Assembly: GCA_949289845.1 (NCBI GenBank)
Contig: CASEPN010000001.1
Span: forward strand, 118,887-182,886
Length of the DNA: 64,000 nt
Direction: 5' to 3'
Source of the DNA: an uncultured Bacillota bacterium
Lineage (GTDB): Bacteria > Bacillota_I > Bacilli_A > RFN20 > CAG-826
In this document: in pieces, positions 1 to 64,000 of the stretch
Numbering within the stretch: the first letter of the stretch is position 1
How the letters are laid out: each line of letters opens with the position of its first letter
Position numbers and translations under genes: made by a program
Notes under the pieces: generated by a model
Database searches by the model: none
Told to the model about the DNA's origin: nothing
The model's input: the letters and a program-made list of their open reading frames with translations, nothing else

Positions 1-1089
1 CGGATCCGCTCGACCCTCCGCTCCGCGAAGGCCTATAACGCAATCCGCGAGCTGACCCGCCAGGCCCGCCCGACCCTCCGCGTGAGGAAGTCCCACCTCG
101 ACCCCGAGGTGCTCCTGAACCCGAGGGACGGCGAGCCCGCCTACGAGGAGACCCAGGTCCCGGGAATCCTCTCCTACGTCGGGAAGTCGCCGCTCCGCCA
201 CCGCCAGGAATGGACCAACAACAACGTCTTCCTCGAGAAGATGGGCACCAAGCACGTCCTTGACCAGGTGGGCGTGGAGGACCCCGGCCAGATCCTCATG
301 TACGCCGACATCGAGGACTCGAGCGCCCTCCGCGAGCTCATCGAGACCTACATGGACACCGTCGGGCTGAACCTCGGCGTCCGCCTCCTCAGCGACCATC
401 TCGAGGTCAGGCGCATGATCCGCCGCGACCAGCTCAAGAACGTCAATCTCTTCGAGGCCGCCCCGGACGCCCTCGAGGCCTACGTCTCGCGCAAGCAGGA
501 GGCGGTCTTCGTCCTCCCGCGCTCGACCGGCTTCGACAACATCCCGAGCGCCCCGGACTACCTCCTCCGCCTGAAGGAAGAGGACGTCAAGGGCCTCGTC
601 GAGAGCCAGGCGAAGATGCTCGAGTCCCTGAGCGAGTACGTCGCCGACGAGGGAAAGCTCGTCTACATGGTCTACACGATCGACGCCCTCGAGGCCCAGG
701 ACCAGATCCGCTCCTTCCTTGAGAAGCACAGCGAGTACTACTGCCTCAAGGAGGAGCAGCTCCTCCCGCAGGAGAGCTACAGGACCGCCCTCTACTACGC
801 GATCCTCGTCAAGGGCGAGAAGCCCCAGTGGCTGATCGAGCAGGAGGAGGCCCAGAAGGCCGCCGAGGCGCTCGAGGAAGAGCGCCGCCGCGCCGAGAGG
901 GCCGCGAAGGAGAGCCCCGCCCCCAAGGCCGAGGAAGCCGCCCCTGAGACCCCTGCTGGAGAAGCTCCCGTCGTCGAAGAGGCCAAGGCTGAGGAGCCTG
1001 CTCCCGCCGAGGAGACCGCTCCCGCCCCCGAGGCCCTCGCGGAGGAGGTTCCCGCCGAGGAGAAGAAGGCCGAGGAGGCCGGGGAATAA
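1..1089 (+). CDS. RsmB/Sun-like 16S rRNA m5C methyltransferase homolog, 5'-partial (open to the window edge; GTG at 82 is the first in-window start). The catalytic motifs appear lost and the C-terminus is an Ala/Glu/Pro-rich tail.
   Basis: Frame 1 has no stop from nt 1 to 1089. The stretch 'EWTNNNVFLEKMG..VLDQVGVEDPGQILMYADIEDSSA' aligns to the RsmB region 'W..G.VxVQDxAS...PxPGExVLDxCAAPGGKT', but CAAPGGKT is replaced. 'VFVLPRSTGFDNIPSAPD' aligns to 'DAPCSGxGVxRRxPD' and 'GKLVYMVYTIDALE' to 'GGxLVYSTCSxxxEENE', with both catalytic Cys lost. It sits immediately upstream of rlmN, as in the Firmicutes yloM-yloN order. Confidence 0.45.
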   Translation, partial: RIRSTLRSAKAYNAIRELTRQARPTLRVRKSHLDPEVLLNPRDGEPAYEETQVPGILSYVGKSPLRHRQEWTNNNVFLEKMGTKHVLDQVGVEDPGQILMYADIEDSSALRELIETYMDTVGLNLGVRLLSDHLEVRRMIRRDQLKNVNLFEAAPDALEAYVSRKQEAVFVLPRSTGFDNIPSAPDYLLRLKEEDVKGLVESQAKMLESLSEYVADEGKLVYMVYTIDALEAQDQIRSFLEKHSEYYCLKEEQLLPQESYRTALYYAILVKGEKPQWLIEQEEAQKAAEALEEERRRAERAAKESPAPKAEEAAPETPAGEAPVVEEAKAEEPAPAEETAPAPEALAEEVPAEEKKAEEAGE

Positions 1090-1092
1090 GGG

Positions 1093-2145
1093 ATGGAGGG
1101 GGCTCTCCCCAACATCCTAGGATTGACGCTTCCCGAGCTCCGCGAGGCCTTCGAGGCCATGGGCGAGAAGCCCTATCGCGCGGAGCAGGTGTTCGATTGG
1201 CTTTACCTCAAGCGCGTCGACTCCTTCGAGGCGATGAGCAATCTTTCGAAGGCGCTCCGCGAGCGCCTTCTTTCCTCCTACTCCCTCTTCCTTCCGCGCA
1301 TCTTCCATGAGGAGCGCGCCAAGGACGGGACAATCAAGCTTCTCCTCGAGATGGTGGACGGGGCGAAGGTCGAGTCCGTATTGATGCGCTACGACTACGG
1401 GAACGCCCTCTGCGTATCCAGCGAAGTCGGCTGCTCGATGGGCTGCGCCTTCTGCGCCTCCGGCCTTCTTAGGAAGGAAAGAGGCCTCACTTCCGCGGAG
1501 ATGGTGGGCCAGCTCCTCGTCATGGACTCTCTCCTCAAGGAAGAGGGGGAGAGGGTGAGCCACGTCGTCGTGATGGGGACCGGGGAGCCTTTCGATAACT
1601 ATGACGAAGTGATGCGCTTCCTCCGGATCGCCAACGAGCAGAAGGGGCTTGCCATCGGGGCGAGGCACCTCACCGTGAGCACCTGCGGCCTCGTCGAGGG
1701 GATCAAGAGGTACGGGAAGGAAGGGCTCCAGCTGAACCTAGCGATTTCCCTTCATGCGCCGAACGACGAAATCCGCGCAAAAATCATGCCGATCGCCAGA
1801 AAATACCCGATGGACCAGCTATTGGAGGCCGTCAGGGAGTACGTGGAGGAGTCGGGGAGAAGGGTCACCTTCGAGTACATCATGATCAAAGGCCTGAACG
1901 ACTCCCTCGACTGCGCCCACGAGCTCGCGGAGAAGATCCGCGGGACGCTTGGCTACGTGAACCTCATACCCCTGAACCCGGTGGAGGAGAAGCCCTTCGA
2001 ACGCTCCCCGCGGAAGAACGTGGAGAAGTTCCGCGACTACCTGAACGCCCACGGGGTGAAGTGCACGATCCGCAAGGAGTTCGGCACGGATATCGACGGG
2101 GCCTGCGGGCAGCTCCGCGCCAAGTACGAGAGGAGGCGCTCCTGA
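1093..2145 (+). CDS. rlmN: 23S rRNA/tRNA m2A methyltransferase RlmN (radical SAM)
   Basis: CxxxCxxC radical-SAM motif 'CSMGCAFCAS'. Typical RlmN N-terminus ('YRAEQVFDWLY'). C-terminal 'GACGQL'. Confidence 0.9.
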   Translation: MEGALPNILGLTLPELREAFEAMGEKPYRAEQVFDWLYLKRVDSFEAMSNLSKALRERLLSSYSLFLPRIFHEERAKDGTIKLLLEMVDGAKVESVLMRYDYGNALCVSSEVGCSMGCAFCASGLLRKERGLTSAEMVGQLLVMDSLLKEEGERVSHVVVMGTGEPFDNYDEVMRFLRIANEQKGLAIGARHLTVSTCGLVEGIKRYGKEGLQLNLAISLHAPNDEIRAKIMPIARKYPMDQLLEAVREYVEESGRRVTFEYIMIKGLNDSLDCAHELAEKIRGTLGYVNLIPLNPVEEKPFERSPRKNVEKFRDYLNAHGVKCTIRKEFGTDIDGACGQLRAKYERRRS

Positions 2146-2146
2146 G

Positions 2147-2905
2147 ATGGGAAAGGTGTACCGCGGGGTTTACGCGGCCAGGACCGACAGGGGCCGGGTC
2201 AGGAGGGGGAACGAGGACCAGGCCTCGGCCTCGGTGAACGCGGACGACGAGGTCTTCCTCATCGTCGCCGACGGGGTCGGGGGTTTCAAGAGGGGCGAGC
2301 TCGCCTCCAAGATGGCGGTCGACTCCCTCCTTGAGAGCTTCCGGGCGAAGAGAAGGCACTGCCTTCCTTTCCTCGACCGCCTCTTCTTCCGCCGGGCGAT
2401 CAAGGAGGCGAACTCCCTTATCTTCGAGACCGCGCGCGGGAATGAGGATAACTGCGGGAACATGTCGACGACCCTGGTTTGCGCCCTCATCAGCGGCTCG
2501 CGCCTCTGGGTCGCCTCGATCGGCGATAGCAGGGCCTACCTCCTCCAGGACGGGAGGCTCGTCCCCCTCACCGAGGACGAGAGCTACGTCCAGGCGCTTG
2601 TCCGCGCCGGGAAGATCAGCGAGAAGGAGGCCCAGACCCATCCGAAGCGCCATATCATCCTGAACGCCCTCGGGGTGTACCCGAGCGTCTCCTTCACCCT
2701 TTCCCGTAGGAAATACCGGGGCGAGCCGATCCTCCTTTGCTCGGACGGGCTCTACACCCAGGTGAGGGAGGAGGACATCGCCCAGGTGCTCCTCACCGAC
2801 CAGCGCCCCGAGCAGAAGGCGATGTCCCTCATCCTCCAGGCGAACATGAACGGCGGCTCGGACAACGTCGCCATCAGCTACTGGGAGGCCTTCCCCCATG
2901 ATTGA
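2147..2905 (+). CDS. PP2C-family Ser/Thr protein phosphatase (PrpC/Stp-like)
   Basis: Motifs 'ADGVGG', 'GDSRAYL', 'LLCSDGL' and 'NGGSDN' are typical of bacterial PP2C. The start overlaps the rlmN stop (TGAGATG). It is followed by a kinase, as in prpC-prkC. Confidence 0.85.
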   Translation: MGKVYRGVYAARTDRGRVRRGNEDQASASVNADDEVFLIVADGVGGFKRGELASKMAVDSLLESFRAKRRHCLPFLDRLFFRRAIKEANSLIFETARGNEDNCGNMSTTLVCALISGSRLWVASIGDSRAYLLQDGRLVPLTEDESYVQALVRAGKISEKEAQTHPKRHIILNALGVYPSVSFTLSRRKYRGEPILLCSDGLYTQVREEDIAQVLLTDQRPEQKAMSLILQANMNGGSDNVAISYWEAFPHD

Positions 2906-3776
2906 GATCGGAAGCAAGGTCGACGGGCGCTACCGCATCATGGGCCGGATCGCCCATGGGGGCATGGCTGACATATACGAGGCCTACGACGTCGTCCTCC
3001 GCCTCCCCGTCGCCCTCAAGCTCATGCGGAGCGACATGATGGGGAAGAAGGAGAACCTCGAGCGCTTCCGCAGGGAATGCATCGCCGCGGCAAGCCTCAA
3101 CAACCCCTACATCGTGAAGGTGTATGGGTCGGGCGAGATCGACGGGCGCCCCTACATGGCGAACGAATACGTCGACGGGAGGACCGTCCGCGACAAGCTC
3201 AACATGACCGCGGGGCACTCCCTTTCGGCGCTTGAGTCCTGCGAGATCATGCTCCAGCTGACGAGCGGGGTGAGCTACATCCATTCCCACGGGCTCGTCC
3301 ACCGCGACCTCAAGCCGGACAACATCTTCTATCTCGCCGACGGCTCCATCAAGATCAGCGACTTCGGGATCGCGACGAGGCTCGGGGAACGGGCCGAGGG
3401 GGACAGGGTCCCTGGCACCATCTTCTACACCGCGCCGGAGACACTCCTTTCGGGGACGGCGATCGTCCAGAGCGACATCTACTCGATGGGCATCGTCTTC
3501 TTCGAGCTCCTGACCGGAAGGGTCCCTTTCGACGCCGGGAGGACGGAGGAGGTCGCTCTCGCCCACATAAACAAAAGGATGCCGGAGCCCAGCGCCTTCG
3601 CCCCGAGCGTGCCCCGCTCCCTGGACCGCATCGTCCTCAAGGCGACGAGGAAGAGGCCCCAGGACCGCTACCGCACCTCCGAGGAGATGCACCAGGCGAT
3701 CGAGGAGGCCCTAAGGAGCGGCAACGACTTCCAGGAAAGGAGAGGCTTCCTTTCGCGCCTCTTCGGTTTCAAGTGA
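2898..3776 (+). CDS. Hanks-type Ser/Thr protein kinase (catalytic domain only, no TM or PASTA)
   Basis: Motifs 'HRDLKPDNI', 'DFGIA', 'APE', and the Lys in 'ALKLM'. 292 aa and soluble. It overlaps the phosphatase by 8 nt. Confidence 0.85.
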   Translation: MIEIGSKVDGRYRIMGRIAHGGMADIYEAYDVVLRLPVALKLMRSDMMGKKENLERFRRECIAAASLNNPYIVKVYGSGEIDGRPYMANEYVDGRTVRDKLNMTAGHSLSALESCEIMLQLTSGVSYIHSHGLVHRDLKPDNIFYLADGSIKISDFGIATRLGERAEGDRVPGTIFYTAPETLLSGTAIVQSDIYSMGIVFFELLTGRVPFDAGRTEEVALAHINKRMPEPSAFAPSVPRSLDRIVLKATRKRPQDRYRTSEEMHQAIEEALRSGNDFQERRGFLSRLFGFK

Positions 3777-3777
3777 T

Positions 3778-4461
3778 ATGAAGATCGAGGAACTTAGGAC
3801 GCCTCTCGTCGCCCCTTCTCTCCTGGCGAGGAAAGGGGAGGGCCTTCTCGAGGCCGCGCTTTCCTTGGAGGGGCAGGGGATCCAGGCGCTTCATTTCGAC
3901 TTCATGCGCCCGCCCTACGTGGACGGGGAAGGCCTTTCCTACGAGGACTTCTCCCTTATTCACGGGAAGACCGGTCTCTTCGAGGACGTCCACGTGATGA
4001 GCGGCTCCCCCCTCGAGGACGGGAAGTGGTTCCTCGAGAAAGGGGCGGACGCGGTGACCGTCCACGGGGATTCCGGAAAAGAAAGGGAGATCCACGAGCT
4101 TTTCTCGCTCGCGCATTCCCTAGGCAAAGCCGCGGGGATCTCGATCAGCCCGCACGTTCCTCTCTCTTCGATCCTTCCTTTCCTCGATGAGGTCGAGCTT
4201 GTGCTTGTGATGGGCGTCGTTCCCGGCGCCTGCGGGAAGTCCTTCGACCCCAGGGGAGAGGAACATCTTCTTGAAATCTCCGCGATTCGCGGGGATTTCC
4301 TCCGAAAAGGGAAGAAAGGCTTCCTTATCTCCTTCGATGGGTCCGTGAACGGGGAGAACGGGAGGCGCCTCGTCAAAGAAGGCGCGGACATCCTCGTCAC
4401 AGGCTCGTACTACTTTAACGGCGATCCCAGGGAAAGGCTGGCCTCGCTTCTTGGAAGATGA
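3778..4461 (+). CDS. rpe: ribulose-phosphate 3-epimerase-like protein (divergent)
   Basis: Matches RPE motifs: 'HFDFMR' (HxD), 'DVHVM', 'VLVMGVVPGACGKSF' (SVxPGFGGQxF-like), 'FDGSVN' (DGG-like), 'GADILVTGS'. Its position after the kinase matches the Firmicutes order. Some motif residues diverge. Confidence 0.6.
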   Translation: MKIEELRTPLVAPSLLARKGEGLLEAALSLEGQGIQALHFDFMRPPYVDGEGLSYEDFSLIHGKTGLFEDVHVMSGSPLEDGKWFLEKGADAVTVHGDSGKEREIHELFSLAHSLGKAAGISISPHVPLSSILPFLDEVELVLVMGVVPGACGKSFDPRGEEHLLEISAIRGDFLRKGKKGFLISFDGSVNGENGRRLVKEGADILVTGSYYFNGDPRERLASLLGR

Positions 4462-5117
4462 ACGCCCTCTGGGGGCTCCTGCCCTTCTTCCTCGCCCTCC
4501 TGGGGCTTGTCCCGCCCCTTTTCCTGAAGGGGAAGGAGAGGCTCTCCCTCCTCAACCATTTCCCTTCCGAGACCCTGAGGGAGGAGCCAAGGAAGGTCCG
4601 GGCGATCTTCCTAATTCTTTCGACCCTTGCCCTCCTCCTCTTCCTCATGGTCCCTTCGATCCTCCTCGGGGAGACAAGCGAGGGAGGGACCCGCTCCTTC
4701 CTGCTTCTTTTCGTCTTCCTCGAGGCTCTTTATGCCTCCGGATACCTAGGGATCTCCGTCTATCATCCCTCGGAGAACCGTCTCCATTTCGCCTCGCTTG
4801 GCGCCCTTTCGATCAGCGGCTCGCTCCTCTCCCTCGTCCAGGGCCTCTACGTCCTCGCGGGGAGGGACTTCTCCTCTTCCTTCGAAGGCTCCATCGCCGG
4901 GGCATCCTTCCTCTTCCTCTTCGCCCTCCTTCCCCTTCTTCCTCTCCTCGATCCGCGGCTCCGTTCCTGGAGCAAGCTCGAGGCGGAGGCCGCCCCGGAC
5001 GGGAGCCACGCCTTCGTGAGGCCGAAGAGGATTCTTCTCGCCATCGTGGAGAGGATCCTTCCCTTCCTCCACCTTCTCTCGGAGCTCCTCTTCATCCTCC
5101 TCCTCGCCTTCCTTTGA
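4458..5117 (+). CDS. hypothetical polytopic membrane protein
   Basis: Five or more hydrophobic helices, e.g. 'AIFLILSTLALLLFLMVPSILL' and 'ASFLFLFALLPLLPLL'. ATGA overlap with the rpe stop. The competing Pro/Arg-rich frame 4451..5206 looks like a GC artefact. Confidence 0.4.
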   Translation: MNALWGLLPFFLALLGLVPPLFLKGKERLSLLNHFPSETLREEPRKVRAIFLILSTLALLLFLMVPSILLGETSEGGTRSFLLLFVFLEALYASGYLGISVYHPSENRLHFASLGALSISGSLLSLVQGLYVLAGRDFSSSFEGSIAGASFLFLFALLPLLPLLDPRLRSWSKLEAEAAPDGSHAFVRPKRILLAIVERILPFLHLLSELLFILLLAFL

Positions 5118-5142
5118 GCCAGGAAGGGGCATCCTCGCATGA

Positions 5143-5175
5143 GAAAAGGCGCCCCGCTTGGAGGCGCCTTTCTCT
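5143..5175. terminator. bidirectional rho-independent terminator between convergent genes
   Basis: The hairpin 'aaaaggcgcc'-loop-'ggcgccttt' is flanked by an A-run on one side and a T-run on the other. It lies between the + strand membrane gene and the - strand rpmB. Confidence 0.6.
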
Positions 5176-5183
5176 TCCTGGCC

Positions 5184-5375
5184 CTAGGCCTTCGCGCTCT
5201 TCTTGAGGGAACGGAACGCGCGGGCGCTCATCCTGAGCTCGACCACCTGCCCGTCGATCACGACCTTGTGCTTCTGGAGGTTGACGTTCCAGACGCGGCG
5301 CGTGGCACGGACGGAGTGCGAGCGGTTGTTGCCGCTCATGGGGCCCTTGCCCGTGTAGAAGCATTTCCTTGCCAT
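5184..5375 (-). CDS. rpmB: 50S ribosomal protein L28
   Basis: 'MARKCFYTGKGPMSGNNRSHS..TRRVWNVNLQK' is the canonical L28 sequence. Confidence 0.95.
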   Translation of the reverse strand: MARKCFYTGKGPMSGNNRSHSVRATRRVWNVNLQKHKVVIDGQVVELRMSARAFRSLKKSAKA

Positions 5376-5445
5376 AGTTATCTCCCTTGATCGACACCGT
5401 CTCTGACGGCGCGTGTGCGATTCTACCTCCAGCCCGGGAGGAGAT

Positions 5446-7095
5446 TCAACCGCGGATTACTCCGCGCCTTTCCCTCCACATCTCCACGGGGGCCTCGACA
5501 GTCTTCACGAGGGCGCTTCCGACGGGAAGGATCTCGAGCCTTCCAAGGAGCATCGCCACGGAGGTGAACCAGAGGAGGAGGTCGTAGTTCACCACCCCGT
5601 AGCTTTCCTCATAGGCGAAGAAATTGACGATCGTGAGTCCGGTGCCCGAGAGGGCGGAGGCGGTCGTGTAGAGCCCTTCCTGCACCCTTATCCCGGGAAG
5701 GAACATCATCATGAGGGCGATGACGAGGAGGACGGAAAGGTAGAGGAGCGAGAAGTTGGCGGCCTCCCTCACCTCCTTCTTCCCGATCTCCCTCGTCTCC
5801 CCGAGCCGGTAGACGGAATGGGGATGGATGAGGCGGGAGGGCCTCCTGGCGTCGCGGATCCACCAGTAGAGCTCCTTGGCGAGGATGGCGACCCTGTACT
5901 GCTTGATCGCCCCGGCGGTGGAACCCACCCCTCCTCCGATCACCATGAGGATGATCATGAGGAAGTAGGCGACCTCGCCAAGCTGCATGAGGTTCGCGCA
6001 GTTGCTGAAGCCGGTCGTCGCCAGCGAGCTGATGACGGTGAAGATCGAGTAGCGGAAGCTCGTCCCCCAGTCCAGGCCCACCATCGTCTCGAGGGAGGAG
6101 TCCGTGTAGAGGTAGGTCATCGAGCAGGTCATGAGTATGGTGAAGACGAGGATGAGGACCGCGGTCAGCTGGAACTCCACGTCCTTGAAGAAGTCCTTGA
6201 AGCGCCTCCGGAAGAGGAAGGTGTGGAGGATGAAGTTCGTCGCGCCGAGCACCATGAGGACCATCGCGATGACCTCGAAGGCGATCGGGCTCACCCAGGG
6301 GAGCGCCCCGAAGCCCTGGTAGGTCCCCAGGGCCGCCTGCTCCGCGTACCAGTAGAAGCCGGTGCTCCTCGTCGAGAAGCCTCCGGTCGCCAGGCCCGCG
6401 ATCGACTGGCAGAAGCCTTCGAAGGGATCCATCCCGGCGAGGAAGAAGGCGAGGGTGCCGAGGATGATGTAGGCGAAGTAGATGGCGAAGGTGAGCTTGG
6501 CCGACCTCCTCATGTTCGGGAGGAGGCGGTCGTTATGCCCCTCGGCGAAGTAGAGCTGGAGGTTGTAGCGGTCGCTGATGGCGCTCGTGATGATGAGGAC
6601 GAGCCCGATGCCGCCGAAGAAGTGGGTCGTTGCCCTATGGAACAAGTAAAGGTGCGCGCAGTAGTCGAGCGCCTTCGCCCCGTCGAGGAAGCCTTCGTTG
6701 GGGAAGACGGTGAAGCCCGTAGCCGAGTAGCCCGACATCGACTCGAAGAAGCTTTCCGTGAAGCTCATGGGCGCCTGCCCGAGGAAGCCCCCGATGAAGA
6801 AGGGGAAGGCCCCGACGGTCACCGCGGTCAGCCAGACGAGGGTCAGGAGGAGCGCGTCCTCCCTTTTCTTGAAGCGCGAGCGGGGCTTTCCGTGGACGAA
6901 GGGGAAGTAGAGGGCGAGACCGATGGCGATCGCGCATAGCCCCGGGATGAGGAAGGCCGGGAATGCCCGCCACTCGTCCCAGTAGAAGACGAGCATCGAA
7001 AGCGGCAGGAGCGTCACGATCCCCTCGAAGACGAGGAAGACCCCGAGGTAGCCCAGGATCAGCCGCCAGCCGCTAACGGGACTCGCCTGTTCCAT
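5446..7095 (-). CDS. trkH: TrkH/KtrB-family potassium uptake membrane protein
   Basis: Repeated selectivity-filter-like motifs 'SATGFT', 'ATGGFST', 'SLATTGFS' and 'LSGTGLT'. About 10 or more TM helices. Confidence 0.85.
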   Translation of the reverse strand: MEQASPVSGWRLILGYLGVFLVFEGIVTLLPLSMLVFYWDEWRAFPAFLIPGLCAIAIGLALYFPFVHGKPRSRFKKREDALLLTLVWLTAVTVGAFPFFIGGFLGQAPMSFTESFFESMSGYSATGFTVFPNEGFLDGAKALDYCAHLYLFHRATTHFFGGIGLVLIITSAISDRYNLQLYFAEGHNDRLLPNMRRSAKLTFAIYFAYIILGTLAFFLAGMDPFEGFCQSIAGLATGGFSTRSTGFYWYAEQAALGTYQGFGALPWVSPIAFEVIAMVLMVLGATNFILHTFLFRRRFKDFFKDVEFQLTAVLILVFTILMTCSMTYLYTDSSLETMVGLDWGTSFRYSIFTVISSLATTGFSNCANLMQLGEVAYFLMIILMVIGGGVGSTAGAIKQYRVAILAKELYWWIRDARRPSRLIHPHSVYRLGETREIGKKEVREAANFSLLYLSVLLVIALMMMFLPGIRVQEGLYTTASALSGTGLTIVNFFAYEESYGVVNYDLLLWFTSVAMLLGRLEILPVGSALVKTVEAPVEMWRERRGVIRG

Positions 7096-7756
7096 CCTTG
7101 CCTTCCTTGAGGAAGCCCATGAGGGCCTCCTCGTTCTCCCTCGCGGTCACCGTGTAAAGCTTGTCCCCGGGCAGGAGGTTGACCGAGCCGTTCGGGACGA
7201 TCATGCGGTCGAGGCGCACGATCGCGGCGATCGAGGCATAGGGCGGGAAGCCCATGTCCATGATCCTCATCCCGGCGATGCGGTCCTCCTCGCTGACGGT
7301 CGACTCCACCATCAGGAAGCTCTCGTCCTCCATGGCGAGCGACTTGATCATCTTGCGGAGGCTGCTCTCGCTCTTGACGGAGTTGGCCAAGAGGTAGGTC
7401 GAGCAGATGACCGCGTCGATCCCGAGCCCCTTGAAGAGCTCGACGTTGGCGGGGTTGTCGACGAGGCAGATCGTCTTCTTCACCCCGAAGAGGGACTTCG
7501 CCATCCGGCAGGAGGCGTAGTTGTCCATGTCGGAGGAGGAGAGGGCGATGAAGACGTCGGCCCCTTCCGCGCCCGCCTCCTCGAGGGCGAAGCGCCTCCA
7601 GGGCTTGCCGAAATAGACGTTCACCTGGTGGGCGATAGCGAGGTTCTCTGCGACCTCGTGCGAGGAGTTGATGACCACGAGCTCGTGGCCCTCGCTCCGG
7701 AACATGTCGATGATGTAGGCGGCCTGGTTGCTGCCCTCGGCGACGACGATTTTCAT
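7073..7756 (-). CDS. trkA: TrkA/KtrA potassium uptake regulatory protein (RCK N + C domains)
   Basis: N-terminal Rossmann 'MKIVVAEGSNQAAYIIDMF' and C-terminal RCK_C 'GSVNLLPGDKLYTVTARE'. It overlaps trkH by 23 nt. Confidence 0.8.
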   Translation of the reverse strand: MKIVVAEGSNQAAYIIDMFRSEGHELVVINSSHEVAENLAIAHQVNVYFGKPWRRFALEEAGAEGADVFIALSSSDMDNYASCRMAKSLFGVKKTICLVDNPANVELFKGLGIDAVICSTYLLANSVKSESSLRKMIKSLAMEDESFLMVESTVSEEDRIAGMRIMDMGFPPYASIAAIVRLDRMIVPNGSVNLLPGDKLYTVTARENEEALMGFLKEGKDGTGESR

Positions 7757-8187
7757 TCCTCGTCCTCCTTCTCGAGCTCCCCGAGCCTCTCCAGGGTCAG
7801 CTGGAAGGGCGAGATCGCCTTCACGCCCGGGAGCCCCTTCACGAGGAGGGCGCGGTCCGGGTCGTCGAAGCGGACGTAGATGCAGGGGATACGGAACGTC
7901 TTCGAGGCGAGCTCGGCGAGGAAGAGGTTGGCGTTGTCGTCCCCGGTCACGATGAAGAGCCGGCTCGCCGTCTCGATCGCGCAGCTCCTCCTGAGGAAGG
8001 CGACGTCCGTGGCCTCCCCTCTCTGGCGGTCGCCCGCGAAAAGCTGGTCGAGGCGGTCGAAGGCCTCCTCGTCCTTGTCGACGGCGATGACGTTGATGCC
8101 GCTCTCGCTATAGCGGTTGGCGATGGACGCGCCGAGCCTTCCGCATCCGAGGATGAGCACGTTCGTCCTAGCGTGGTTTGATGCCAT
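7753..8187 (-). CDS. TrkA-N (RCK N-terminal NAD-binding) domain protein
   Basis: 'NVLILGCGRLGASIANRY..INVIAVDKDEEAFDRL' has a GxGxxG Rossmann motif. ATGA overlap with trkA. Confidence 0.7.
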   Translation of the reverse strand: MASNHARTNVLILGCGRLGASIANRYSESGINVIAVDKDEEAFDRLDQLFAGDRQRGEATDVAFLRRSCAIETASRLFIVTGDDNANLFLAELASKTFRIPCIYVRFDDPDRALLVKGLPGVKAISPFQLTLERLGELEKEDEE

Positions 8188-8298
8188 AAGGTGCTGATAA
8201 GGCCTCCTGAGCGATGCGCATTATATCGAGTGCGCCCGAAACTTCTCTTTCTTTCGGAAAAGGCGGGCGCTCTCTCCACTTTGGAAGCGCTTACGGGA

Positions 8299-8304
8299 TA
8301 TAAT
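8299..8304 (+). promoter_or_regulatory. TATAAT -10-like hexamer upstream of glgC, in a divergent intergenic region with a strong hairpin (gcgcccg..cgggcgc) at about 8232-8275
   Basis: A perfect TATAAT lies 36 nt upstream of the glgC ATG. RBS 'aaaggagaaa' at 8325-8334. A 7-bp GC stem with an inner 'ccgaaa/tttcgg' stem lies further upstream. Confidence 0.3.
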
Positions 8305-8339
8305 CCTTCCAGAAGAGGCCAGAGAAAGGAGAAACGGGC

Positions 8340-9479
8340 ATGTCCACAAGGCTTGCGGCGATGATCCTCGCCGGCGGCAAGGGGACGCGCCTTCAGGCGC
8401 TGACCCGCAAGGTCGCCAAGCCCGCCGTCAGCTACGGCGGCAAGTACCGGATCATCGACTTCCCGCTCAGCAACTGCGCCAACACGGGGATCACCTCCGT
8501 CGGCGTCCTCACCCAGTACGAGTCGAGCGAGCTCAACACCTACGTCGGGAACGGCGAGAAATGGGGGCTGAACGGCGTGCGCTCCCTCACGAGCGTCCTC
8601 ACGCCGAAGCAGACGGAGGAAGGAAGCGCCTGGTACCTTGGGACGGCCGATGCCATCTACCAGAACATCGACTGGCTGGACCGGGTCGACCCCGAGTACG
8701 TGCTCATCCTTTCCGGGGACCACATCTACTCCTGCAGCTACGAGGCGATGCTGAGGACGCATCTTGAGAAGAAGGCGGACTGCACGATCAGCGCATACCC
8801 GGTCGCGATCGAGGAAGCCTCCCGCTTCGGGATCCTCGTCCCGGACGAGGAGGGGAACATCGTTGAGTTCGTCGAGAAGCCCCGCCGCCCAACCTCGAAC
8901 CTCGCCTCGATGGGCATCTACATCTTTACCTACAAGGTGCTCCGCGCCGAGCTCATCCAGGACGCGAAGGATCCGGAAAGCGAGCATGACTTCGGGAAGA
9001 ACATCATCCCGAAGATGCTCCGCGAGGGAAGGAGGATGGCCGTCCACCGCTATAGCGGCTACTGGCGGGATGTGGGGACCGTCGCCTCCCTCCACCAGGC
9101 GAACATGGACCTCCTGATGTCGGGCGGGGACAGCACGAACCTATACACCGTCCAGGGGCCGAACCGCATCTATAGCGAAGACCCCTTCAGCGTGCCCCAG
9201 TACATCGGGAATAAGGCCACCGTCCGCGACAGCCTCGTGAACCAGGGGGCGATCGTCGAGGGGATGATCGACCACTGCGTCGTCAGCGGCGGGGCCATCA
9301 TCGAGGAAGGCGCCATCTGCCGGAACTGCGTCATCATGAACGACGCCTGGATCCGGCGGGGCTCCCACGTCGAGAACTGCATCGTCGCCCCCCGCTCCGG
9401 GACGGAGGAAGGGGAGAACTTCAACGTCGGAGGCGAGAAGATCGACCTCCTGAGCAACAGCAAGGGGAGGAAGGACTGA
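8340..9479 (+). CDS. glgC: glucose-1-phosphate adenylyltransferase GlgC
   Basis: N-terminal 'AMILAGGKGTRL..LT...AKPAV.YGGKYRIIDF' is the canonical GlgC motif, with a left-handed beta-helix at the C-terminus. Confidence 0.9.
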   Translation: MSTRLAAMILAGGKGTRLQALTRKVAKPAVSYGGKYRIIDFPLSNCANTGITSVGVLTQYESSELNTYVGNGEKWGLNGVRSLTSVLTPKQTEEGSAWYLGTADAIYQNIDWLDRVDPEYVLILSGDHIYSCSYEAMLRTHLEKKADCTISAYPVAIEEASRFGILVPDEEGNIVEFVEKPRRPTSNLASMGIYIFTYKVLRAELIQDAKDPESEHDFGKNIIPKMLREGRRMAVHRYSGYWRDVGTVASLHQANMDLLMSGGDSTNLYTVQGPNRIYSEDPFSVPQYIGNKATVRDSLVNQGAIVEGMIDHCVVSGGAIIEEGAICRNCVIMNDAWIRRGSHVENCIVAPRSGTEEGENFNVGGEKIDLLSNSKGRKD

Positions 9480-10597
9480 TGAAGGACGTCATCGGGCTCG
9501 TCGACTGCCACACCTCGCCGCAGCTGGGGGAGCTGACCGCGCACCGCACGCTCGCCTCCACCAGCTTCCTCGGCCGCTACGCGTTCATCGACTTCGCGCT
9601 CTCCAACTTCTGCAACTCCGGCATCCCCGTCGTCGGGGTCCTCTGCCGCGACCACCAGCGCTCGCTCCTCAAGCACATGGGGAACATGCTCTCCTGGGTG
9701 AACAACACGAAGACCGGGCGCGTCCATATCTTCTACAACGAGAGGGGGATCCTGAACCCCGCCTACAACAGCGACATCGCCAACCTCCGGGTGAACGACT
9801 GGGTGCTCTACGACAGCGAGGCGAACTACGTCGTCTTCTGCTCGCCCCACATCCTCCTCAACATCGACCTCCAGCCGATCCTCGAGGAGCATATCGCCCG
9901 GCGGGAGGAGTGCACCCTCGTCTACAAGGAGATCGAGGACGCCGACAAGTCCTTCCTGGACGAGGACGTCCTTTCGCTCGACGAGGACGGCTACGTCGAG
10001 AGCATCCATCGGAACGACGGGACGAAGGCCAAGGCCCCCGTCTCCCTCGAGATCATCGTCATCAACCGCACGACGATGGCCGAGCTCACGCGCCGTCACC
10101 AGATGGTGGACGCCTCCTGGGGGATGAGGGAGATGCTCCCCTACTCCCTCCAGAACGGGCTCTTCAAGATCCACGCCAGGCGCTACGAGGGCTACGCCCG
10201 CTGCTTCGATTCCCTCAAGCACTACGTCGACTACAGCTTCGAGCTCCTCGACAGGAGGCTCGCCGACACCCTCTTCCTTCCCGACCGCCCCATCTACACC
10301 CTCACCCACGACACGCCCCCCGCCCTCTATGGCGAGGATTCCGTCGTGCGGAACTCCTTCGTCTCCAACGGCTGCCTCATCGAAGGCGAGGTCCAGGACT
10401 CGATCATCTGCCGGAACGTCCGCATCGGGAAGAAGGCGCGGGTCCGCCGCTCGATCGTGCTCTCGAACGTCGCCGTCGGGGATAGGGCCACCCTCCAGGA
10501 CGTCGTCGTCGACAAGTACGCCGTCGTCACCGCGCGCCACGGGGTCAAGGGCGACCCCGACAACCTCATCTACCTGCAGCAAGGAGCCATCCTATGA
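9479..10597 (+). CDS. glgD: glycogen biosynthesis protein GlgD (non-catalytic ADP-Glc pyrophosphorylase subunit)
   Basis: GlgC paralog lacking the G-rich catalytic loop ('VIGLVDCHTSPQLGELT'). Coupled to glgC (TGATG) and followed by glgA, as in Firmicutes glgCDA. Confidence 0.8.
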   Translation: MKDVIGLVDCHTSPQLGELTAHRTLASTSFLGRYAFIDFALSNFCNSGIPVVGVLCRDHQRSLLKHMGNMLSWVNNTKTGRVHIFYNERGILNPAYNSDIANLRVNDWVLYDSEANYVVFCSPHILLNIDLQPILEEHIARREECTLVYKEIEDADKSFLDEDVLSLDEDGYVESIHRNDGTKAKAPVSLEIIVINRTTMAELTRRHQMVDASWGMREMLPYSLQNGLFKIHARRYEGYARCFDSLKHYVDYSFELLDRRLADTLFLPDRPIYTLTHDTPPALYGEDSVVRNSFVSNGCLIEGEVQDSIICRNVRIGKKARVRRSIVLSNVAVGDRATLQDVVVDKYAVVTARHGVKGDPDNLIYLQQGAIL

Positions 10598-12030
10598 ACA
10601 TCGCGATGATCTCTAGCGAAGCCCTTCCCTTCTCCAAGAGCGGGGGCCTCGCCGACGTCGTCTACTCCCTCTCCAAGGCCCTCAAGGGCCTCCGCCAGAA
10701 CGTGGCGATCATCGTCCCCTTCTACCAGGCGAGCCTCGCCAAGGGGATCGACGCGGAGAAGGTCGCCGAGTTCGACGTCCGCATGTCCTGGCGCGACCAG
10801 AGGACCACCCTCTACAAGGCCGTGGCGGACGGGATCCTCTACTACCTCGTCGCCAACGACTACTACTTCCGGCGCGAGCGGATGTACGGGTACATGGACG
10901 ACGGGGAGCGCTTCGCCTTCTTCGCCCTGGCCGCGAGCGAGGCCCTCCGCCACCTCGAATGGAAGCCCGACGTCGTCCACGTCCACGACTGGCAGTCGGC
11001 GATCGTCCCGACCCTCGTGAGCGAGAACTACTACAACGACGACGCCTACAAGGGGATCCGCTTCGTCCTCACCATCCATAACCCCGCCTTCAAGGGGATG
11101 CTGGACCGCTACTTCCTCACTGACTTCTTCAACCTCCCCGACCACCTCTTCGACATCGGGAAGGTGCGCTTCGAGGGGATGTTCTCCACCCTCAAGAGCG
11201 GCATCGTCTATAGCGACCTCATCACCACCGTCTCGCCCACCCATCGGGAGGAGCTCCTCACCAGGGACGGGGGGCAGGGCCTCGACGGCGTCCTCGAGTA
11301 CCGCCGGGACGACTTCGTCGGGATCCTCAACGGGATCGACTACGGCGAGTGGAACCCCGAGAAGGACACCCGCATCGCGAAGACGTACGGGAAGGAGACC
11401 CTCGAGGAGGGGAAGCACCTCAACCAGAGCGACCTCCTGAAGGCGTACGGCCTCCACTGGTACGGCGGGCCCGTCTATGGGATCGTGAGCCGCCTCACGT
11501 GGCAGAAGGGGATCGACATCCTCCTCCCGGAGGCCCGCTCCATCCTCTCCAAGGGCGGGAACTTCGTCCTCCTCGGCTCCGGGGAGTACGAGCTCGAGCA
11601 GCGCTTCGAGGAGCTCCGGAGCCAGTACCCGGACACCTGCGGCATCTACATCGGCTACAACGACGCCCTCGCTCACAAGATCTACGCCGGCTCCGACTTC
11701 TTCATGATGCCCTCCCTCTTCGAGCCTTGCGGGCTCAGCCAGATGATCAGCCAGCGCTACGGGACGCTCCCGATCGTGCGCATGACCGGAGGACTCGCGG
11801 ACACCGTCCATCCCTACGACGGCATGATCACCGGGAACGAGGACGGCCTCGCCTTCCGCGACTATAATGTCGAGGGCCTCGACTACGCCGTCTATCGCGC
11901 GGAGGAGCTGTACCGGAACCAGGAGGGCTACTACAAGGTGGCCCGCGCCGCGATGGGACGGGACCACAGCTGGCGGACCTCCGCCCGCGGGTATCTCGCC
12001 GAGTACAAGAAGCTTCTCGCGAGGAAGTAG
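10594..12030 (+). CDS. glgA: glycogen synthase GlgA (GT5)
   Basis: 'MNIAMISSEALPFSKSGGLADVV' (KxGGL motif), 'VHVHDWQSA', 'PSLFEPCGLSQM'. Confidence 0.9.
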   Translation: MNIAMISSEALPFSKSGGLADVVYSLSKALKGLRQNVAIIVPFYQASLAKGIDAEKVAEFDVRMSWRDQRTTLYKAVADGILYYLVANDYYFRRERMYGYMDDGERFAFFALAASEALRHLEWKPDVVHVHDWQSAIVPTLVSENYYNDDAYKGIRFVLTIHNPAFKGMLDRYFLTDFFNLPDHLFDIGKVRFEGMFSTLKSGIVYSDLITTVSPTHREELLTRDGGQGLDGVLEYRRDDFVGILNGIDYGEWNPEKDTRIAKTYGKETLEEGKHLNQSDLLKAYGLHWYGGPVYGIVSRLTWQKGIDILLPEARSILSKGGNFVLLGSGEYELEQRFEELRSQYPDTCGIYIGYNDALAHKIYAGSDFFMMPSLFEPCGLSQMISQRYGTLPIVRMTGGLADTVHPYDGMITGNEDGLAFRDYNVEGLDYAVYRAEELYRNQEGYYKVARAAMGRDHSWRTSARGYLAEYKKLLARK

Positions 12031-12057
12031 CCACGGGGCCTCCAAGGAGGACCCTTT

Positions 12058-14460
12058 ATGTACGATCACAAGGCGATCGAGAGGAAGTGGAGGAAGCGCT
12101 GGGAGGAGGAGAAGACCTTCCGCTGCGACACGCACGACTTCTCGAAGCCGAAGTTCTACGCGCTCGACATGTTTCCCTTTCCTTCCGGGCAAGGGCTCCA
12201 CGTCGGGCATCCGGAGGGCTACACCGCGAGCGACATCGTCGCGCGCATGAAGAGGATGCAGGGCTATAACGTCCTCCATCCGATGGGCTGGGACGCCTTC
12301 GGGCTTCCCGCCGAGCAATACGCCATCGAGCATAACGAGCACCCCGAGATCTCGACGAGAAGGAACATCGACCATTTCCGCGAGCAGATCAAGTCGCTCG
12401 GGATGTCGATCGACTGGGACCGCGAGATCTCGACCATCGACCCTTCCTACTACAAGTGGACGCAGTGGATCTTCTGCCGCCTTTTCGAGCATGACCTCGC
12501 CTATCTCGCCGACGTCCCCGTGAACTTCTGTCCGGAGCTCGGGACCGTCCTCGCCAACGAGGAGGTGATCGACGGGAAGAGCGAGCGCGGGGGCTACCCC
12601 GTCGTAAGGATCCCGATGCGCCAGTGGATGCTCCGGATCACGCGCTACGCCGATAGGCTCGAGAAGGACCTCGAAGGACTCGACTGGCCGCGTTCGACGA
12701 TCGAGATGCAGAAGAACTGGATCGGCCGCTCCACGGGTGTGGAGATCCTTTTCAAGATCAAGGGAAGCGAGGAAAGCTTCCGCGTCTACACCACCAGGGT
12801 CGACACCCTCTACGGCTGCACCTACTGCTGCCTCGCCCCGGAGCACCCTCTCGTCAAGAAGCTCGCGACCCCGGAATGCCGGGAGGAGGTGGAGCGCTAC
12901 GTCAAGGAGAGCGCCAAGAAGAGCGACCTCGCCAGAACTGCCCTTTCCAAGGAAAAGACAGGGGTTCCGCTGGGGATTTTCGCGATCAATCCGATCAATG
13001 GCAAGGAAGTCCCGGTCTACGTCGCCGACTATGTCCTCGGCTCCTACGGGACGGGCGCCGTCATGGCGGTTCCCGCCCACGACCAGCGGGACTACGAGTT
13101 CGCGAAAGCCCACGGCCTTCCCATCGTCCAGGTGCTCGAGGGCGATGTCTCCGAGCATGCGATGGAGGATGACGCCCCCCACGTCCATTCCGGGGAGGCG
13201 GACGGGCTCCTCATCGAGGATGCCAAGAAGGTCATCGCCAGGAAGCTCAAGGAGATGGGCGCGGGCGAGGAGAAGGTGAACTACAAGCTCCGCGACTGGC
13301 TCTTCTCGAGGCAGCGCTACTGGGGCGAGCCGATCCCCGTCGTCCGGACCGAGGACGGGGAGGAAAGGATCCTTCCCGACGAGGAGCTACCCCTGGTCCT
13401 CCCCGAGCTCGGCGACTACACCCCGCGGAAGGACGGGAAGCCGCCCCTTTCCAAGGCTCCCGAGAGTTGGCTCCACGCGAAGGTGGACGGGATCGAGGGG
13501 GAGAGGGAGACGAACACCATGCCCCAGTGGGCGGGCTCCTGCTGGTACTACATCCGCTACATCGACCCTCATAACGAGAGCGCGATCGGGGAGAAGGAGC
13601 TCCTCGACCACTGGCTCCCGGTCGACCTTTACATCGGAGGCCAGGAGCACGCCGTCCTCCACCTCCTCTACGCCCGCTTCTGGCACAAGTTCCTCCACGA
13701 CATCGGGGTCCTTTCCTCCGAAGAGCCTTTCCAGCGCCTCTTCCACCAGGGGATGATCCTCGGGGCGAACGGGGAGAAGATGAGCAAGTCCCGGGGGAAC
13801 GTCGTGAACCCCGACGAAATCGTCGAGACCACGGGCGCCGACTCCCTCCGCCTCTTCGAGATGTTCGCCGGCCCCCTTTCCGACAGCAAGCCGTGGTCCA
13901 CGGAGGGCCTTAGGGGAGCCCGGCGCTTCATCGAGCGCGCCTTCCGCCTCGTCGACGGGGAAGAGGAGCGGGCCCGTTGGAGCGAGGAGGACTCCGGGGA
14001 GCTCAGCAAGGCCTACCACCAGATGGTGAAGAAATGCACCGAGGACTTCGAGTCGCTCGACTTCAACACCGGCATTTCCTCGATGATGGTGTTCGTTAAC
14101 GAGTGCTATAAGGCGAAGAGCCTCTACCGCCCTTACCTCGAGGGCTTCGCGAAGATCTTCTCCTGCGTCTGCCCCTTCGCCGGGGAGGAGATGTGGGAGA
14201 GGCTCGGCCACAACGGGACGATCGCCTACGAGAAGTGGCCTTCCTACGATGAGAAGGCGCTTCAGGTCGAGGAGGTCAAGGTCGCGCTCCAGGTGAACGG
14301 GAAGCTCCGCGACGTCCTTCTTCTCCGGAAGGACGCTTCCGAGGAGGAGGCGAAGGAAGCCGCCTTCGGGAGCGAGAAGGCGAAGCCCTTCCTCGAAGGG
14401 AAGACCCTCCGGAAGTTCGTCTACGTCCCTGGGAAGATCGTGAACGTCGTCGTCTCCTAG
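12058..14460 (+). CDS. leuS: leucyl-tRNA synthetase
   Basis: '[15 protein letters not shown]' (HIGH motif), 'KMSKSRGN' (KMSKS motif), 800 aa. Confidence 0.95.
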
Positions 14461-14479
14461 CCCTGATTCCCCTCCGAGG

Positions 14480-14509
14480 GCCCTCTTCCAGTGGAGGAGG
14501 GCTCTTTTT
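14480..14509 (+). terminator. rho-independent terminator after leuS
   Basis: A hairpin of about 10 bp 'gccctcttcc-agt-ggaggagggc' followed by 'tcttttt'. Confidence 0.7.
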
Positions 14510-14572
14510 CGTTCCATAATCCCTCTGCGGGACACCTTCGGAGAGAAGGGTTCCAGCTAAGGAGATAGCCTT

Positions 14573-15319
14573 ATGGACCTAGCGATCGACGTCGGGAATA
14601 CCCTGACGAAGTTCGGGCTCGGGGAAGGAGGGGAGATTCTCTCTTCCTACGAGTTCCAGACCGAGCCTTCGAGGAGAAGGGACGAGATCCGTTCCCGGAT
14701 CCTCGCCTTCCTCGCGGGGGAAAGGCCCCGGAAGGCGATTCTTTCCTCGGTCGTGCCTTCCCTCCTCGGGGAGTATCGCGCGGCCCTGGAAGGGATCGCG
14801 GGAAGGCTCATCGTCCTCGGGCCCGGGCTCAGGACGGGGCTCGTCCTTCATGTGGAGAACCCCAAGGAAGTGGGCTCCGACCTCGTCGCGGGCGCCTACG
14901 CGGCGAAGTCCCTCTTCGGGAAGAGCCTCTTCATCGCGGACTTCGGCACGGCGACGAAATACATTTATCTAGACCAAGAGGCGCGTTTTGCGGGGCTTTC
15001 GATCGCGCCGGGCCTTGAAATCTCCGCGAAGGCGCTTTCCAAGGACGCTTCCGCGCTTCCGGAGGTGTCCTTGGAGATCCCTCCCTCCCCAGTCGGGAGG
15101 AACACGGTCCATTGCATGCAGTCGGGGATCCTCTACGGGAGAGCGTACGAATGCCTCGGGTTCCTCGAGTCCTTCTCCAAGGAGGCGGGGGTCGCGCTCC
15201 GCCCTATCCTCACGGGAGGGAATGCCCGGCACATCCTTCCCCTCCTCCCGTGCTTCGAGCATGAGGAGAACCTCGTGCTGAAGGGGCTCCTTCTCATCGG
15301 GGAGGGCTTTTCCCTATGA
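14573..15319 (+). CDS. coaX: type III pantothenate kinase
   Basis: 'MDLAIDVGNTLTKFGL' (the DxGNT motif of CoaX/Bvg accessory factor), 'GSDL', 'IADFGTAT'. Confidence 0.85.
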   Translation: MDLAIDVGNTLTKFGLGEGGEILSSYEFQTEPSRRRDEIRSRILAFLAGERPRKAILSSVVPSLLGEYRAALEGIAGRLIVLGPGLRTGLVLHVENPKEVGSDLVAGAYAAKSLFGKSLFIADFGTATKYIYLDQEARFAGLSIAPGLEISAKALSKDASALPEVSLEIPPSPVGRNTVHCMQSGILYGRAYECLGFLESFSKEAGVALRPILTGGNARHILPLLPCFEHEENLVLKGLLLIGEGFSL

Positions 15320-16014
15320 ACTGGGCGACGATCCTCTTCTGGGTGCTCCTTGTCCTCCTTCTTGCCTTGTTTCTGTTCCTCTATTCCAGGGGCAGGAGGC
15401 ACGAGGGGACGACCGCGCGCACGATCGCCACGGACGGCATCTTCTCCGCGATCATCCTTCTCCTCGGGCTCGTGCCCCAGCTTGGCTACATCCAGCTTTT
15501 CCCAGGGATCTCGCTGACCTTGAGCCATATCCCCGTCCTCATCGGGGCCGCCCTCTTCGGCTGGAAGAGAGGGGCCTTGTACGGGCTCCTTTTCGGCATC
15601 ACCTCCCTCATCCAGGGGGCGATCAACGGGACAGGGCTCAACGTCCTCTTCGTCTACCCATGGGTGAGCATCCCTCCCCGGGTCCTCTTCGGCCTCATCG
15701 CTGGTCTTTGCTTTGCACCCGCGCGCAGGAATCCTAAGATATGGCGGAGCGCGTTCCTGGAGGGCCTCGTCGCCTTCCTCATGACGGCGCTTCATACGGC
15801 CCTGGTGTTCGGCGACCTCCTGGTCTTCTTCCCGGAGGAGACGCTCGCCCTTCTGAGGAGCGTGGAGCCCGTCGCCCAGGGCGTGGGCTTCGCCTTCCTG
15901 GGGGCGCTTCTCCTCGGGGCGCTCGGGGAAGCGACGCTTGCCGCGCTCATCGTGCCTGCCGTCGGGAAGGGGGCCGAAGGGATCCTCCATGGGAGAGAAA
16001 GGGAAAGAAGATGA
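15316..16014 (+). CDS. ECF-transporter substrate-specific (S) component-like membrane protein, possibly for pantothenate (inferred from coupling to coaX)
   Basis: Six-TM small membrane protein. 'TIATDGIFSAIILLLGLVP..IPVLIGAALFGWKRGALYGLLFGITSL' is typical of ECF S components. ATGA overlaps with coaX upstream and the peptidase downstream. Confidence 0.5.
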   Translation: MNWATILFWVLLVLLLALFLFLYSRGRRHEGTTARTIATDGIFSAIILLLGLVPQLGYIQLFPGISLTLSHIPVLIGAALFGWKRGALYGLLFGITSLIQGAINGTGLNVLFVYPWVSIPPRVLFGLIAGLCFAPARRNPKIWRSAFLEGLVAFLMTALHTALVFGDLLVFFPEETLALLRSVEPVAQGVGFAFLGALLLGALGEATLAALIVPAVGKGAEGILHGRERERR

Positions 16015-17366
16015 ACTACCGCAAGATCGCGTCGAAGTACCGGAAGGAGGCGCTCCTCGCCCTCCAGAAATGGATCCAGTGCGCCTCGCCCTACGACGAG
16101 GCCACCGTCAAGAAGGACGCCCCCTACGGGGAAGGCGTCAGGAAGTCGCTCCGCTACTTCGGGGAGCTCGGGAGGAAGAACGGCTTCGCGGTTGACTGGT
16201 GCGATGGCTACTGCACTGAGCTTTCTTTCGGGGACAAGGGCCCTCTCATCGGGATCTACGGTCACGGGGACGTCGTCCCTGCCGGGGACGGCTGGAAGCA
16301 CAAGCCTTACGCGGGGACTTATGAGGACGGCGTCATCTACGGTCGCGGGGCGACCGACGACAAGGGCCCGATGATCGCCGCCTTCTACGCGACTAAGGCT
16401 CTCAAGGATCTCGGCCTCATCGACGGCTTCCGCGTGAAGATCGTCTGCGGGGGCGATGAGGAGAGGGGGAGCAGCTGCCTCAAGCACTACTTCAAGGAAC
16501 ATAAGGGCGAGGCCCCTGTCTTCGGCTTCACTCCCGATAGCGACTGGCCCCTCATCTACGGGGAGAAGGGGATGCGGGGCTACGAGCTCACGCTTCCCCT
16601 CGACCTTTCCCCGATCGTCGCGATGGAAGGAGGAAGCGTCCCGAACGCCGTCTGCGACTCGCTCCTCGTGACGATGGCGAAGAACCCCTCCCTTGAGAGG
16701 AAGCTCGCTTCCTCCGGCATTTCCTACGACGATCTTGGGAACGAGGTCCTCACGATGATCCGCTTCAAGGGAAAGAGCGCCCATGGCTCCACCCCGGAGC
16801 TCGGGACGAATGCCGCGGGCATCGCCTTCCGCTTCCTCGGCGAGGCCCTTGGGAAGAAGGAAGTCAGAAATCTCGGGGAAATCATCCTTTCCCCGGACGG
16901 CGCTTCCTGGGGAGGCGCCCACTCCTCCAAGGAGCTCGGGAAGGCCACCTACAACTACGGGGTCGTCCGCTACGACGCGAAGGGGCTCAGTATCTCGCTC
17001 GACTTCCGTTTCGGGGAAGAGTGCGACCCGGACGCGCTCATCCGCACGCTCAAGGAGAAGTCCGGAATGGAGGCAAAGTCCCTCTCGGAACACCACCATC
17101 TCCTTTTCGACAAGAAGAGCCCCTTGGTGAAGACCCTCCTTTCCGCCTACCGGATGGAGGCGCGCGACTACTTCGCCAAGCCCCTCGCCATCGGAGGAGG
17201 GACGTACGCGAAGGAAGCCCCGAACACAGTCGCCTTCGGCGCCTGCTTCAAGGGACGGGACGGGAACATGCACGGGGCCGAGGAATATATTCTCGAGAAG
17301 GACCTCCTCCTCGACATCGCCATCTACATGCGGGCCATCCTCGCCCTGGGGAAGAAGGCCCGGTGA
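16011..17366 (+). CDS. M20-family dipeptidase (PepV-like)
   Basis: 'HGDVVPAGDGW' and 'GRGATDDKGP' are M20 signatures. Start chosen at the ATG overlapping the upstream stop (ATGA). The longer ORF from 15741 overlaps the membrane gene. Confidence 0.8.
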   Translation: MNYRKIASKYRKEALLALQKWIQCASPYDEATVKKDAPYGEGVRKSLRYFGELGRKNGFAVDWCDGYCTELSFGDKGPLIGIYGHGDVVPAGDGWKHKPYAGTYEDGVIYGRGATDDKGPMIAAFYATKALKDLGLIDGFRVKIVCGGDEERGSSCLKHYFKEHKGEAPVFGFTPDSDWPLIYGEKGMRGYELTLPLDLSPIVAMEGGSVPNAVCDSLLVTMAKNPSLERKLASSGISYDDLGNEVLTMIRFKGKSAHGSTPELGTNAAGIAFRFLGEALGKKEVRNLGEIILSPDGASWGGAHSSKELGKATYNYGVVRYDAKGLSISLDFRFGEECDPDALIRTLKEKSGMEAKSLSEHHHLLFDKKSPLVKTLLSAYRMEARDYFAKPLAIGGGTYAKEAPNTVAFGACFKGRDGNMHGAEEYILEKDLLLDIAIYMRAILALGKKAR

Positions 17367-17980
17367 GGGGACGTTTCAAAAGCTGGGCGCCCTCCCTCCT
17401 GGAGGCGCATCCGGAGAAGGGCGTCTCCGGGAAGGAGGATCCCTTCTTCTCCCTCAGCCCCGACCTTGAGATCGGCGGGGGCAAGGGAATGTTCGCCATA
17501 AGGATGGCGAGGAAGGGAAGGAAGGTCCTTTCCCTGGAGCGGGACGTCTCCTCCGCGGGGGCCTTCCTCAAGAGGCTCCTCGCCTTGGAAGAGGAAGGGG
17601 AATCCCTCCCCGTCCGCCTCCTGCGGAAGGATTTCGACGAGGCGGGGGGCATCCTCGAGGGGCATCTCTTCCCGCGGATCTACCTGAACTTTAGCGATCC
17701 CTGGCCCAAGAAGAGGCACGAGAAGAGGAGGCTCACCTTCCATCCGCGTCTCCTAAGGATCGCCTCCTTCCTCGCCCCGGGCGGGGAGATACGCTTCAAG
17801 AGCGACCAGCTTCCCCTCTATGAGTTCACCCTCGAGGAATGCGGGAAGGCCGGGCTCAAGGTCATCTCCGCGAAGGAGGACTACTCTCTCGACGAGGAAG
17901 AGGACGCCATGAGCGAGTACGAGGAGAACTTCCGCAAGGAAGGGAAGAAGATCCATCGAATCATTATCAGGAGGGACTAG
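17363..17980 (+). CDS. trmB: tRNA (guanine46-N7)-methyltransferase TrmB
   Basis: 'LEIGGGKGMF' SAM motif, 'FSDPWPKKRHEKRRL', 'GEIRFKSDQLPLYE'. Putative GTG start overlapping the pepV stop (GTGA). The N-terminal 'RGRFKSWAP' resembles B. subtilis TrmB 'RMRHKPWAD'. Confidence 0.7.
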   Translation: MRGRFKSWAPSLLEAHPEKGVSGKEDPFFSLSPDLEIGGGKGMFAIRMARKGRKVLSLERDVSSAGAFLKRLLALEEEGESLPVRLLRKDFDEAGGILEGHLFPRIYLNFSDPWPKKRHEKRRLTFHPRLLRIASFLAPGGEIRFKSDQLPLYEFTLEECGKAGLKVISAKEDYSLDEEEDAMSEYEENFRKEGKKIHRIIIRRD

Positions 17981-17981
17981 A

Positions 17982-18590
17982 GTGAGATACCGCCTTTTCT
18001 ATGAGCACAGGACCATCGGGGACATCCTGATGCTCGTCTATGAGCCAAGGCTTGTCCCGGACAGGGTCGAGGAAGGAAGGGAGGCCGCCCTCCTCTACCG
18101 GGGGGATGTCCTCGTGGGAGTGAACTTCCTCAACGTCTCCAGGGCCATCCGCCTCAGGGCGCACGGGATGATCGCCACCCCGGGGGAGGAGCTTCTCCAC
18201 GTGGTGAACGCGCTTCTGGAGGAGAACGGGATCGCCCCCCTCCCCCCGACCACGGACACGGGCTTCCACGTCCTTTCGGTCACGAAGGTGGAGGAGCATC
18301 CTCTCGACGAGCGCCTCTTCATCCTGACCCTTTCCGATGGGACGAAAGAGATTCCCACGGTGAGCGGGCTTTCTCCCTTCCGCGAGGGGGACAAGGTCGT
18401 CTGCGCCCTCCCCGGAACCATCCTCCGGGACGGCACTCTCTTCGAAGCGGGCAAGGACCACGGGATCCCCGTGGAGGCGAAGGTCCTCTCCCCAAGGGAC
18501 CTCGCCCTTGGGGAGGAGGAAGAGACTCCCTTCCGCCCGGAAGGATACGAGGACGGGGAGGACTTCTATCTCCCCAAGGAGGGCAAGTGA
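17982..18590 (+). CDS. YtpR-like putative tRNA-binding protein (DUF4479 + tRNA_bind/Myf domain)
   Basis: Aligns over its full length to B. subtilis YtpR: 'MRYRLFYEHRTIGDILMLVY' vs 'MNAFYNKEGVGDTLLISL', and 'VTKVEEHPLDERLFILTL' vs 'VESKEKHPNADKLSVCKV'. Confidence 0.65.
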   Translation: MRYRLFYEHRTIGDILMLVYEPRLVPDRVEEGREAALLYRGDVLVGVNFLNVSRAIRLRAHGMIATPGEELLHVVNALLEENGIAPLPPTTDTGFHVLSVTKVEEHPLDERLFILTLSDGTKEIPTVSGLSPFREGDKVVCALPGTILRDGTLFEAGKDHGIPVEAKVLSPRDLALGEEEETPFRPEGYEDGEDFYLPKEGK

Positions 18591-19693
18591 TGGAAGAGCT
18601 TGAGATCCATAGGAAGGAACGGGGCGAGATTGAGCGCCTCACGAACAGGACCTTTCAGTTCGACAAGCGCATCGGGGAAGGCTTCTATAGCGCCAATTAT
18701 TTCCTTAAAAGCCGCGCTATCGTTCGGAAAACGGCTCCCGGCCACATCGTCGAGGAGCAGTTCTTTCAGCGGCGCGAGGAAGCGATGGCGTGCGGGATCG
18801 ACGAGGCGATCGCCCTCCTCCAGGAGTTCGCGGACCATCCCGAGGAACTCAGGATCCTCGCCCTCGACGACGGGGACATCGTCGGCGCGGGGGAGCCGGT
18901 GCTCAAGATCGAGGGGCGCTACGAGGACTTTGGCTTCCTCGAGTCGATGATCGACGGGATTCTCGCCCGGCGCTCGAGCGTCGCGACGAACGTCCTCGAG
19001 GTCGTGAGGGCCCTCCGGGGCACCCCCTGCTTCTCGATGGCCGACCGCCAGGACGACTACCTCACCCAGGCGGGGGACGGCTACGCGACCTATGTCGCCG
19101 GGATCCGGAAGTTCTCCACCGACGCCCAGGGGTCCTGGGTAGGGGTCAAGGGGATGGGGACGATGCCGCACGCCCTCATCGAGATCGCCGGCGGGGACGT
19201 GGTCAAGGCCGCGAGGATGTACCACGAGTGCTTCCCCGAGGAGAAGGTAACCTGCCTCATCGATTACCACAACGACGTCGTCCGCGACTCCCTCAGGGCC
19301 GCGCGGGAGCTCGGGGACATCCTCGGGGGAGTGAGGGTCGACACCTCCAAGTCCCTCGTCGACCACTGGTTCGACGGCAAGGACACCTCCGGCTTCGACC
19401 CCCGTGGGGTGTGCAAGGAGCTCATATACGCCCTCCGGAAGGAGCTCGACAAGGCCGGCTTCCCGAACGTCCATATCACCGTCTCCAGCGGCTTCACCGC
19501 GGAGAAGATAGAGGAGTGGACGAGGATCGGGGTCCCCGTCGACATGTACGGGGTCGGCTCCTCGCTCATCCGCAACGACACGGTCGGCTTCACCGGGGAT
19601 CTCGTCAAGCTGGACGGCAGGCCCGAGGCCAAGGAAGGAAGGGCCGACGTCCCGAGCGACCGCCTCCGCCCGGTGCGGCTCCTCCCACGCTGA
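18590..19693 (+). CDS. nicotinate phosphoribosyltransferase family protein (short/archaeal-type NAPRTase)
   Basis: Family-level resemblance to NAPRTase/QPRTase (N-terminal 'Y..NYF' region and a C-terminal TIM-barrel-like segment 'GVGSSLIRN'). TGATG coupling with the ytpR-like gene. Confidence 0.55.
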   Translation: MEELEIHRKERGEIERLTNRTFQFDKRIGEGFYSANYFLKSRAIVRKTAPGHIVEEQFFQRREEAMACGIDEAIALLQEFADHPEELRILALDDGDIVGAGEPVLKIEGRYEDFGFLESMIDGILARRSSVATNVLEVVRALRGTPCFSMADRQDDYLTQAGDGYATYVAGIRKFSTDAQGSWVGVKGMGTMPHALIEIAGGDVVKAARMYHECFPEEKVTCLIDYHNDVVRDSLRAARELGDILGGVRVDTSKSLVDHWFDGKDTSGFDPRGVCKELIYALRKELDKAGFPNVHITVSSGFTAEKIEEWTRIGVPVDMYGVGSSLIRNDTVGFTGDLVKLDGRPEAKEGRADVPSDRLRPVRLLPR

Positions 19694-19711
19694 AAAGGTA
19701 AGGACACGAAC

Positions 19712-19742
19712 GAACGTCCTCTTCTGGGAAGGGGACGTTTTT
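19712..19742 (+). terminator. rho-independent terminator ending the coaX..pncB block
   Basis: Hairpin 'acgtcctcttc..gaaggggacgt' followed by TTTTT. An unusually AT-rich intergenic region follows. Confidence 0.6.
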
Positions 19743-19889
19743 CATCTTTAAGAAACCGCTTTCTTCCGTGGCATACAACAATTACCGATTTACCAGTAAA
19801 CACATTACATCCGATTTCATGAAAGTTTCCGTTTCCTAGGTGAAATTTTCATTAGATTTTGCTATTAAAAGCCCTTCCAGGTTGGGATA

Positions 19890-20921
19890 ATGACAACCAG
19901 AAAAAGGGGGTTCCAAAGGGCCATGAGGAATACGAAGGAAAGAGTGACGATCTACCAGGTCGCGAAGAAGGCGCAGGTTTCACTCGCGACGGTGAGCCGC
20001 GTCATCAACAAGAAGGGGAACGTGACGGAGGGAACCCGCCTCCGCGTGGAGGCGGCGATCAAGGAGCTGGGCTACAAGCCGAGCGGGCTCGCCCAGGCGC
20101 TTGCCACCAACAAGACCACTAACATCGCGCTCATCATCCCGAGCGCCAACTACGTCTACATCGCGAACCTCCTCAACGGCATCACCGAGGTGACGAAGGA
20201 GAAGGGCTTCACCCTCACCGTCTTCACCACCTCCCATAGCCGCGAGGAGGCGCTCCAGACGCTGGAGAAGGTCATCGTCACCCACGTGGACGGGGCGATC
20301 GTCTTCGACGACGAGCTTTCGGAAGAGGATGTCATGAACCTCAACTCCTATAGCGTCCCCACCATCGTCATCAACAAGAACATCCAGGGGGACAGGACGG
20401 GCTCCGTCCTCCTTTCCTACGGAAGCCTCCTCACTAAGATCATCGAGGAGCACTACCAGCGGAGCGACAGGAGGATGACCTTCCTCCACGTCCATGACGG
20501 CGGGCGCCTCCTCTCCCATTGCGAGAAGGTGTTCTGCGAGGCGCACCGGAACCTCGGCCGCCCCTACCAGATCGTGAATGTCGACGACAGCTACAAGCGG
20601 ACCTACTACGACTTCGCCCAGCGCTTCCGCGAGGAGAAGGAGGGCTACTACATCGCCTACCGCGACTCCATCGCCGCCGCTGTGGAGAACGCCGCCACCG
20701 ACCAGGGGCTTTCCGTCCCCGAGAACGTCGAGGTCCTCTCCCTCGTCGGCACCAAGTACGCGAACATCGTCCGCCCCACCCTCACGAGCCTCGAGATCGA
20801 CATGGCGGAGGTCGGACGGAGGGCGATGTACATGCTGATCGACCTCATCGACGGCTCGCTCTTCGAGAAGAGCTATCGCTTCGACGCGAGGCTCCAGCTC
20901 CGCGCCTCGACCAGGCGCTAG
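19890..20921 (+). CDS. LacI-family transcriptional regulator
   Basis: HTH 'VTIYQVAKKAQVSLATVSRVINKK' followed by a periplasmic-binding-fold domain. The true start may be the internal ATG at 19923 ('MRNTKERVTIYQV'). Confidence 0.8.
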   Translation: MTTRKRGFQRAMRNTKERVTIYQVAKKAQVSLATVSRVINKKGNVTEGTRLRVEAAIKELGYKPSGLAQALATNKTTNIALIIPSANYVYIANLLNGITEVTKEKGFTLTVFTTSHSREEALQTLEKVIVTHVDGAIVFDDELSEEDVMNLNSYSVPTIVINKNIQGDRTGSVLLSYGSLLTKIIEEHYQRSDRRMTFLHVHDGGRLLSHCEKVFCEAHRNLGRPYQIVNVDDSYKRTYYDFAQRFREEKEGYYIAYRDSIAAAVENAATDQGLSVPENVEVLSLVGTKYANIVRPTLTSLEIDMAEVGRRAMYMLIDLIDGSLFEKSYRFDARLQLRASTRR

Positions 20922-20976
20922 GGAAGGCCGTTGCCAGGGAGTCCCCGCCGGGGGCTCCCTTTTCCTGTCCCGGCTT

Positions 20977-22194
20977 TTGTGCAATAGTCCCTATATGGCG
21001 AAGAGAAGCTACCTTCTCGGGCTCTTCCATCTTTCCGTGGACTTCCTTTCGCTCGCGCCCTTGACCCTGCTCATCGTCGGGAGCGAGTACGGGATCGACA
21101 GCGTCGAGATCGCCATCATCTACTTTCTCTACCTCGCCTTCGCCTTCCTCTTCCAGGCGCCCCTGGGGGCCATCATGGACCGCCGGGGGAAGGGGGACGG
21201 GAGGAAGGCCGCCTGGCTCTCGGTTCCCCTCCTTCTCCTCGGAGGGCTCCTCGTCTCGCTTCCTTCCTTGTCCGTGCTTCTGCCTCCTTGGGGCGGGGAG
21301 GCTGGCCTGAAGCTCACCGTCCATCTCCTCGGGACGATGGTTTTAGGAGCGGGGAACGCCCTCTTCCACGTCGGGGCGGGACGCCACCTCCTCACCCTCG
21401 GGGCCGGGCCCTCCGAACTAGGCGCCTTCATTTCCTTCGGGACGATCGCCGTCTGCCTCACCTCCATCCCCTTCGTCCTTCTCACGAGGATCGTCGAATT
21501 TCTCCTGCCTATCCTTTATCTCCTATTCGGAATCGTCGCAATCTCGCTCTCAGTCTGGCTCTTCCTTGCGGACCCCAAGCCTTCCGAAAAACGAATATCC
21601 TCGTTGGAAACCCCTTCGTTTTCAGGAAATCTCGCTGAACTCGCCTATCTTGCCCTCTTCATCGGGCTTTCCGTCTTCCTCCGCGGGTTCCTTGGCGACT
21701 ACAAGGAATCCTCGGAAGGGATCGTCTATATTCTTGCCATGCTCGGGATGTTCCTCGGGAAGCTTCTCGGGGGATACATGGCGAAGTATCTCGGGAGCCT
21801 TTCCCTCGTCATCCTTTCGGGGGTGACATACGTCCTGGGCATCCTTTTCCCTTCCCATGGAGGGATGGTCCCGGCCTTTTTCCTCGCCTTCGGGACGAAC
21901 CTTCCGATGGGACTCACCCTTTCCCTTTCGGGACGGGCCTTCGGGAAAGGGAAGGAAGGCCTTGCCTTCGGCTTCCTTTCCACGCTCCTGGGCTTCGGGA
22001 CGGGGCTGGGCGCCTATCTCGCCCCGCTGGGGACGGATTCCCGCATCTCCCAAGGGCTCATGATGTTGAATCTCGTCTTCCTTCTCCTGTCCCTCCTCCT
22101 CATCGGGAAGGGGAACATGAGGCGGGAACTATTCCCATCGTTCCGAGGAAGAAATTCACCCAAGAGATACGATAGCAAGGAGGATCTCCTATGA
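20977..22194 (+). CDS. MFS-type transporter
   Basis: About 12 TM helices. MFS motif-A-like 'GAIMDRRGKGDGRK'. Confidence 0.55.
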   Translation: MCNSPYMAKRSYLLGLFHLSVDFLSLAPLTLLIVGSEYGIDSVEIAIIYFLYLAFAFLFQAPLGAIMDRRGKGDGRKAAWLSVPLLLLGGLLVSLPSLSVLLPPWGGEAGLKLTVHLLGTMVLGAGNALFHVGAGRHLLTLGAGPSELGAFISFGTIAVCLTSIPFVLLTRIVEFLLPILYLLFGIVAISLSVWLFLADPKPSEKRISSLETPSFSGNLAELAYLALFIGLSVFLRGFLGDYKESSEGIVYILAMLGMFLGKLLGGYMAKYLGSLSLVILSGVTYVLGILFPSHGGMVPAFFLAFGTNLPMGLTLSLSGRAFGKGKEGLAFGFLSTLLGFGTGLGAYLAPLGTDSRISQGLMMLNLVFLLLSLLLIGKGNMRRELFPSFRGRNSPKRYDSKEDLL

Positions 22195-22364
22195 ATTTGC
22201 TCGACGTGCCGTCCTGGCCGATGCTCCTTTTCCCGGGGCTCCTCTTCCTTCTTCTCTTCGTTGCCGTAGGCGCGATCATCGCGGCCATCATCATCGCCGT
22301 GAGGCGGAAGAAAAGGAAGGATGAGGTCGGGCCCTGGGACAAGGACGAGGGGAAGAAGGGATGA
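22191..22364 (+). CDS. small single-pass membrane protein (57 aa), paralog 1
   Basis: Translated by eye as 'MNLLDVPSWPMLLFPGLLFLLLFVAVGAIIAAIIIAVRRKKRKDEVGPWDKDEGKKG'. ATGA overlap with the MFS stop. Below the ORF-track length cutoff. Confidence 0.4.
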   Translation: MNLLDVPSWPMLLFPGLLFLLLFVAVGAIIAAIIIAVRRKKRKDEVGPWDKDEGKKG

Positions 22365-22552
22365 GTCCCGGGCTTCTCGACGTCGCGATCGTCGTCCCGC
22401 CGAACATGATGCTCCTCGCGGCGGTCCTGGTGCTCATCGTCCTCGCGCTCCTCGCCCTTCTTCTTGCCCTCGTCCTGGCCTTCCGGAAGAAAAGGAAGGG
22501 CAGGATTAGCCAGGCGGAACCCCTCGCGGAGGATGTCTCACGCAAGGAATGA
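22361..22552 (+). CDS. small single-pass membrane protein (63 aa), paralog 2
   Basis: 'MSPGLLDVAIVVPPNMMLLAAVLVLIVLALLALLLALVLAFRKKRKGR..' has the same architecture (LLDV..TM..RKKRK) as the preceding gene. ATGA overlap. Confidence 0.45.
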   Translation: MSPGLLDVAIVVPPNMMLLAAVLVLIVLALLALLLALVLAFRKKRKGRISQAEPLAEDVSRKE

Positions 22553-22908
22553 GCCCTTTTTCGAACCTCCTCCGCCTGATATCCGCGCTGATCCTTACCC
22601 TTTTGGTGGAAATTCCTTTCTATTCCCTCTTCCCTTCCCTTAGAAAAAGAAGCTTTCTCAGGTCCGCCTTGCTGGCGAACGTCCTCTCGAACCTGACCCT
22701 CAACCTCTTCCTCCTCCCGATGGAAGGGTCCCTCGGCGATCCTTGGATCTATTTGTTCCTCCTATTCGGCGAGATCCTCGTCTTCCTCTTCGAGTGGGCC
22801 TTCCTCTCTTATAAAAGGGGACTAGGGCCCTCCTTCCCCTTCCTCGTCCTTGCGGCGAACTCCCTTTCCCTCCTGGCGGGGCTCCTTCTTTCCCCTCTGG
22901 CTGGTTAA
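22549..22908 (+). CDS. hypothetical small membrane protein (3-4 TM)
   Basis: ATGA overlap with the previous gene. Hydrophobic segments throughout. Confidence 0.4.
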   Translation: MSPFSNLLRLISALILTLLVEIPFYSLFPSLRKRSFLRSALLANVLSNLTLNLFLLPMEGSLGDPWIYLFLLFGEILVFLFEWAFLSYKRGLGPSFPFLVLAANSLSLLAGLLLSPLAG

Positions 22909-23004
22909 GCGCTTTCATACCCGCCCCAATCGTTTCATTTTCCCTACTACAACAAGGGGCGGGGACGGACTAGAATTCCCCCAAAGGAAACGGGACAACA
23001 AAGA

Positions 23005-24309
23005 ATGATTGCGAAAGCGCGTCACATCGAGCTGCCCAACGTCCTCCTCGCCCATCAGGAACTGGAAGAGGCGCCTTTGCCAAAGTACTGCTACGTCGCA
23101 GGCACGAATGGCCGCTGCGCCTCCTATGAGCTCACGGTGAAGGAGGGGGACCATGTGAGGGTCGGGGAGCGCCTCGGCCTCCGGAAGGGACCCTTCTTCG
23201 AGCAGCCGATCGTATCCACCTGCTCCGGCACCTACCTCGGGATCGAGAAGCACCTCCACCACACGGGGAAGGAGTGCGAGTTCCTGAAGATCGAGAACGA
23301 CTTCAAGGACGAGCCGGATCCTTCCGCGAAGGAGAGGAGCGAGGAGGAGCTCAAGGCCCTGACGAAGGAGGATGTCCTCGCCATCATGCGGGACATGGCC
23401 CTCGTCGGCCTCGGCGGCTCTTCCTTCCCGAGCTACGTGAAGCTCCAGGGGGACCATCAGATCCACACCATCGTCATCAACGGGGTCGAGTGCGAGCCCT
23501 CGCTCGCGAGCGACCACCGCCTCATGCTCGAGCACCCCCACGAGATCATCGAGGGGCTCCGCCTCCTCATGAGGGCCACCGGCGCCAAGGAGGGGAAGAT
23601 CTGCGCGAAGTGGATCTACAAGGACCTCGCGGAATGCTGGTCGAGCGCCCTCGCCGGCGAGGAGGGCTCCGGCATCTCCTTCGCCCCGGTCTGGAACTTC
23701 TATCCCCAGGGATGGGAGGTCGCCTGCATCAAGACCGCGACCGGAATCGACATCCCGAGCGGCCATCTCCCTGCGGAGTTCGGGATCCTCGAGTACAACG
23801 TCGCCACCATCTACTCCCTCTACCTCGCCGCGAAGAAGAGGATGCCCCTCCTCACCCGCTACGTGCAGATCCACGGGGACGGGGTGAAGGAGCAGAAGTT
23901 CCTCAAGGCGAGGATCGGGACCCCTCTCAGGGACCTTCTCCCCCTCGCCGGAGGCTACACCGATTCCGGGAAGAAGAAGCGCATCATCATGGGCGGCCCC
24001 ATGATGGGGAACACCGTGGCAGATGACGACATCATCCTCACCCCCACCGTCACCTCCATCCTCGTGATGGACGAGGAGGTGTGGACCGCCGATAGCTGCG
24101 TCCGCTGCGGCTCCTGCGTCTACAGCTGCCCGACCCACCTCATGCCCGTCCTCATCGCCCAGGCGGTGAAGAGCGGGAACAAGGAGCGGGTCAAGGCGCT
24201 CCACCCCGAGCGCTGCGTCGAATGCGGGCTCTGCGCCTATAGCTGCACGAGCCGCATCAACGTCACCGAGTACGTAAGGAGGGCAAAGCGCATCGCGCGT
24301 CTTTCATGA
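23005..24309 (+). CDS. rnfC: Rnf electron transport complex subunit C
   Basis: 'VGLGGSSFPS' (NADH/FMN-binding region). Two 4Fe-4S motifs, 'CVRCGSCVYSCP' and 'CVECGLCAYSC'. Confidence 0.9.
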   Translation: MIAKARHIELPNVLLAHQELEEAPLPKYCYVAGTNGRCASYELTVKEGDHVRVGERLGLRKGPFFEQPIVSTCSGTYLGIEKHLHHTGKECEFLKIENDFKDEPDPSAKERSEEELKALTKEDVLAIMRDMALVGLGGSSFPSYVKLQGDHQIHTIVINGVECEPSLASDHRLMLEHPHEIIEGLRLLMRATGAKEGKICAKWIYKDLAECWSSALAGEEGSGISFAPVWNFYPQGWEVACIKTATGIDIPSGHLPAEFGILEYNVATIYSLYLAAKKRMPLLTRYVQIHGDGVKEQKFLKARIGTPLRDLLPLAGGYTDSGKKKRIIMGGPMMGNTVADDDIILTPTVTSILVMDEEVWTADSCVRCGSCVYSCPTHLMPVLIAQAVKSGNKERVKALHPERCVECGLCAYSCTSRINVTEYVRRAKRIARLS

Positions 24310-25448
24310 GCGAAGAGAACACCATGCGGCTCCTCCAGGAGCCAAGCCCGCACGTCCGGAGGAAGGACAGCGCCACGAGGATGATGCTTGACGTCCTCCT
24401 CGCCCTGCTCCCTCTCCTCATCTTCTCCTTCATCGTCTACCGCCTCGACGCCCTCAAGGTGTTCGGGATTGCGGTCCCGGCGATGATGATCGCCGAATGG
24501 GTTTTCGTCATGATCAAGGGACGGATGCCCTACGACGGGGAGAAGCATCCCTTCAAGGAGAAGTTCCTCCACGCCCTGAAGCTATACCGCCCGGTGAACG
24601 CCGTGGCCCCCGCCGTCTCTGCCCTCATCTTCGGGATGTGCCTCCCGCCCAGCACGAGCTGGTGGGGCGTCCTCGTCGGGGCGCTCGCCGGCATCATCTT
24701 CGGGAAGCTCCTCTTCGGGGGCCTCGGGCAGAACATCTTCAACCCCGCCGCCGTGGGCATGATCCTCACGCGTCTCAGCTTCTCCAACACGATGAGCTAC
24801 CCCGCCATCCCTTGGGGCGAGGGCACGATGGTCGACGTCGTCACCGGGGGCACCGTCCTTTCCGGCACAATCCAGGGCGGCTACTCCTCCCTCATGGACG
24901 TCTCCCTCCTCGACCTCTTCCTGGGCAGGACCCAGGGGGCGATGGGAGAAGTCTGCAAGGTCCTCATCCTCGTCGGGCTCCTCTATCTCCTGCTTCGCCA
25001 GGCGATCGACTGGCGGGTGACCTTCACCTATATCGGCGCCTTCACCGCCCTCATCGCCATCGCCGGCATCGCCATCGCCGGGGGCGGCATCGTCAAGGAC
25101 TTCGACATCTGGCACTTCATCGGGGTCGAGTTCCTCGCGGGAGGCATGCTCTTCGGGGCGACCTTCATGCTGACCGACCCGGTCACGATGCCGGCGACGA
25201 AGCCGGGGCGCTACATCTACGCCCTCTCCGCCGCCTCCCTCACCGTCCTCATCCGTCTCTTCGCCTCCGCTCCCGAGGGGGTCGGCTACTCGATCCTCCT
25301 CGCCAATCTCATCACGCCGGTCCTCGACCACCACAAGGTGGCCTCGTCCCGGTGGACGTGGAAGAAGTGGCTGACCATCGGCCTCATCCTCCTCGCCGAC
25401 ATCCTCTTCATCGTCATCGGAATCATCTTCGGAGGTAAAGTCAAATGA
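24306..25448 (+). CDS. rnfD: Rnf complex subunit D (NqrB/RnfD family)
   Basis: Polytopic. 'FMLTDPVTMPATKPG' carries the conserved Thr used for covalent FMN. ATGA coupling. Confidence 0.9.
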   Translation: MSEENTMRLLQEPSPHVRRKDSATRMMLDVLLALLPLLIFSFIVYRLDALKVFGIAVPAMMIAEWVFVMIKGRMPYDGEKHPFKEKFLHALKLYRPVNAVAPAVSALIFGMCLPPSTSWWGVLVGALAGIIFGKLLFGGLGQNIFNPAAVGMILTRLSFSNTMSYPAIPWGEGTMVDVVTGGTVLSGTIQGGYSSLMDVSLLDLFLGRTQGAMGEVCKVLILVGLLYLLLRQAIDWRVTFTYIGAFTALIAIAGIAIAGGGIVKDFDIWHFIGVEFLAGGMLFGATFMLTDPVTMPATKPGRYIYALSAASLTVLIRLFASAPEGVGYSILLANLITPVLDHHKVASSRWTWKKWLTIGLILLADILFIVIGIIFGGKVK

Positions 25449-28400
25449 AGATCAAGCTCGACGCAAAGCACGTTCTCTCGGTCGTCGCCGTCCTCGCCCT
25501 CATCGGCGGCGGGGCGGGCGCCCTCATCGGGACGGTGAACTACTTCACCAGCCCTGTCATCAGCGAGAATGACGACAAGAAGGAGAACGAGGCCTACTAC
25601 AAGTGCTTTCCGGACGCGGCCTCCTTCAGCGATGAGACCGAGGTCTCCAGCGGCACTTACATCGAGACGTACAAGAGCGCCCTCGACGCCTCCGGGAACG
25701 AGATCGGCAAGGTGTACCATGCGGTGGGCGCGACCGGCTTCGGCGCGAACGTCGACCTCCTGATTGGCGTCGACGCTGACGGGCTCGCCCACATCGAGAT
25801 CGTCGCCTACGGCCCGGATAACACCGGAGGCAACAACAAGACCGTAGAGGATTGGATCGACTCCATCAACGACGGGAGCGAGACGATCGACGGGGGCACC
25901 ACCACCGGGGCGACCAACACCGCCTCTGTCGTGAGGGCGATGGTCGCCGAGGCCCTCGATCTCTATGAGAACGGCGACGTGACGCCCCCGCCCGTTACCG
26001 GCGGCGAGAAGTACTACAACCTCTTCGAAGGCGGCGCCTCCGCAGGGGACAAGGTGAGCGTTGCCTCTGGAAGCCTCGACCACTACCGCGAGGTGAAGGA
26101 TGCCTCAGGGAACATCCTTGGACGCGCCTACTACGGCGGCGGGCTCAACGTCTTCGGCGTCAGCATCAACGTCATCGTCGGCGTCACCCCCGAGGGGGAG
26201 GTCACGAAGCTCTACCTCGACGCGTACTCGGGCGGCGAGCAGATGGGGACCGACACCACGATCAAGAACTGGATCGACGAGGTCAACAGCGGTGACAGGG
26301 AGTGGACCGCCGGTCCTAGCGCAGGCGCCTCCTATGAGGTTATCAAGGGCGTCATCGACGAGGCTATCGCGCACTATACCTCCGCTGCCCCTGCGCCGAC
26401 CTACGAGGAGTCCGTCTACCTCGGCCTCTTTGAGGGCGCGAGCTCTATCGGCGCCTTCCGCGAGCTGGGCGGGAACTACCTCACAGGGCGCGTGGATGTC
26501 CTGGACGCGGACGGGGAAGTCCTCGGCTACGCCTATGAGGGCGAGGGCAAGAACAGCTACAACGTCCACATTGCCCTCGTCGTCGGCGTGAAGACGGACG
26601 GGACTGTGACGAAGCTCTACCTCGGCGACTACTCTGGTGGGAACCCTGCGGGCACCGAGACGAGCGTCAATGAATGGATCGACAAGGTCAACGACGGCAC
26701 CGGCTCCATCGAGGCCGGCCCGAGCGCGACCTATTCCTACCAGGTCATCAAGGGCATCATCGACGAGGCCGTCGGCTACGCGACCGGCGCCATCGTCGAC
26801 CCGAGTGAGAACTACCTCGAGCTCTTCGAGGGGGCCTCTTCCCTTGGCGAGGAAGTCGAGCTGACCGGCGACTACGAGTACATCGCCTCCTATCGCGAGG
26901 TGAAGGGCAGCTCTGGCGCGGTGCTCGGAAGAGGCTACATCACGAACACCACGAACGTCGGGGATAGGTGGGGCAACCTCCAGCTTCTCATCGGCGTATA
27001 TCCCGACGGCACCATCTCCAAGGTCATCGCCCTTACCGACGAACAGAGCCGCCCGGACGGGACGAACGAGTACATCGAATCCGTGAATGGCGGCGGCGAC
27101 TACGAGGATATCTTCGGCTACGAGGCCTCGAGCGGAACCGTCGGAATTGAGATAACCCATGACGCGATTGCCGAGGCGATCGGGGACTACACCGGCGTGG
27201 CGAACCTCCCTGCCGAAATCACGAAGGCCATGGCGAGCATTCTTCCTGATGCCGCCGGCTGGGGCCAACCCACTGTCGTCAACGAGGGCTACATCATCGG
27301 AAGGATGCCCGTCCTTGACGAGGACGGCGTCGAGACGGGCGCTTCCTACTATCTCTCGGGCGCCGCGAGCGACGGGGAATATGATCTCGTAATCCTCGTC
27401 AAGGAGGATGGGTCCTTCACCCTTAGCCTAGTGAGCGGCGACTGGGACAGCGCCTACCTCGCCGGTGTCGAGGCGTGGATCGCCAAGATCAACGACGGGA
27501 GCGCCCACTACCGTGACGACATCAAGGACTCGGGCGTCAACCAGGCGGCTTATGCGATCGCCGCCAACATCGAGGCGGTCCTCGCCTACGAAACGGAAAC
27601 CACCGAGTCTCCCTACCTCGCCCTTTGGGACGGTTCCTATTCCGTGAGCTCCTCCCAGGCCGTCGAAGGCGGGACCTACCTCCACTCCTACCGCGAGGTG
27701 CGGGACGGCGCCGGGAAGGTCCTCGGAAGGGGCTACCTCACCAAGGTGACCTCCGTCCCGAGCAGTCGCGGGAGCTATGGGGATATCCAGGCCCTCATCG
27801 CGGTCAACAAAGACGGCACCATCAAGGAGGTGACGCTTCTTCAGAACACCCAGTCCATCCCCGGTTCCACCGACGAGTACGCCGGGTTCGTCAATGGCGG
27901 CGGGAACTACGAGGAGGTGCCTGAATATAGCGGCGGCACCATCGGCGTCGACATCCTCAAGGACATGATCGGGGAGGCGCTTACCCACTACGAGCAGAAC
28001 CCCGATCAGGTCGTCGATCCTGCCGAGCCCGTCGTTCCGACCAACATCCCCGAGGCCGTGAAGGCGCTCATCCCGGAGGCCCACTCCTGGAACGCCTTCG
28101 TTGAGCTTTCCGCCGTCTGGCAGGCGACCGGCTACTGGAGCGCCCTTGATGAAAGCGAGGCCGAGATCGGCCGCGTCTACGAGTTCAAGGCCGGGAGCAC
28201 GGGCGATGACAACCTCTACTACGTCGCTCTCGACGAAGACGCCGAGATCATCCAGCTCGAGGTCGTGAATACGACGCTCGAGGGCGAGAACCTGACCGCC
28301 CTCACCACATGGGTCGAGCAGCTGAACACGGGCAAGGCCATCCCGGAGATTCCTTCGGATAGCCCCATCGCCTCCGAGCTCGGATGGGTCGAGTCCGGGA

Positions 28401-28789
28401 TCGAGGACGCCCAGGCCGACTACCTTGGCGACGTCCCCGCCGCGGTGGAGGAGAAGGTCGCTTCCTTCGTCACGGAGAGCTTCGGCGAGAACGCCAAGTT
28501 CGACATGCCTTCCTCTGTCTCCAACGAGGACATCCCCGAGGTCACCAACCGCTATAACGTCTACGTTCCTTCGGACGATCCGACGGGCGGGACCCCGACC
28601 TACCCGGGCGACGTCTGGCTCGCCCATGTCAAGACCGATTCCTATGACGCCTACGTCCTCATCGCCGTCGGCGACCTCATCACGGACGACGTCGACACGG
28701 ATGCGGCCCGCTACCTCGTATGCTCCGAGGAGGGGACCAGGGACACGGAAGCCATCGACGCAGTCGTGGAGGCGCTCCTCGCGCTCTAG
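25445..28789 (+). CDS. rnfG: Rnf complex subunit G, hugely expanded: N-terminal TM anchor plus about 8 tandem FMN-binding-domain-like repeats (1114 aa)
   Basis: N-terminal 'VLSVVAVLALIGGGAGALIG' anchor as in RnfG. Repeat 1, 'DASGNEIGKVYHAVGATGFGANVDLLIGVDADGLAHIEIVAYGPDNTGGN..IDGGTTTGATNTASVVRAM', aligns to canonical RnfG/FMN_bind 'GYGG.I.LLVGID.DGKI.GV.IL.H.ETPGLG....DAITGATITSRAV'. Seven further units of about 130 aa have the same pattern (e.g. 'NVIVGVTPEGEVTKLYL', 'ALVVGVKTDGTVTKLYL', 'LLIGVYPDGTISKVIAL', 'ALIAVNKDGTIKEVTLL') with variant flavinylation motifs (SAGAS, SAT, SSGT, SGGT). Confidence 0.8.
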   Translation: MKIKLDAKHVLSVVAVLALIGGGAGALIGTVNYFTSPVISENDDKKENEAYYKCFPDAASFSDETEVSSGTYIETYKSALDASGNEIGKVYHAVGATGFGANVDLLIGVDADGLAHIEIVAYGPDNTGGNNKTVEDWIDSINDGSETIDGGTTTGATNTASVVRAMVAEALDLYENGDVTPPPVTGGEKYYNLFEGGASAGDKVSVASGSLDHYREVKDASGNILGRAYYGGGLNVFGVSINVIVGVTPEGEVTKLYLDAYSGGEQMGTDTTIKNWIDEVNSGDREWTAGPSAGASYEVIKGVIDEAIAHYTSAAPAPTYEESVYLGLFEGASSIGAFRELGGNYLTGRVDVLDADGEVLGYAYEGEGKNSYNVHIALVVGVKTDGTVTKLYLGDYSGGNPAGTETSVNEWIDKVNDGTGSIEAGPSATYSYQVIKGIIDEAVGYATGAIVDPSENYLELFEGASSLGEEVELTGDYEYIASYREVKGSSGAVLGRGYITNTTNVGDRWGNLQLLIGVYPDGTISKVIALTDEQSRPDGTNEYIESVNGGGDYEDIFGYEASSGTVGIEITHDAIAEAIGDYTGVANLPAEITKAMASILPDAAGWGQPTVVNEGYIIGRMPVLDEDGVETGASYYLSGAASDGEYDLVILVKEDGSFTLSLVSGDWDSAYLAGVEAWIAKINDGSAHYRDDIKDSGVNQAAYAIAANIEAVLAYETETTESPYLALWDGSYSVSSSQAVEGGTYLHSYREVRDGAGKVLGRGYLTKVTSVPSSRGSYGDIQALIAVNKDGTIKEVTLLQNTQSIPGSTDEYAGFVNGGGNYEEVPEYSGGTIGVDILKDMIGEALTHYEQNPDQVVDPAEPVVPTNIPEAVKALIPEAHSWNAFVELSAVWQATGYWSALDESEAEIGRVYEFKAGSTGDDNLYYVALDEDAEIIQLEVVNTTLEGENLTALTTWVEQLNTGKAIPEIPSDSPIASELGWVESGIEDAQADYLGDVPAAVEEKVASFVTESFGENAKFDMPSSVSNEDIPEVTNRYNVYVPSDDPTGGTPTYPGDVWLAHVKTDSYDAYVLIAVGDLITDDVDTDAARYLVCSEEGTRDTEAIDAVVEALLAL

Positions 28790-28792
28790 GAT

Positions 28793-29518
28793 ATGGCGGA
28801 CAAGGCCATCGACATGCGGGGAGAGAGGAAGGAGGCCTTCGTCTCCGGAATCTGGAAGGCCAACCCCCTCTTCGTCTCCCTCCTGGGCTTCTGCCCGGCC
28901 CTCGCCGTCACGACCTCCTTCGAGAGCGCCTTCGGGATGGCGATCCTCTTCACCTTGGTGCTCCTGGGGTCGAACGTCTGCGTCTCGCTCCTCCGGAAGC
29001 TCATCCCGGAAGAGATCACGACGCCCTGCTACATCGTCATCATCGCCACCTTCGTCACGGTGGTGAAGATGCTCTGCGAGGCCTTCCTCCCGGAGCTATA
29101 CACCTCGCTCGGCGTCTTCCTCTCCCTCCTCGTCGTGAACTGCATCGTGCTCGGGAGGAGCGAGGCCTACGCCTCGAAGAACACGGTGCTCAACAGCACC
29201 CTCGACGCCCTCGGGAACGGCATCGGCTTCGGCTGGGCCATCTGCCTCATCGCCCTGGTGAGGGAGGTCCTCGGGACGGGGCAGCTCACCTTCGGGAAGG
29301 TGTTCACCTTCATCCCGGAGTACTCGCTCCCGCTCCTGAAGGTCGACGGGGTCTACGACCTCTCCATCGAGTTCTTCCAGCGTTCGATCGGGGGCTTCCT
29401 CGTGCTGGGGATCGCCCTTGCTATCATCGCCGCGATCGACATCCATAAGAAGGACAAGGCGAGGGTGGACGCCCTCCTCGCCAAGAAGAGGGCCGCGGCC
29501 CAGGAAGGAGCGAACTAG
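28793..29518 (+). CDS. rnfE: Rnf complex subunit E
   Basis: NqrD/RnfE family: 'NPLFVSLLGFCPALAVTTS', 'LGNGIGFG'. Confidence 0.9.
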   Translation: MADKAIDMRGERKEAFVSGIWKANPLFVSLLGFCPALAVTTSFESAFGMAILFTLVLLGSNVCVSLLRKLIPEEITTPCYIVIIATFVTVVKMLCEAFLPELYTSLGVFLSLLVVNCIVLGRSEAYASKNTVLNSTLDALGNGIGFGWAICLIALVREVLGTGQLTFGKVFTFIPEYSLPLLKVDGVYDLSIEFFQRSIGGFLVLGIALAIIAAIDIHKKDKARVDALLAKKRAAAQEGAN

Positions 29519-29521
29519 CCC

Positions 29522-30106
29522 ATGGAATACATCGTCGCCTTCCTCCTCGCCGTATTGACGAGCTCCCTCATCGACAATGTCGTCCTCGCCCGCTTCTACG
29601 GGATCTGCAGCTTCCTCGGGACCGGGAACAAGGTCAAGCCGGCCTTTTCGATGGGGCTTGCGGTGACCTTCGTCATCGTGCTGGCGAGCCTCGTCTGCTG
29701 GCCCCTTTATAACTACGTCCTCGTCCCGGCGAAGATGGAGTTCCTCGACACCATCGTCTACATCCTCGTCATCGCCTCCCTCGTGCAGCTGGTCGGGATC
29801 TTCGTCAAGAAGACCTCGCCCGCCCTCTACAAGGGACTGGGGATCTACCTCCCCCTCATCACCACCAACTGCGCGGTCCTCGGGGTCGCCCAGGGGAACA
29901 CCGACCAGGGGCTCGACTTCCTGAGCTCGATGGGGAACGCGATCGGGACCTCGCTCGGCTACCTCCTCGTGATCGTCCTCTTCGCCCTCATCCGCGAGAG
30001 GCTGGAGAGCGCCGAGACCCCCCGCGCCCTCAAGGGCATCCCCATCGCGATGGTGACCGCCGCCCTCATGGCGCTCGCCTTCATGGGGCTCCAGGGCATC
30101 GCCTAG
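29522..30106 (+). CDS. rnfA: Rnf complex subunit A
   Basis: NqrE/RnfA family: 'NVVLARFYGICSFLG', 'ITTNCAVLGVA'. Confidence 0.9.
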   Translation: MEYIVAFLLAVLTSSLIDNVVLARFYGICSFLGTGNKVKPAFSMGLAVTFVIVLASLVCWPLYNYVLVPAKMEFLDTIVYILVIASLVQLVGIFVKKTSPALYKGLGIYLPLITTNCAVLGVAQGNTDQGLDFLSSMGNAIGTSLGYLLVIVLFALIRERLESAETPRALKGIPIAMVTAALMALAFMGLQGIA

Positions 30107-30322
30107 ATGGACGAGGCCACGGCCAGGGGCCTGGCGATCGCCCTCGTCGTCCTCCTCGCCCTCCTCTTCCTCGGGAGCTTCGTCTGGTACATGAGGACGA
30201 AGCCTCCCAAGGGATGCGAGAGGGTGCGGAAGGACGAGACGGACTGCATCGGCTGCAAGAACGCCGGCTGCCGGCTCTACCGGCCCAAGGAAAATCCCCC
30301 CGAAGAGGGGAAGAAGGAGTGA
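30107..30322 (+). CDS. mini RnfB-like protein: TM anchor plus partial Fe-S (RnfB N-domain-like) motif
   Basis: 'GCERVRKDETDCIGCKNAGC' has 4 Cys with the C-x2-C-x4-C spacing of the RnfB N-terminal Fe-S domain. 71 aa. Confidence 0.45.
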   Translation: MDEATARGLAIALVVLLALLFLGSFVWYMRTKPPKGCERVRKDETDCIGCKNAGCRLYRPKENPPEEGKKE

Positions 30323-30325
30323 GAC

Positions 30326-30673
30326 ATGGACATGAGCCTGCTGGACATGGCCTTCGACAACGGGATGGCGATCCTTTATAGCTTCCTGGTGCTTCTCGCC
30401 CTCGGGGCGATCTTCGCCTTCCTCCTCTGTCTCTTCAGCGTCGTCTTCAAGGTGAAGGAGGACAAGAGGGTAGGGGTGGTGAGGAAGCTCCTCCCCGGGA
30501 TCGACTGCGGGGCATGCGGGAACGCGGGCTGCCAGGAGATGGCGGAGAAGCTCGTCTCGGGCGAAGTCAAGGACCCCGCCCTCTGCCGCCCGGGGAAGAA
30601 GGAGAAGAACTTCGACCCCATCCTCGCCTATCTCAAGGAACACCCCGAGCCCATATACGAGGACGAGGAGTGA
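30326..30673 (+). CDS. rnfB: RnfB N-terminal Fe-S domain protein (truncated RnfB lacking ferredoxin domains)
   Basis: 'LLPGIDCGACGNAGCQEMAEKLVSGEVKDPALCRPGKKE' aligns closely to E. coli RnfB '[38 protein letters not shown]'. An N-terminal TM helix is present and no C-terminal 2x[4Fe-4S] ferredoxin domain is present. Confidence 0.65.
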   Translation: MDMSLLDMAFDNGMAILYSFLVLLALGAIFAFLLCLFSVVFKVKEDKRVGVVRKLLPGIDCGACGNAGCQEMAEKLVSGEVKDPALCRPGKKEKNFDPILAYLKEHPEPIYEDEE

Positions 30674-30763
30674 GCAAGAGGCCTTCCGGAAGGGAGGCCT
30701 TTTCCTTCGCCTTTTCCTCCCTATTCCCGCCCTCCGTTGAGAAACAGACGGGGAGAAACTAGA

Positions 30764-31873
30764 ATGCGCCCCATGAAGAAATGGCTTCCTTTCCTTTTCT
30801 TGCCCCTGCTCCTTGCTTCCTGCGGTTCTCCTGAGGGAGCCTCGGGATCCTTGTCCGGGGACGAGGCTTCGTCCGGGAACGGGGCGACGATCGTCCCGAG
30901 CGGGGACTTCGAGCTCGTCCGCTACCAGGACTTCCTTTCCTTCGGCGCCTATAGCGACCTCCGCTTCTACCAAAGGGAAGGGGAGGATCATGTCGCCCTT
31001 TTCGAAAGCCTCGTGGAGGTATTCGAGCTTCTTTCCCATTACATGGAGACGGACCTTCCCTATGCGGATGTCTCGGGGAAGACGACCGCGAAGACCTTGA
31101 GCGAGGAAGAGGGGGCCTTTCCTCTCGACGAGACGATGGCGGGACTCCTTTCCTTCGCGATCGACGCCCGTTCGATCACCGGAGGCTCGATCGACATCCT
31201 TTCCGGCGGGCTCAACGACCTCTGGAAGGATTCCTATTTGCTGAACAAGGAGGACCCCGTCCTCCCGAGCCAAGCGGACATCTCCCGCGAAATCGCGAGG
31301 ATATCCTCCTCCTCGCTTTCCCTCGCCAAGGATTGGGACGGCTCCTATGAGGTCGAGAAGACAGGAAACGCCCTCCTCGACTTCGGCTCGATGGGGAAGG
31401 GCTACGCGGTGGCGCGCCTCGGGGAGGCGCTCCGCGAGGAAGGGATCGGCTATTTCCTTCTGAACGCCGGGACGAGCTCGATCCTCATCGGGCAGAACCC
31501 CAACAGCGAGGACGGGACCTTCAAGATCGGCTTCTCCGACATCGAAGGAGTCACCTTCCAGGCGAAGGACGTGGCGATCGGCACCTCGAGCGTGACGAAC
31601 CAGCACCGCGTGGACGAGGCCACCGGAACCCTCTATAGCCACGTGATCGACCCCAAGACAGGGAGCGCGGTGCCTTCCCTGACCACCGCGATCGTGATCG
31701 GGGAGGACGCCGGGATGTGCGACGTCTTCTCGACATGGCTCCTCATGAAAGGGGAGGAGGCCGATGTCGGGCTCATCGAAAGCATGGGCTACTCGGTCCT
31801 TCTTTACGACTACCGGAGGGCGACTCCCTTCGTCCACCTGAGCGAGTCCTTCCCCCCGCTGGAAGGGAAGTAG
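30764..31873 (+). CDS. apbE: FAD:protein FMN transferase ApbE, lipoprotein (extracytosolic)
   Basis: Signal peptide with lipobox 'LLLASCGS'. ApbE signature 'DFGSMGKGYAVARLGEAL' and a 'DPKTG' region. Confidence 0.85.
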   Translation: MRPMKKWLPFLFLPLLLASCGSPEGASGSLSGDEASSGNGATIVPSGDFELVRYQDFLSFGAYSDLRFYQREGEDHVALFESLVEVFELLSHYMETDLPYADVSGKTTAKTLSEEEGAFPLDETMAGLLSFAIDARSITGGSIDILSGGLNDLWKDSYLLNKEDPVLPSQADISREIARISSSSLSLAKDWDGSYEVEKTGNALLDFGSMGKGYAVARLGEALREEGIGYFLLNAGTSSILIGQNPNSEDGTFKIGFSDIEGVTFQAKDVAIGTSSVTNQHRVDEATGTLYSHVIDPKTGSAVPSLTTAIVIGEDAGMCDVFSTWLLMKGEEADVGLIESMGYSVLLYDYRRATPFVHLSESFPPLEGK

Positions 31874-32341
31874 ATGGCCTTCCGGGAGAATGTCCGCCGC
31901 CACCTTGGGGACATCCTCCTTTTCCTCGTCCTCTTCCTCGGGCTTCTCGTCGGGACGATCCTCGCCTTCCTCCTCCCGGGCGAGAAGGCCTCTGAGGCCC
32001 TCTTCTACCGGGACGACGCCCTCCTCCTCCGGATCGATCTCGTCCATCCCGAGAAGTCCGTTCCCTACGAGGACACGGAGAAGATCGAAGATCCCTCCTC
32101 CTACGGGGAAGAGGTCATCCTCGCCTACATCATCCAGGGGGAAATGACCCCGATGACCGTCGCCCTTTCCGCGGAAGGGGTTGCCGTCCTCGAGTCGGGG
32201 TGCCCCTCACAGTACTGCGTCGGCCTCGGCTACACGATGGACGTGAGGCGTCCGATCGTCTGCGCCTATAACCACGTCCACGTCGAGTACCAAGGAGCGG
32301 CCGCGGAGGATTCCTCTTCCGGGCCGGACATCATCCTATGA
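31874..32341 (+). CDS. small membrane-anchored protein, possibly NusG-domain-II-like (flavinylation-cluster associated)
   Basis: N-terminal TM 'ILLFLVLFLGLLVGTILAFLL' plus a roughly 110-aa soluble beta-rich domain. Family assignment is from recollection of ApbE-associated clusters and was not verified. Overlaps the next gene (ATGA). Confidence 0.35.
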   Translation: MAFRENVRRHLGDILLFLVLFLGLLVGTILAFLLPGEKASEALFYRDDALLLRIDLVHPEKSVPYEDTEKIEDPSSYGEEVILAYIIQGEMTPMTVALSAEGVAVLESGCPSQYCVGLGYTMDVRRPIVCAYNHVHVEYQGAAAEDSSSGPDIIL

Positions 32342-32862
32342 GAGGCACGGTAAGGAGGATGGCGGCCGACGCGGCGATGCTCGCCCTCGCCCTCGCCCTT
32401 TCGATCGCCGAGAGCTTCATCCCCATATCCGCGGTCCCGGGCTTCAAGCCGGGGCTCGCGAACATCGTGATCCTCCTCCTCATATACCAGTTCTCGTGGA
32501 AGGAGGCGCTCATCGTCGACCTCGGGAGGATTTTCCTCGCCTCCCTCATGACAGGGAGGATCCTCAGCTTCCCCTTCTACATGTCCCTTGCCGGAGGGGT
32601 CCTTTCCTATCTCGGGATGGTCCTGGTGAAGTCCCTCCTTTCGAAGGTATTCACCATATACGGGGCCTCCCTCCTCGGGGCCTTCCTCCATTCCCTGGGC
32701 CAGATCCTAGTCGCGATCCCCCTTCTGGGCACTTCCGCGGTCCTTTGGTACTTCCCCCTCATGGGCCTCACGAGCCTTCTCACGGGCCTAGCGACGGGCT
32801 TCCTCGCGGACAGGATCATCAAGACGAGGGTGTTCGAGTTCCTGAGGATCACGGGAAGATAG
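32338..32862 (+). CDS. Gx-transporter-family membrane protein (PF07456, mis-named 'heptaprenyl diphosphate synthase component I'-like)
   Basis: 'AMLALALALSIAESFIPISAVPGFKPGLANIVILLLIY' resembles the conserved N-terminus of this family. 4-5 TM, 174 aa. Confidence 0.45.
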   Translation: MRGTVRRMAADAAMLALALALSIAESFIPISAVPGFKPGLANIVILLLIYQFSWKEALIVDLGRIFLASLMTGRILSFPFYMSLAGGVLSYLGMVLVKSLLSKVFTIYGASLLGAFLHSLGQILVAIPLLGTSAVLWYFPLMGLTSLLTGLATGFLADRIIKTRVFEFLRITGR

Positions 32863-32899
32863 CCGTTATTTCACCGTTATCTTCATATAATTCCATCAG

Positions 32900-33904
32900 G
32901 TGAACCCCATGACCGGAGGGAGGACGAAGAGCGCCTTCCTTATCGCTTCCCCTTCCGCAGTCCTTTTGCTCTGGCTTTTCGAACTATTGATCAGCGGGAC
33001 TTCCTACGACGCGATGATCGCCCTTCTTTCCATTGGGCTCGGCATCCTCTTCTCCCTGTTCCTTGCCTGGCTCTCCCTGAGGGGCGGGGGTTGGAGGAGG
33101 GCCTCCTCCTTCCTTCCCCTTCTTGTCTTCGTCTTTGAGGCGGCGACCCTCATCGCCCTCCTCCTTGAGGCGGGATTCTCCTATGGGGCGAGGATCGACG
33201 GAGGCTTCTTCCTCGTCGGGAAGGGAATCCGCCTCGTCGGGACAGGGCAGGCCGTCCCTTACCCCGGTGGCGAGGAATGGATGTACGGGATGGACCTATA
33301 TTCCTATCCCTTCCGGTTCGACGTCCCCGTCGCCTTCCTCATCCTTCTCGTCCTCCTCGTTTTTTATAGGAAGAAAGCGAAGGGATGGCTCCTCCGCTTC
33401 CTGAGGATGGACGGGGAGGGGCTCCTGGCGCTCGTGCTCATCCTTCCCTTCGCCCTCGTCTCCATGTCCCGCCTCCTCGGGGCCTTCTATCTCCCCGCGG
33501 AGGGATATCTCCGGGTCCTCTTCCTGGGGTTCCTCCTGGAGGCCCTCCTCTTCTTCCTTGCCCTTTGGAGGGGACAGGCGACGCCATCCCTCATCGCCCT
33601 CGCCCTCGCCCTCGCCTTCCTCGAGGAACATATGAGGCAGGGGTCATCCATCCCTTCTTCCCAGGACGCCTTATTCCTACTACATGGCTTTGGATCCCTT
33701 CAGGGGGAGTGGTATCGCTACGTCGGCACGGGAGAGGTTCCCTTCTCCCTCTTCGCCGATTCCTGGGTCCTGGAGTCCTCGAAGAACATGGGGATCCTCT
33801 CCTGGGAGCTCCTATGGACGCCTGCTGCCGCCCTTCTTTCCTTGCCCCTCCTCCTTTTCTACCCGGAAGAAAGGAAGCGTTTCCTTCTTCCTCAACGTTT
33901 CTAA
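32900..33904 (+). CDS. hypothetical polytopic membrane protein
   Basis: Multiple TM helices. No recognisable motif. Confidence 0.35.
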   Translation: MNPMTGGRTKSAFLIASPSAVLLLWLFELLISGTSYDAMIALLSIGLGILFSLFLAWLSLRGGGWRRASSFLPLLVFVFEAATLIALLLEAGFSYGARIDGGFFLVGKGIRLVGTGQAVPYPGGEEWMYGMDLYSYPFRFDVPVAFLILLVLLVFYRKKAKGWLLRFLRMDGEGLLALVLILPFALVSMSRLLGAFYLPAEGYLRVLFLGFLLEALLFFLALWRGQATPSLIALALALAFLEEHMRQGSSIPSSQDALFLLHGFGSLQGEWYRYVGTGEVPFSLFADSWVLESSKNMGILSWELLWTPAAALLSLPLLLFYPEERKRFLLPQRF

Positions 33905-33995
33905 TAGCGATACTTCATCATTTCGTTGACAAAACTAGATAGCCTGCCATAGTGGGCTCACGAGCCAACCCGCGACAATCCGAGGACGATTCAAG

Positions 33996-34853
33996 ATGAA
34001 GAAAATCGCTATTTCGGTGGAAAGCACCGCCGACCTACCCAAGGAAGTCCTTTCCGAGCACGGCTTCTTCTCCCTTCCCTTCCATCTCACGATGGGGGAG
34101 GAGACGTATCTTGACGGAGAGAAGACGAACGAGGACATCTTCGAGTATGGGAACACCCATCCCGACCTTGCCAGGACGAGCGCTCCGAACGTGAGCGAGT
34201 ACCGGGCGCACTTCCAGAGGATCAAGGAGCAAGGCTACGAGGGGATCGTCCACTTCTCGATCTCGAGCCTCCTTTCCGGGGGATACAGGAACGCCCTCGC
34301 GGCGAAAGGAGAAGACGACTCCATCGAGATCGTTGACTCCGGCCAGTTCTCCCTCGGGATCGCGATGCTCGCCTTCGAGGCCGAGCGCCTCCTCAAGGAA
34401 GGGGTCACCGACGACATCCATGAGCTGAAGCGCCTCTCCCTCCCGGTGAAGGACCGGGAGGACGTCTCCCTCATGATCAGCGACCTCAAGTTCATGGCCA
34501 AGGGCGGGCGTTGCCCCTCCCTCGTCGCGAAGCTCCTCTCGCCCCTTCCTCTCAAGGTCAGCGTCTACACGAAGGAGGGGAAGCTCTCCCTCGCCCCGAC
34601 CCTCCTCCTGGGGAACATGGGGAAGGCGGTCCGGAAGTACATCGACTCCAGGCTCCGCCTCCACGAAGGGAAGATTGACTTTAGCCTCGCCGCCCTCGGC
34701 TACACGAGCGCCACGAAGGACGGGGTGGAGGAGGCCGTCAACCACCTGAAGTCCCGCGGCTTCCAGGAGGTCCTCGCCGTCCCAACGAACGCGACGGACG
34801 CCTGCCACGGAGGGCCCGACGTCATCGGCTTCGCCTTCCGCTTCCTCGACTAG
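33996..34853 (+). CDS. DegV-family fatty-acid-binding protein
   Basis: 'MKKIAISVESTADLP..EHG' N-terminus. 'IVHFSISSLLSGGYRNA' (the DegV 'SS.LSG' motif). About 285 aa. Confidence 0.8.
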   Translation: MKKIAISVESTADLPKEVLSEHGFFSLPFHLTMGEETYLDGEKTNEDIFEYGNTHPDLARTSAPNVSEYRAHFQRIKEQGYEGIVHFSISSLLSGGYRNALAAKGEDDSIEIVDSGQFSLGIAMLAFEAERLLKEGVTDDIHELKRLSLPVKDREDVSLMISDLKFMAKGGRCPSLVAKLLSPLPLKVSVYTKEGKLSLAPTLLLGNMGKAVRKYIDSRLRLHEGKIDFSLAALGYTSATKDGVEEAVNHLKSRGFQEVLAVPTNATDACHGGPDVIGFAFRFLD

Positions 34854-34857
34854 AAAC

Positions 34858-34945
34858 CGGTAAATCGGTAAATCCCTTGGTCGATACTTGATTTCGCTTG
34901 ACTTATCCCAATAATACGTGCCCGAAAGAAGGGATAGAAAACACA
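34858..34945 (+). promoter_or_regulatory. AT-rich promoter region with direct repeat cggtaaat-cggtaaat and a TTGATT-N17-ATAATA sigma70-like promoter
   Basis: 'ccggtaaatcggtaaat' (34858-34873), then 'ttgatt'-17 nt-'ataata' ahead of RBS 'agaaggga' and the ATG at 34946. The 13-mer ggtaaatcggtaa recurs in reverse complement upstream of the LacI gene (19782-19794). Confidence 0.35.
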
Positions 34946-35851
34946 ATGAAGAAACCCATTCTCCTGACCGCCGCGATCGCGGCCGCCACCCTCCTCGCCT
35001 CCTGCGGCGACGGATCCACCTGCAGCTCCTGCCCCGCCGGGAGCGAGGGCGCCAACATCACCCCGATCACCTTCGCGCAGCAGTGCGAGGCCGAGGGCAT
35101 CGACTTCACCTACGAGGACCCGAACGCGGCCTACTACATCCCCGAGGCGCTCCCGAGCAACACCGACGACATCGACCTCGAGCTCGGCGGCTCCACCGAT
35201 GCCGCCGGCAATCCGGCTGACAACGAGAGCGAGACCTCCTCTTCTTACTACACCATCGACTACGCGATGAGCAGGCTCACCACCTACTGGACGACCTACA
35301 CTTGGGCCGAGGCCGCCGCGGACGACACCGCGACCGCCTCCACCATCGCCGAGGCCGCTGCGCTCGAGAATGCCAAGTACGTCACCGATCTCTTCCCGAA
35401 CGATGGCAAGGAGTACGTCATCGAGTCCCAGAGGGGCTGGCCCTATGCCGCCGTCTCCTACTCCACCGTCGACGAGGACGGCACCCCCCGCGTCTCCACC
35501 GCCATCCCTGGCGCCAGGAAGGGCGAGGACGGCATCTGGAGGATGACCGGCTACATCACCATGAAGGACATGGTCTACAACATGGTCCGCACCGGCGAGG
35601 CCATGGCGCTCCTCTATGAGTGGCACCCCGAGGCCAGCGCCTGCTACGGCGGCCGCCTTGCCCTCGAGGTCGACTTCGACGCCACCTACGCCAGCGTCCC
35701 GGCCACGGAAGAGGGCGGCTCCCCGACCCAGGTCAAGCTCACCAAGGGCATGACCAAGGAAGAGCTCCCCGCCAACGCCAGCTACGTCGTCTTCAGCCTC
35801 AAGGTGACCCACCTCTACTCGATGGGCTACGCCAACGACTGGACGAAGTAA
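34946..35851 (+). CDS. hypothetical lipoprotein
   Basis: 'MKKPILLTAAIAAATLLASCGDG' signal peptide with lipobox. Acidic and Thr/Tyr-rich. Confidence 0.5.
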   Translation: MKKPILLTAAIAAATLLASCGDGSTCSSCPAGSEGANITPITFAQQCEAEGIDFTYEDPNAAYYIPEALPSNTDDIDLELGGSTDAAGNPADNESETSSSYYTIDYAMSRLTTYWTTYTWAEAAADDTATASTIAEAAALENAKYVTDLFPNDGKEYVIESQRGWPYAAVSYSTVDEDGTPRVSTAIPGARKGEDGIWRMTGYITMKDMVYNMVRTGEAMALLYEWHPEASACYGGRLALEVDFDATYASVPATEEGGSPTQVKLTKGMTKEELPANASYVVFSLKVTHLYSMGYANDWTK

Positions 35852-35881
35852 GTCCGTCCTCGGAGAAAGAAAGATCGGGAA

Positions 35882-35909
35882 GGCCTCGCGGGAACGCGGG
35901 GCCTTTCTT
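35882..35909 (+). terminator. rho-independent terminator
   Basis: 'ggcctcgcg-ggaa-cgcggggcc' hairpin followed by 'tttctt'. Confidence 0.5.
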
Positions 35910-36021
35910 CATCCCTCATCCACGCTCCTAAGGACCGCAAGCCGGGGCCATGGGAATCTCTACCCGCGTGGTGGAATTATTCGATGGCCCCTGCATCTTT
36001 CGCGGAGCGTGCCCTTGCCCC

Positions 36022-36050
36022 TTGATGCCCCCATGGGGAAGTGCTATATT
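36022..36050 (+). promoter_or_regulatory. sigma70-like promoter for the tRNA cluster (TTGATG-N17-TATATT)
   Basis: Hexamers at 36022-27 and 36045-50. tRNA-Ala starts 22 nt downstream. Confidence 0.45.
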
Positions 36051-36071
36051 CCGCGATGCCGCGAGGCGGCA

Positions 36072-36147
36072 CGGGGCATTAGCTCAGCGGTAGAGCACCT
36101 GCTTTGCAAGCAGGGGGTCGGGGGTTCGAGACCCCTATGCTCCACCA
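36072..36147 (+). tRNA. tRNA-Ala (anticodon TGC)
   Basis: Cloverleaf with 7-bp acceptor stem including the G3:U70 Ala identity pair. Anticodon loop 'tttgcaa'. T-arm 'gggggttcgagacccc'. CCA encoded. Confidence 0.9.
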
Positions 36148-36164
36148 GGAAGATGCCCGCGGAT

Positions 36165-36241
36165 GGCTGAGTAGCCCAGCTGGTCAGAGCGATCGGTTCA
36201 TACCCGACAGGTCGGGGGTTCAAGTCCCTCCTCAGCCACCA
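36165..36241 (+). tRNA. tRNA-Met (anticodon CAT), elongator type (G1:C72)
   Basis: Acceptor 'ggctgag/ctcagcc'. D-arm 'tagcccagctggtcagagc' like E. coli tRNA-Met(m). Anticodon loop 'ttcatac'. CCA encoded. Confidence 0.8.
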
Positions 36242-36336
36242 TCGAGATAGGGAGCCCGGAAGGGCTCTTTTCCGTTCCAGGGAAAAGGAGGGAAAGGCTT
36301 GCAAGAAGCCTTCCCAAGCGCTTAACTTCCCCCGCC

Positions 36337-36412
36337 GGACCATTAGCGCAGCGGTTAGCGCGGGCCCCTTATAAGAGCTAGGTCGCAGGTTCAAATCCTG
36401 CATGGTCCACCA
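36337..36412 (+). tRNA. tRNA-Ile-like with anticodon TAT (UAU)
   Basis: Perfect acceptor 'ggaccat/atggtcc'. Anticodon loop 'cttataa' (34-36 = TAT). The body ('ttagcgcagcggttagcgc', 'aggtcgcaggttcaaatcctgc') closely resembles bacterial tRNA-Ile2, with CAT replaced by TAT. CCA encoded. Confidence 0.7.
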
Positions 36413-36419
36413 GGAGAGC

Positions 36420-36446
36420 GCGCCCGGCGTGAGCCGGGCTTTTCTT
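36420..36446 (+). terminator. rho-independent terminator after the tRNA cluster
   Basis: 'gcccggc-gtga-gccgggc' followed by 'ttttctt'. Nearly the same structure follows tRNA-fMet at 51884. Confidence 0.65.
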
Positions 36447-36490
36447 CTCGCTCCCATATGGATTCCACCCCCCCATGCTAGAATCAGGGC

Positions 36491-38026
36491 ATGAGAAAAG
36501 CATGGTCCCTCCTCCTTCCTCTTCTCGCCCTTTCCTCCTGCGTCCCCGAAGGGACGACGGGGGATTCTTCCTCGACGAAGGAGGAGCCTTCCTCTAGTTC
36601 CTCGGAAGAGATCGAGGGGGGTTTCTGGATCGAAGGCCCTTCCTTGCTCGACATCGGGGAACGGGGGCGCTACGAGCTCATGGGGGACGTCCCCGAGGGC
36701 GAGATCCATTGGGAAGTCGAGGGCGAGAGCCTCGTCGAGCCCTATGAGTACCCCAACCCCCTCTACTACGGCCTCACGGGGCTATATGAGGGAGAGGTCG
36801 TCCTCAAGGCGATGTTAGGGGACAAGGTCCTCTTCCCTTTCGAGATCGAGGTGAAGGACGTCGACTCGGGCTTCCTCGTGGACGCGGGGACCGGGAAGCT
36901 CGCGCTCGGAGGGAAGATGGAGCTTTCCTTCTCGCTTGATGGGGAGCCCCTTCCTGCGAAGGAACTCTCCTCCGTCTCGATCACGACGCTTTCCTCGCCT
37001 TCGGGGAAGGGGCTCGTCTCCTCCTATGAGGACGAAGGCCTCTTCCTACTCGGGGAGGAGCTCGGGAGCTTCCGCGCGGTCGCTTCCTACGAGGGCCTTC
37101 TCTCCAACCCCTTCGAGATCGAGGTGATTCCTTCCGTCGAGGGGAAGACGTACCTCCTGGAGGTGCTTCTTGAAGACGGGACGCCCGCGGAAGAGAACAC
37201 CATCCCGACCTCTTCCACGGTCACCTTCGTCCTCCGGGACGAGGAAGGGGAGGACTATCCCTTCCAGTGGGGCGTGGAGCTCCTCGAAGGGGACTCCTGG
37301 GTCCTCCAGGAGACAGAGGATCCCCATGTCTACGAGACCTACATCTGGTCCGAGGAGAGGCTCCTAATCGCTCCTGCCTTCCCCGGGGAAGCGCCCGCGC
37401 TCGCGGCGGAGGCCCTCGAACTATACGTGATGCACGAAGGGGACACCCCTCTTCTGGACTTCCATCTCGAGGATGAGGCTGGGAACGAGGTCGAGACGCT
37501 CTTCGTCAGCCCTGACGGGAGCACGAGGCTCCATATCGTCCCGGAGCGAGAGACGGACTACCTCGGCACCGCGAACGTCCACTGCGAGGACGAGAGGCTC
37601 AACCCCGGCCAGGAATGGGGCGAGGAGGGAGGGCGCTACCTCATCTTCGCCCCCGAGGAGGGAGGGAGCTACTCCCTTCTCGTCAGGTTCACGTTCGTGA
37701 AGAAGGAGTTCCCGGTCCACGTTATGCCGGAGGAGGCCGCCCTCGAGCTTGAGATCATGGGGACGGGCACGATGGACGGGGAGAAGTACTACGTCGGACA
37801 TACGGGCTCGATCACGGGAGGGTTCCCTTGGGAGGGGCCCATCTACTGCGACCTCGTCGACTACGACGTCGAGTACGTCTTCCTTGAGGGCGAGGACCTC
37901 GTCCGCATCGGGGAGGGACGGGACATTCATTTCCTTTCCCCTGGCACGGTGAGCCTATATGCGCAGATCAGGAACACCGAGGTCAAGAGCAACACCTTCG
38001 CCTTCGAGATCGAGCCCGAGGAATAG
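36491..38026 (+). CDS. acidic secreted lipoprotein, hypothetical (Ig-like repeats likely)
   Basis: 'LLLPLLALSSCVPEG' lipobox. Glu-rich, beta-rich repeats. Confidence 0.5.
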   Translation: MRKAWSLLLPLLALSSCVPEGTTGDSSSTKEEPSSSSSEEIEGGFWIEGPSLLDIGERGRYELMGDVPEGEIHWEVEGESLVEPYEYPNPLYYGLTGLYEGEVVLKAMLGDKVLFPFEIEVKDVDSGFLVDAGTGKLALGGKMELSFSLDGEPLPAKELSSVSITTLSSPSGKGLVSSYEDEGLFLLGEELGSFRAVASYEGLLSNPFEIEVIPSVEGKTYLLEVLLEDGTPAEENTIPTSSTVTFVLRDEEGEDYPFQWGVELLEGDSWVLQETEDPHVYETYIWSEERLLIAPAFPGEAPALAAEALELYVMHEGDTPLLDFHLEDEAGNEVETLFVSPDGSTRLHIVPERETDYLGTANVHCEDERLNPGQEWGEEGGRYLIFAPEEGGSYSLLVRFTFVKKEFPVHVMPEEAALELEIMGTGTMDGEKYYVGHTGSITGGFPWEGPIYCDLVDYDVEYVFLEGEDLVRIGEGRDIHFLSPGTVSLYAQIRNTEVKSNTFAFEIEPEE

Positions 38027-38070
38027 CGTTCCTGGAAACGATGAAGGGAACATCCGCGTAATACCAACAT

Positions 38071-40326
38071 ATGAGAAGACCGTTCCTTGCCCTTTTCCTA
38101 TCTCTCTTCCTTCTTGCCTCCTGCGAGGAGCAGGGGGATCCCCTCGTGCCCCCCGAGCCCGCGGACGAGTTCTCCTTCGTCACCGAGGGCGGCGTCCTCG
38201 ACATCGGGGAGACAAGGGAGATCTTCTTTTTTCCCCGGAACGGGGCGAAGCCTACCTTCGAGATCGAGGGAAAGGGGGCGAGGATCCTCGACGTCGGGGA
38301 GGACTCCCTCCTCGTCCAGGGGATTGCGGAAGGGGGCTTCCTCCTGGAGGAGGCGAATAGCGGCGTCTCCCTTTCCCTATCGGTCGAGGACTTGTGGAGC
38401 GGATACTACCTCGAGGCGGACGCCATCTCCCTCATGGAAGGGGAGCGGGCCTCCCTCGCCCTCCATGGCCCCGGGGACGAGCTCCTTCCCTTGGAAGAGG
38501 GCATGCTCCGCCTTCTCCCCGGGAGCGCAGAGGCCTCCTTCCCCCTGGACGAGTTCGGGACCCCATCCCTCCAGGCGGACGGGACCGGGGAGATCCTCCT
38601 TTTCGCCGAGATGGAGGACGGGTCCGTCACGGACGTCCTTTCGATAAAAAGCACCATGTTCCTTGAGCCTCTCTATCTTTCCCTTGAAGGAGGGAACGGC
38701 GACTTCCGCCCCGGGGAGAAAAGGGAGCTCTCCCTCATGGACCGCTGGGGCGATCCTTATGAAGGGGACTGGGAGCCGACCATCAGGAACCTCGACATGT
38801 TTTCCACGCCTTTCGCCTTGGAAGGAAAGGAAATATCCGCGCTTTCCTCTGGGGAATGCGAGGTTTCCGCGAAAGTTGAGGAGGATGGATACGAAGTCCA
38901 GCCCCTCCGTCTCCTCTCCGCGGAGGAAGGGGAGAAGCGCCCCTACGAGCTCCGCCTCGTGAACGCCTATAACGAAAGCGACTGGGACGAGGACGGGCTC
39001 TGGATGAACCTCCAGGACGGGTATGGCTACGGCTTCTCTCTCTGGACGGACGTGGACGGCCCCAAGGGCTCGATCCAGGTCGAGTGTCTCGCCGGGGATC
39101 CCGAGGCCGTCCTTTTCGAAGTGGAAGAGGACTTCGGCTCCGGGCATATGGCCGATTGCTCCGTCCGTCCCATCAAGGAAGGCTCGGCGACCTACCGCGT
39201 GCGGATCGGGAGCCTATATAGCGAGGAGTACACCTTCCATGCGCTTCCTGGATGGAACTCCCGTCCTTCCCTTTCCCTGGAGGACGATGAGATCCCGGTG
39301 GGAGGGAAGACGAGGCTCCTCCCTTCCGTGGAAGGATCGGAAGGCGAGTACCTCTTCGACTATGTGGTCGTGGACGGGGAAGGGACCGCGAAGCTTCTCG
39401 AGGGCGGGGTCCTCGCCGGGGAGCGGGTCGGCTCGATGACCATCCAGGTGCGCCTCAGGGGAGAGCGCGGGCTTTGGGGCGAGTCGGTCGTCCTCGACGT
39501 AACGGAGGAAGGGAGCGGCGACCCCTACGTCGGGATGAGCCCGGAGGAGTTCTACCGGGACTACGAGCAGGCGGAGACGCTCCTGGACAGCTACTACCGC
39601 ACGAGGCACGGCTTCCTCTCGGGCTCGCTCGAGGTCCCGGGCCAGTACGCGGAGCTTTCCGAGGACCGCCCCATGGAGGACGGGCTATACGTCAAGAACA
39701 CATCCCTTTCCTTCTCCGAGGGCGGGTCCGCCTATACGGTGAGGGATAGCCAGGGGAACGAGTCGTTCACCATCTTCGAGGGCGGGGGCTACATCACCCT
39801 CGAGGAGGTCGCCGCCTATCTCTTCGCCTTCGGGGACGTCCCTGCCAACTATTGGGAGGACCGCTACGACTACCCTTCCCCTTCCTCAAGCGAGTGGGGC
39901 GAGTACCTCAGGCTCAACAACTCCTACTTCTCCGGGGACCAGGAGAGCTACCCTTACGAGCCCGCCCTTCCGGATATCTCCGGGATCGAAGGCGGGAGGA
40001 GCGACTACTATGAGGTCGACGTCGGGACGACGGGGACCTATACGGGTCCCTCCTTTCCCGTGAGGCCCTATAACGACGGCTACTCGATCACCCGCGGAGG
40101 GGCGAGGCTCGTCTACATGCGCTATACGGACGGGGAGGAAAGCCAGGCTCCCGCCCGGAAGGTGTTCTACACCTGGAACCACTACAACGACTTCCGCGAG
40201 TACCTGAACTACGAAGGGGGCTGGGGCGAGGCCTTCGGGAACGTGACCGCGGGGGGCGAGGTCGACGTCGTCGCCCCGGGAGGGCCGTCCCCTTACGTTC
40301 CAGTGGCGGAGAAGGGTCTTTTCTAA
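38071..40326 (+). CDS. secreted lipoprotein with C-terminal barnase/RNase-Sa-family ribonuclease domain
   Basis: Lipobox 'LLASCEEQ'. The C-terminal segment 'YYEVDVG..RGGARLVYMRYTDG..VFYTWNHYNDF' aligns to barnase 'TWREADINY..GFRNSDRILYSSD..IYKTTDHYQTF' with catalytic Glu, Arg, Arg and His conserved. The preceding 'ITLEEVAAYLFAFGDVPANYWEDR' matches barnase 'VADYLQTYHKLPDNYITKSE'. Confidence 0.6.
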   Translation: MRRPFLALFLSLFLLASCEEQGDPLVPPEPADEFSFVTEGGVLDIGETREIFFFPRNGAKPTFEIEGKGARILDVGEDSLLVQGIAEGGFLLEEANSGVSLSLSVEDLWSGYYLEADAISLMEGERASLALHGPGDELLPLEEGMLRLLPGSAEASFPLDEFGTPSLQADGTGEILLFAEMEDGSVTDVLSIKSTMFLEPLYLSLEGGNGDFRPGEKRELSLMDRWGDPYEGDWEPTIRNLDMFSTPFALEGKEISALSSGECEVSAKVEEDGYEVQPLRLLSAEEGEKRPYELRLVNAYNESDWDEDGLWMNLQDGYGYGFSLWTDVDGPKGSIQVECLAGDPEAVLFEVEEDFGSGHMADCSVRPIKEGSATYRVRIGSLYSEEYTFHALPGWNSRPSLSLEDDEIPVGGKTRLLPSVEGSEGEYLFDYVVVDGEGTAKLLEGGVLAGERVGSMTIQVRLRGERGLWGESVVLDVTEEGSGDPYVGMSPEEFYRDYEQAETLLDSYYRTRHGFLSGSLEVPGQYAELSEDRPMEDGLYVKNTSLSFSEGGSAYTVRDSQGNESFTIFEGGGYITLEEVAAYLFAFGDVPANYWEDRYDYPSPSSSEWGEYLRLNNSYFSGDQESYPYEPALPDISGIEGGRSDYYEVDVGTTGTYTGPSFPVRPYNDGYSITRGGARLVYMRYTDGEESQAPARKVFYTWNHYNDFREYLNYEGGWGEAFGNVTAGGEVDVVAPGGPSPYVPVAEKGLF

Positions 40327-40384
40327 ACAAGATTAATCCTCGATTTCTTGGCCCGTTCCAGCGGAATAGCCTTATCATTCGCCT

Positions 40385-43120
40385 ATGGAGATGGACATTT
40401 CGGAACGCGAAGGGCTGAGGGCCGACGGCCTTTCCCTTCGCTACAAGGACACCGGCAGGGTTGGTGTCGACTCTCTTTCCCTGGAACTTCCGGAGAACGG
40501 GCTCGTCCTGCTGACAGGCCCGTCCGGATGCGGGAAGTCCACCTTTCTATCCTTGGTCGGTTCCTTCGACAGCCCTGATAGGGGGTCCGTTTCCTTCAAG
40601 GGCTGGGAGATCACCTCTCTTAAAGGGAAGGGGCTCAGGGAGTTTCGGCGAGAGGTTCTCGGTGTCTGCTTCCAGGAGGCGAATCTTCTTCCAGGATTGA
40701 CGGTCAGGGAGAACCTTGCGCCCTACTGGAGGAGAAAGGACTCCGAGCGCATCATCCAGGAGCTCGGGCTCGCCAACCTTCTCGATACCCCCGCGCGATC
40801 CCTCTCCGGGGGAGAGGCGGAGCGCGTCGCGGTAGCAAGGGCGATCCTCAAAGGATCGTCACTTATCCTCGTGGATGAGCCGACGGCATCGCTCGACGGG
40901 GAGAACGGAGCCCAGGTAGCCAAGGTCTTGAAGGAGGCTTCCCGGAGCGCCCTTGTGATCGTGGCCTCCCATGACATAAGCCTTTTCGAGCCTTTCGCCG
41001 ATGTCCTCGTTCGCCTCAGGGACGGGAAACTCGTTTCCGCGGAAAGGCTGCAGGAACCGTTGCCTTATGAGGACGCGGAGTCGGCGGAACCCCCTTTTGA
41101 TCTCCGGAGGGAAGCCCGGACATTGCTCAAGGACCTTAAGAGGAGCCTCCCCTCCCACCCGGCGCGCCTTGTGTCGGGACTTCTTCTTTCGTTCCTCTCC
41201 CTCGCCGCCTGCTTCTCTTCCTTCTCTCTCCTCATGAGGGACGACGGATCGATCTCAAAGGATCTCGCGGTCTCCGGAAGTGAAACTTCTGTCCTAGGGA
41301 TGTCAAACCCTAATGCTCGTCTTTATCGGTCTGACCTTCCGGAAAGTTCTGTCCCTTTTTGCTCGGTTCCATCTAGTCCTCCTTGCATTCTCACTTCGTA
41401 TTTCATCGAGACATCAAGTTCCAGTTATAGCTTTGAGAGCTTGTTAGGTCCCTTTTTGACTGAATCAGTCGCCCCATACTCGCGTTCGGCTGAAGACGCC
41501 TTCCCCCTCCTTGCGGGAACATCCCCTTCCTCCGCATCAGAAGCGCTTATCTCCGACACGATGTTCCGTCAATACCAGGCATTTGGATTCGAAAATGATG
41601 GAATACGTCTTCCAGCCGGGTCATTCGATATCGATGGTTTCCTTGCCGCGGGACCCGAACTGATGCTCAGCTATCCGGTGAGGACGAGCGTCCGGGTCGT
41701 CGGCGTGTTCAAAGATGGATATGGTGATTTCTTCGACGCCTTCCGCGAGCAATGCGGGGATAGTCCGGTTGAGGTGAATTCCTCGCAGTACTGGCTTATG
41801 GAAGCGGCTGGTCGCGGAGCGCCTGGAGCCATTTTTCTTTCCGAGGACGCGTTCGGCCAGACAGTCGATATGCCGGACTCCTTCTGGGTCGGCAATAAGG
41901 AAAGGACAATGCTTTCGCTCTGGCGCGAAGAAACAGAGTTTCAATTCACCTATGTTGAAACACAACTTCCCCTTAACGTCGTCTATCCTTTCCAAAAGGA
42001 TGGGGGAGCCATTTTGCCCTACCCCTTGTTCCTGGAAATCTATTCGGAAACCCCTATCGGACACAAAGGGATCAAAGACTTCCGGTCGTTTGAAATTGGA
42101 GATTCCTGCAAGGACTATTCTTTATATTTTCCTGGAAATGCCTCTATCGGCGATTTGCTGAATGCAGATGTCCTTAAGTTTGCCGCTCTTTATTACCTTG
42201 ATAAGCATGGAGTGCCGGAAGGCGTGGATGTATCTGAGTATCTGGAGAAAGCGGAAAGAGATTTTCCGGATGTTGATTTTCATAAGGAGGGAGCCTTGGA
42301 AGCCTACTGGGCTCTATTAGTGTCCTCCTATAGCAGTTCCAATTATAAATGGGCTTTTTTGGAAGCGTTGATTTCGGATTTGTTCGAGGGCGAAGAACCA
42401 CTTGTTGCCAAGATTGCATCGGCTTCACGGAGTGTTGCTGCGTCAAGATTCGAGCCAATCGAGGTAACAATCTGCGGATATTCCCCTTTACTCGGGTATT
42501 CGCCCGCCGGCATATTCGTTTATCCCGGGGAGCAGGCATCCGAGACCATATGGGACAGCCTCTCGCAGGAAGATGTCGCCTACTTCCTTCCTCCTGAGGG
42601 GGAGAAGGACCGTCTGATGGACGAAGGGCTCAATGAGCGCTCTCTCATGGCGTTCAGCCCTTCCCTCGCCTCTTGGCAGGCGTTCACCATCTCCTCGTAC
42701 GGAACGCCCGGCCTAGGCATTTTAATAGGCATCATCGCCGTCTTCGCCGCTTTCGTTATGTTCCTATCGCTCGTTAGCGTCCTCTCCGGGTCGAATGCTC
42801 TTCTTGCGGGCGAGGACGCCCTCAGGAAGTCCCTAGGGGAGGGTATCGGAAGGGCTTACCTCCGCGGCTTCCTGGAAGCCTCGTTGGTCACGCTGATCGG
42901 CGGGATTCCGGCGCTCGTCGCGGCCGCCATCGTCTTCGCCGGGATGAACGGAGTTGCCGCTTCCGTCTTCCTGAATTCACTTTCCTACTATTCGCTGGAC
43001 GCGCTTGCTGTCATTGGCGCATTCGCCCTCTTCCTTCTCCTGAGCGCGCTCCTCGCGCTCCTCCTCCTTCCCTCCGGGGAGAAGAAGAGAATAGCCGCTC
43101 TTAAAAACAGATTTCGTTGA
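40385..43120 (+). CDS. ABC transporter, fused ATPase + FtsX/MacB-type permease with large extracytoplasmic domain
   Basis: Walker A 'GPSGCGKST', signature 'LSGGEAERVAVARAI', Walker B 'LILVDEPTASLD'. The C-terminal permease has FtsX-like TM helices. The internal region 41230-42560 has markedly lower GC. Confidence 0.8.
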   Translation: MEMDISEREGLRADGLSLRYKDTGRVGVDSLSLELPENGLVLLTGPSGCGKSTFLSLVGSFDSPDRGSVSFKGWEITSLKGKGLREFRREVLGVCFQEANLLPGLTVRENLAPYWRRKDSERIIQELGLANLLDTPARSLSGGEAERVAVARAILKGSSLILVDEPTASLDGENGAQVAKVLKEASRSALVIVASHDISLFEPFADVLVRLRDGKLVSAERLQEPLPYEDAESAEPPFDLRREARTLLKDLKRSLPSHPARLVSGLLLSFLSLAACFSSFSLLMRDDGSISKDLAVSGSETSVLGMSNPNARLYRSDLPESSVPFCSVPSSPPCILTSYFIETSSSSYSFESLLGPFLTESVAPYSRSAEDAFPLLAGTSPSSASEALISDTMFRQYQAFGFENDGIRLPAGSFDIDGFLAAGPELMLSYPVRTSVRVVGVFKDGYGDFFDAFREQCGDSPVEVNSSQYWLMEAAGRGAPGAIFLSEDAFGQTVDMPDSFWVGNKERTMLSLWREETEFQFTYVETQLPLNVVYPFQKDGGAILPYPLFLEIYSETPIGHKGIKDFRSFEIGDSCKDYSLYFPGNASIGDLLNADVLKFAALYYLDKHGVPEGVDVSEYLEKAERDFPDVDFHKEGALEAYWALLVSSYSSSNYKWAFLEALISDLFEGEEPLVAKIASASRSVAASRFEPIEVTICGYSPLLGYSPAGIFVYPGEQASETIWDSLSQEDVAYFLPPEGEKDRLMDEGLNERSLMAFSPSLASWQAFTISSYGTPGLGILIGIIAVFAAFVMFLSLVSVLSGSNALLAGEDALRKSLGEGIGRAYLRGFLEASLVTLIGGIPALVAAAIVFAGMNGVAASVFLNSLSYYSLDALAVIGAFALFLLLSALLALLLLPSGEKKRIAALKNRFR

Positions 43121-43309
43121 ATTTGCTGTCGTTCTGCATAGTTATCGCAGGCTGATTTACCATTCTCTCCATAGTTTCCGGCATAGGAGTGATCTTCCTG
43201 TCTCATTGAGGGAGGCACGAAACGGACGGGGTTTGTTGGCTTTTCGCCCAATATCCTGAATTTCCTGCATTTTCCCGGGAAATAACCTTTCCCATCGACT
43301 ACAATTCCC

Positions 43310-45034
43310 TTGATGACCGCGTGGGTGTTCGTCCTCCTTGTCTTCGGGCTCGTGATCGCGCTCTCGGTCTTTGCCTCGCGCTTCCTGACGAAACTCCGTC
43401 TTCCTTCCATCGTCCTCTTCATCGCCCTCGGCCTTCTCTTCGGGCTTCTGTTCAGGGCGACGCCCATAGGGAACTTCACCGACTATGGCTTCGGGAACGT
43501 CGTCTCTTCGATCGCCCTCCTCTTCATCATCTTCTACGGGGGGTACGGCACCCGCTTCAAGGAGGCGAGGCCCGTCCTTGGGAAGGCGATCGTCCTTTCT
43601 TCCGCGGGAACGCTTCTCACCGCCCTCATCCTCGGAAGCCTCGTCTACGTCGCCTACCTCGTCCTGCCCTTCGGGGAGGTGGCCTTCGCCCCATGCCTCC
43701 TATTGGCCGCGGTGATGGCGTCCACGGACGCCGCCTCGGTGTTCGACATCCTCCGCACCAGGAAGCTCGGCCTTCGGGAGAACACGGCCTCCCTCCTTGA
43801 GATGGAATCCGGCTCGAACGATCCTTTCGCGTATGTGCTGACGACGCTTCTCGTCGCGATCGTCGCCGGCGCGGGCGGGAATCCCTGGTCCTTGACCGCG
43901 GAGGTCGCCATTTCCTTCTTCTGCCAGATCGGCATCGGCGTCGCGGGGGGCGCCCTCTTCGGGCTCCTTGGCATCTTCCTCCTCCGGAAGTTCGGCTTCC
44001 GCCTGGGGCAAGGGGCGCCGATCCTCGTCCTTGCCCTCGCGATCCTTTCCTATGTCATCCCTTCCCTTCCTCCCGCCCCCTACACGGGGAACGGGTATCT
44101 TTCCGCCTATATCGCCGGGATCCTCATCGGGAACGCGAAGCTTCCGGAGAAGAAGTCCTCGGTCCTCTTCATGGGGTCGATCTCCGACATCTGCCAGATG
44201 GTCGTGTTCTTCCTCATGGGCCTTTTGGCCACGCCGGAGCATCTCTTCCTCCCGGAGACGATCGTCGTCGCCCTCATCGTCTTCCTTCTCATCACCTTCG
44301 TCGCGAGGCCCCTCGCGGTCACCTTGCTCCTCCTCCCTTTCAAGGCGAGCAAGGGGCAGATCCTCCTGACCTCCGCGGCGGGGCTACGGGGCGTCGCCTC
44401 GATGGTCTTCGCCATCTTCGCCCTCACCTCCGTCGGGGAAGGCGCCCTGCCCTTCGACATCTTCTCCATCGTCTTCCTCGTCATGGTGTTCTCTCTTGTC
44501 CTGGAAGGGTCCGCCCTTCCTGCCCTGGCGAAGTGGTTCGGGATGGTCGACCTGACGAGCGACGTCATGCGCACCTTCAACGACTACCTCGAGGAAGAGG
44601 AGGTGAGCTTCCTCCGCCTCTCGATCGGGGAGAGGCACCCCTGGAACGGGAAGCCCCTCCGGGAGTGCGAGACGCCCGACGGCTTCCTCTTCCTTCTTGT
44701 CACGAGGGACGGCAAAAGCTTCGTCCCGGACGGCTCCACGGTGTTCCAGGGAGGGGACGTCCTCATCGCCTCAGGTCCTTCCTTCGAGGGAAGCGAGGCC
44801 GCGGACGTCGACGAGGAGTCGATCGGCCTCGGGTCCACCCTCGCGGGGAAGAAGGTCCGGGAGCTCGGCTATCCCAAGGGCACGATCCTCGCCCTCATCA
44901 AAAGGGGTGGGGGCGTCATCGTCCCAAACGGCCATACGGTCCTCCAGCAGGGGGACGTCCTCGTGAAGATGAGGGTGAAGGAAGGGGAGGCCGTTCCCGA
45001 GGAAGAAGCCCAAAAAGAGGAAGGCGGGGAATAG
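43310..45034 (+). CDS. CPA1-family cation/H+ antiporter (NhaP2/CvrA-like) with two C-terminal RCK_C (TrkA-C) domains
   Basis: About 12 TM helices, then 'GKPLRECETPDGFLFLLVTRDGKSFVPDGSTVFQGGDVLIASG' and 'GKKVRELGYPKGTILALIKRGGGVIVPNGHTVLQQGDVLVKM'. Confidence 0.7.
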   Translation: MMTAWVFVLLVFGLVIALSVFASRFLTKLRLPSIVLFIALGLLFGLLFRATPIGNFTDYGFGNVVSSIALLFIIFYGGYGTRFKEARPVLGKAIVLSSAGTLLTALILGSLVYVAYLVLPFGEVAFAPCLLLAAVMASTDAASVFDILRTRKLGLRENTASLLEMESGSNDPFAYVLTTLLVAIVAGAGGNPWSLTAEVAISFFCQIGIGVAGGALFGLLGIFLLRKFGFRLGQGAPILVLALAILSYVIPSLPPAPYTGNGYLSAYIAGILIGNAKLPEKKSSVLFMGSISDICQMVVFFLMGLLATPEHLFLPETIVVALIVFLLITFVARPLAVTLLLLPFKASKGQILLTSAAGLRGVASMVFAIFALTSVGEGALPFDIFSIVFLVMVFSLVLEGSALPALAKWFGMVDLTSDVMRTFNDYLEEEEVSFLRLSIGERHPWNGKPLRECETPDGFLFLLVTRDGKSFVPDGSTVFQGGDVLIASGPSFEGSEAADVDEESIGLGSTLAGKKVRELGYPKGTILALIKRGGGVIVPNGHTVLQQGDVLVKMRVKEGEAVPEEEAQKEEGGE

Positions 45035-45044
45035 CCTTCCTTCC

Positions 45045-45653
45045 CTAGAACGGGAGGACGCCCAGGTGGTCGAGGAGGATCTTGAGCCCGACCAGCATCA
45101 GGACGATTCCTCCCAGAATCTCGGCGATCTCGACGTGCCCCTTCAGGAAGCGCGAGATCCCTTTCCCGAGGAACACCCCGAGGAGGCATAGGAGGAAGGT
45201 CACGAGGGCGATCAAGAGGAGCCCGAGCCAGACGTTGAAGGGGGCGATGGAACTTTCCAGGGTGATCCCCACGGCGAAGGCGTCGATCGCCGTCGCGAGC
45301 GCCTGGAGGAGGACGAGGCGGAAGGTGAAGGGACGTTCCTCCTCTTCCTCCTTCCCCTTCCTCTTCTCCCAGGCTTCCTTCCCCCCGTCGAAGATCATCT
45401 TCCCCCCGATGAGGAGAAGAAGCGCGAAGGCGATCCAGTGGTCGAACTCCTCGATGTAGGACATGAAGGTCGTCCCGAGAAGATGGCCAAGAAGCGGCAG
45501 GAGTCCCTGGAAGAGACCGAAGGCGAGGGCGATGAAGGCCGCCTTAGGCTTCGTGAGCCCCTTCAGGGAAAGGCCGTCCACGATGGAGACCGCGAAGGCG
45601 TCCATCGCGAGGCTGAGGGCGATGACGAACGTCGTGACGATAGCAGAGCCCAT
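45045..45653 (-). CDS. mntP: manganese efflux pump MntP (DUF204)
   Basis: 'IALSLAMDAFAVS' and the repeated half 'ATAIDAFAVGITL' are the MntP signature. 202 aa. Confidence 0.75.
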   Translation of the reverse strand: MGSAIVTTFVIALSLAMDAFAVSIVDGLSLKGLTKPKAAFIALAFGLFQGLLPLLGHLLGTTFMSYIEEFDHWIAFALLLLIGGKMIFDGGKEAWEKRKGKEEEEERPFTFRLVLLQALATAIDAFAVGITLESSIAPFNVWLGLLLIALVTFLLCLLGVFLGKGISRFLKGHVEIAEILGGIVLMLVGLKILLDHLGVLPF

Positions 45654-45732
45654 CTGGCCGCCCTCCTGAAACGGGAGGCATTATCCTCTCCTCCGGGACA
45701 GGATGGGAAGGCTTGGCTATAATCCTCGGGAC

Positions 45733-45823
45733 GGAGGCATACCCAAGCGGCTGAAGGGGCCGGTCTTGAAAACCGGAAGCGGGTCTTTGCCCGGCGGGAG
45801 TTCGAATCTCCCTGCCTCCGCCA
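45733..45823 (+). tRNA. tRNA-Ser (anticodon TGA)
   Basis: Acceptor 'ggaggca/tgcctcc'. Anticodon loop 'cttgaaa'. Long variable arm 'aagcgggtctttgcccggc'. CCA encoded. TATAAT at 45718-45723. Confidence 0.9.
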
Positions 45824-46393
45824 AGCCTTTCCGTCCCGCGAGGGGTTTCGCGAACTAAGCCTTATTAGCCCAAGTCATGCGCAAGGCGCTTTGCGGATGG
45901 CTGAGGCCTAAGTTTCTTCCTCTCCTCGCTCTCGCATCTAAGACGGACCGCGTCCATCTTTTTATATGGGCGCAGGGCCGCTCTGTACGCCATTTAAAGG
46001 TCTATGAGGACCGCGTCCCCGGGGATCTCCGCCCGCGAAGAAGCTTCGAGGGAGGCTGGCTCTGGGCGAATGGGTTCATCAGGTTGCCCGAGGTAAGGAA
46101 GGCCATCCTCCTTTTCCGTCAGGCGGCGATGGAGTAGGGAAGGGAGGGAATCCCGTCGCCTGGGCCTGGCAAGGGCGCTCGCCCACGAGACGAGCTCCCT
46201 TCATTGCGGGCGCCACGCGATGGGGGCCTTCTATGGGCTTAGTGCGCTTTATTATCTTGAAAACCCAGCAGAACCGAATTCCTTTTATCGAAAAAGAAAG
46301 CGCCATGCTCCTTGAGGAACTCATGGAGGCCAGGCGCATTCACCTTGAGCCGAACGAATGGGCGCCCTTCCTAAGGAAGGAGATCCTGTCTTC

Positions 46394-47185
46394 CTAGGAA
46401 ACGATTCCGAAGTGACGGAGCGCCTTTGCAAGGCCGTCCTTTTCAATCTGGTCGGTCACGTAGAAGGCGGCTTCCTTGGCTTCTTCCTTCCCGTTCCCCA
46501 TGCAGATTCCGTACTTCACCATCCGGAACATCGGGATGTCGTTCAAGTCGTCCCCGAAGGCCATCGCCTCCTCGGGCTTGAGGCCGAGGTGGTGGTACAT
46601 TGTCAGCACGCCCTTGCTCTTGAGGAATTCTGTCGCGGTCAGTTCCACCGCGTTATTGGCGAAACGATCGAAATGGAGCCCGTGCTTCCGGCAAATGGCC
46701 TTGAGGCCTTCGTCTTCTTCCCTCCCCATGAGCGCCTGGGTGGCGAGGGCCTTCTCTCCCTTGTACTCGCTGATCGGGCGGGGGTATGGCTCGTACCAGA
46801 CCGAATAGAAGTCCTTGATGATCGCGGGGTCCCTTTCCTGGATATAGGAGTCGAACTGGCAGATGAGGTTATATCCGATTCCTCTTTCGTCCAGGTAGCG
46901 GATGACCTCTTCCTTCGCCTCGTCTTCCATGAAGTCCGCGTAGAGGGTCTTCTCCTTTGTGAAAGCGGCCCCTCCGTTGGAGACGACGAACCCGTCGAAG
47001 GGGATCTTCTCGAACGTCCCGAGCCCGCGGAGGGAGTGGTATGTCCTCGCCGAGTCGATGATGAGGAGGATCCCCTTCTCATGAGCCTCGTTGAGCGCCT
47101 TGACGCCTGCCTCGTTGAAGCTCCGTGTCTTGTGGTCGAATAGCGTCCAGTCGAAGTCGAGGAAGATTGCCTTGATGCTGTCCAT
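46394..47185 (-). CDS. Cof-type HAD-IIB family hydrolase (sugar-phosphatase-like)
   Basis: 'IKAIFLDFDWTLFDH' (DxD motif), 'LIIDSARTY', 'GDDLNDIPMF'. Start chosen at the ATG (47185) rather than the upstream TTG. Confidence 0.7.
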   Translation of the reverse strand: MDSIKAIFLDFDWTLFDHKTRSFNEAGVKALNEAHEKGILLIIDSARTYHSLRGLGTFEKIPFDGFVVSNGGAAFTKEKTLYADFMEDEAKEEVIRYLDERGIGYNLICQFDSYIQERDPAIIKDFYSVWYEPYPRPISEYKGEKALATQALMGREEDEGLKAICRKHGLHFDRFANNAVELTATEFLKSKGVLTMYHHLGLKPEEAMAFGDDLNDIPMFRMVKYGICMGNGKEEAKEAAFYVTDQIEKDGLAKALRHFGIVS

Positions 47186-47251
47186 AGGCAAGATTATAGG
47201 GAGGGAGAATTCCCTCCTGAAGGTATAATGGGAGCGCTTGGAGGACAATCT

Positions 47252-48301
47252 ATGCGAAAGAACGCCGCCTTGGCCTTCCTCGTCCCTCTCTTCGCCCTCG
47301 CTTCCTGCGGAGGGGAGGAGATCTCAAGCGCCCCGCGCCATGCCATCGACTGGGAGGAAGGAGAGGGCTACCTCATCACGAACCTTCCCGAAAGCGCGAT
47401 GGAGGGCGACCCCGTCTACTTCGATCTCGAGGTGCTCAGCGTCTTTTATAAGGTGGACGCCGTCTACATGAACGGGGAGGAGATCTTCGACACAGGGATC
47501 GGCTACCGCTTCACGATGCCCACGGAGGACGCCCTCGTCACGGTCGAGACGAGCCTCATCGAAAACTACGACGATCCCGAGGACAACCTTTCCTGGGGAA
47601 CTTCCTTCGACGGGAGGATCTCCGAGGCGAGCGAGTCGGACAAGGGCGCGAGCTGGGACGTGACGACGGAAATCCCGCTTCTCTTCCATAACATCAGCTC
47701 CGGGAGCTACGTCAGCTCGATCGAGGCGACCATCGACGTCAGCGATCCCGATGTCATTCCTCTGGACGCGATCGAGTTCGTCCCGGTGACCGCCTCCATG
47801 AGCAGCTCCATCGTCGGCGGCTACCTCGAGGTGGACCTCAAAGAGGTCAAGGCGGGGGAATGCCTCGTCTATGTCTCGCTTGATCCGAACAACGGCAGCC
47901 TCGGGACCCTCATCCGCAAGATCGAGGTGGTCCCCTACGGGGAGCTCAAGGTCGAGACGATGGAAGTCGAGGCGACCTTCGAGAACCGCTCCTCCTACCA
48001 AAGCGGAGTCTTCGTGAACATCAGCGACCAGGACTATATCTATGGCTCCGACACCAAGGAGATCCACACCGTCTGGCTGGACGAGCTGACGGACGGAACC
48101 TATGCCTTCGACTACGCGATCGGGCACACCTATCTCGTGAGCGCCGCCTACTATCCCGATGGCGCGACCACGATGGTCGGCCTCCACGTGAACGACTGGG
48201 TGGGCACGAACGAGGGAGGGGCGAGCAACCATATCCTGGACGGCTACCTCGTGCTCGAGACCCCGGGCGCTTCCCCGGCCATCGTCCTTGCGGACGACTG
48301 A
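47252..48301 (+). CDS. hypothetical lipoprotein
   Basis: 'MRKNAALAFLVPLFALASCGGEE' lipobox. RBS 'ggagga' 8 nt upstream. Confidence 0.5.
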   Translation: MRKNAALAFLVPLFALASCGGEEISSAPRHAIDWEEGEGYLITNLPESAMEGDPVYFDLEVLSVFYKVDAVYMNGEEIFDTGIGYRFTMPTEDALVTVETSLIENYDDPEDNLSWGTSFDGRISEASESDKGASWDVTTEIPLLFHNISSGSYVSSIEATIDVSDPDVIPLDAIEFVPVTASMSSSIVGGYLEVDLKEVKAGECLVYVSLDPNNGSLGTLIRKIEVVPYGELKVETMEVEATFENRSSYQSGVFVNISDQDYIYGSDTKEIHTVWLDELTDGTYAFDYAIGHTYLVSAAYYPDGATTMVGLHVNDWVGTNEGGASNHILDGYLVLETPGASPAIVLADD

Positions 48302-48359
48302 GAAGGGCGCATGAAGAAAGGCGGGGCCAGTTTATAAGCCCCGCCTTTTCTTTCCTTGC

Positions 48360-49775
48360 CTAGAGGGAGGAGACCACGAAGCTTGCCAGGAAGATCGCCC
48401 CCATCACGTAGACGGGGATCGAGATTTCCTTCGCTTTTCCCTCGAAGAGGCGCATCACGATGTAGCAGAGGATCCCGATGGCAAGGCCGTTCGAGAGGGA
48501 ATAGGTCAGGATCATCGAAAGGAAGAGGAGGATGCCCGACACAAGGGTGGTCGCGTCTTCCTTCGCAAGCTCGGGCAGGGACCCGGACATGATGAGGAGG
48601 CCGACGCCCGCTAGGGCGACCGCGTTCACCGAGCTATAGGAGAAGACGGAGAAGATGGGGAAGGCGAGCCCCGAGACGAGGAAGAGGAAGCCGGCGAGGA
48701 CGGCGCTCAACCCGGTCTTCGCCCCGAGGGAGATGCCGATCGTGCTTTCGGCGAAGGAGGTGACCGTTGAGGTGCCCAAGGGACCGCAGACGAGCGCCCC
48801 GAAGGCATCGGCGACCATCGCCTTCCTCCCTCCTTTCAGTTCCCCGTCCTCCCCGATGAGCCCGCAGTGCTTCCCGGCGGTGAGCATCGTCGCGGTCGTG
48901 TCGAACATGTTGACGAAGATAAGGGTGAAGACGGCGACGTAGGTCTGGGGATTGGCAAGGAGCGAGACGATCTTCTCCCCGTAGTCGACGCTTCCGTTGG
49001 CGGGGTCGAGCGCCCCGAAGAAGAGCACTTTGTCGAACCCGCTTACGCCCCAGAAGGCGGAAGGGTCTTCCCAAGGGGCGAGAGGAAGGCCCGAAAGGGC
49101 GGCGAACTCGCCTCTCCCCGAGGCCCCTAGGCTCAAGGAGGCGATGACCCCGACGACCGCGGTCACGACGATCGAGATAGGAATTGCTAGTTGAGAGAGG
49201 AGAGGAATCTTCTTGAACGCCATGAGCCCGGCGGCGAGGAGAATCCCGAAGGAGGCCAGGAGCACCCCAGGGGAGCTGAAGTCCCCGAGTGTCACGAGGG
49301 TGCTGCTGTCGGCGATGATCCCCGCGCCCTGGAGTCCGACGAAGAGGATGAATCCCCCTAGCCCGATCGAGATCGCCGAGCGAAGTCCCTTGGGGATCGC
49401 GTTCACGATCCAAGCGCGGAGCGGGGTGAGGGTGAGGACCATGAAGAGGACTCCGTTCACGGTGAGGAGCATCATCGCCTCGATCCAGTCGAAGCCCATC
49501 GTTCCGCAGATGGTGTAGCTGAGATAGGCGTTCATCCCCATCCCAGCGCTCAGGGCGAGCGGGTAGTTCGCCAGGAAGCCCATGAGAAGGCAGCAGAGGA
49601 AGCTCACGAGGGCGGTCGCGAAGAATACGCCGCCGGAGTCCATCCCGGTGCTCGATAGGAGGGCGGCGTTCACCGGGAGGATGTAGACGATGGAGGCGAA
49701 GGTGACGAGGCCTCCGATGAGCTCGCCCTTGAGGGAAGAGCCCCTTTCCTTCAGACGGAAGATCCGCTCAAGCAT
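48360..49775 (-). CDS. pbuG: NCS2/AzgA-family guanine/hypoxanthine permease
   Basis: 'MLERIFRLKERGSSLKGELIGGLVTFASIVYILPVN' is nearly identical in pattern to B. subtilis PbuG/PbuO 'MLERIFKLKENGTT..EIIAGLTTF'. Confidence 0.8.
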   Translation of the reverse strand: MLERIFRLKERGSSLKGELIGGLVTFASIVYILPVNAALLSSTGMDSGGVFFATALVSFLCCLLMGFLANYPLALSAGMGMNAYLSYTICGTMGFDWIEAMMLLTVNGVLFMVLTLTPLRAWIVNAIPKGLRSAISIGLGGFILFVGLQGAGIIADSSTLVTLGDFSSPGVLLASFGILLAAGLMAFKKIPLLSQLAIPISIVVTAVVGVIASLSLGASGRGEFAALSGLPLAPWEDPSAFWGVSGFDKVLFFGALDPANGSVDYGEKIVSLLANPQTYVAVFTLIFVNMFDTTATMLTAGKHCGLIGEDGELKGGRKAMVADAFGALVCGPLGTSTVTSFAESTIGISLGAKTGLSAVLAGFLFLVSGLAFPIFSVFSYSSVNAVALAGVGLLIMSGSLPELAKEDATTLVSGILLFLSMILTYSLSNGLAIGILCYIVMRLFEGKAKEISIPVYVMGAIFLASFVVSSL

Positions 49776-50538
49776 CGATGTCCGCCTCCATGACGACCGG
49801 GCAGTGGTCGGAGCCCATCACTTCGTCCAGGATCCGGATGTCGCTGACGAGGGGGACGAGCCCTTCGCTCAGGACGAAGTAGTCGATCCTCCAGCCAATG
49901 TTCTTCTCACGGGCGTGGAAGCGATAGCTCCACCAGCTGTATTGGGCCCGGTCGGGATTGCGTTCCCTCCAGACGTCGTGGTAGCCGTTCTGGAGGAGGC
50001 GCGAGAAGGAGTCTCTTTCTTCCTTCGTATAGCCGGGATTTCCTTCGTTCTGCTTTGGGTTCCTTAGGTCGATTGGCTCATGTGCGACGTTCAAATCCCC
50101 GCAATAAACGATTGGTTTCTTGGATTTCAGGGAATTCAGGTAATCTAGAAGATCGATTTCGTACTGCATCCGGAAGGAAAGTCTCTTCAGCCCGTCTCCG
50201 GCGTTGGGGACATAGGCGGCGACGAAATAGAAGGAGGGATACTCAAGGGTGATCACCCTTCCTTCTTCGTCATACTTTCCGTCGAGGAGCCCGTAATGGA
50301 CGGAAAGGGGCTTTTTCCTTGCGAATACGGCGACCCCGGAGTAGCCCTTCCTGGCCTTGGAGTTCGTGAAGTAGGTTTCGTAACCCTCTGGCTGGAATGG
50401 GAAGGAGCCGGGGGAGTCGTCGCTCCACTTGGTTTCGTTGAGGGCGAAGAGGTCCGCGTCGATCGCGCGGAAGGCATCGGCGAACCCCTTCCCGAGGATC
50501 GCGCGGATGCCATTCACGTTGAATGTGGCGAATTTCAT
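49768..50538 (-). CDS. xth: exodeoxyribonuclease III (AP endonuclease, Xth family)
   Basis: 'MKFATFNVNGIRA', 'LNETK', 'GDLNVAHEPIDL', 'SDHCPV'. Confidence 0.9.
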   Translation of the reverse strand: MKFATFNVNGIRAILGKGFADAFRAIDADLFALNETKWSDDSPGSFPFQPEGYETYFTNSKARKGYSGVAVFARKKPLSVHYGLLDGKYDEEGRVITLEYPSFYFVAAYVPNAGDGLKRLSFRMQYEIDLLDYLNSLKSKKPIVYCGDLNVAHEPIDLRNPKQNEGNPGYTKEERDSFSRLLQNGYHDVWRERNPDRAQYSWWSYRFHAREKNIGWRIDYFVLSEGLVPLVSDIRILDEVMGSDHCPVVMEADIDA

Positions 50539-50600
50539 GCTGGAGCCATTATATCGATGGCGGTGTAACTTCCGCAGTCATCTCGCTATATAGTGTCTCC

Positions 50601-50933
50601 ATGAGCGATATCAAGGACATGATCCAGAATCTTCGGGAGTTCACCGCGGAAAGGGACTGGGACCAGTTCCATTCTCCGGAGAACCTTGCCAAGTCCGTCG
50701 CCATCGAGGCGGGGGAGCTGCTCGAATGCTTCCAGTGGTCGGGCGAGGCCGACAAAGAACGTGTCGCGGAGGAGGCCTCCGACGTCCTCGCCTATCTTCT
50801 CCAGCTCTTCGACAAGATGGGCATCGACCCCGTCGAGGCGTTTCAAAAGAAGATGCAAAAGAACCGGGAGAAGTATCCTCCGGAGCTTGCCAGGGGATCG
50901 GCCCTCAAGTACGACCGCCTGAAGAAGAGCTAG
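50601..50933 (+). CDS. MazG-like nucleotide pyrophosphohydrolase (small all-alpha NTP-PPase)
   Basis: 'FTAERDWDQFHSPENLAKSVAIEAGELLECFQW' and 'EEASDVLAYLLQL' fit the MazG-type EExxE/D motifs. Start at the internal ATG 50601, because the annotated ORF start overlaps xth. Confidence 0.7.
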   Translation: MSDIKDMIQNLREFTAERDWDQFHSPENLAKSVAIEAGELLECFQWSGEADKERVAEEASDVLAYLLQLFDKMGIDPVEAFQKKMQKNREKYPPELARGSALKYDRLKKS

Positions 50934-50981
50934 CCTATTAGAGACATTGTTCGGGTTTCTTATTGTCTGCCAAGTCCAGCC

Positions 50982-51641
50982 TTGTTAGAGGCGCTTATGA
51001 ACGAAACGAAGGACGCGGTTGCCGAAATCCCGTACAAAGGCCTCGGATTCTTGATTTTCAAAGACGAGAAAAGAGGCTTTCCCGCAGAGCCGGAGGGCTT
51101 CGAGGAGAAACTGCCGCTCATGCGCCTTTCGCTTGGAGATAACGACATCAGGGCAACGGCTGGCATGCCGAAATGATGCTTCTTGGCGGGGAATAGGACG
51201 ACGCCTTAGAATCCTTCCGCAAACATCCCGAACACCTCAAGGCGCTATCGGAAGGACCTCAAAAGCGATCTTCTCCGGACATTCCATCATGAGTCCCTTA
51301 TGGGGGCGAAAGTTCCAGGGATCGCTGTTCGCAACGCTGCATTCTGGCATGACCTCGGCTTGAAGACCGCCGCGATTCCCGGTTTGGTGACCATTATCGA
51401 GCCCTTCGCCTTCGATATGTGCGAGCGCCTTGAGTCCGAGAAGCCTTCCTCCTCGCTCAAGTCAATCCTCTATCCGACTTTTGGGAGCAGCGCCAGACTT
51501 CTTGAGATCAAGATTCCATCGTCTGTCTCTTATGTCGGCCCGCTGGCCTTCAGGGGCTGCGATTCCCATTCGATCCGTTGCTGTGCCAGCGCCAAGCCTG
51601 AGGGGTGGGATATCCTTTGGAATCTCGACAATCGTCCGTGA
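50982..51641 (+). pseudogene. remnant of a BspA-like leucine-rich-repeat (LRR_5) surface protein gene, disrupted by in-frame stops
   Basis: 'IPGLVTIIEPFAFDMCERL..IKIPSSVSYVGPLAFRGCDSH' fits the 'IPxSVTxIGxxAFxxCxxL' repeat. The upstream ORF 50982..51176 is in the same frame and is separated by TGA/TAG codons. The segment has low GC. Confidence 0.35.
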
Positions 51642-51798
51642 AGCAAAGAAAGAGGCTCTTCGGCCGGTTGCCAACCCGTTCCTTGCGGCTTTGCCCTTGG
51701 CCGCCCTGCTTAAGGCGCCTTCACTTTCGTCAAGTTGGGGGGTTGCGTCGGCCAGGGGCGAGGTATAAACTCGCGGGGCTTTCGAAAGAAGGCGTTGT

Positions 51799-51875
51799 CG
51801 CGGGGTAGAGCAGCCTGGTAGCTCGTCAGGCCCATAACCTGAAGGCCGGTGGTTCAAATCCATCCCCCGCAACCA
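51799..51875 (+). tRNA. initiator tRNA-fMet (anticodon CAT)
   Basis: Near-identical to E. coli tRNA-fMet: C1xA72 mismatch ('cgcgggg..ccccgca a cca'), anticodon stem/loop 'tcaggcccataacctga'. Confidence 0.9.
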
Positions 51876-51883
51876 AAGGGAAC

Positions 51884-51910
51884 ACGCCCGGCTCCGGCCG
51901 GGCTTTTGTT
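51884..51910 (+). terminator. rho-independent terminator after tRNA-fMet
   Basis: 'gcccggc-tccg-gccgggc' followed by 'ttttgttt'. Confidence 0.65.
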
Positions 51911-52246
51911 TCGCATGGAGCCTCCCTCTTCAAGCAAGACGACGAAGGGAGCATTGCCCTGTCCGCTTACAAGGCCCTGCAGGGATTGCGTGAATCGGCA
52001 TTTTCCATAGCCGCAGGTTTGCGTTGCTTCTCGAGGAGGAAGCCTGGCCCATAGCGATTTCCTTAGAGTTGGAACTCATGGACTCTCCAGTTTGGAGAAT
52101 ATGTTTTTCCCGCGACGCACTAGGGTGTTTTCCTGTCTCTCTACGAAAACGATTGTCTAAGTAGAGTTTTCTCTTGTCTTTCTATCCTGCCGTTCATGGG
52201 ACTGAGGGCACCGTTACATTACGATGTCCTTCGTGGAGGAACCTTT

Positions 52247-53425
52247 ATGATCGTCACCGTGGTCGCAGACGTCCTCGGGGAGCAGAGCAATGGGATCACC
52301 ATCTGCGCGCTGAACCTCATCCAAGCCCTGAGCGACGCCGGGCATACCGTCCGGGTCCTCTGCGCGGACAAGGACAAGAAGAACAAGGAAGGCTACTACG
52401 TGCTGCCCGCCATCAACGTTGGGCCTTTCCAGCATATCGTCGACGAGAACGGCATCGTTATGGCGAAGCCTGACGCGATGGAGATCGGACGGGCCCTCAA
52501 GGGCAGCGATCTGGTGCATGTCATGGCGCCGTTCCCTATGGGGAGGGTCGCGGTGAAGATGGCTAACTCCTTTGGGATACCCGTGACCGCCGGCTTCCAT
52601 GTCCAGCCGAAGAACGTCACCGCCCATTTCGCCGGGACCTTCAACTCCCGTTTCTGGAACGACTTTCTCTTCAAGGACTTCTGGAAGCACTTCTACGCGC
52701 ACGTGGACGCCGTCCACTATCCCATCCAGTTCATCCGCGACATGTTCGAGAGGAGCTGCGGGCATAAGACGAACGGGTACGTCATCAGCAACGGCACCCC
52801 CAAGGATTTCCTCCCTCGCGAGGTCGAGAGGCCCGAGGAGTGGAAGGGGAAGTTCCTCATTGTCTGCACGGGCCGCTACTCGAAGGAGAAGAAGCAGATC
52901 CTCCTCCTCAAGGCGCTCACCCATTCCAAGCACAGGGACGAGATCCTTCCCGTCTTCCCCGGCCAGGGAAGGAAGGAGAAGGAGCTAAGGCGCTATAGCG
53001 AGCGCCACGGGCTCAGCCCCATATTCCGTCTTTTCGGAAGGGAGGAGATGAGCGACCTTCTCAACATGGCGGACCTCTACGTGCTCTCCAGCGAGGTCGA
53101 GATCGAGTCCGTCGCCTGCCTCGAGGCGATGACCTGCGGGGCGGTCCCGGTGATGAACGACTCCCCGTACAACGGGAACCGCAGCTATGCGCTTCACCCG
53201 GAGAACCTCTTCGCGATGAACAACCCCAGGGACCTCGCGAGGAAGATCGACTGGTGGATCGAGCATCCGGAGGTGCTCAAGACCACGAGGGAGCAGTACA
53301 TCCGCTTCTCCGAGGGGATGTCCATCGACAAGTCCATGAGGAAGATGGTCGCGATGGTGGAGGAAGTCGCTCGCACGAAGAAGGAGCCGCGCTGCCGGAA
53401 CGCCGCGCGGAAGAAGTGTGCCTAA
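52247..53425 (+). CDS. GT4-family glycosyltransferase, likely membrane glycolipid (diacylglycerol glycosyl) synthase
   Basis: N-terminal Rossmann 'MIVTVVADVLGEQSNGIT'. C-terminal GT4 E-x7-E region 'EVEIESVACLEAMTCGAVPV'. Followed by, and overlapping, an acyltransferase. Confidence 0.7.
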   Translation: MIVTVVADVLGEQSNGITICALNLIQALSDAGHTVRVLCADKDKKNKEGYYVLPAINVGPFQHIVDENGIVMAKPDAMEIGRALKGSDLVHVMAPFPMGRVAVKMANSFGIPVTAGFHVQPKNVTAHFAGTFNSRFWNDFLFKDFWKHFYAHVDAVHYPIQFIRDMFERSCGHKTNGYVISNGTPKDFLPREVERPEEWKGKFLIVCTGRYSKEKKQILLLKALTHSKHRDEILPVFPGQGRKEKELRRYSERHGLSPIFRLFGREEMSDLLNMADLYVLSSEVEIESVACLEAMTCGAVPVMNDSPYNGNRSYALHPENLFAMNNPRDLARKIDWWIEHPEVLKTTREQYIRFSEGMSIDKSMRKMVAMVEEVARTKKEPRCRNAARKKCA

Positions 53426-54287
53426 GAAGACCGTCCACTACGAATCGCTGACCCAGGAATTCGCCGCGACCAAGGACTGGAAGAGGGTCGACCTCCCGGA
53501 TGGGTACCGCTACGTGCGGACCAACCCCTTCTATCGCGCCTGGAGCTGGTTCCTTTACTACGTCGTCGCCATCCCCCTCGCCTTCCTTGTCCTCAAGGTC
53601 GGGACGCTTTACCGGGTCAAGGGGAAGAAGAAGCTCCGCTCCGCCAGAAAGAAAGGCGGGCTCTTCCTTTACATGAACCACACCGCGATCCTCGCGGACG
53701 TGACGATCCCGCTTGTCTCGGTCGGCTTCCCGCGGAGGGTGCGGATCATCTGCAACCGCGAGGCGGTGAGCAAGCCCGTGATCCGCTCGATCGTGAGCTG
53801 CCTCGCGGGGCTGCCCCTCCCTGGGGAGGACGTCCGCCAGGGAAAGGACTTCATGGATGCCGTCGAGCATTTCATCGGGAAAGGGGAGGACATCCTCGTC
53901 TTTCCCGAGGCCCACATCTGGCCTCGCTGCACCTTCATCCGCCCTTTCGCGCCTCATGCCTTCGTCTACCCCGCGAGGATGGGCCGCCCGGTGCTCGCCG
54001 CGGTCACCACGTACAAGAAGAGGAAGGTACTCCGATTCCTTCCCCCGACCCCCGTCATCCACCTGGGAGGGCCTTTCCTCCCGGACATGAGCCTGCCCCT
54101 TTCCGAGAGGACGAGGCTCCTCGAGGAGGAGGTCCGCTCCTTCATGGAGGAGAAGGCCGCCTCCCTGGATAACTACGAGTCCATCGAATACGTCCCTATG
54201 GAGAAGATTTCCGAAGCGTCTTCCTCCACTTCTTCCTCGGGGGACCCTATAATCGAGGCAACAACAAGGAGACCAGAAAGCAAATGA
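53418..54287 (+). CDS. lysophospholipid acyltransferase (PlsC-like) family protein
   Basis: '[11 protein letters not shown]' (HxxxxD motif) and '[11 protein letters not shown]' (FPEGTR-like). N-terminal TM helix. Confidence 0.65.
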
Positions 54288-54829
54288 AGTCACTCAAGGG
54301 AACCCAGACCGAGAAGAACCTCCAGGCCGCCTTCGCCGGCGAGAGCCAGGCCCGCAACAAGTACACCTACTTCGCGAGCAAGGCGAAGAAGGAAGGCTAC
54401 GAGCAGATCGCCGCGATCTTCCAGGAGACCGCCGACAACGAGAAGGAGCACGCCAAGCTCTGGTTCAAGTACCTCGAGGGCGGGGACATCAAGGGCACGA
54501 TCGAGAACCTCGAGGCGGCCGCCGCGGGCGAGAACTACGAGTGGACCGACATGTACGCCACCTTCGCGAAGGTCGCGCGCGAGGAGGGCTTCGACGAGAT
54601 CGCCCTCAAGTTCGAGATGGTCGCCGCCATCGAGAAGCACCACGAGGAGCGCTACCTCAAGCTTCTCGAGAACGTGAAGAACGGCGTCGTCTTCATCGGC
54701 GACAGCGATCACGCCGTCTGGAAGTGCCGCAACTGCGGTCACATCGTCATCGGGAAGTACGCGCCCCAGATCTGCCCGGTGTGCAACCATCCGCAGAGCT
54801 ACTTCGAGCTCCGCGCCACGAACTACTGA
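54284..54829 (+). CDS. rbr: rubrerythrin (ferritin-like diiron domain + C-terminal rubredoxin-like domain)
   Basis: '[23 protein letters not shown]', 'EKEHAKLW', 'CRNCGH..CPVCNHP'. Confidence 0.9.
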
Positions 54830-54848
54830 TCCTAAGGAAGGGATCATC

Positions 54849-54878
54849 GGGCTCCTCCTCGCGGGGAGCCCTTTCCTT
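54849..54878 (+). terminator. putative rho-independent terminator after rbr
   Basis: 'gggctcc'-9 nt loop-'ggagccc' followed by 'tttcctt'. Confidence 0.5.
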
Positions 54879-54899
54879 ATCCTTCCCAAAGGAGAGGGA

Positions 54900-55586
54900 A
54901 TGGGGGACACTATGGTCATGCGCGAGATGTTGCTGTCCCTGTTGCCCGGCAACCGGAAGATGTATTCCCCGCTTGCCCTCAAGGGAGACCCTTCCTCCCC
55001 TCTTATGGGAGAGAGCATGCTTTTCCTTGGGAGCTCTGTCACCAGGGGATACGGGTCCCTCGGGGAAGCCTTCCCGGAATGCTTCCATTGGATGGACGGG
55101 GCGATCTTCACGAAAGAGGCTGTGGACGGGACGACGCTCGCCGACATGGATGACCGTTCCTACCTCGCGAGGCTCAGGAAGCATGAGGGGGAGTCCTTCG
55201 AATACATGTTCGTCCAGCTTTCGACCAACGACGCGTGGCAGAAGGCGCCCCTGGGGGACAAGGATTCCCAGGATACCGGGACTACGTTCGGGTCCCTCAA
55301 CGAGATCCTTCGCATCGGATCTTCTATATCAAGTACGCTTCCGATTGTATGGAGCAATCCGTATTTCAAGAACGACCGATATCGCGAAATGGTCTCGATT
55401 TGCAAGGAAATCTCTGCAGAAGGCCGGTGCTTGTTCCTTAATTTTTACGAAGACCCCGAAGTGAACTCCATCAGCAAGAAGGAAAGGCGCCTCTACCTCA
55501 TGGACGAAATCCATCCCACGCGGGCGGGTTACAGGGACTGGCTATTCCCGTATCTTCGGGATTTCGTCCTCGGTTCTTGTGATTAG
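54900..55586 (+). CDS. SGNH/GDSL-like hydrolase family protein
   Basis: 'MLFLGSSVTRGYG' is a GDS(L)-like block I, with a C-terminal 'DEIHPTRAGY' (DxxH block V). Confidence 0.45.
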   Translation: MGDTMVMREMLLSLLPGNRKMYSPLALKGDPSSPLMGESMLFLGSSVTRGYGSLGEAFPECFHWMDGAIFTKEAVDGTTLADMDDRSYLARLRKHEGESFEYMFVQLSTNDAWQKAPLGDKDSQDTGTTFGSLNEILRIGSSISSTLPIVWSNPYFKNDRYREMVSICKEISAEGRCLFLNFYEDPEVNSISKKERRLYLMDEIHPTRAGYRDWLFPYLRDFVLGSCD

Positions 55587-55680
55587 TTTCTTATCAACGA
55601 ATATCGTATGACACTCACTATTAATCAAAAAACATTATATATAGTTAAAATCTAAGATAAGGATATCAGAAACTCAGTTT

Positions 55681-57039
55681 TTGGAGATATTAGTATCTTT
55701 CTTAGTTTCAATCCTTCATAATCTTGGCATGGATCGTGGGGTGGAAATCAAAAGAGATTCTTATCTTCGGAAACTTATTTCGAGGGCAGGGGATGGCCAG
55801 GTCAAGGTACTTACCGGTCTTCGGCGTTCGGGGAAGTCTTACCTTCTTTTCCGTCTTTTCCGTGATTTTCTCGTTTCATCCGGGGTCAAAGACGATCACA
55901 TCATCGCACTTGCCTTGGACGATCTGAGGAACCGTAAGTACTGGAATCCCATTGACCTAGACGACTATGTCCGGTCCCGCATCATGGAAGATGGTGAGAT
56001 GACCTATGTCTTCATCGATGAGATTCAGTTTGTCCGTCCCGTTCCGAATTCTTATGTCGATGATGCGAAGGTTGGCTTCGAAAACGCCGTCCTTGGATGG
56101 CTCGGAATCCCCGGTGTCGACGTTTATGTAACCGGAAGCAATTCCAGGATGCTCTCAAGTGATATCGCGACCGAGTTCCGCGGTCGGCTTGATAATATTG
56201 AAGTTCGGCCCCTGTCCTTCCGGGAACTAAAGGAGGCTTATCCTGAGAACCAACGCCTTCTTGACGAATACTTTATTTTCGGCGGGATGCCTTTTCTGGC
56301 CAGGCTTAAGGAAAGCTCCGAGAGGAGGCGCTATCTAAGAGATCTGGTCCAGCAAATATACCTGAGGGACATCCTTGAGCGGAATTCAATCCGCGGCGAC
56401 AAGGGGACGCTGGATGCATTATTGCGTGCCATTGCCTCCTCCGTCGGATCCCTGACGAGCCTGCGACGCCTCTCCAATATGTTCCTTTCTTTAGAGGGGA
56501 AGACCATCCTGCCCGGGACCGTCGAGCGTTATATCGACTATTTTGCTGACTCTTTCCTCCTGGAACCGGCTGTCAGGCTCGATGTGAAGGGGAACCGGCA
56601 CATTGCTGGTCTCCGAAAGTTCTACTTCATGGACCCCGGCCTTCGGAATGCCCTGCTCGATTTCTCTGAAATCGAACAAGCGCATGCTTTAGAGAACATT
56701 GTCTACAACGAGCTGCGGTCCCGCGGGTTGGACGTTCGCGTGGGCAGCCTTTCCGCGGACTTCCGTGATTCGAGCGGTGAAATCGAGCGGAAGACTCTGG
56801 AAATTGACTTCGTCGCGACGGACGGAAACGGGAAGGCGTACATCCAGTGTGCCTATGACCTTGCGGGCGAAGGAAAGCGCGAGCAGGAAATCCGGGGCCT
56901 CCTTCGCATCAAGGACGGATTCCGGAGGCTTGTTGTCTCGAGGGACATCGTCGTTCCCAGATATGACCGCAACGGAATTCTTTACGTGGGACTTGAGGAT
57001 TTTCTCCTGGGAGACTACCTCGGGCTCTCTAAGGATTGA
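55681..57039 (+). CDS. AAA-family ATPase with DUF4143 (AAA_14-type)
   Basis: Walker A 'GLRRSGKSYLL'. Walker B 'YVFIDEIQ'. C-terminal DUF4143-like region. Lower GC than the core genome and preceded by a very AT-rich stretch. Confidence 0.65.
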   Translation: MEILVSFLVSILHNLGMDRGVEIKRDSYLRKLISRAGDGQVKVLTGLRRSGKSYLLFRLFRDFLVSSGVKDDHIIALALDDLRNRKYWNPIDLDDYVRSRIMEDGEMTYVFIDEIQFVRPVPNSYVDDAKVGFENAVLGWLGIPGVDVYVTGSNSRMLSSDIATEFRGRLDNIEVRPLSFRELKEAYPENQRLLDEYFIFGGMPFLARLKESSERRRYLRDLVQQIYLRDILERNSIRGDKGTLDALLRAIASSVGSLTSLRRLSNMFLSLEGKTILPGTVERYIDYFADSFLLEPAVRLDVKGNRHIAGLRKFYFMDPGLRNALLDFSEIEQAHALENIVYNELRSRGLDVRVGSLSADFRDSSGEIERKTLEIDFVATDGNGKAYIQCAYDLAGEGKREQEIRGLLRIKDGFRRLVVSRDIVVPRYDRNGILYVGLEDFLLGDYLGLSKD

Positions 57040-57633
57040 TTCCGCATCTATTTTTGACTTTTTCGCTTTCGCTTTTGCCCTATCACATGCCTCATGGATT
57101 TCCTTAGGAAGATACCGCTCTATGATCTTCGCCATATTTGCTACTGAACCTAGTTCATTGTGATCTGGGAATCGAACGTAGTGACCTTGGTCGGCAACCA
57201 TACCAAGCACCGAGGCTTTACAGGGGAGGGCAAAGACCTAGGGACGAATTGCGTCCGGCGGAGCGCAACTCTCCCGATCCCGCCGGCATTGCTACTTTGT
57301 TTTGAAGGCATCTTGCAAGAAGGACCGCATGCCGGAAGTGTCCTGGGCAAAAGGGTCATTCTTGACCTTTATGCCTGTGGCCACACTCGATACCAGGTAG
57401 TTCCGCTCAGTCCCACACTATAGACATGCCATTTACTCCTACAGGGCCGGGAATTCCTCGACGGCCTCGTTTTTTGTACAGCCAAGAAAGACGGGCGGCG
57501 TTCCCGCGTTTACACAAGATTCTGTTTATCTCCCAAAGCAAGATTCAGTTGAAGTTTGACAATGAATCCCCAGCAAAACCTTTTTTAAATCCCATAATTT
57601 TAAAGGGATCGAGTAGAGCGCATCTGGCGTCAT

Positions 57634-58371
57634 TCAACCATGGAGGGTTCCGCGTCTCGTTGGACGAGGTACGGCCTTCCCGCCTTTCCTGATCGAGTCT
57701 TTTGTGTTGGCGGGATCCTTGAGGTCCGGGATCGCCCCTCCTGCGATCTCCCATAGGTAGAGGCTCGCTACGCTGCAGCAGGGGCTGAACTTCCGCCGGT
57801 ATTTCTCGAAGATTCTCCTGCTGATTTTCTTGTGATCGTAGACCATCCTCAGTCCCCTCTGGAGGGCAAGGTCGTCATAGCTGAAGACATTAGGCCTTTC
57901 GAGGCAGAAGAGGAGGATCATCTCCGCCGTCCATGTGCCGATGCCCTTGATGGAACGGAGCCTCTCGATCGCCTCTTGGTCTGGAAGGGAGGCGACTTCG
58001 TCCAGGGGAAATTCTCCATCCATGACCTTGGAAGCGAACTCCTTTATGTAGCTCGCCTTCCGGAAGCTCATCCCGAAGGACTGGAGTTCCTGGATGCCCG
58101 CTTCCGCGACCTTCCTAGGCGTCACCTCGCTGAATCCTTCCCTCATCCTTGCCCAGATCGTGCTGAGGGCCTTGGTGGAAATCTGCTGCCCGATTATCTG
58201 ATGGACGACCGAAGAGAAGAGATCCGGGTCCCTCTCGCGCCAGACGTGCCCGATCTGGTCGATGACCTCGCCAAGCCGCGGATCCCTGGACTTCAGGTAG
58301 TCGGTCTCCTTCTCGCCGTAGCGGAAGCAGATGTTCTCCCTTTCCTCATGCATCCTCTTAGTTTCTACCAC
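57634..58371 (-). CDS. alkA: DNA-3-methyladenine glycosylase II (AlkA/HhH-GPD family)
   Basis: HhH-GPD: 'IIGQQISTKALSTIWARM', 'GIGTWTAEMILLFCL', catalytic Asp in 'YDDLALQRG'. Confidence 0.75.
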   Translation of the reverse strand: MVETKRMHEERENICFRYGEKETDYLKSRDPRLGEVIDQIGHVWRERDPDLFSSVVHQIIGQQISTKALSTIWARMREGFSEVTPRKVAEAGIQELQSFGMSFRKASYIKEFASKVMDGEFPLDEVASLPDQEAIERLRSIKGIGTWTAEMILLFCLERPNVFSYDDLALQRGLRMVYDHKKISRRIFEKYRRKFSPCCSVASLYLWEIAGGAIPDLKDPANTKDSIRKGGKAVPRPTRRGTLHG

Positions 58372-58495
58372 AGAGGGCTCCGGGGATACAGGCAGGAAGA
58401 CGCTGCCTTCGCCGTTTCCGGAATTAACTTCCCGAAAAGCGCAAAAGCGGGAACTTAAATAAAAAACTTACTCACTTCTGCTACTTGAAATTCTT

Positions 58496-58504
58496 GGGGG
58501 GGGG
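58496..58504. repeat. poly-G homopolymeric tract (9 G) in the divergent promoter region
   Basis: Read directly: 'ttcttgggggggggtactct'. It lies between the alkA start (58371, minus) and the small repeat-protein gene (58538), next to a TTGAAA -35-like hexamer. Confidence 0.9.
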
Positions 58505-58537
58505 GTACTCTGAGGAAAATAAGAGGAGGTAGGTGGC

Positions 58538-58771
58538 ATGCCTATGTCGGATGAAGAGATTCTTGTTTGGTACTTCGGAGGGAGTCCCCAGTATTCCGGA
58601 AATAAACTGACGAAGATCGGGGAGCTTAGAGTGGAATACTCCGGATCGCGCCTCTCTAAGGTTGGTGGCGCTCGGATTGAGTATTCGGGAAACAAGCTCT
58701 ACAGAATCAACGGCCAGCGCGTCGAGTGGTCAGGCGACCGGATCACCAAGATCGGCAATCGCAAGATGTAG
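58538..58771 (+). CDS. small protein (77 aa) made of four 15-aa repeats [x-Y/W-S-G-x-K/R-L/I-x-K-I/V-G-x-x-R-V/I]
   Basis: 'QYSGNKLTKIGELRV / EYSGSRLSKVGGARI / EYSGNKLYRINGQRV / EWSGDRITKIGNRKM'. Strong RBS 'aggagg'. The stop lies 3 nt before the next ATG. Confidence 0.45.
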   Translation: MPMSDEEILVWYFGGSPQYSGNKLTKIGELRVEYSGSRLSKVGGARIEYSGNKLYRINGQRVEWSGDRITKIGNRKM

Positions 58772-58774
58772 CCC

Positions 58775-59539
58775 ATGATTCGCGAGTTCAGCAAGGAAAC
58801 CGCTGAGAAGCTTCGCCACTACGTTTACCGACTGGTCGACCCTAGAACCGGCGAGACTTTCTACGTAGGGGAAGGATGCGGGAACCGCGTCTTCGCACAT
58901 GCGAACGCCCTTGGGATGTCCTTCTACGATGCCGGGAATCAGTTCCTGACGGACCGTGACGTCCCGACAGAGGAGGACGAGGATCCGGCGAAGGTCCGGA
59001 AGATCGCCGATATACGGAGGTGCGGGCTCGAGCCCATCCATATCATCCAGCGATGGGGCATGGACAAGAAGACGGCATTCGAGGTCGAAGCGGCTTTCAT
59101 CGACTTCTTCGGCATGGACCACCTCACGAACAAGGCCAGGGGACAAGGGAAGGACCGCGGCATGCGTTGGGCCGATGAACTCGAGCTCGAGTTGACCGCC
59201 AGGGAGTTCCCTGACTACCCCGATTGCCCCGAGTTCATTCTCATAAAGATCAACGACCACAATATCGGCAGGGCAGGGAGCGTCTACGAGGCCGTCCGTG
59301 GGTACTGGAAGCTTCGGCCGAGCCATGCGAACAAGTATCGCTATGTCCTTGCGGTTCGCCACGGGATCGTCATCGGGGTCTACGAAGTCAATAAGGACGG
59401 CTGGAAACCGACAGACGATGCGAAGCGCGCCTACTTCGACGGGAAGGAAGCGCCTAAGGAAACCCAGGATATCTTCCTCAACAAGAAGATACCCGCCCGC
59501 TTCCGCAGGAGGCAGAACCCCGCTACCTACTGCGATTGA
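58775..59539 (+). CDS. GIY-YIG nuclease-domain protein with an uncharacterised C-terminal domain
   Basis: 'HYVYRLVDPRTGETFYVGEGCGNRVFAH' is a GIY-YIG core (Y-V-Y ... Y-V-G ... R ... H), with a downstream conserved 'E' region. The C-terminal 120 aa ('VRGYWKLRP..YRYVLAVRHGIVIGVYEV') is unassigned, possibly PUA/EVE-like. Confidence 0.55.
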   Translation: MIREFSKETAEKLRHYVYRLVDPRTGETFYVGEGCGNRVFAHANALGMSFYDAGNQFLTDRDVPTEEDEDPAKVRKIADIRRCGLEPIHIIQRWGMDKKTAFEVEAAFIDFFGMDHLTNKARGQGKDRGMRWADELELELTAREFPDYPDCPEFILIKINDHNIGRAGSVYEAVRGYWKLRPSHANKYRYVLAVRHGIVIGVYEVNKDGWKPTDDAKRAYFDGKEAPKETQDIFLNKKIPARFRRRQNPATYCD

Positions 59540-59980
59540 AATGCCCCTTGTCCGCTTCGTCGGGAAGATGGTGCCGGTTGTCCCCATTGAGCAGGGCGCG
59601 TTTCGGACTGTTTGCGACTGGAGTCGGTGAAGAACATCCTCATGCCCTCAATCCATTGGGTAGGAGGCGTTTTGCGTGTCCCATTCCCTGGAGAAGATGC
59701 CGATACCATTATCCGTCGCCAAGATCGCCCATGCGCCTTTGTTCCGTGCCTTTCCCTAAGCCGTCCTGATTTCCTCATCCGTTGAAAGCGTTGGCCCACA
59801 TGCCTTTGAAGGCAGGGAAATCGCCCTATATTTTGAAGCGCCCTCGTACCCCAGAAGGCTCGCCGCATGGGACGATAAAGCCTGGCCCGTCTGCCATTTT
59901 CTCGTTGCTCCAGGCCGGTGATGTTTTTATCCTCTCATGGGCAGGGAGGTCCTTCACGCGCCTGACCAAGGGAGGATGCC

Positions 59981-60376
59981 ATGGCCCAATTGGGAGAAAA
60001 AGATATTGAGCTGATAGAGAAGGCAAAGGATGCGATCGCCCGGAACTACGACGGCGAGCGCTTCCTCCATACGGTGGGCGCCGCCCTCCGGACGAAGGAG
60101 GGGAAGGTCTACGTCGGCGTGAACGTCTATTCAGTCCATGGGGCGTGCGCGGAGCTCATCGCCCTGGGCGCCGCCATCACCGCGGGGGAGAGAGAGTTCG
60201 AGACGATCGTCGCGGTGAACGGGGAGAGCGGCGAGCCCATGCCCCCCTGCGGAAACTGCCGGCAGATGCTCTCCGACTACGCCCCGGACTGCTGGGTGGT
60301 CATTCAAGGGGAAGGAAATCTCTGTAAAGTCCCTGCGAAATCGCTGATACCGCACTCCTATCACGCGCAGTACTGA
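59981..60376 (+). CDS. cytidine-deaminase-fold protein, blasticidin-S deaminase (BSD)-like
   Basis: Zinc motifs 'HGACAELIA' (C/H-A-E) and 'PCGNCRQ'. About 130 aa. Confidence 0.65.
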   Translation: MAQLGEKDIELIEKAKDAIARNYDGERFLHTVGAALRTKEGKVYVGVNVYSVHGACAELIALGAAITAGEREFETIVAVNGESGEPMPPCGNCRQMLSDYAPDCWVVIQGEGNLCKVPAKSLIPHSYHAQY

Positions 60377-60586
60377 GACGTGCCAAAGGCTCCTTCGACT
60401 AGGGGCCTCGTTATTTCTGCTTTCTTCCGCTCCCTTTGCTTGCGCTTTCTTTCCTTCTCGTCCTTTGCTTCGGATTCGTGACGTTCACAAGGCTCACTCC
60501 CACCAGGAACGTGGCTTGGGCCACGGACGTTCGTCCGAATCGGGGAGGCGATCCCGGAGGACAAGGAAGAAGGGGACGTCCTTTGC

Positions 60587-60880
60587 GTGGACATGCCCCG
60601 CGGCATGTACCTTGATCTCGACGTCCTTCCCGAGTTCCCCTACGCGGGGTACCACTCCGTCCATGCCTCCCAGTTCGTCCCGGAGATGCTCGACCTCCTC
60701 GCCGACTACATCGTTGAGGAAGCGGACTGGATGCTCGTCAACGGCGCTCCTTACGAGCACCCGGAGCTCGCCGCCTTATATTCCACGGAGGAGTTTTCGC
60801 TGGCGTTCCAGGAAGGAGGGTTCCTCCTTCGCGATGATTTTTCGATCGAAGGGCTTGTCCTTGTCTACGAGAGAACCTAG
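60587..60880 (+). CDS. hypothetical protein
   Basis: ORF only. Acidic. No motif recognised. Confidence 0.25.
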   Translation: MDMPRGMYLDLDVLPEFPYAGYHSVHASQFVPEMLDLLADYIVEEADWMLVNGAPYEHPELAALYSTEEFSLAFQEGGFLLRDDFSIEGLVLVYERT

Positions 60881-61026
60881 CGCGCTTTAAAGGCATCGCT
60901 CGACCCCTGTGATGTTTTCTCGTGGATGGGCGATAACTTCTCTTTTAGCCAGAGCGACTAACGGAAGAGCGCCAACTTGGCAATCGAAAACCAGCCAAAT
61001 TGAACAACGGGGCAGGACGACCGCCT

Positions 61027-62445
61027 TCACCGCGGATCGCGTTCCCCAAGCATTTCCTCGAGGCCGACAAGATGCAAATTCTCCTCTGCGGGCTCAAAGA
61101 GCATGCGATCGAAGCCGCTCGCGCCGAAAAGGTAGAACTCCTTTTCCCGATAGTCCCGGAATGGGGGCACCGAGACATCCTCGAGCATGTCGAGGTAGTC
61201 CTGGTAGCCACGTTTTTTTGAGGAGAACTTGCATTCCGCGACAAGGAGATGGTCGCCTTTCCCGGCGCAGCAATCGAGCTCGATGCTCCTTCCGAGCTCC
61301 GAGCCCTCGCGCACATAGTGAGAGAATTCCGGATAGTAGGCCCCGAGCCTCCCTTCCCGGTTAAGCGCCTCGAGATAGTCCATCGCGAGGAATTCGAACC
61401 GGCGATGAAGAAATCCTTCGATCGCGTTCCTTTCGCTTTGGAAGATGGCCTCGCCCTCGCCCAGGCGGATCCGTTCCGCATATGGCTTGATGAAGCGGAA
61501 GTAGAAAGCGAGGATAGGGTCCTCGATCTCGAGTCTGACCCCCCTCCGCGAGTGGAAACGGTAGCGCTTCCTGATGACGCCTAGCTCCTCGAGGGAGCGG
61601 ATGTGCTTGGAAAGATCCGCGGATTCCATGGCGAGCGACTTCCTTAGGGTCTCGTACTCTTCCTTGCCCTCGGCGATCCCGCGGAGGATCGAGGTAAAGA
61701 AGCCGCCGGAAAGTATGTCGCTCGTGATGAGGCTCTCGGGATAGAGAAGAAAGGGGGACTGCGGCTCGAAGAATAGCGACCTCGCGTTTTCGAGGACGCT
61801 TTTCCCAGGCTCGATGAAGGAAAGATAGAACGGATAGGTCGAGGTCAGCAGAAGAACCGAGGCCCGCTCTTTTGTTCCCTTGATATCCGCCAGCGCCTCG
61901 TTCGCTTCCTTGAGGGAAAAGCGCCCGAGGGGCAGGGCGAAGTCTGCCCTTCCGAAAAGAGGGGCTCGGCTGTCCTGGATTTCTCGTTCGACGAGGGAGA
62001 CGCTGCTCCCGGTCAGCAGAAGAAGGAACTTCTGCTTCCTGAAGCTGAGGTCGATGGCGCGCTGAAGCGTGGAGGAGAAGGATGACTTCCTCCTTCTCCC
62101 GAGACGATCGTAGGTGATGAGGGGGAATTCATCGATGCTCACCACGCCCTTCTCATCCCCGAAGTAGGCCGAGATGGCCTTGAAGAAGGCTGCCCAGTCC
62201 GGGAAAGAGGGCGGATAAGGAAGGCCTGCCTGCTCCGCGAAGGAAGAGGCGAAGTCCTTTAGAAGGCTGGCCTCGTCCGTGTCGATCGCATAGAAGGAAA
62301 GATGCTTCTTTCCCTCAGAGAACATCTCCACGAGGGTCGTCTTTCCGATTCGTCGCTGGCCATAGACGTAGCCAAATCGGAAAGTCCCCTTATTGAACTG
62401 TTCTTGAAGGGCGTCCATCTCTCTTTTTCGACTGATAAGTCGCAT
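61027..62445 (-). CDS. ATP-binding protein (archaeal-ATPase-like AAA + DUF234)
   Basis: Walker A 'GQRRIGKTTL'. Walker B 'VVSIDEF'. Length and C-terminal winged-helix-like region are typical of PF01637/DUF234 proteins. Confidence 0.6.
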   Translation of the reverse strand: MRLISRKREMDALQEQFNKGTFRFGYVYGQRRIGKTTLVEMFSEGKKHLSFYAIDTDEASLLKDFASSFAEQAGLPYPPSFPDWAAFFKAISAYFGDEKGVVSIDEFPLITYDRLGRRRKSSFSSTLQRAIDLSFRKQKFLLLLTGSSVSLVEREIQDSRAPLFGRADFALPLGRFSLKEANEALADIKGTKERASVLLLTSTYPFYLSFIEPGKSVLENARSLFFEPQSPFLLYPESLITSDILSGGFFTSILRGIAEGKEEYETLRKSLAMESADLSKHIRSLEELGVIRKRYRFHSRRGVRLEIEDPILAFYFRFIKPYAERIRLGEGEAIFQSERNAIEGFLHRRFEFLAMDYLEALNREGRLGAYYPEFSHYVREGSELGRSIELDCCAGKGDHLLVAECKFSSKKRGYQDYLDMLEDVSVPPFRDYREKEFYLFGASGFDRMLFEPAEENLHLVGLEEMLGERDPR

Positions 62446-62628
62446 TTCTCTACCTTCCTATGTATTACCTGAAGACGTCGGCAGGTAAAGTATACCAAAC
62501 GATCTGGGAAGGAAAAGGATGGCAAGTTTCAGTCAAACTATTATAGACATGTCCCATTTAATATGTAACCGCTTTCAAAATGACGGTTCCGTCCTATGAT
62601 TCTCTTGCCATAAGGCAAGGAGAAAGGA

Positions 62629-63819
62629 ATGGGGAAGAGCTACAGGATCGGCACTCCCGAGGCGCAGGAATACATGCGCCAGTACCGGAACGCGCCCAAG
62701 GGACTCAGCTCCTTCGAGCCGGGGGTCATCGCCTCCGACGCGAAGGAAGTGGTCGCCTTCAACATCGCCAAGTCCTTCTACCAGGTGCACCCGGAGGCGT
62801 TCAACCTCCGCCTGGTCGAGGGGAAGACGGGCATCAAGCCGGAGGAAGCGCGGAAGCGCCTCCTCAGGATGTACCAGGAGAAGCGCTTCATGCTGGTCAA
62901 GAACAGCGCGGTGAACGTCTCCGGCTTCGCCCTCTACTACTGGGCCGTGAAGCTCAGGGAGGACACGACCCCCGAGGAACGGAAGGACCTCATGGAGTGG
63001 TTCCAGGAGAACGACCAGATCTGCACCGGCTACATGATGGAGGAGGGCGGGGACTTCGCCGTCTGGAACGGGAACCACATGCGGAACCTCGACAACCTCA
63101 TCTACGGCGTCCTCGACAAGTTCCGTTTCCGGAGGTGCGTGGAATGGGTCCACGTCTGCCCGATCCGGCGGCTCCTCCGCGAGTCGAGCGTCAACCAGTT
63201 CGACACCCTGCCGGACCGCTACCGCCATTACGCCCTCACGGAAGAGGCCGAGAAGAAGATCGCCGCCCTCAGGCGGGGCGTCGACGAGAAGGACCTCGCG
63301 ATCCTGGGCGCGCTCAATCGCGCTCCCTCGGGGGCGGACCTCTTCGACTACGAGGTCCTCGCCCGCCTCTCCGGACTTGATCCCAAGGAGATGGAGAAGG
63401 ACTTCCGCTACGCCGTGGACGAGGCGCGGGTCTTGATCCCGATGCTTTACCTCAACTACGCCTCCCTCGGCCTGAAGCAGCGCTTCTACCTCGTCTCCCT
63501 TTTCGAGAACACCCCCACCTTCCGCGAGGACGAGATCGGGGACGAGCTCGAGAAGGACGACCGCTTCGTGAACATCTTCGAGATCGCCGACGCCCACCAC
63601 GCCTTCCTCCTCTCCTCCTACGAGGGGATCGAGGACGGGGAGGGCATCCGGCGGAAGCTCCTCTCCTACGGGGAGGTGAAGGAGGTGCTCCTCGCCACGA
63701 GCCCCAGGCAGTTCCGGCGCTGGACGTGCCGGCTGGACGAAAGGCTTTACGAGGAATGCGTCTTCACCGACGACGTGCTCCTCGACCGGAGCGAGGAGGC
63801 CTCCCATGAAGATCAGTGA
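62629..63819 (+). CDS. hypothetical protein with internal duplication
   Basis: Two similar halves, e.g. 'RFMLVKNSAVNVSGFALYYWAVKL' and 'LYLNYASLGLKQRFYLVSLFE'. ATGA-coupled to the downstream acyl-CoA synthetase. Confidence 0.3.
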   Translation: MGKSYRIGTPEAQEYMRQYRNAPKGLSSFEPGVIASDAKEVVAFNIAKSFYQVHPEAFNLRLVEGKTGIKPEEARKRLLRMYQEKRFMLVKNSAVNVSGFALYYWAVKLREDTTPEERKDLMEWFQENDQICTGYMMEEGGDFAVWNGNHMRNLDNLIYGVLDKFRFRRCVEWVHVCPIRRLLRESSVNQFDTLPDRYRHYALTEEAEKKIAALRRGVDEKDLAILGALNRAPSGADLFDYEVLARLSGLDPKEMEKDFRYAVDEARVLIPMLYLNYASLGLKQRFYLVSLFENTPTFREDEIGDELEKDDRFVNIFEIADAHHAFLLSSYEGIEDGEGIRRKLLSYGEVKEVLLATSPRQFRRWTCRLDERLYEECVFTDDVLLDRSEEASHEDQ

Positions 63820-64000
63820 GGCAAGGCCCTACGTCGTCGAGAGGCTCAAGTACGCGCTCAACCCGCGCTCGATCGCGGTGGTGGGAGCCTCCCGCTACCC
63901 GACGAAGGTGGGGAACAAGGTCGTCGCCGAGCTCATGGAGTGGGGCTACGCGGGCACCATCTACCCGGTGAACCCAAGGGCTACGGAAGTCCTCGGGCTC
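63816..64000 (+). CDS. acetyl/acyl-CoA synthetase (ADP-forming) alpha domain, 3'-partial
   Basis: 'LNPRSIAVVGASRYPTKVGNKVVAELMEWGYAGTIYPVNP' is the CoA-binding N-terminus of NDP-forming acyl-CoA synthetases. Runs off the window. Confidence 0.6.

Follow-up and report, generated by a model that had tools for sequence, protein, structure and literature searches.

The genes apbE, eetA, and eetB directly downstream of an rnf operon most likely serve the adjacent Rnf complex as its module for flavin-cofactor maturation. They lie at positions 30764-33904 of the window, by which we mean the whole 64,000-nucleotide stretch of DNA that was analysed, among four co-directional ORFs on the + strand with a GC3 of 0.77-0.87, as in real genes of the same window. 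The four genes called there by the first-pass annotation were borne out at their positions, and its family guesses (ApbE, NusG_II, and Hpre_diP_synt_I) were all correct by Pfam scan (PF02424, PF07009, and PF07456). A set of apbE, eetA, and eetB following rnf is already described, being of the kind published by Rivera-Lugo et al. 2023 (PMC9973259), and the cluster is ordinary. The apbE gene abuts eetA, and eetA and eetB share a 4-nt overlap, which suggests translational coupling. A consensus scan of the rnfB-apbE interval (30683-30765, + strand) returned a terminator-like hairpin at 30683-30708 and a promoter-like TTGAGA-17-TAGAAT at 30737-30765, and this putative site might allow separate transcription of apbE-eetA-eetB as well. 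No riboswitch or other RNA element was found in the region, and no FMN riboswitch precedes the genes.

The first gene, apbE (30764-31873, + strand; ATG at 30764, with a TTG at 30737), encodes a 369-aa lipoprotein of the FAD:protein FMN transferase family (PF02424: E = 2.2e-34, 119.6 bits, cut-off 25.6). It matched PDB entries 4XGW, 2O18, 7ESA, 6NXI, and 1VRM in phmmer, and a profile of 24 relatives, the window protein included, gave 13 PDB matches at E <= 1e-46, with solved ApbE, FmnB, and Ftp structures at E = 1e-82 to 1e-47, the best being the FmnB structure 7ESA (E = 1e-82). In the 24- and 62-sequence alignments, the columns of S275, H293, and D320 are invariant, and the window protein keeps all three, along with K212, G213, S323, and T324. 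The three invariant residues correspond to the Ser-His-Asp catalytic centre reported as S241/H257/D285 in V. cholerae and S257/H273/D301 in FmnB (PMC12052999), with spacings of 18 and 27 residues vs. 16 and 28. The protein has TSSVT where the majority carry TSG.Y, and a few other residues conserved at 70-85% differ too. Its score against NCBIfam PRK10461, the E. coli-type ApbE equivalog, does not reach the cut-off (59.7 bits; cut-off 498); judged by its profile scores, it is a member of the family and not the enterobacterial equivalog.

Read off the sequence, the N-terminus MRPMKKWLPFLFLPLLLASCGSP satisfies the PROSITE lipoprotein rule PS51257, with a K or R in the first seven residues, six residues without D, E, R, or K, and LL-A-S-C with the Cys at position 20. 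The lipobox, LLAS before Cys20 (30821-30823), appears as MRPMKKWLPFLFLPLLLAS followed by C, and this Cys is kept in 84% of the aligned ApbE ORFs. The lipobox string quoted earlier is present, and the extracytosolic location drawn from it agrees with the fit to this rule.

The second gene (31874-32341, + strand) encodes a 155-aa EetA homologue, predicted to cross the membrane once and to expose an extracytosolic NusG-II/DUF1312 beta domain with a Cys triad. Its match to NusG_II (PF07009: E = 2.1e-7, 31.5 bits) exceeds the gathering score of 29.6 by a narrow margin; PF07009 was found in all nine of its database homologues, and two related EetA proteins (L012 and L040) score 64-65 bits. An iterated HMM seeded with the window protein recovered 72 of 80 eetB-adjacent ORFs. 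The AlphaFold2 model (mean pLDDT 77) has a helix at residues 2-33 followed by strands, as expected from the earlier description of a TM anchor plus a beta domain. Foldseek matched the model to DUF1312 (4ESN), Lin0431 (3LD7/2KPP), and Aquifex NusG domain II (1NPP) at probability 1.00 and a TM(target) of about 0.7, with 4ESN, 1NPP, and 3LD7 on top, and the sequence profile matches 2KPP at E = 0.0019. The signature C-P-x-x-x-C ... (I/V)-V-C-x-x-N is present as C110, C115, and C130, columns conserved at 88%, 100%, and 100%, respectively, among 72 aligned sequences (the window protein and the locus ORFs). PF07009 is EetA in Data Set S1 of Rivera-Lugo et al. 2023 (PMC9973259). Any role assigned to EetA is speculative, since deletion of eetA in Listeria gave no phenotype (PMC9973259).

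The third gene (32338-32862, + strand) encodes a 174-aa EetB homologue, a predicted ECF-S-like membrane protein and putative substrate-binding subunit for FAD export. It covers positions 1-146 of 147 in Hpre_diP_synt_I (PF07456: E = 3.8e-37, 128 bits, cut-off 30), a family carried by 63 of 63 of its homologues; the quoted string LALALALSIAESFIPIS..PGFKPGLANIV is present, as are the family-invariant E25, P34, G39, N42, H118, and Q122. "Gx transporter" and "heptaprenyl diphosphate synthase I", the names first given to it, are legacy labels; what has been tested for the family, by genetics and FAD pull-down in Listeria, is a role in exporting FAD as an ECF-S-like subunit (PMC9973259). By analogy, the window EetB most likely binds and exports FAD. 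PF12822 (ECF_trnsprt) is touched by 5 of 22 family members (best E = 3e-4) and by the EetB of a Clostridia MAG (L046; E about 1e-4), hhalign of EetB against the window's own ECF-S gave a probability of 3%, and sequence searches of the PDB found no relative. That other ECF S-component (15316-16014, + strand; PF12822, E = 8e-18) adjoins coaX, and its presence suggests a shared ECF energising module elsewhere in the genome. The ORFs scanned in the 64-kb window include no ECF-T/CbiQ or ECF-A pair, and none lies within 10 kb in relatives, so that an energising partner for EetB has to be assumed, and a partnership with a distant ECF-T/ECF-A module would supply it.

The client would be the operon directly upstream (23005-30673, + strand), rnfC-rnfD-rnfG-rnfE-rnfA-(71-aa ORF)-rnfB, in which NCBIfam and Pfam identify RnfC, RnfD, RnfG, RnfE, and RnfB, and whose order is common to all close relatives. 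RnfC, RnfD, RnfE, and RnfA show nothing unusual. RnfB has a length of only 115 aa and is without Fer4 domains, the 71-aa ORF is an extra TM protein with a C-x2-C-x4-C motif, and RnfG consists of seven tandem RnfG/FMN_bind-like modules. Against the flavinylation motif D-x-x-[S/T]-G-A-[S/T] (PMC12052999), the first FMN-binding module of RnfG has a predicted ApbE target, TGAT at residues 154-157 (25904-25915, + strand), and TGAT or TGAS is kept at this site in five relatives (L001, L004, L006, L007, and L008). In module 6 the site reads SGGT, and no motif is left in the remaining modules. RnfD, which is flavinylated in characterised Rnf complexes (PMC12052999), has a second predicted target, TGGT at residues 180-183 (24843-24854, + strand), a variant of the SGAT site that is kept in five of five close relatives. 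We found no literature test of the Ala-to-Gly change in the acceptor motif, and presume that ApbE would accept it. Among the window proteins checked (five Rnf subunits and 11 other ORFs, uncharacterised or encoding lipoproteins), [ST]GA[ST]-type sites occur only in RnfG and the TGGT variant in RnfD. By analogy with studied homologues, ApbE most likely transfers FMN onto these predicted acceptors.

In the maturation that we propose, EetB would carry FAD from the cytosol across the membrane to its outer face, together with a shared ECF-T/ECF-A/A' module whose genes lie elsewhere in the genome; that EetB binds and exports FAD, and that ApbE transfers FMN, is taken from experiments on Listeria and other homologues. 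Lipid-anchored ApbE, using FAD and Mg2+, would attach FMN to Thr157 of RnfG (TGAT) by a phosphoester bond with release of AMP, and would probably also load FMN onto Thr183 of RnfD (TGGT). The protein families, the lipobox, the catalytic residues, the target motifs in the same operon, and the synteny come from the present analysis. EetA, with an outward beta domain and a three-Cys site, would be an accessory partner of EetB and might help to hand FAD from EetB to ApbE, a role that we infer together with the distant ECF partnership and the acceptance of TGGT.

The co-occurrence of PF07009 and PF07456 genes with apbE and FMN-binding or Rnf genes, put forward in the first-pass annotation, is borne out by the literature and by our own count. 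In published genomes, eetB adjoins eetA in 3,328, apbE in 2,169, and rnf in 572 Clostridia (Rivera-Lugo et al. 2023, PMC9973259). Our own neighbourhood count on 80 GTDB loci, giving lower bounds as many contigs are cut, found EetA at 72, ApbE at 58, the Rnf core at 33, and all three at 23. Two of these loci, from a Ruminococcaceae MAG (L068) and a Clostridia MAG (L046), were confirmed with Pfam: the order rnfB-apbE-eetA-eetB is identical in both, behind a full-length polyferredoxin RnfB (266-294 aa, with FeS and Fer4 domains), and the rnfD-rnfE gap fits only a normal-sized RnfG.

This bears on the earlier reading that the accessory genes and the giant RnfG mark a dedicated, outward flavin-based conduit of the extracellular electron transfer (EET) kind, not a plain ferredoxin:NAD+ Rnf, with ApbE loading many FMN domains. 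The unusual traits of this Rnf, the RnfG of seven tandem modules and the short RnfB without Fer4 domains, are real and speak for it, as do the proposal that RnfGs with several flavinylation sites give electrons a second, extracytosolic path (Meheust et al. 2021, PMC8238504) and an Acholeplasmatales locus (L040) that encodes an RnfG of 1,353 aa with four SGA[TS] sites. These traits are, however, not implied by the accessory genes, which are equally attached to canonical rnf operons and are no mark of a non-canonical Rnf, because the same order follows ordinary rnf in L068 and L046 and because any Rnf, the canonical one included, needs RnfG and RnfD flavinylated by ApbE (PMC12052999). Nor does this RnfG, with a canonical site in module 1 only, encode a continuous flavin wire; the motif is in no other protein among the ORFs checked, the remaining Rnf subunits RnfC, RnfD, RnfE, and RnfA are ordinary, and Ndh2, PplA, and Dmk-type EET genes were not found among the scanned window ORFs. 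We consider a conduit of this kind unlikely.

Flavin salvage is less likely still. EetB would here import flavin as RibU does, and ApbE would be an Ftp-type FAD pyrophosphatase feeding FMN to a reduced-genome, flavin-auxotrophic gut bacterium. The published AlphaFold model of EetB, from which its ECF-S-like fold is taken, shares its fold with the importer RibU (PMC9973259), and the closest relatives beyond the lineage are MAGs of Acholeplasmatales, Mollicutes, and Bacilli, typically with reduced genomes. Ftp of Treponema pallidum (TP0796), from a reduced-genome bacterium, is also a lipoprotein of the ApbE family with a good match to our ApbE profile (E = 1e-70), and it is an FAD pyrophosphatase because Asn (N55; Y60 in the E. 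coli transferase) replaces the Tyr that stacks on the isoalloxazine (PMC4767422). In the window ApbE, this discriminating position has no confident alignment: Tyr residues (SHY, PYAD) flank the column, in which MAFFT places an Asp, and the N-terminal fragment searched alone against the PDB gave no match. Against salvage, however, Listeria EetB cannot substitute for RibU in uptake, the direction being strict (PMC9973259), eetB is conserved beside apbE and flavinylation clients across Bacillota, the general-base His and the Ser/Asp of the ApbE triad are intact, and the FMN riboswitch looked for before the genes was not found. The synteny with eetAB and the conserved acceptor motifs within the same operon favour a transferase over a pyrophosphatase. 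The legacy names could also be taken literally, as a heptaprenyl diphosphate synthase subunit (for the menaquinone side chain) and a NusG-like transcription factor. Only the Pfam names of PF07456 and PF07009 speak for this, along with what JGI calls some of the homologues, and it is effectively refuted: experiments assign PF07456 to FAD export (PMC9973259), the 155-aa protein is anchored by a TM helix and has neither the NGN nor the KOW domain of NusG, and the window ORFs scanned include no polyprenyl synthase component II and no gene for menaquinone.

The maturation module that we favour ends with eetB. The fourth ORF (32909-33904, + strand) is a lineage-restricted, strain-variable, polytopic membrane ORF of 331 aa, with its better start at ATG 32909 behind AGGTGA; from the alternative GTG at 32900 it has 334 aa. 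Pfam and NCBIfam scans of it gave no match. It fills an exact presence/absence indel of 1,041 bp (window 32863-33903), replaced by 31 bp in the close relatives L001, L002, L003, and L004; L006 and L007 carry it, and in L008, P0071, P0072, and P0076 it is broken into fragments or frame-shifted. No repeats flanking the indel were found. It has only 13 homologues, with identities of 68% or more and no Pfam match in any; beyond members of the lineage and fragments, a profile search of 1.84 billion representatives brought up only P0087 and P0088, both weak and partial matches, in which a stretch of 50-80 profile residues falls in proteins of 975 and 4,342 aa. The AlphaFold2 model is unusable (pLDDT 37.6). 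A dN/dS of 0.24 vs. L006 indicates a real gene where intact; its occurrence in this lineage only and the lack of a detectable family place it outside the conserved module; the membrane protein earlier counted as a cluster member is not conserved, and would be a lineage-specific occupant of the eetB-degV spacer.

Among known systems, the Rnf-associated clusters of Clostridia (PMC9973259; L068 and L046) resemble the window in their three families, which follow rnfB immediately in the same order and orientation, in an ApbE of lipoprotein type, and in an eetA that abuts or overlaps eetB. Unlike them, the window has the 115-aa RnfB, the extra 71-aa Cys-motif protein, and the seven-module RnfG, an EetA lengthened by some 25 aa through an insert specific to the lineage (155 aa vs. 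118-129 aa), and the extra strain-variable membrane ORF after eetB. The EET locus of Listeria monocytogenes (FmnB, EetA, EetB, and FmnA), where EetB was shown to export FAD (PMC9973259), shares the ApbE-type FMN transferase, EetA (PF07009), and EetB (PF07456). Its client, however, is PplA/Ndh2 extracellular electron transfer and its ECF-T, FmnA, is dedicated and within the locus, whereas the window has Rnf as the client and no ECF-T or ECF-A nearby; Ndh2, PplA, DmkA/B, and FmnA were not found among the window ORFs scanned. In Vibrio cholerae and E. coli, the ApbE that accompanies Nqr or Rnf is likewise a periplasm-facing lipoprotein, flavinylating the Thr of SGAT in NqrB/C or RnfD/G (PMC12052999). 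These Gram-negative systems are without EetA or EetB, and sequence identity to the window ApbE is low. Shewanella exports flavin through Bfe, a MATE-type protein, which is presumably the exporter meant here: some Gram-negatives rely on a flavin exporter of another type, and its gene does not co-localise with apbE (PMC9973259).

Mosaic hyper-divergence was observed in rnfG, apbE, and eetA. A tentative idea, which we regard as rather doubtful, is that the module serves a clade-specific, non-canonical Rnf (115-aa RnfB, 71-aa TM protein, and seven-module RnfG), with divergent alleles of the outward-facing RnfG, ApbE, and EetA ectodomain exchanged between otherwise near-identical strains. If so, the co-diversification would imply that the EetA ectodomain works physically with ApbE and RnfG, for example in the hand-over of FAD, which would give a first hint at what EetA does, and the Rnf maturation machinery of wall-less gut or rumen Bacilli would be under selection of the kind that acts on surface antigens.

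Four co-directional ORFs occupy the forward strand at 30764-33904, and encode ApbE, a 155-aa protein, a 174-aa protein, and a fourth product designated orf334; the end of apbE directly abuts the start codon of the second gene, and the second and third genes overlap by 4 nt. Codon-position GC in the four ORFs (GC3 0.77-0.87, GC2 ~0.4) is like that of window genes that are clearly real (window GC 62%), and the gene calls of the first-pass annotation stand as described. Its three family predictions were returned exactly by the Pfam scan: PF02424 for ApbE (E = 2.2e-34), NusG_II PF07009 for the 155-aa protein (31.5 bits vs. a gathering score of 29.6), and Hpre_diP_synt_I PF07456 for the 174-aa protein (128 bits, with the family model covered end to end). 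PF07009 and PF07456 are the families of EetA and EetB (Rivera-Lugo et al. 2023, PMC9973259), and "heptaprenyl diphosphate synthase component I" and "Gx transporter", the latter being the NCBI name of an EetB homologue (P0037), are legacy names. The three genes are better labelled ApbE/EetA/EetB, probably a module that matures Rnf through FAD export and flavinylation.

The predicted lipobox of ApbE was confirmed: its N-terminus (MRPMKKWLPFLFLPLLLAS followed by CGSP) combines a positive n-region with an uncharged h-region and the lipobox L-A-S-C, with Cys at position 20, a column kept in 84% of aligned ApbE ORFs. With phmmer, ApbE matched FMN transferase structures from E. coli, Vibrio, Listeria, and Thermotoga, and a profile of window ApbE and 23 relatives reached 13 PDB sequences (E = 1e-82 to 1e-47; top match Listeria FmnB, 7ESA); the N-terminal 114 aa had no match in the PDB. 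All alignment-invariant columns are kept in window ApbE (W154, G208, K212, G213, G236, S275, Y291, H293, D320, S323, and T324), and S275, H293, and D320 are the counterparts of the Ser-His-Asp centre described in V. cholerae ApbE and Listeria FmnB (PMC12052999). Window ApbE differs from most aligned sequences at a few residues whose conservation is 70-85% (e.g., TSSVT vs. TSG.Y). FMN transferases are separated from FAD pyrophosphatases of the T. pallidum type by a Tyr/Asn position (PMC4767422), and the segment with this discriminating residue (Y60/N55) aligns ambiguously in the 24-sequence profile.

PF07009 is carried by all nine database homologues of the 155-aa protein, EetA, whose AlphaFold2 model (pLDDT 77) places a helix (residues 2-33) at the N-terminus, ahead of a beta domain. 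The best Foldseek matches of the model were DUF1312 4ESN, Listeria innocua Lin0431 (3LD7/2KPP), and Aquifex NusG domain II (probability 1.00 each, target TM-scores ~0.7), and the sequence profile likewise reaches 2KPP and 4ESN. The family signature in a 72-sequence alignment of the window protein and locus ORFs consists of three cysteines, C-P-x-x-x-C ... V-C-x-x-N, all retained in the window (C110, C115, and C130). The Pfam score is marginal because of a lineage-specific insert in the ectodomain (~25 residues, at roughly 57-80), the protein being 155 aa long vs. 118-129 aa elsewhere; the shorter relatives score 64-108 bits for PF07009. A by-eye reading of the sequence with the positive-inside rule predicts an outward-facing beta domain. 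Deletion of eetA in Listeria gave no phenotype (PMC9973259).

The 174-aa EetB keeps all family-invariant residues (E25, P34, G39, N42, H118, and Q122). Its profile had no match among PDB sequences even at E ≤ 10, and hhalign against the window's own ECF S-component returned a probability of 3%. In L. monocytogenes, EetB binds FAD and has been modelled with an ECF S-component fold, and flavinylation of PplA needs EetB unless FAD is supplied externally; the Listeria FAD exporter consists of EetB, the ECF-T protein FmnA, and the shared EcfA/A' ATPases, and feeds FmnB, an extracytosolic ApbE homologue (PMC9973259). In the same survey of 31,910 genomes, eetB adjoins eetA in 3,328 and apbE in 2,169, and Rnf is the system most often associated with eetB (572 Clostridia genomes). 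The part of its Data Set S1 considered here labels PF07009 proteins EetA, places Sec/SPII lipoprotein ApbEs beside them, and holds no Acholeplasmatales or RF39 rows. Because these associations have been reported, the eetAB-apbE-Rnf type of cluster is already published, and the window cluster is a member of that kind.

The co-occurrence of PF07009 and PF07456 proteins with ApbE and FMN_bind genes, as given in the first-pass annotation, agrees with that survey and also with our own neighbourhood count. We took the best 80 eetB loci from GTDB species representatives, found by an EetB alignment scan, together with flanks of up to 10 kb, and searched their ORFs with HMMs iterated from the window proteins; the counts are lower bounds, many contigs ending within the locus. 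EetA was found in at least 72 of the 80 loci, mostly immediately upstream of eetB, ApbE in at least 58, and an Rnf core in at least 33, and at least 23 loci had EetA, ApbE, and the Rnf core together. Nearest kin outside the lineage of the window are MAGs of Acholeplasmatales, Mollicutes, and Bacilli.

The first-pass annotation had further taken the accessory genes, together with the giant RnfG, as the mark of a dedicated flavin-based module distinct from a plain Rnf, a reading that the same loci do not bear out. In two of them, L068 from a Ruminococcaceae MAG and L046 from a Clostridia MAG, ApbE, NusG_II, and Hpre_diP_synt_I come directly after rnfC-D-(G)-E-A-B (Pfam re-check), an accessory-gene order identical to that of the window; their RnfB is a full-length polyferredoxin of 266-294 aa (FeS plus three Fer4 domains), and their rnfD-rnfE gap of ~625 bp has space for a normal-sized RnfG only. 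Canonical Rnf itself requires covalently flavinylated RnfG and RnfD (PMC12052999). Since loci of the canonical type carry the accessory genes and canonical Rnf needs flavinylation, these genes cannot separate a dedicated flavin module from plain Rnf.

Candidate substrates are encoded in cis. Of the window proteins examined for the motif, namely the five subunits of Rnf and the products of 11 ORFs that are uncharacterised or encode lipoproteins, only RnfG and RnfD have flavinylation-type sites: the predicted acceptors are TGAT in RnfG (residues 154-157, nt 25904-25915, + strand) and TGGT in RnfD (residues 180-183, nt 24843-24854, + strand), both read from the translation, and a variant site, SGGT, lies at residue 829 in module 6 of RnfG. 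All five close relatives examined keep both the acceptor site of RnfG, as TGAT or TGAS, and that of RnfD. The window ORFs scanned included neither Listeria-type EET genes (Ndh2, PplA, and Dmk) nor genes for ECF-T or ECF-A. The gene after coaX (type III pantothenate kinase) encodes an ECF S-component of PF12822 (14573-16014 for the pair, 15316-16014 for the S-component), probably of the pantothenate type. This second S-component points to a shared ECF energising module outside the window, on which the organism would rely. Such separation from eetB is the common arrangement, ECF-T lying beside eetB in 291 and ECF-A in 796 out of 4,214 genomes (PMC9973259).

We consider it quite likely that apbE-eetA-eetB exports FAD and flavinylates Rnf. 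The observations made here cover family membership, the lipobox and catalytic residues of ApbE, the in-cis acceptor motifs, and synteny; FAD export and FMN transfer are carried over by analogy from experiments on homologues. EetB, presumably partnered by a distant ECF-T/A/A' module, would export FAD; lipid-anchored ApbE would then move FMN onto T157 of RnfG and probably also onto T183 of RnfD, and EetA may act as an outward-facing accessory partner of EetB. A consensus scan placed a terminator-like hairpin right after rnfB (30683-30708) and a promoter-like TTGAGA-17-TAGAAT between rnfB and apbE (30737-30765), overlapping the apbE start, which hints that apbE-eetA-eetB can also be transcribed separately. 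An Rfam scan of the window returned tRNAs only, with no riboswitch, such as that for FMN, ahead of apbE or eetB.

The fourth gene had been counted as a member of the cluster, and here the comparison points the other way: it is a variable add-on outside the conserved module. The closest relatives are ENA MAGs (ERZ162680xx-ERZ162682xx) and the GTDB record CASFDV01, "uncultured Firmicutes bacterium" (EetB 70-97% identical), and their common order is rnfCDGEA, a small ORF, a short rnfB, apbE, eetA, eetB, and degV. In four of their loci (L001-L004), from which orf334 is absent, the degV region begins within ~120 bp after eetB, window positions 32863-33903 (1,041 bp) being replaced by 31 bp in L001-L003; L006 and L007 have orf334 in the same position, and it is fragmented or frame-shifted in L008, P0071, P0072, and P0076. 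A promoter-like site at 33926-53 precedes degV, and its sequence is conserved in relatives. The most plausible start of orf334 is ATG 32909 behind an AGGTGA Shine-Dalgarno, giving 331 rather than 334 aa, as in the 100% identical homologue P0064. Only 13 homologues were found, each at least 68% identical; neither orf334 (Pfam and NCBIfam) nor its homologues (Pfam) matched a family, two weak partial matches (P0087 and P0088) were all that a profile search across 1.84 billion representatives added to lineage members and fragments, and tblastn found no paralogue in the window. The AF2 model has a pLDDT of 37.6. Because dN/dS against the intact L006 copy is 0.24, orf334 is a real gene where it is kept; its product is a polytopic membrane protein, restricted to the lineage and variable among strains, and the gene occupies the eetB-degV spacer. 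A search for terminal direct or inverted repeats of a mobile element at the 1,041-bp indel gave CT-rich low-complexity repeats only.

Traits of RnfB, RnfG, and strain divergence make the Rnf itself unusual, yet are independent of the accessory cluster. The 115-aa RnfB is made up of a TM helix plus the FeS domain PF04060, without Fer4 domains, and is preceded by a 71-aa TM protein (30107-30673 for the two) whose motif, PKGC-x10-C-x2-C-x4-C, is similar to that of the RnfB cluster. The pair recurs in L004, L006, L008, and the Bacilli/Acholeplasmatales MAG loci L012, L019, and L040; RnfB is 260-296 aa in Clostridia loci, and no description of the short arrangement in Mollicutes-like bacteria was found in the searchable literature. 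RnfG (25445-28789, 1,114 aa) comprises seven tandem RnfG/FMN_bind-like modules (residues 47-177, 187-318, 321-450, 454-590, 599-719, 721-855, and 874-994) and a tail of ~120 aa; the modules were recovered by a unit HMM, and BLASTP self-comparison found no internal repeats. The canonical TGAT acceptor is in module 1 only, and the modules other than 1 and 6 are degenerate. RnfG ranges from 938 to 1,114 aa among relatives. The RnfG of L040 has 1,353 aa and four SGA[TS] sites; multi-flavinylated RnfGs have been noted (Meheust et al. 2021, PMC8238504).

Divergence from L001, L004, L006, and L007 is mosaic across 25445-32341. Between the window and L006, amino acid identity is 99% for rnfC (dS 0.08), rnfD (dS 0.06), rnfA (dS 0.18), and degV (dS 0.09), 94% for eetB (dS 0.38), 72% for rnfG (dS 0.57), 62% for eetA (dS 0.75), and 56% for apbE (dS 1.13). 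The raised dS (0.57-1.13 vs. 0.06-0.18) suggests recombinational allele replacement of the putatively outward-facing RnfG, ApbE, and EetA.

Upstream of rnfC, 20977-22908 encodes an MFS-like protein (405 aa) and small family-less membrane ORFs (63 and 119 aa), conserved in position in L001-L003, partly in L006 and L007, and not in L004. Predicted lipoproteins of 317, 511, 751, and 357 aa with lipoboxes L(L/A)(A/S)(S)C and without a Pfam family lie at 34898-40326 and 47228-48301, consistent with a lipoprotein-rich surface. The stretches 40000-44000 and 50000-60000 are lower in GC (0.53-0.58 vs. ~0.62-0.64), encode a 911-aa ABC-type protein, AAA_14/DUF4143 and ATPase_2/DUF234 ATPases, and a GIY-YIG protein, and may be acquired DNA. 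Five tRNA genes lie at 36073-36409, 45733-45820, and 51799-51872, three of them clustered at 36.1-36.4 kb; a reverse-strand ORF (36044-36709) is taken as spurious because it overlaps this cluster.

The main value of these results is a corrected annotation, in which "heptaprenyl diphosphate synthase I / Gx transporter" and "NusG domain II protein" become an EetB/EetA FAD-trafficking pair accompanying ApbE. Its presence in an uncultured Bacilli lineage should not be taken to indicate an exotic respiratory module, and extends to a high-GC lineage the Rnf-eetAB association emphasised in print for Clostridia. If the side observations hold, the mosaic divergence of RnfG, ApbE, and EetA and the minimal RnfB would make the locus a natural experiment for telling which flavinylation components are surface-exposed and interacting.

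Follow-up and report, generated by a model that had tools for sequence, protein, structure and literature searches.

How bacteria read the isoleucine codon AUA without also reading the methionine codon AUG is one of the classic problems posed by the genetic code, and nearly all of them rely on lysidine, supplied by the essential enzyme TilS. The natural exceptions are few (17-19 genomes in three clades in published surveys), and they show that an essential modification system can be replaced. A 64-kb stretch of DNA from an uncultured Bacillota bacterium, referred to here as the window, raises the question of whether a further lineage belongs among them. A preliminary description of the window had pointed to a tRNA with a UAU anticodon on a body resembling tRNA-Ile2, the tRNA that ordinarily carries CAU. 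We therefore ask whether this gene is a functional decoder of AUA, where it came from, and what its presence would mean for TilS.

A tRNA-Ile gene with a UAU anticodon

The window contains a real, conserved tRNA-Ile gene with a UAU anticodon on the forward strand at 36337-36412. ARAGORN, run on the whole 64-kb window, returned tRNA-Ile(tat) at these coordinates as one of five tRNAs, three of which are clustered on the forward strand. The gene is 76 nt long including an encoded CCA, forms a full cloverleaf, and is covered over its full length by Rfam model RF00005 (64.7 bits, E=8.8e-12, gathering score 29), the second-highest score among the five tRNAs. A tRNA-shaped pattern has a single match in the window, and 100 shuffles gave none. 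By arm the sequence reads GGACCAU-UA-GCGC-AGCGGUUA-GCGC-G-GGCCC-CUUAUAA-GAGCU-AGGUC-GCAGG-UUCAAAU-CCUGC-AUGGUCC-A-CCA, which places T34, A35 and T36 in a canonical 7-nt loop. The anticodon given in the preliminary description is thus upheld by ARAGORN, Rfam and the sequence alike, and the ARAGORN run that it had proposed as a check returned the gene exactly where it was predicted.

The single non-Watson-Crick pair in the cloverleaf is C30:A40, in the anticodon stem. Folding the sequence on its own with ViennaRNA gives a minimum-energy structure that keeps the acceptor, D and T arms but swaps the anticodon arm for an alternative pairing, a rearrangement that is due to this mismatch. Despite that fold, covariation at 27-43 and 28-42 among related genes supports the canonical anticodon stem. 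The tRNA carries A35, U36, A37, A38, A73, C29-G41 and C4-G69, and on this reading of its sequence it appears to hold an isoleucine-type identity set. The same seven elements, which do not vary among the 18 aligned homologues described below, are reportedly determinants for E. coli IleRS, as described by Nureki et al. in 1994; pair 12-23 is G-C here, not U-A.

The body that carries this anticodon is of the Ile2 type, as had been proposed. In a joint alignment with tRNAs of Listeria (an L. monocytogenes chromosome mis-filed in PLSDB), it is 76% identical to tRNA-Ile2(CAU), 68% to tRNA-Ile(GAU) and 53-61% to Met/fMet tRNAs. Among 5,426 E. coli genomes, the best full-length matches are PGAP-annotated tRNA-Ile genes carrying CAT, at 78-79% identity (best 78.9%). 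When JGI metagenomes were scanned for CAT on the acceptor and T-arm framework of the window gene, eight tRNAs came out; the closest two (L037 and L042) are CAU tRNAs with 84% (61/73) identity, and most of their differences lie in the anticodon and D stems. None of the eight stands in an Ala-Met-X-Ser context, and we use them for comparison of the body, not of ancestry. With the canonical Listeria tRNA-Ile2(CAU) the window gene shares the acceptor GGACC.U/A.GGUCC, the T stem GCAGG/CCUGC, A73 and the CU...AUAA loop context. Its 8-nt D loop is common to the E. coli and metagenomic CAU tRNAs, whereas that of the Listeria gene has 9 nt. The two differ at the wobble position, with C34 in Listeria and T in the window; lysidine could not be made on T34, nor would it be required.

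Two other tRNAs in the window carry CAU, an elongator tRNA-Met at 36165-36241 and an initiator at 51799. The former, the second gene of the cluster (forward strand; ARAGORN; Rfam 60.3 bits), is conserved in eight clade copies; its D loop has 9 nt, its anticodon loop reads UUCAUAC, and it carries G2-C71/C3-G70 together with a C12:A23 mismatch that is likewise conserved. It is 80% identical to the elongator-type CAU tRNA in the same slot of Listeria, against 66% for Listeria tRNA-Ile2 and 60% for the initiator; the first CAU tRNA of Listeria is of the elongator type, and the GGUUCAUACCCG arm is common to both genes. We also considered this tRNA as a candidate tRNA-Ile2, its only E. coli matches being rare phage tRNA-Ile(CAT) genes (84% over 56 nt), and rejected the assignment on the Listeria cluster comparison, so that the neighbour keeps the name of elongator tRNA-Met given to it earlier. 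The CAU tRNA at 51799 has a C1:A72 mismatch and is 85% identical to the third CAU tRNA of Listeria and 88-90% identical to E. coli genes annotated tRNA-Met. By ARAGORN, Rfam and alignments, the 64-kb window holds no CAU tRNA-Ile2 and no alternative AUA decoder.

Conservation across an uncultured Firmicutes clade

A scan of 185,579 species-representative genomes for the tRNA geometry GGACC...TTATA...GGTCCA identified 31 with a UAU tRNA of such an acceptor stem. Seventeen of these loci belong to metagenome-assembled genomes (MAGs) labelled uncultured Firmicutes, Bacilli or Bacillales bacterium, although a few bin labels are evidently unreliable; in all seventeen the tRNA-Ile(UAU) gene adjoins tRNA-Ser(UGA), sits downstream of Ala-Met, or both. 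DPANN archaea and CPR bacteria account for most of the remaining 14, alongside two Proteobacteria/Myxococcota MAGs and one unclassified bacterium. Published surveys give similarly small numbers: tRNADB-CE lists 19 species with tRNA-Ile(UAU) (PMC4013482), and tRNAscan-SE 2.0 reports 17 complete bacterial genomes with the tRNA, named 'tRNA-Ile3(UAU)' (PMC8450103). The rarity claimed for the bacterial gene is therefore evident both in our scan and in the literature.

Two further assemblies, from the same or a closely related species, carry an identical tRNA-Ile(UAU) and an identical 95-nt upstream spacer. One is CASFDV010000001.1, where neighbouring proteins are 94-99% identical, and the other is ENA ERZ16268097 scaffold_3, where DegV is 99% identical. 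Near the gene, intergenic DNA varies among these assemblies while the gene and the Met-Ile spacer do not. The identical gene in two other assemblies indicates that TAT is not an assembly error.

An alignment was made of 18 tRNA-Ile(UAU) sequences (12 distinct) from loci of 38-62% GC, which fall into three sub-types (A, A' and B). Across it 94.8% of cells are paired, and six pairs have changed on both sides (12-23, 27-43, 28-42, 49-65, 50-64 and 51-63). Covariation scores 0.254, compared with 0.086 after shuffling; none of 500 shuffles reaches that value, and partners slid out of register give at most 0.042. Positions C32, U33, A37, A38 and C29-G41, which the search pattern left free, are invariant in the 18 sequences; the invariance of the anticodon and of the outer acceptor pairs carries no weight, because the pattern fixed them. 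The C30:A40 mismatch is kept in seven distinct sequences (38-62% GC), a sister group has C30-G40 with U31:G39, and in a third group the anticodon stem, CACCC/GGGUG, is paired throughout and resembles that of tRNA-Ile(GAU).

These data bear on the possibility that the gene is a pseudogene, with TAT introduced into a tRNA-Ile2(CAU) either by a recent mutation that inactivated it or by faulty assembly. The C30:A40 mismatch and the minimum-energy fold with its non-canonical anticodon arm would fit such a state. Against it stand T34 in all 18 sequences (17 species representatives plus three related assemblies, at a position constrained by the pattern), the compensatory changes in the stems, the invariant anticodon loop, the high Rfam score, and the use of AUA codons that need a decoder. 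The conservation data effectively refute a pseudogene, and we give that reading almost no credence. The tRNA-Ile(UAU) gene instead appears to be conserved as a functional gene under selection.

The tRNA-Ile2 slot and its operon

The 21-tRNA cluster of Listeria is ordered Val-Thr-Lys-Leu-Gly-Leu-Arg-Pro-Ala-Met(CAU)-X(CAU)-Ser(UGA)-Met(CAU)-Asp-..., and in the joint alignment its X(CAU) is Ile2-type (GGACCUU...AAGGUCC). Where Listeria has Ala-Met-Ile2(CAU)-Ser(UGA), the clade has Ala-Met-Ile(UAU)-Ser(UGA). The clusters are collinear, and the UAU gene is the positional counterpart of tRNA-Ile2(CAU), with T for C at position 34 and the same place between tRNA-Met and tRNA-Ser(UGA); the third tRNA of the Ala-Met-X cluster noted in the preliminary description thus occupies the Ile2 slot. 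C34, the substrate of TilS, is absent from the window gene and from all 17 relatives, which have T34, and no CAU tRNA-Ile2 was found in the loci of these relatives. The presence of a TAT gene in the Ile2 slot suggests replacement rather than addition. A DegV-anchored search for the slot in an outgroup gave five to six orthologues, with synteny lost in the next relative (L032), and its other matches were distant paralogues.

In 12 relatives, tRNA-Ser(UGA) lies downstream of tRNA-Ile(UAU) within about 80 nt (12 nt or less in 10 of the 12), and in L026 all of Ala-Met-Ile(UAU)-Ser(UGA) falls within about 480 nt. The distance is 2.5-4 kb in L024 and L025. In the window, tRNA-Ser(UGA) is found by ARAGORN on the forward strand at 45733-45823; it is the gene that ancestrally followed tRNA-Ile, now pushed about 9.3 kb away by genes inserted at 36491-45653. 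Part of this block (a K+/H+ antiporter and MntP) has orthologues in the same gap in L024 and L025, and the remainder is confined among the relatives to L018 and L020, both high in GC. Likely acquired genes lie just downstream of the tRNA cluster, with a GC3 of 0.63 at 40385-43120.

The tRNA itself might likewise have been imported, by horizontal gain on a phage or mobile element that boosts translation of rare codons. The acquired block would be in keeping with this, as would the best E. coli matches, which are prophage-borne tRNA-Ile(CAT) genes beside tRNA-Arg genes. The gene, however, sits in a conserved housekeeping tRNA cluster that is common to 17 species and collinear with Listeria, its sequence follows the host phylogeny (groups A, A' and B), and no phage genes were found among its neighbours, which include Rnf, ApbE, DegV, transporters and several ORFs that match no family. 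We disfavour import and see next to no chance that it is correct.

Promoter and terminator signals bracket Ala(UGC)-Met(CAU)-Ile(UAU). Upstream of tRNA-Ala, a sigma-70-like promoter on the forward strand at 36022-36050 consists of TTGATG, a 17-nt spacer and TG-TATATT (an extended -10). It is the sole promoter-like site in 35850-36550, where 0.1 is expected in shuffles, and both hexamers are kept in three assemblies whose flanks vary, making this the putative start of the tRNA operon. The first gene, tRNA-Ala(UGC) at 36073-36147 (forward strand; ARAGORN; Rfam 68.3 bits), has an identical position in the relatives and in Listeria. Between the second and third genes lies the 95-nt Met-Ile spacer at 36242-36336, which on direct reading of the forward strand contains a hairpin (GAGCCC-GGAA-GGGCTC) with TTTT after it, as well as a weak TTGCAA-17-TTAACT motif. 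The spacer is 100% identical in three assemblies, in which the Ala-Met spacer varies. The promoter and terminator scan of the forward strand reported neither of its elements, so any role for them is uncertain. Downstream, the scan found a strong intrinsic terminator at 36422-36449 (forward strand), GCCCGGC-GTGA-GCCGGGC followed by TTTTCTTCTC, whose 7-bp stem is entirely G:C and which is kept in related assemblies with one loop change.

AUA decoding and the fate of TilS

The codon that this tRNA would read is in use. In 56 window ORFs selected by GC3 (18,925 codons), AUA occurs 41 times, in 24 of the ORFs, which amounts to 2.17 per 1000 codons and 3.9% of isoleucine codons; this is the AUA frequency that the preliminary description had suggested examining. 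AUA is rare, as expected at 62% GC, and a decoder for it is indispensable. In small ORF samples from the relatives, 38%-GC loci included, AUA ranges from 0 to about 29 per 1000, mostly 3-12.

A UAU tRNA need not be charged with isoleucine: AUA might have been reassigned, with the tRNA carrying another amino acid such as Met, as in many mitochondria. In related uncultured Bacilli of the GTDB order RFN20, the sense codon AGG has indeed been reassigned to Met, and CGG to Trp (PMC8629427). When AUA positions were compared with orthologues of relatives by tblastn, however, they aligned with Ile in 17 of 23 cases, and with Val in three and Met, Arg and Thr in one each, which indicates that AUA still means isoleucine. 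A changed meaning is further opposed by the Ile2-type body with A73, A37, A38 and C29-G41 and by its low identity to Met tRNAs, and we consider it extremely improbable.

We think it likely that the gene encodes a functional minor tRNA-Ile(UAU) that decodes AUA directly by U34:A pairing and is an in-place descendant of the Firmicutes tRNA-Ile2(CAU) gene. It would have kept the Ile2 slot, the acceptor stem (C4-G69 and C5-G68 included) and the 8-nt D loop, with a T arm much like that of tRNA-Ile2 and T for C at the wobble position. Transcription with tRNA-Ala and tRNA-Met would start from 36022-36050, possibly also from inside the Met-Ile spacer, and end at 36422-36449. With CCA already encoded, the tRNA would presumably be charged by IleRS via A35, U36, A37, A38, A73 and C29-G41. 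Mycoplasma mobile and a B. subtilis tilS-deletion suppressor suggest by analogy that U34 probably lacks modification and that weak U:G pairing, together with competition from tRNA-Met, would limit the misreading of AUG. In both of those systems, a tRNA-Ile with unmodified U34 reads AUA well and AUG poorly (PMC3575796 for M. mobile, PMC3919564 for the suppressor).

Since the CAU gene itself would have been converted, lysidine would no longer be needed for AUA, and TilS would become dispensable. We infer that tilS has probably been lost in this lineage, as in M. mobile, Bifidobacterium and Neorickettsia. Neither the window nor some 136 kb of clade loci, together a few percent of a genome, contains a TilS-like or SGGxDS PP-loop ORF, and FtsH, AAA and PP-loop motif searches for the tilS-hpt-ftsH neighbourhood gave no matches in the same DNA. 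A coaX gene lies at 14573-15319 with no ftsH adjoining it. One PF01171 protein (L033) was tried as a TilS candidate and set aside as a weak probe only, having CxxC motifs typical of TtcA and an unrelated locus. A literature search returned nothing relevant on tilS in RF39/RFN20 or on tRNA-Ile(UAU) of this lineage.

The decoder could instead be redundant, with the UAU tRNA acting alongside TilS and a tRNA-Ile2(CAU) encoded elsewhere in the genome, AUA being read by both LAU and UAU and nothing having been lost. Such a mixed state is documented, in Firmicutes too: L. casei and L. plantarum carry a TAT gene as well as tilS, and the two systems also occur together in Cyanothece and Ferrimonas (PMC3575796). 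The E. coli TilS determinants C4-G69 and C5-G68 persist in tRNA-Ile(UAU), where they may be kept for IleRS, and our absence data cover the 64-kb window and 8-kb pieces of its relatives. On the other side, the UAU gene fills the tRNA-Ile2 slot and is not an extra copy, neither the window nor the 17 relatives' loci contain a CAU tRNA-Ile2, and the strict JGI search for the same body with CAT yielded only the eight copies outside the Ala-Met-X-Ser context. At least one clade genome, moreover, is just 1.06 Mb (OX437086.1), a setting where modification enzymes tend to go. We regard redundancy as unlikely, if a good deal less so than the readings set aside above, and favour direct decoding by a converted tRNA-Ile2.

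Comparison with known systems places the gene in a known rare AUA-decoding system, of the M. mobile, Bifidobacterium and Neorickettsia type, in a new lineage. As of 2013, UAU tRNAs were known to replace tRNA-Ile2(CAU) and TilS in nine species of three clades, namely M. mobile and other mycoplasmas, Bifidobacterium and Neorickettsia (PMC3575796). M. mobile resembles the window in having a genomic tRNA-Ile(UAU) as AUA decoder, in its Firmicutes/Mollicutes relationship and in AUA meaning Ile. There, however, the system replaces tRNA-Ile2(CAU) and TilS, and tilS loss, IleRS Arg865, unmodified U34 and ribosomal discrimination have been demonstrated. Its UAU tRNA was judged closer to tRNA-Ile(GAU) (Silva et al. 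2006, PMC1635315), in contrast to the Ile2-type body in the Ile2 slot found here, and it is a low-GC organism with thousands of AUA in its coding sequences, unlike the rare AUA of the present 62%-GC genome (2.2 per 1000). In Bifidobacterium and Neorickettsia a UAU tRNA likewise stands in for tRNA-Ile2(CAU), and Bifidobacterium is also high-GC with rare AUA, but both belong to other phyla and have a eukaryote-type IleRS (PMC3575796).

Closer to home, the Firmicutes L. casei and L. plantarum have a TAT tRNA gene in the genome and an IleRS whose Arg is predicted to accept UAU, although they keep tilS and tRNA-Ile2(CAU) for redundant decoding, whereas here TAT sits in the Ile2 slot (PMC3575796). 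An Arg permitting UAU recognition is reported in Firmicutes IleRS (B. subtilis and Lactobacillus; PMC3575796) at the site of E. coli W905 and M. mobile R865, where Arg or Lys would let the enzyme recognise U34, as would a eukaryote-type IleRS. The window contains no ileS gene; the residue reported for those Firmicutes makes a UAU-accepting IleRS plausible here as a pre-adaptation. The B. subtilis tilS-deletion suppressor tRNA-Ile1(UAU) (Fabret 2011; Kohrer 2014, PMC3919564) provides the precedent of a Bacilli cell that is viable without TilS. It arose by a GAT to TAT change in tRNA-Ile1; the window gene corresponds to CAT to TAT in tRNA-Ile2. The present case would work as these do, and is set apart by its lineage, by a one-base change traceable in an orthologous Ile2 gene, and by a weakened anticodon stem.

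The last of these features allows a more speculative proposal, that at least 17 gut Firmicutes species dropped lysidine by an in-place C34-to-U change and that the tRNA body, not the ribosome, helps to block AUG reading. Its basis is the weakened base of the anticodon stem, by C30:A40 in seven distinct sequences and by U31:G39 in the sister group. If so, discrimination would be unlike the ribosome-based solution described for M. mobile; we hold the proposal to be improbable as a whole.

The host belongs to an uncultured, probably gut-associated and partly genome-reduced Firmicutes group. For LeuS, encoded at 12058-14460, a 365-kb ENA contig carries a homologue at 98%, and the closest named homologues (about 71%) come from MAGs labelled Mollicutes, Bacilli or Bacillota bacterium; the preliminary description's mention of 'a few Mollicutes' as bearers of the gene was therefore apt. 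One clade member is the complete chromosome OX437086.1. The group may fall within RFN20, RF39 or ML615J-28, orders that carry NCBI labels of Bacillales or Mollicutes (PMC8629427, PMC10868615).

Looking forward, the locus adds to the known exceptions a Firmicutes lineage whose members range from 38% to 62% GC and include at least one genome of 1.06 Mb. The finding also bears on AUA codon engineering and on TilS as a target for antibacterials. It would amount to a new principle only if tilS loss and a tRNA-body-based fidelity mechanism were demonstrated, and is otherwise a useful natural case for those who study decoding and tRNA modification. The one-base change in an orthologous gene fits the pathway put forward by Taniguchi et al. 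(2013), who predicted that tilS-less Firmicutes would be found (PMC3575796). If tilS is absent, this clade would fulfil that prediction and would offer many natural genomes in which to trace the changes in IleRS, the ribosome and the tRNA body that accompany the loss of lysidine.

Gene order around the tRNA in the window

Gene order at the start of the window (1-5117) runs rsmB-like, rlmN, PP2C phosphatase, Ser/Thr kinase and rpe. This arrangement resembles the rsmB-rlmN-prpC-prkC-(rsgA)-rpe region of Bacillus subtilis and is consistent with a Bacilli ancestry.

In the elongator tRNA-Met (36165-36241) that precedes tRNA-Ile(UAU) (36337-36412, + strand), D-stem positions 12 and 23 are mismatched (C12:A23), a feature kept in all eight of the clade copies examined. 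On the other side, tRNA-Ser(UGA), ancestrally the partner of tRNA-Ile(UAU), now lies beyond a block of genes (36491-45653). Two of the proteins encoded in the block, the first bearing a lipoprotein-like signal, gave no family match; the block further encodes an ABC-type ATPase fused to a permease (911 residues), a K+/H+ antiporter and MntP. The GC3 of the ABC ATPase-permease gene (40385-43120) is 0.63 versus ~0.85 elsewhere, and the gene holds six of the window's 41 AUA codons; taken together, these properties suggest that it was recently acquired.

Separately, in the rnf operon (23005-31873) an RnfG-like gene (25445-28789, + strand) is flanked by rnfC and by rnfE/rnfA-like genes, after which comes ApbE. 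The RnfG model TIGR01947 matches only the first ~120 residues of the 1114-residue RnfG-like product, and about 7-8 tandem FMN-binding-like repeats are visible in the translation. The protein is an unusually expanded RnfG.

Variation among clade members

Six of the clade loci recovered in the genome scan (L003, L008, L011, L017, L023 and L026) encode group B tRNA-Ile(UAU), one of three sub-types. Here the acceptor stem is still of the Ile2 type, and the anticodon stem (CACCC/GGGUG) resembles that of tRNA-Ile(GAU). When aligned with Listeria tRNAs, the L026 sequence is 76% identical to tRNA-Ile(GAU) versus 73% to tRNA-Ile2. Either conversion of the arm or convergence could possibly account for the GAU-like anticodon stem.

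There is also a striking GC shift inside a narrow clade. Locus GC is 38% in two relatives (L024 and L025) versus 59-62% in the window and two others (L018 and L020), a gap of ~24 points. Across this same gap amino acid identity is 79% for LeuS and 66-69% for DegV, and tRNA-Ile(UAU) differs at only 1-3 nucleotides.

Database labels and UAU tRNAs outside the clade

The reference 21-tRNA cluster was taken from one of two Listeria monocytogenes records filed in PLSDB, NZ_CP030101.1 (L046) and NZ_LR134401.1 (2.9 Mb and 0.81 Mb); these "plasmids" are in reality chromosomal sequence. Among the scanned genomes, four contigs from "cleanbin" MAGs (L001, L003, L017 and L022) carry this Firmicutes-type tRNA cluster under the labels Alistipes shahii, Roseburia hominis, Lachnospiraceae and Oscillospiraceae, and were probably mis-binned or mis-assigned.

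UAU tRNAs with a GGACC/GGUCC acceptor stem are also present in CPR bacteria (Uhrbacteria, Shapirobacteria and Parcubacteria) and in archaeal MAGs, one named Iainarchaeum and the remainder "uncultured archaeon" (loci L005, L007, L012-L016, L021, L027, L029 and L031). Further UAU tRNAs with this acceptor stem come from two proteobacterial or myxococcal MAGs, labelled Gammaproteobacteria (L006) and Kofleriaceae (L019), and from a bacterium left unclassified (L030). Direct decoding of AUA may be commoner in reduced-genome lineages than published lists imply.

Follow-up and report, generated by a model that had tools for sequence, protein, structure and literature searches.

Organization of the locus

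In this study, we analyzed a two-gene module in a 64-kb stretch of DNA (the whole stretch is called the window here) from an uncultured Bacillota bacterium. The module comprises a small gene for a 77-aa repeat protein and a gene for a 254-aa nuclease, and a G homopolymer lies upstream of the pair. The features of the locus, in window coordinates, are as follows.

57634..58371, minus strand: HhH-GPD (AlkA-like) DNA glycosylase gene, divergent, with an intergenic region in common with the small gene (Pfam match)
58485..58490, plus strand: -35-like hexamer TTGAAA, read from the sequence; putative promoter element
58496..58505, plus strand: G10 homopolymer, accounting for 10 of the 15 nt that separate the -35-like from the -10-like hexamer
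58506..58511, plus strand: putative -10-like hexamer TACTCT, abutting the G tract on its 3' side
58524..58529, plus strand: Shine-Dalgarno sequence AGGAGG, 8 nt ahead of the ATG at 58538, read from the sequence
58538..58771, plus strand: small-protein gene, 77 aa (8.8 kDa, pI 9.75), with a helix at the N-terminus and, after it, four 15-aa beta-hairpin repeats
58775..59539, plus strand: CMoRE/PD-T4-3 nuclease gene, 254 aa (PADLOC, PDB, and Pfam matches)
59655..59879, plus strand: degraded remnant of a BspA-type LRR_5 gene (tblastn, E = 2e-10)
Neighbor of the module: AAA_14/DUF4143 ATPase gene (Pfam match)
Neighbor of the module: ATPase_2/DUF234 ATPase gene (Pfam match)
Neighbor of the module: gene for a cytidine-deaminase-fold protein (Pfam match)

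The GC content of the stretch holding the module and its neighbors ranges from 45 to 59%, against 61–65% in the flanking DNA. The LeuS encoded in the window shares ~71% identity with proteins of MAGs labeled Mollicutes, Bacilli, or Bacillota, which places the host in an uncultured Bacillota lineage of unusually high GC content. The Pfam matches and the GC profile agree with the initial annotation, a first reading of the bare sequence, which had placed the module in a lower-GC region with two ATPases, AlkA, and a deaminase. The glycosylase gene still adjoins the pair in two related loci (L101 and L102) despite a changed flank beyond it, and in the former an intact LRR_5 gene of 361 aa follows the CMoRE gene (Pfam LRR_5, E = 6e-94). 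A search of Rfam returned only a chance match below threshold.

The 254-aa protein resembles CMoRE and PD-T4-3 over its full length

Judged by its sequence, the 254-aa protein is a defense nuclease of the CMoRE/PD-T4-3 type. Residues 2–249 of 254 aligned to positions 3–249 of 256 of the PADLOC profile PD-T4-3 (PDLC04031; E = 2.8e-49), and strong matches were also obtained to phrog_5356 (E = 7e-47) and, with phmmer, to the crystal structures of CMoRE, namely 9U75_A (E = 8.2e-34; query residues 2–246 on chain residues 8–250) and 9U7U_A (E = 1.4e-28). These results are in line with the defense role that had been proposed for the nuclease at the outset, and the GIY-YIG core recognized at that stage was recovered as a match of the N-terminus to Pfam PF22945 (LEM-3_GIY-YIG). 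The GIY-YIG domain occupies approximately residues 1–135, and a modification-sensing domain extends over approximately residues 140–254.

The GIYxY-YIG motif was defined for CMoRE (PMC12923530), and it is present here with its third tyrosine (H15-Y16-V17-Y18-R19 ... F29-Y30-V31-G32), aligned identically to 9U75. Alignment to CMoRE also showed the YVYRL...FYVGEG, catalytic GNRVFAH, and EVEAA segments, and the sequence TEEDEDP aligned with a likewise acidic segment of 9U75 that corresponds to the autoinhibitory loop of CMoRE. Thus, the window nuclease resembles CMoRE in both domains, in the motif and catalytic segments, and in the acidic loop; the sequence identity to published members is modest, and substrate specificity is here only predicted. 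For the C-terminal part, the initial annotation had suggested a PUA/EVE-like reader of modified bases. The reader function is consistent with the alignment to the CMoRE sensing domain, while the proposed fold was not recovered, with no EVE, PUA, ASCH, or SRA-type Pfam match at E ≤ 0.01. The CMoRE sensing domain was described as a distinct fold for which sequence and structure searches by its authors gave no homolog (PMC12923530).

CMoRE systems have been reported from E. coli ECOR68, APEC O1, and O157:H7 (PDB 9U7U and 9U75), and all 274 systems surveyed were described as single-component (PMC12923530). The homologs of E. coli, Klebsiella, and Capnocytophaga protect without any partner (PMC12923530; PMC12366544), so the small protein is not required for nuclease activity. 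The Capnocytophaga homolog also cleaves Mu DNA, which bears a modified adenine (PMC12366544). Our scan of viral contigs for CMoRE found nothing.

The repeat protein belongs to an unclassified family under purifying selection

The small protein consists of MPMSDEEILVWYFGGSP at its N-terminus followed by four 15-residue units, QYSGNKLTKIGELRV, EYSGSRLSKVGGARI, EYSGNKLYRINGQRV, and EWSGDRITKIGNRKM; its homologs suggest an alternative start at M3 (58544). The mean identity among the units is 43%, a value matched by 0 of 20,000 residue shuffles, which substantiates the four 15-aa repeats noticed in the initial annotation. The nucleotide sequences of the units agree at only ~50%, and no DNA-level repeat was detected in the small gene with Tandem Repeats Finder, so the repeat is an old one that has been kept at the protein level. 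The AlphaFold2 model (pLDDT 92.9) comprises one helix and an eight-strand beta-hairpin sheet. Between loci, pN is ~0.17 per site and pS ~0.9–1.0 (saturated), evidence that the amino-acid sequence is under strong purifying selection. The small ORF is a genuine gene, and its product belongs to an unclassified family and is selected for itself.

No significant family match was found in Pfam, NCBIfam, PADLOC, or PHROGs, in agreement with the first impression that the protein belongs to no described family. Homologs amounted to 24 clusters in a word-indexed search and to 75 proteins in an exhaustive profile search; the close ones start with MSDEEIL, and their repeat number varies from two to four. 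Long proteins that are apparently secreted and lack a Pfam assignment also contain this 15-aa hairpin repeat. The small gene was found on one IMG/VR contig, and tblastn of the small protein against plasmid and phage collections gave no match. Pfam detected no RHS or YD signature, and the protein differs from Rhs, YD-repeat, and teneurin sheets in its 15-aa period and in being a stand-alone unit of 75 aa, for which shell formation is impossible. We also considered a TifA-like inhibitor and rejected this identity, because TifA is acidic and the small protein has a pI of 9.75.

The two reading frames are probably translationally coupled

The TAG stop codon of the small gene is followed by 3 nt and then by the ATG of the nuclease (TAG-ccc-ATG), precisely the 3-nt spacer on which translational coupling had been proposed. 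In the PD-T4-3 clade 60–86% identical to the window nuclease, the small gene lies directly against the start codon of the nuclease or overlaps with it, and the junctions take the forms TAG-ATG, ATGA, TAATG, and TGATG besides that of the window. Since no Shine-Dalgarno sequence is evident ahead of the window nuclease ATG, translation of the nuclease probably depends on the small gene, and we consider that translation of the small ORF probably gates nuclease synthesis in the window. With other partner nucleases the gap to the small gene is 9–270 nt, so coupling cannot be the whole story. A read-through fusion of both ORFs was considered and discarded: the two are in frame in the window, yet the frame is not conserved in homologs.

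A poly-G tract occupies the putative promoter spacer

Upstream of the small gene, the order of elements is TTGAAA, ttctt, G10, and TACTCT, with AGGAGG further downstream. The homopolymer had been noted before as a G9 tract; the tract itself stands, and its length is ten. No other run of G or C in the 64-kb window reaches 8 nt. Homologous loci carry TTGACA or TTGATT at the -35 position ahead of the tract and TATACT, TATAAT, TATTAT, or TATTCT directly 3' of it; all of these hexamers were assigned only by their match to the consensus. A strict promoter scan of the window found nothing, because it demands a spacer of 16–18 nt and the window spacer measures 15 nt.

The layout of hexamer, G tract, and hexamer is repeated ahead of the small gene at more than 10 homologous loci, where four types of partner are represented, with tracts from G4 to G11, all lengths being assembly calls from assemblies that, where metagenomic, can miscall homopolymers. 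Examples are as follows.

L011 / L013: partner CMoRE, G9 / G11
L021: partner CMoRE, G9
L033: partner CMoRE, G7
L025: partner divergent PD-T4-3, G8
L019 / L020: partner DUF7662 + PD-T4-3, G8 / G5
L017: partner UzuA, G11
L023: partner HEC-05, G9

The tracts differ between otherwise very similar loci: G9 stands against G11 in L011 and L013, which share 93–98% identity over kilobases, and G8 against G5 in L019 and L020 (97% identity). Within the lineage of the window itself, G10 contrasts with G11 in two relatives (L101 and L103) and with an interrupted G6TG3 in a third (L102). A second assembly of the window locus (L100) matches it at 100% identity, G10 included, although it is probably not independent and may share source data. 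One further contig (L024) starts 2 nt past the tract position. Homopolymers of G or C with a length of at least 7 number only 17 across the 887 kb of related loci, and 11 of them are the tract upstream of the small gene. The spacer measures 16–17 nt in loci without a long tract (L015, L067, L071, L084, and L088) and 13 to 19 nt in loci with one. This pattern among loci suggests, as far as sequence comparison can tell, slipped-strand control of promoter strength; the tract, first flagged as a slippage-type element, keeps its place across homologous loci, and its length varies between them by these assembly calls.

The small gene precedes several unrelated nuclease families

By scanning genomes, metagenomes, and viral contigs and by exact look-ups, we collected 106 loci with the small gene, which formed 40 clusters at 90% nucleotide identity. 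A stand-alone nuclease was located within 1.7 kb of the small gene in 27 of the 40 clusters, mostly directly downstream and on the same strand. The clusters were distributed among partners as follows.

PD-T4-3/CMoRE: 13 clusters
PDDEXK_4 (PADLOC PDC-S26): 4 clusters
UzuA (Uzume): 4 clusters
HEC-05 (GmrSD_N/C): 3 clusters
HEC-06/GmrSD: 1 cluster
DUF4357/T5orf172 (GIY-YIG-like): 2 clusters
No nuclease within 1.7 kb: 13 clusters

Three of the 27 nuclease clusters had been reached through the nuclease (the window itself, L101–L103, and L104–L106); when these and two clusters of divergent members are excluded, adjacency seen from the side of the small protein is 24/35. Small proteins that are 91–96% identical precede different nuclease families (GIY-YIG, PD-(D/E)xK, and DUF262/HNH-type), and at such loci the DNA similarity (~80%) extends from the ribosome-binding site to the small-ORF stop codon and no further. 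Therefore, the small gene is a portable, independently selected first gene and not the cognate of any one enzyme. No locus with two small-gene copies flanking a cassette was found among L001–L094.

Seen from the nuclease, the closest CMoRE proteins (86% identical, from relatives of the source organism) have the small gene in the same synteny, and a 64%-identical CMoRE is abutted by an uncalled small ORF with two repeats; beside a 58%-identical CMoRE the small gene was not found. The co-occurrence of the pair, which the initial annotation had singled out for checking, is hence retained across the sampled CMoRE clade at 60–86% identity. PD-T4-3 homologs at E ≤ 1e-20 number 3,744, compared with a few dozen clusters of the small protein, which makes the pairing the exception among these homologs.

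The small gene also occurs solo in a large human-gut lineage, beside a convergent gene for a 189-aa membrane protein and with variable upstream content, and divergent members of the family adjoin acetyltransferase or LRR_5 genes. Both observations make a non-defense role possible. Chimeric ORFs with GmrSD_N, NAD-binding, or methyltransferase-like N-termini were also found.

Discussion

Our analyses favor, with moderate confidence, the interpretation of the module as an operon tuned by slippage, in which a type IV nuclease is led by a portable accessory protein. First, by homology to characterized and crystallized enzymes, the C-terminal domain of the nuclease would recognize hypermodified bases in phage DNA, and the GIY-YIG domain would then cut; the substrates of the E. 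coli CMoRE are 5hmC or glucosyl-5hmC (PMC12923530), and protection against T-even phages goes with this selective cleavage. Second, a sigma-A-type promoter would start transcription across a -35/-10 spacer made largely of the G tract. The comparison of loci suggests that slipped-strand mispairing may alter the tract and hence the length of the spacer (15 nt here, 17 nt being optimal), that expression may in this way switch or be graded between cells, and that the population may hedge phage resistance against tolerance of modified DNA. Third, the basic beta-hairpin-repeat protein would be a portable first gene ahead of many unrelated stand-alone defense nucleases, acting presumably on something common to them, such as DNA or the counter-defense proteins of phages, and not on a single fold.

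A broader proposal can be offered only tentatively, namely that gut Bacillota swap modification-dependent nucleases into a portable, phase-variable expression platform made up of the G-tract promoter and the hairpin-repeat protein, the small protein serving as a helper of any nuclease. Such help might consist in binding hypermodified DNA or in soaking up acidic anti-restriction proteins of the TifA, IPI*, and Ocr kind; the latter, a speculative decoy role for a basic protein, follows from the acidity of these inhibitors. Phage TifA and T4 IPI* are known examples of small proteins whose function is linked to several type IV enzymes (PMC11322646). Unlike these, the small protein of the window is host-encoded, basic, predicted to be a beta-fold, and without sequence similarity to them.

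It is rather unlikely, in our estimation, that the small gene is a hitch-hiker or island marker with a non-defense function, located where defense genes turn over. The solo copies beside the membrane-protein gene, with their variable upstream content, would fit such a role, as would the chimeric ORFs, the divergent members next to acetyltransferase or LRR_5 genes, and the use of the same repeat in long secreted proteins. By contrast, in about two thirds of the dereplicated contexts the small gene is accompanied by a stand-alone nuclease, which in most cases lies directly downstream in the same orientation and is preceded by the shared G-tract promoter, and the CMoRE clade shows translational coupling. 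Furthermore, flanks on both sides vary between loci, which argues against a fixed chromosomal hotspot.

The variety of partners also bears on the toxin system that the initial annotation had offered as an option, in which the small protein would bind and neutralize the nuclease until phage infection frees it. A small upstream gene coupled tightly (3-nt gap, with overlaps in homologs) to a potentially genotoxic nuclease is found in the window, as in type II toxin-antitoxin systems, and loss of the acidic loop by mutation renders CMoRE toxic (PMC12923530). Cognate specificity and co-evolution are not found, and we regard this reading as improbable: near-identical small proteins precede unrelated nuclease folds as a first gene common to several families, which makes a specific interface unlikely; E. 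coli tolerates wild-type CMoRE without a partner (PMC12923530; PMC12366544); the small gene is frequently solo; and its product is basic, contrary to acidic nuclease inhibitors such as TifA. A pure leader ORF, whose translation alone would deliver ribosomes to the nuclease start while the peptide has no function, accords with the abutting or overlapping junctions of the close CMoRE clade and with the lack of an evident Shine-Dalgarno sequence before the window nuclease, but is likewise improbable given the strong purifying selection on the amino-acid sequence against saturated synonymous sites, the confidently predicted fold, and the retention of the small gene when it is solo, 40–270 nt from the next gene, or beside a neighbor on the other strand.

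The preferred reading, a type IV nuclease operon tuned by slippage, has counterparts in other systems. In the porA promoter of Neisseria meningitidis, the poly-G tract is located between the promoter hexamers. It is an established case of homopolymer phase variation (PMC3639595). The window resembles porA in carrying poly-G within the promoter, with a length that varies among related loci; it differs in its host, an uncultured gut Bacillota bacterium, and in that a putative type IV restriction operon instead of a surface antigen would be switched. Type I and III phasevarions also switch restriction stochastically by simple-sequence repeats, usually inside the mod or hsdS coding sequence, and thereby alter methylation. 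In contrast, the tract of the window lies in the promoter, and the enzyme is of a modification-dependent type without a methyltransferase.

Neither the nuclease family nor homopolymer phase variation is new. In the literature searched, the small-protein family, its recurrent place ahead of six nuclease families, and the conserved poly-G promoter spacer appear undescribed. Published CMoRE units are single genes with their own promoter, whereas CMoRE/PD-T4-3 is here and in the clade of its relatives the second gene of an operon, behind a conserved and coupled 77-aa ORF and a G-tract promoter; the single-component organization from which the window departs is a descriptive and not a catalytic feature. 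If the small protein aids defense, it would be an accessory common to type IV restriction and a new class of component. It could then serve as a marker or bait for new defense nucleases, with the unannotated 281-aa, 353-aa, and DUF7662 neighbors as candidates. In addition, the conserved poly-G spacer suggests stochastic on/off type IV restriction in uncultured gut Bacillota, which, if true, would bear on phage susceptibility, on the uptake of modified DNA, and on predictions for phage therapy.

Genomic setting of the small gene and the nuclease gene

The small gene, which encodes the repeat protein, and the nuclease gene behind it lie in the window among the following features:

55100-62600, lower-GC island (45-59% GC vs 61-65% in the flanks)
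57634-58371 (-), AlkA-like HhH-GPD glycosylase gene, divergent and directly upstream of the small gene-nuclease pair
59655-59879, remains of a degraded BspA-type LRR_5 gene, recognised by tblastn (E 2e-10)

Both ATPases of the island matched PADLOC candidate defence families, the AAA_14/DUF4143 ATPase with PDC-S01 (E 5e-104) and the ATPase_2/DUF234 ATPase with PDC-S27 (E 2e-35). In L102, a relative of the window organism, a Fic gene was found in place of the AAA_14 gene; in relatives with a different further flank (L102), the AlkA-like glycosylase gene was kept immediately upstream of the pair and again divergent. The seemingly empty gap of 440 nt 3' of the nuclease gene contains the LRR_5 remnant, and at the equivalent position another relative, L101, carries an intact LRR_5 gene of 361 aa. 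LRR_5 genes are also neighbours of the small gene in L096-L099 and in L001-type loci, the latter with an 818-aa LRR_5-methyltransferase fusion.

Guanine tracts and contig ends

Guanine tracts were also found outside the small-gene promoter:

L031:683 and L080:5372, second G tract, within a DUF7662 gene
L033:9267-9275, additional G9 followed immediately by TAATAT, ~80 nt upstream of a 218-aa gene

The DUF7662 gene carrying the second tract is located between the small gene and PD-T4-3. In a comparison that included L020 and L019, a tract of G7 accompanied an intact ORF of 315 aa, G6 in L020 went with a frameshift and a truncated ORF, and L032 had G5AA at this place; the tract may act as a coding-sequence repeat switch. 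Since the G9-TAATAT of L033 precedes another gene, the layout of tract plus hexamer is not limited to the small gene. This 218-aa gene is the next one past the CMoRE gene.

In many contigs, the sequence breaks off 30-200 nt before the small gene (L024:1, L028:1, L015, L018, L042, L087), and L024 starts 2 nt past the position where L023 carries G9, in keeping with breakage of assemblies at the tract.

Variation of the small ORF and the wider repeat family

The small and nuclease ORFs of the window (58538-59539) share a reading frame (TAG CCC ATG), so that stop-codon read-through would fuse both proteins. The shared frame is probably incidental, because it was not kept in homologues. Repeat number among homologues of the small protein was 2, 3 or 4. 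A two-repeat ORF of ~45 aa abuts the CMoRE gene at L104:2864-3000, and also in L105 and L106, loci reached through the nuclease; these ORFs were missed by the source gene caller, and annotation-based co-occurrence counts therefore underestimate small gene-CMoRE pairing. In chimeric ORFs (P0013, P0011, P0021, P0018 and P0024; loci L002 and L003), a GmrSD_N, NAD-binding or methyltransferase-like N-terminus was fused in frame to the mid-repeat region, a structure that indicates deletions or recombination with end points within the repeats.

The 15-residue hairpin repeat was also present, with the pattern ..Y..GK(L/I)YKIGD.(R/K)V.Y.., in proteins of 230-370 aa (P0033, P0039, P0042, P0049 and P0028), several of which had signal-peptide-like N-termini; no significant Pfam family was found in any of these five. 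The hairpin repeat belongs to a wider, still unclassified repeat family.
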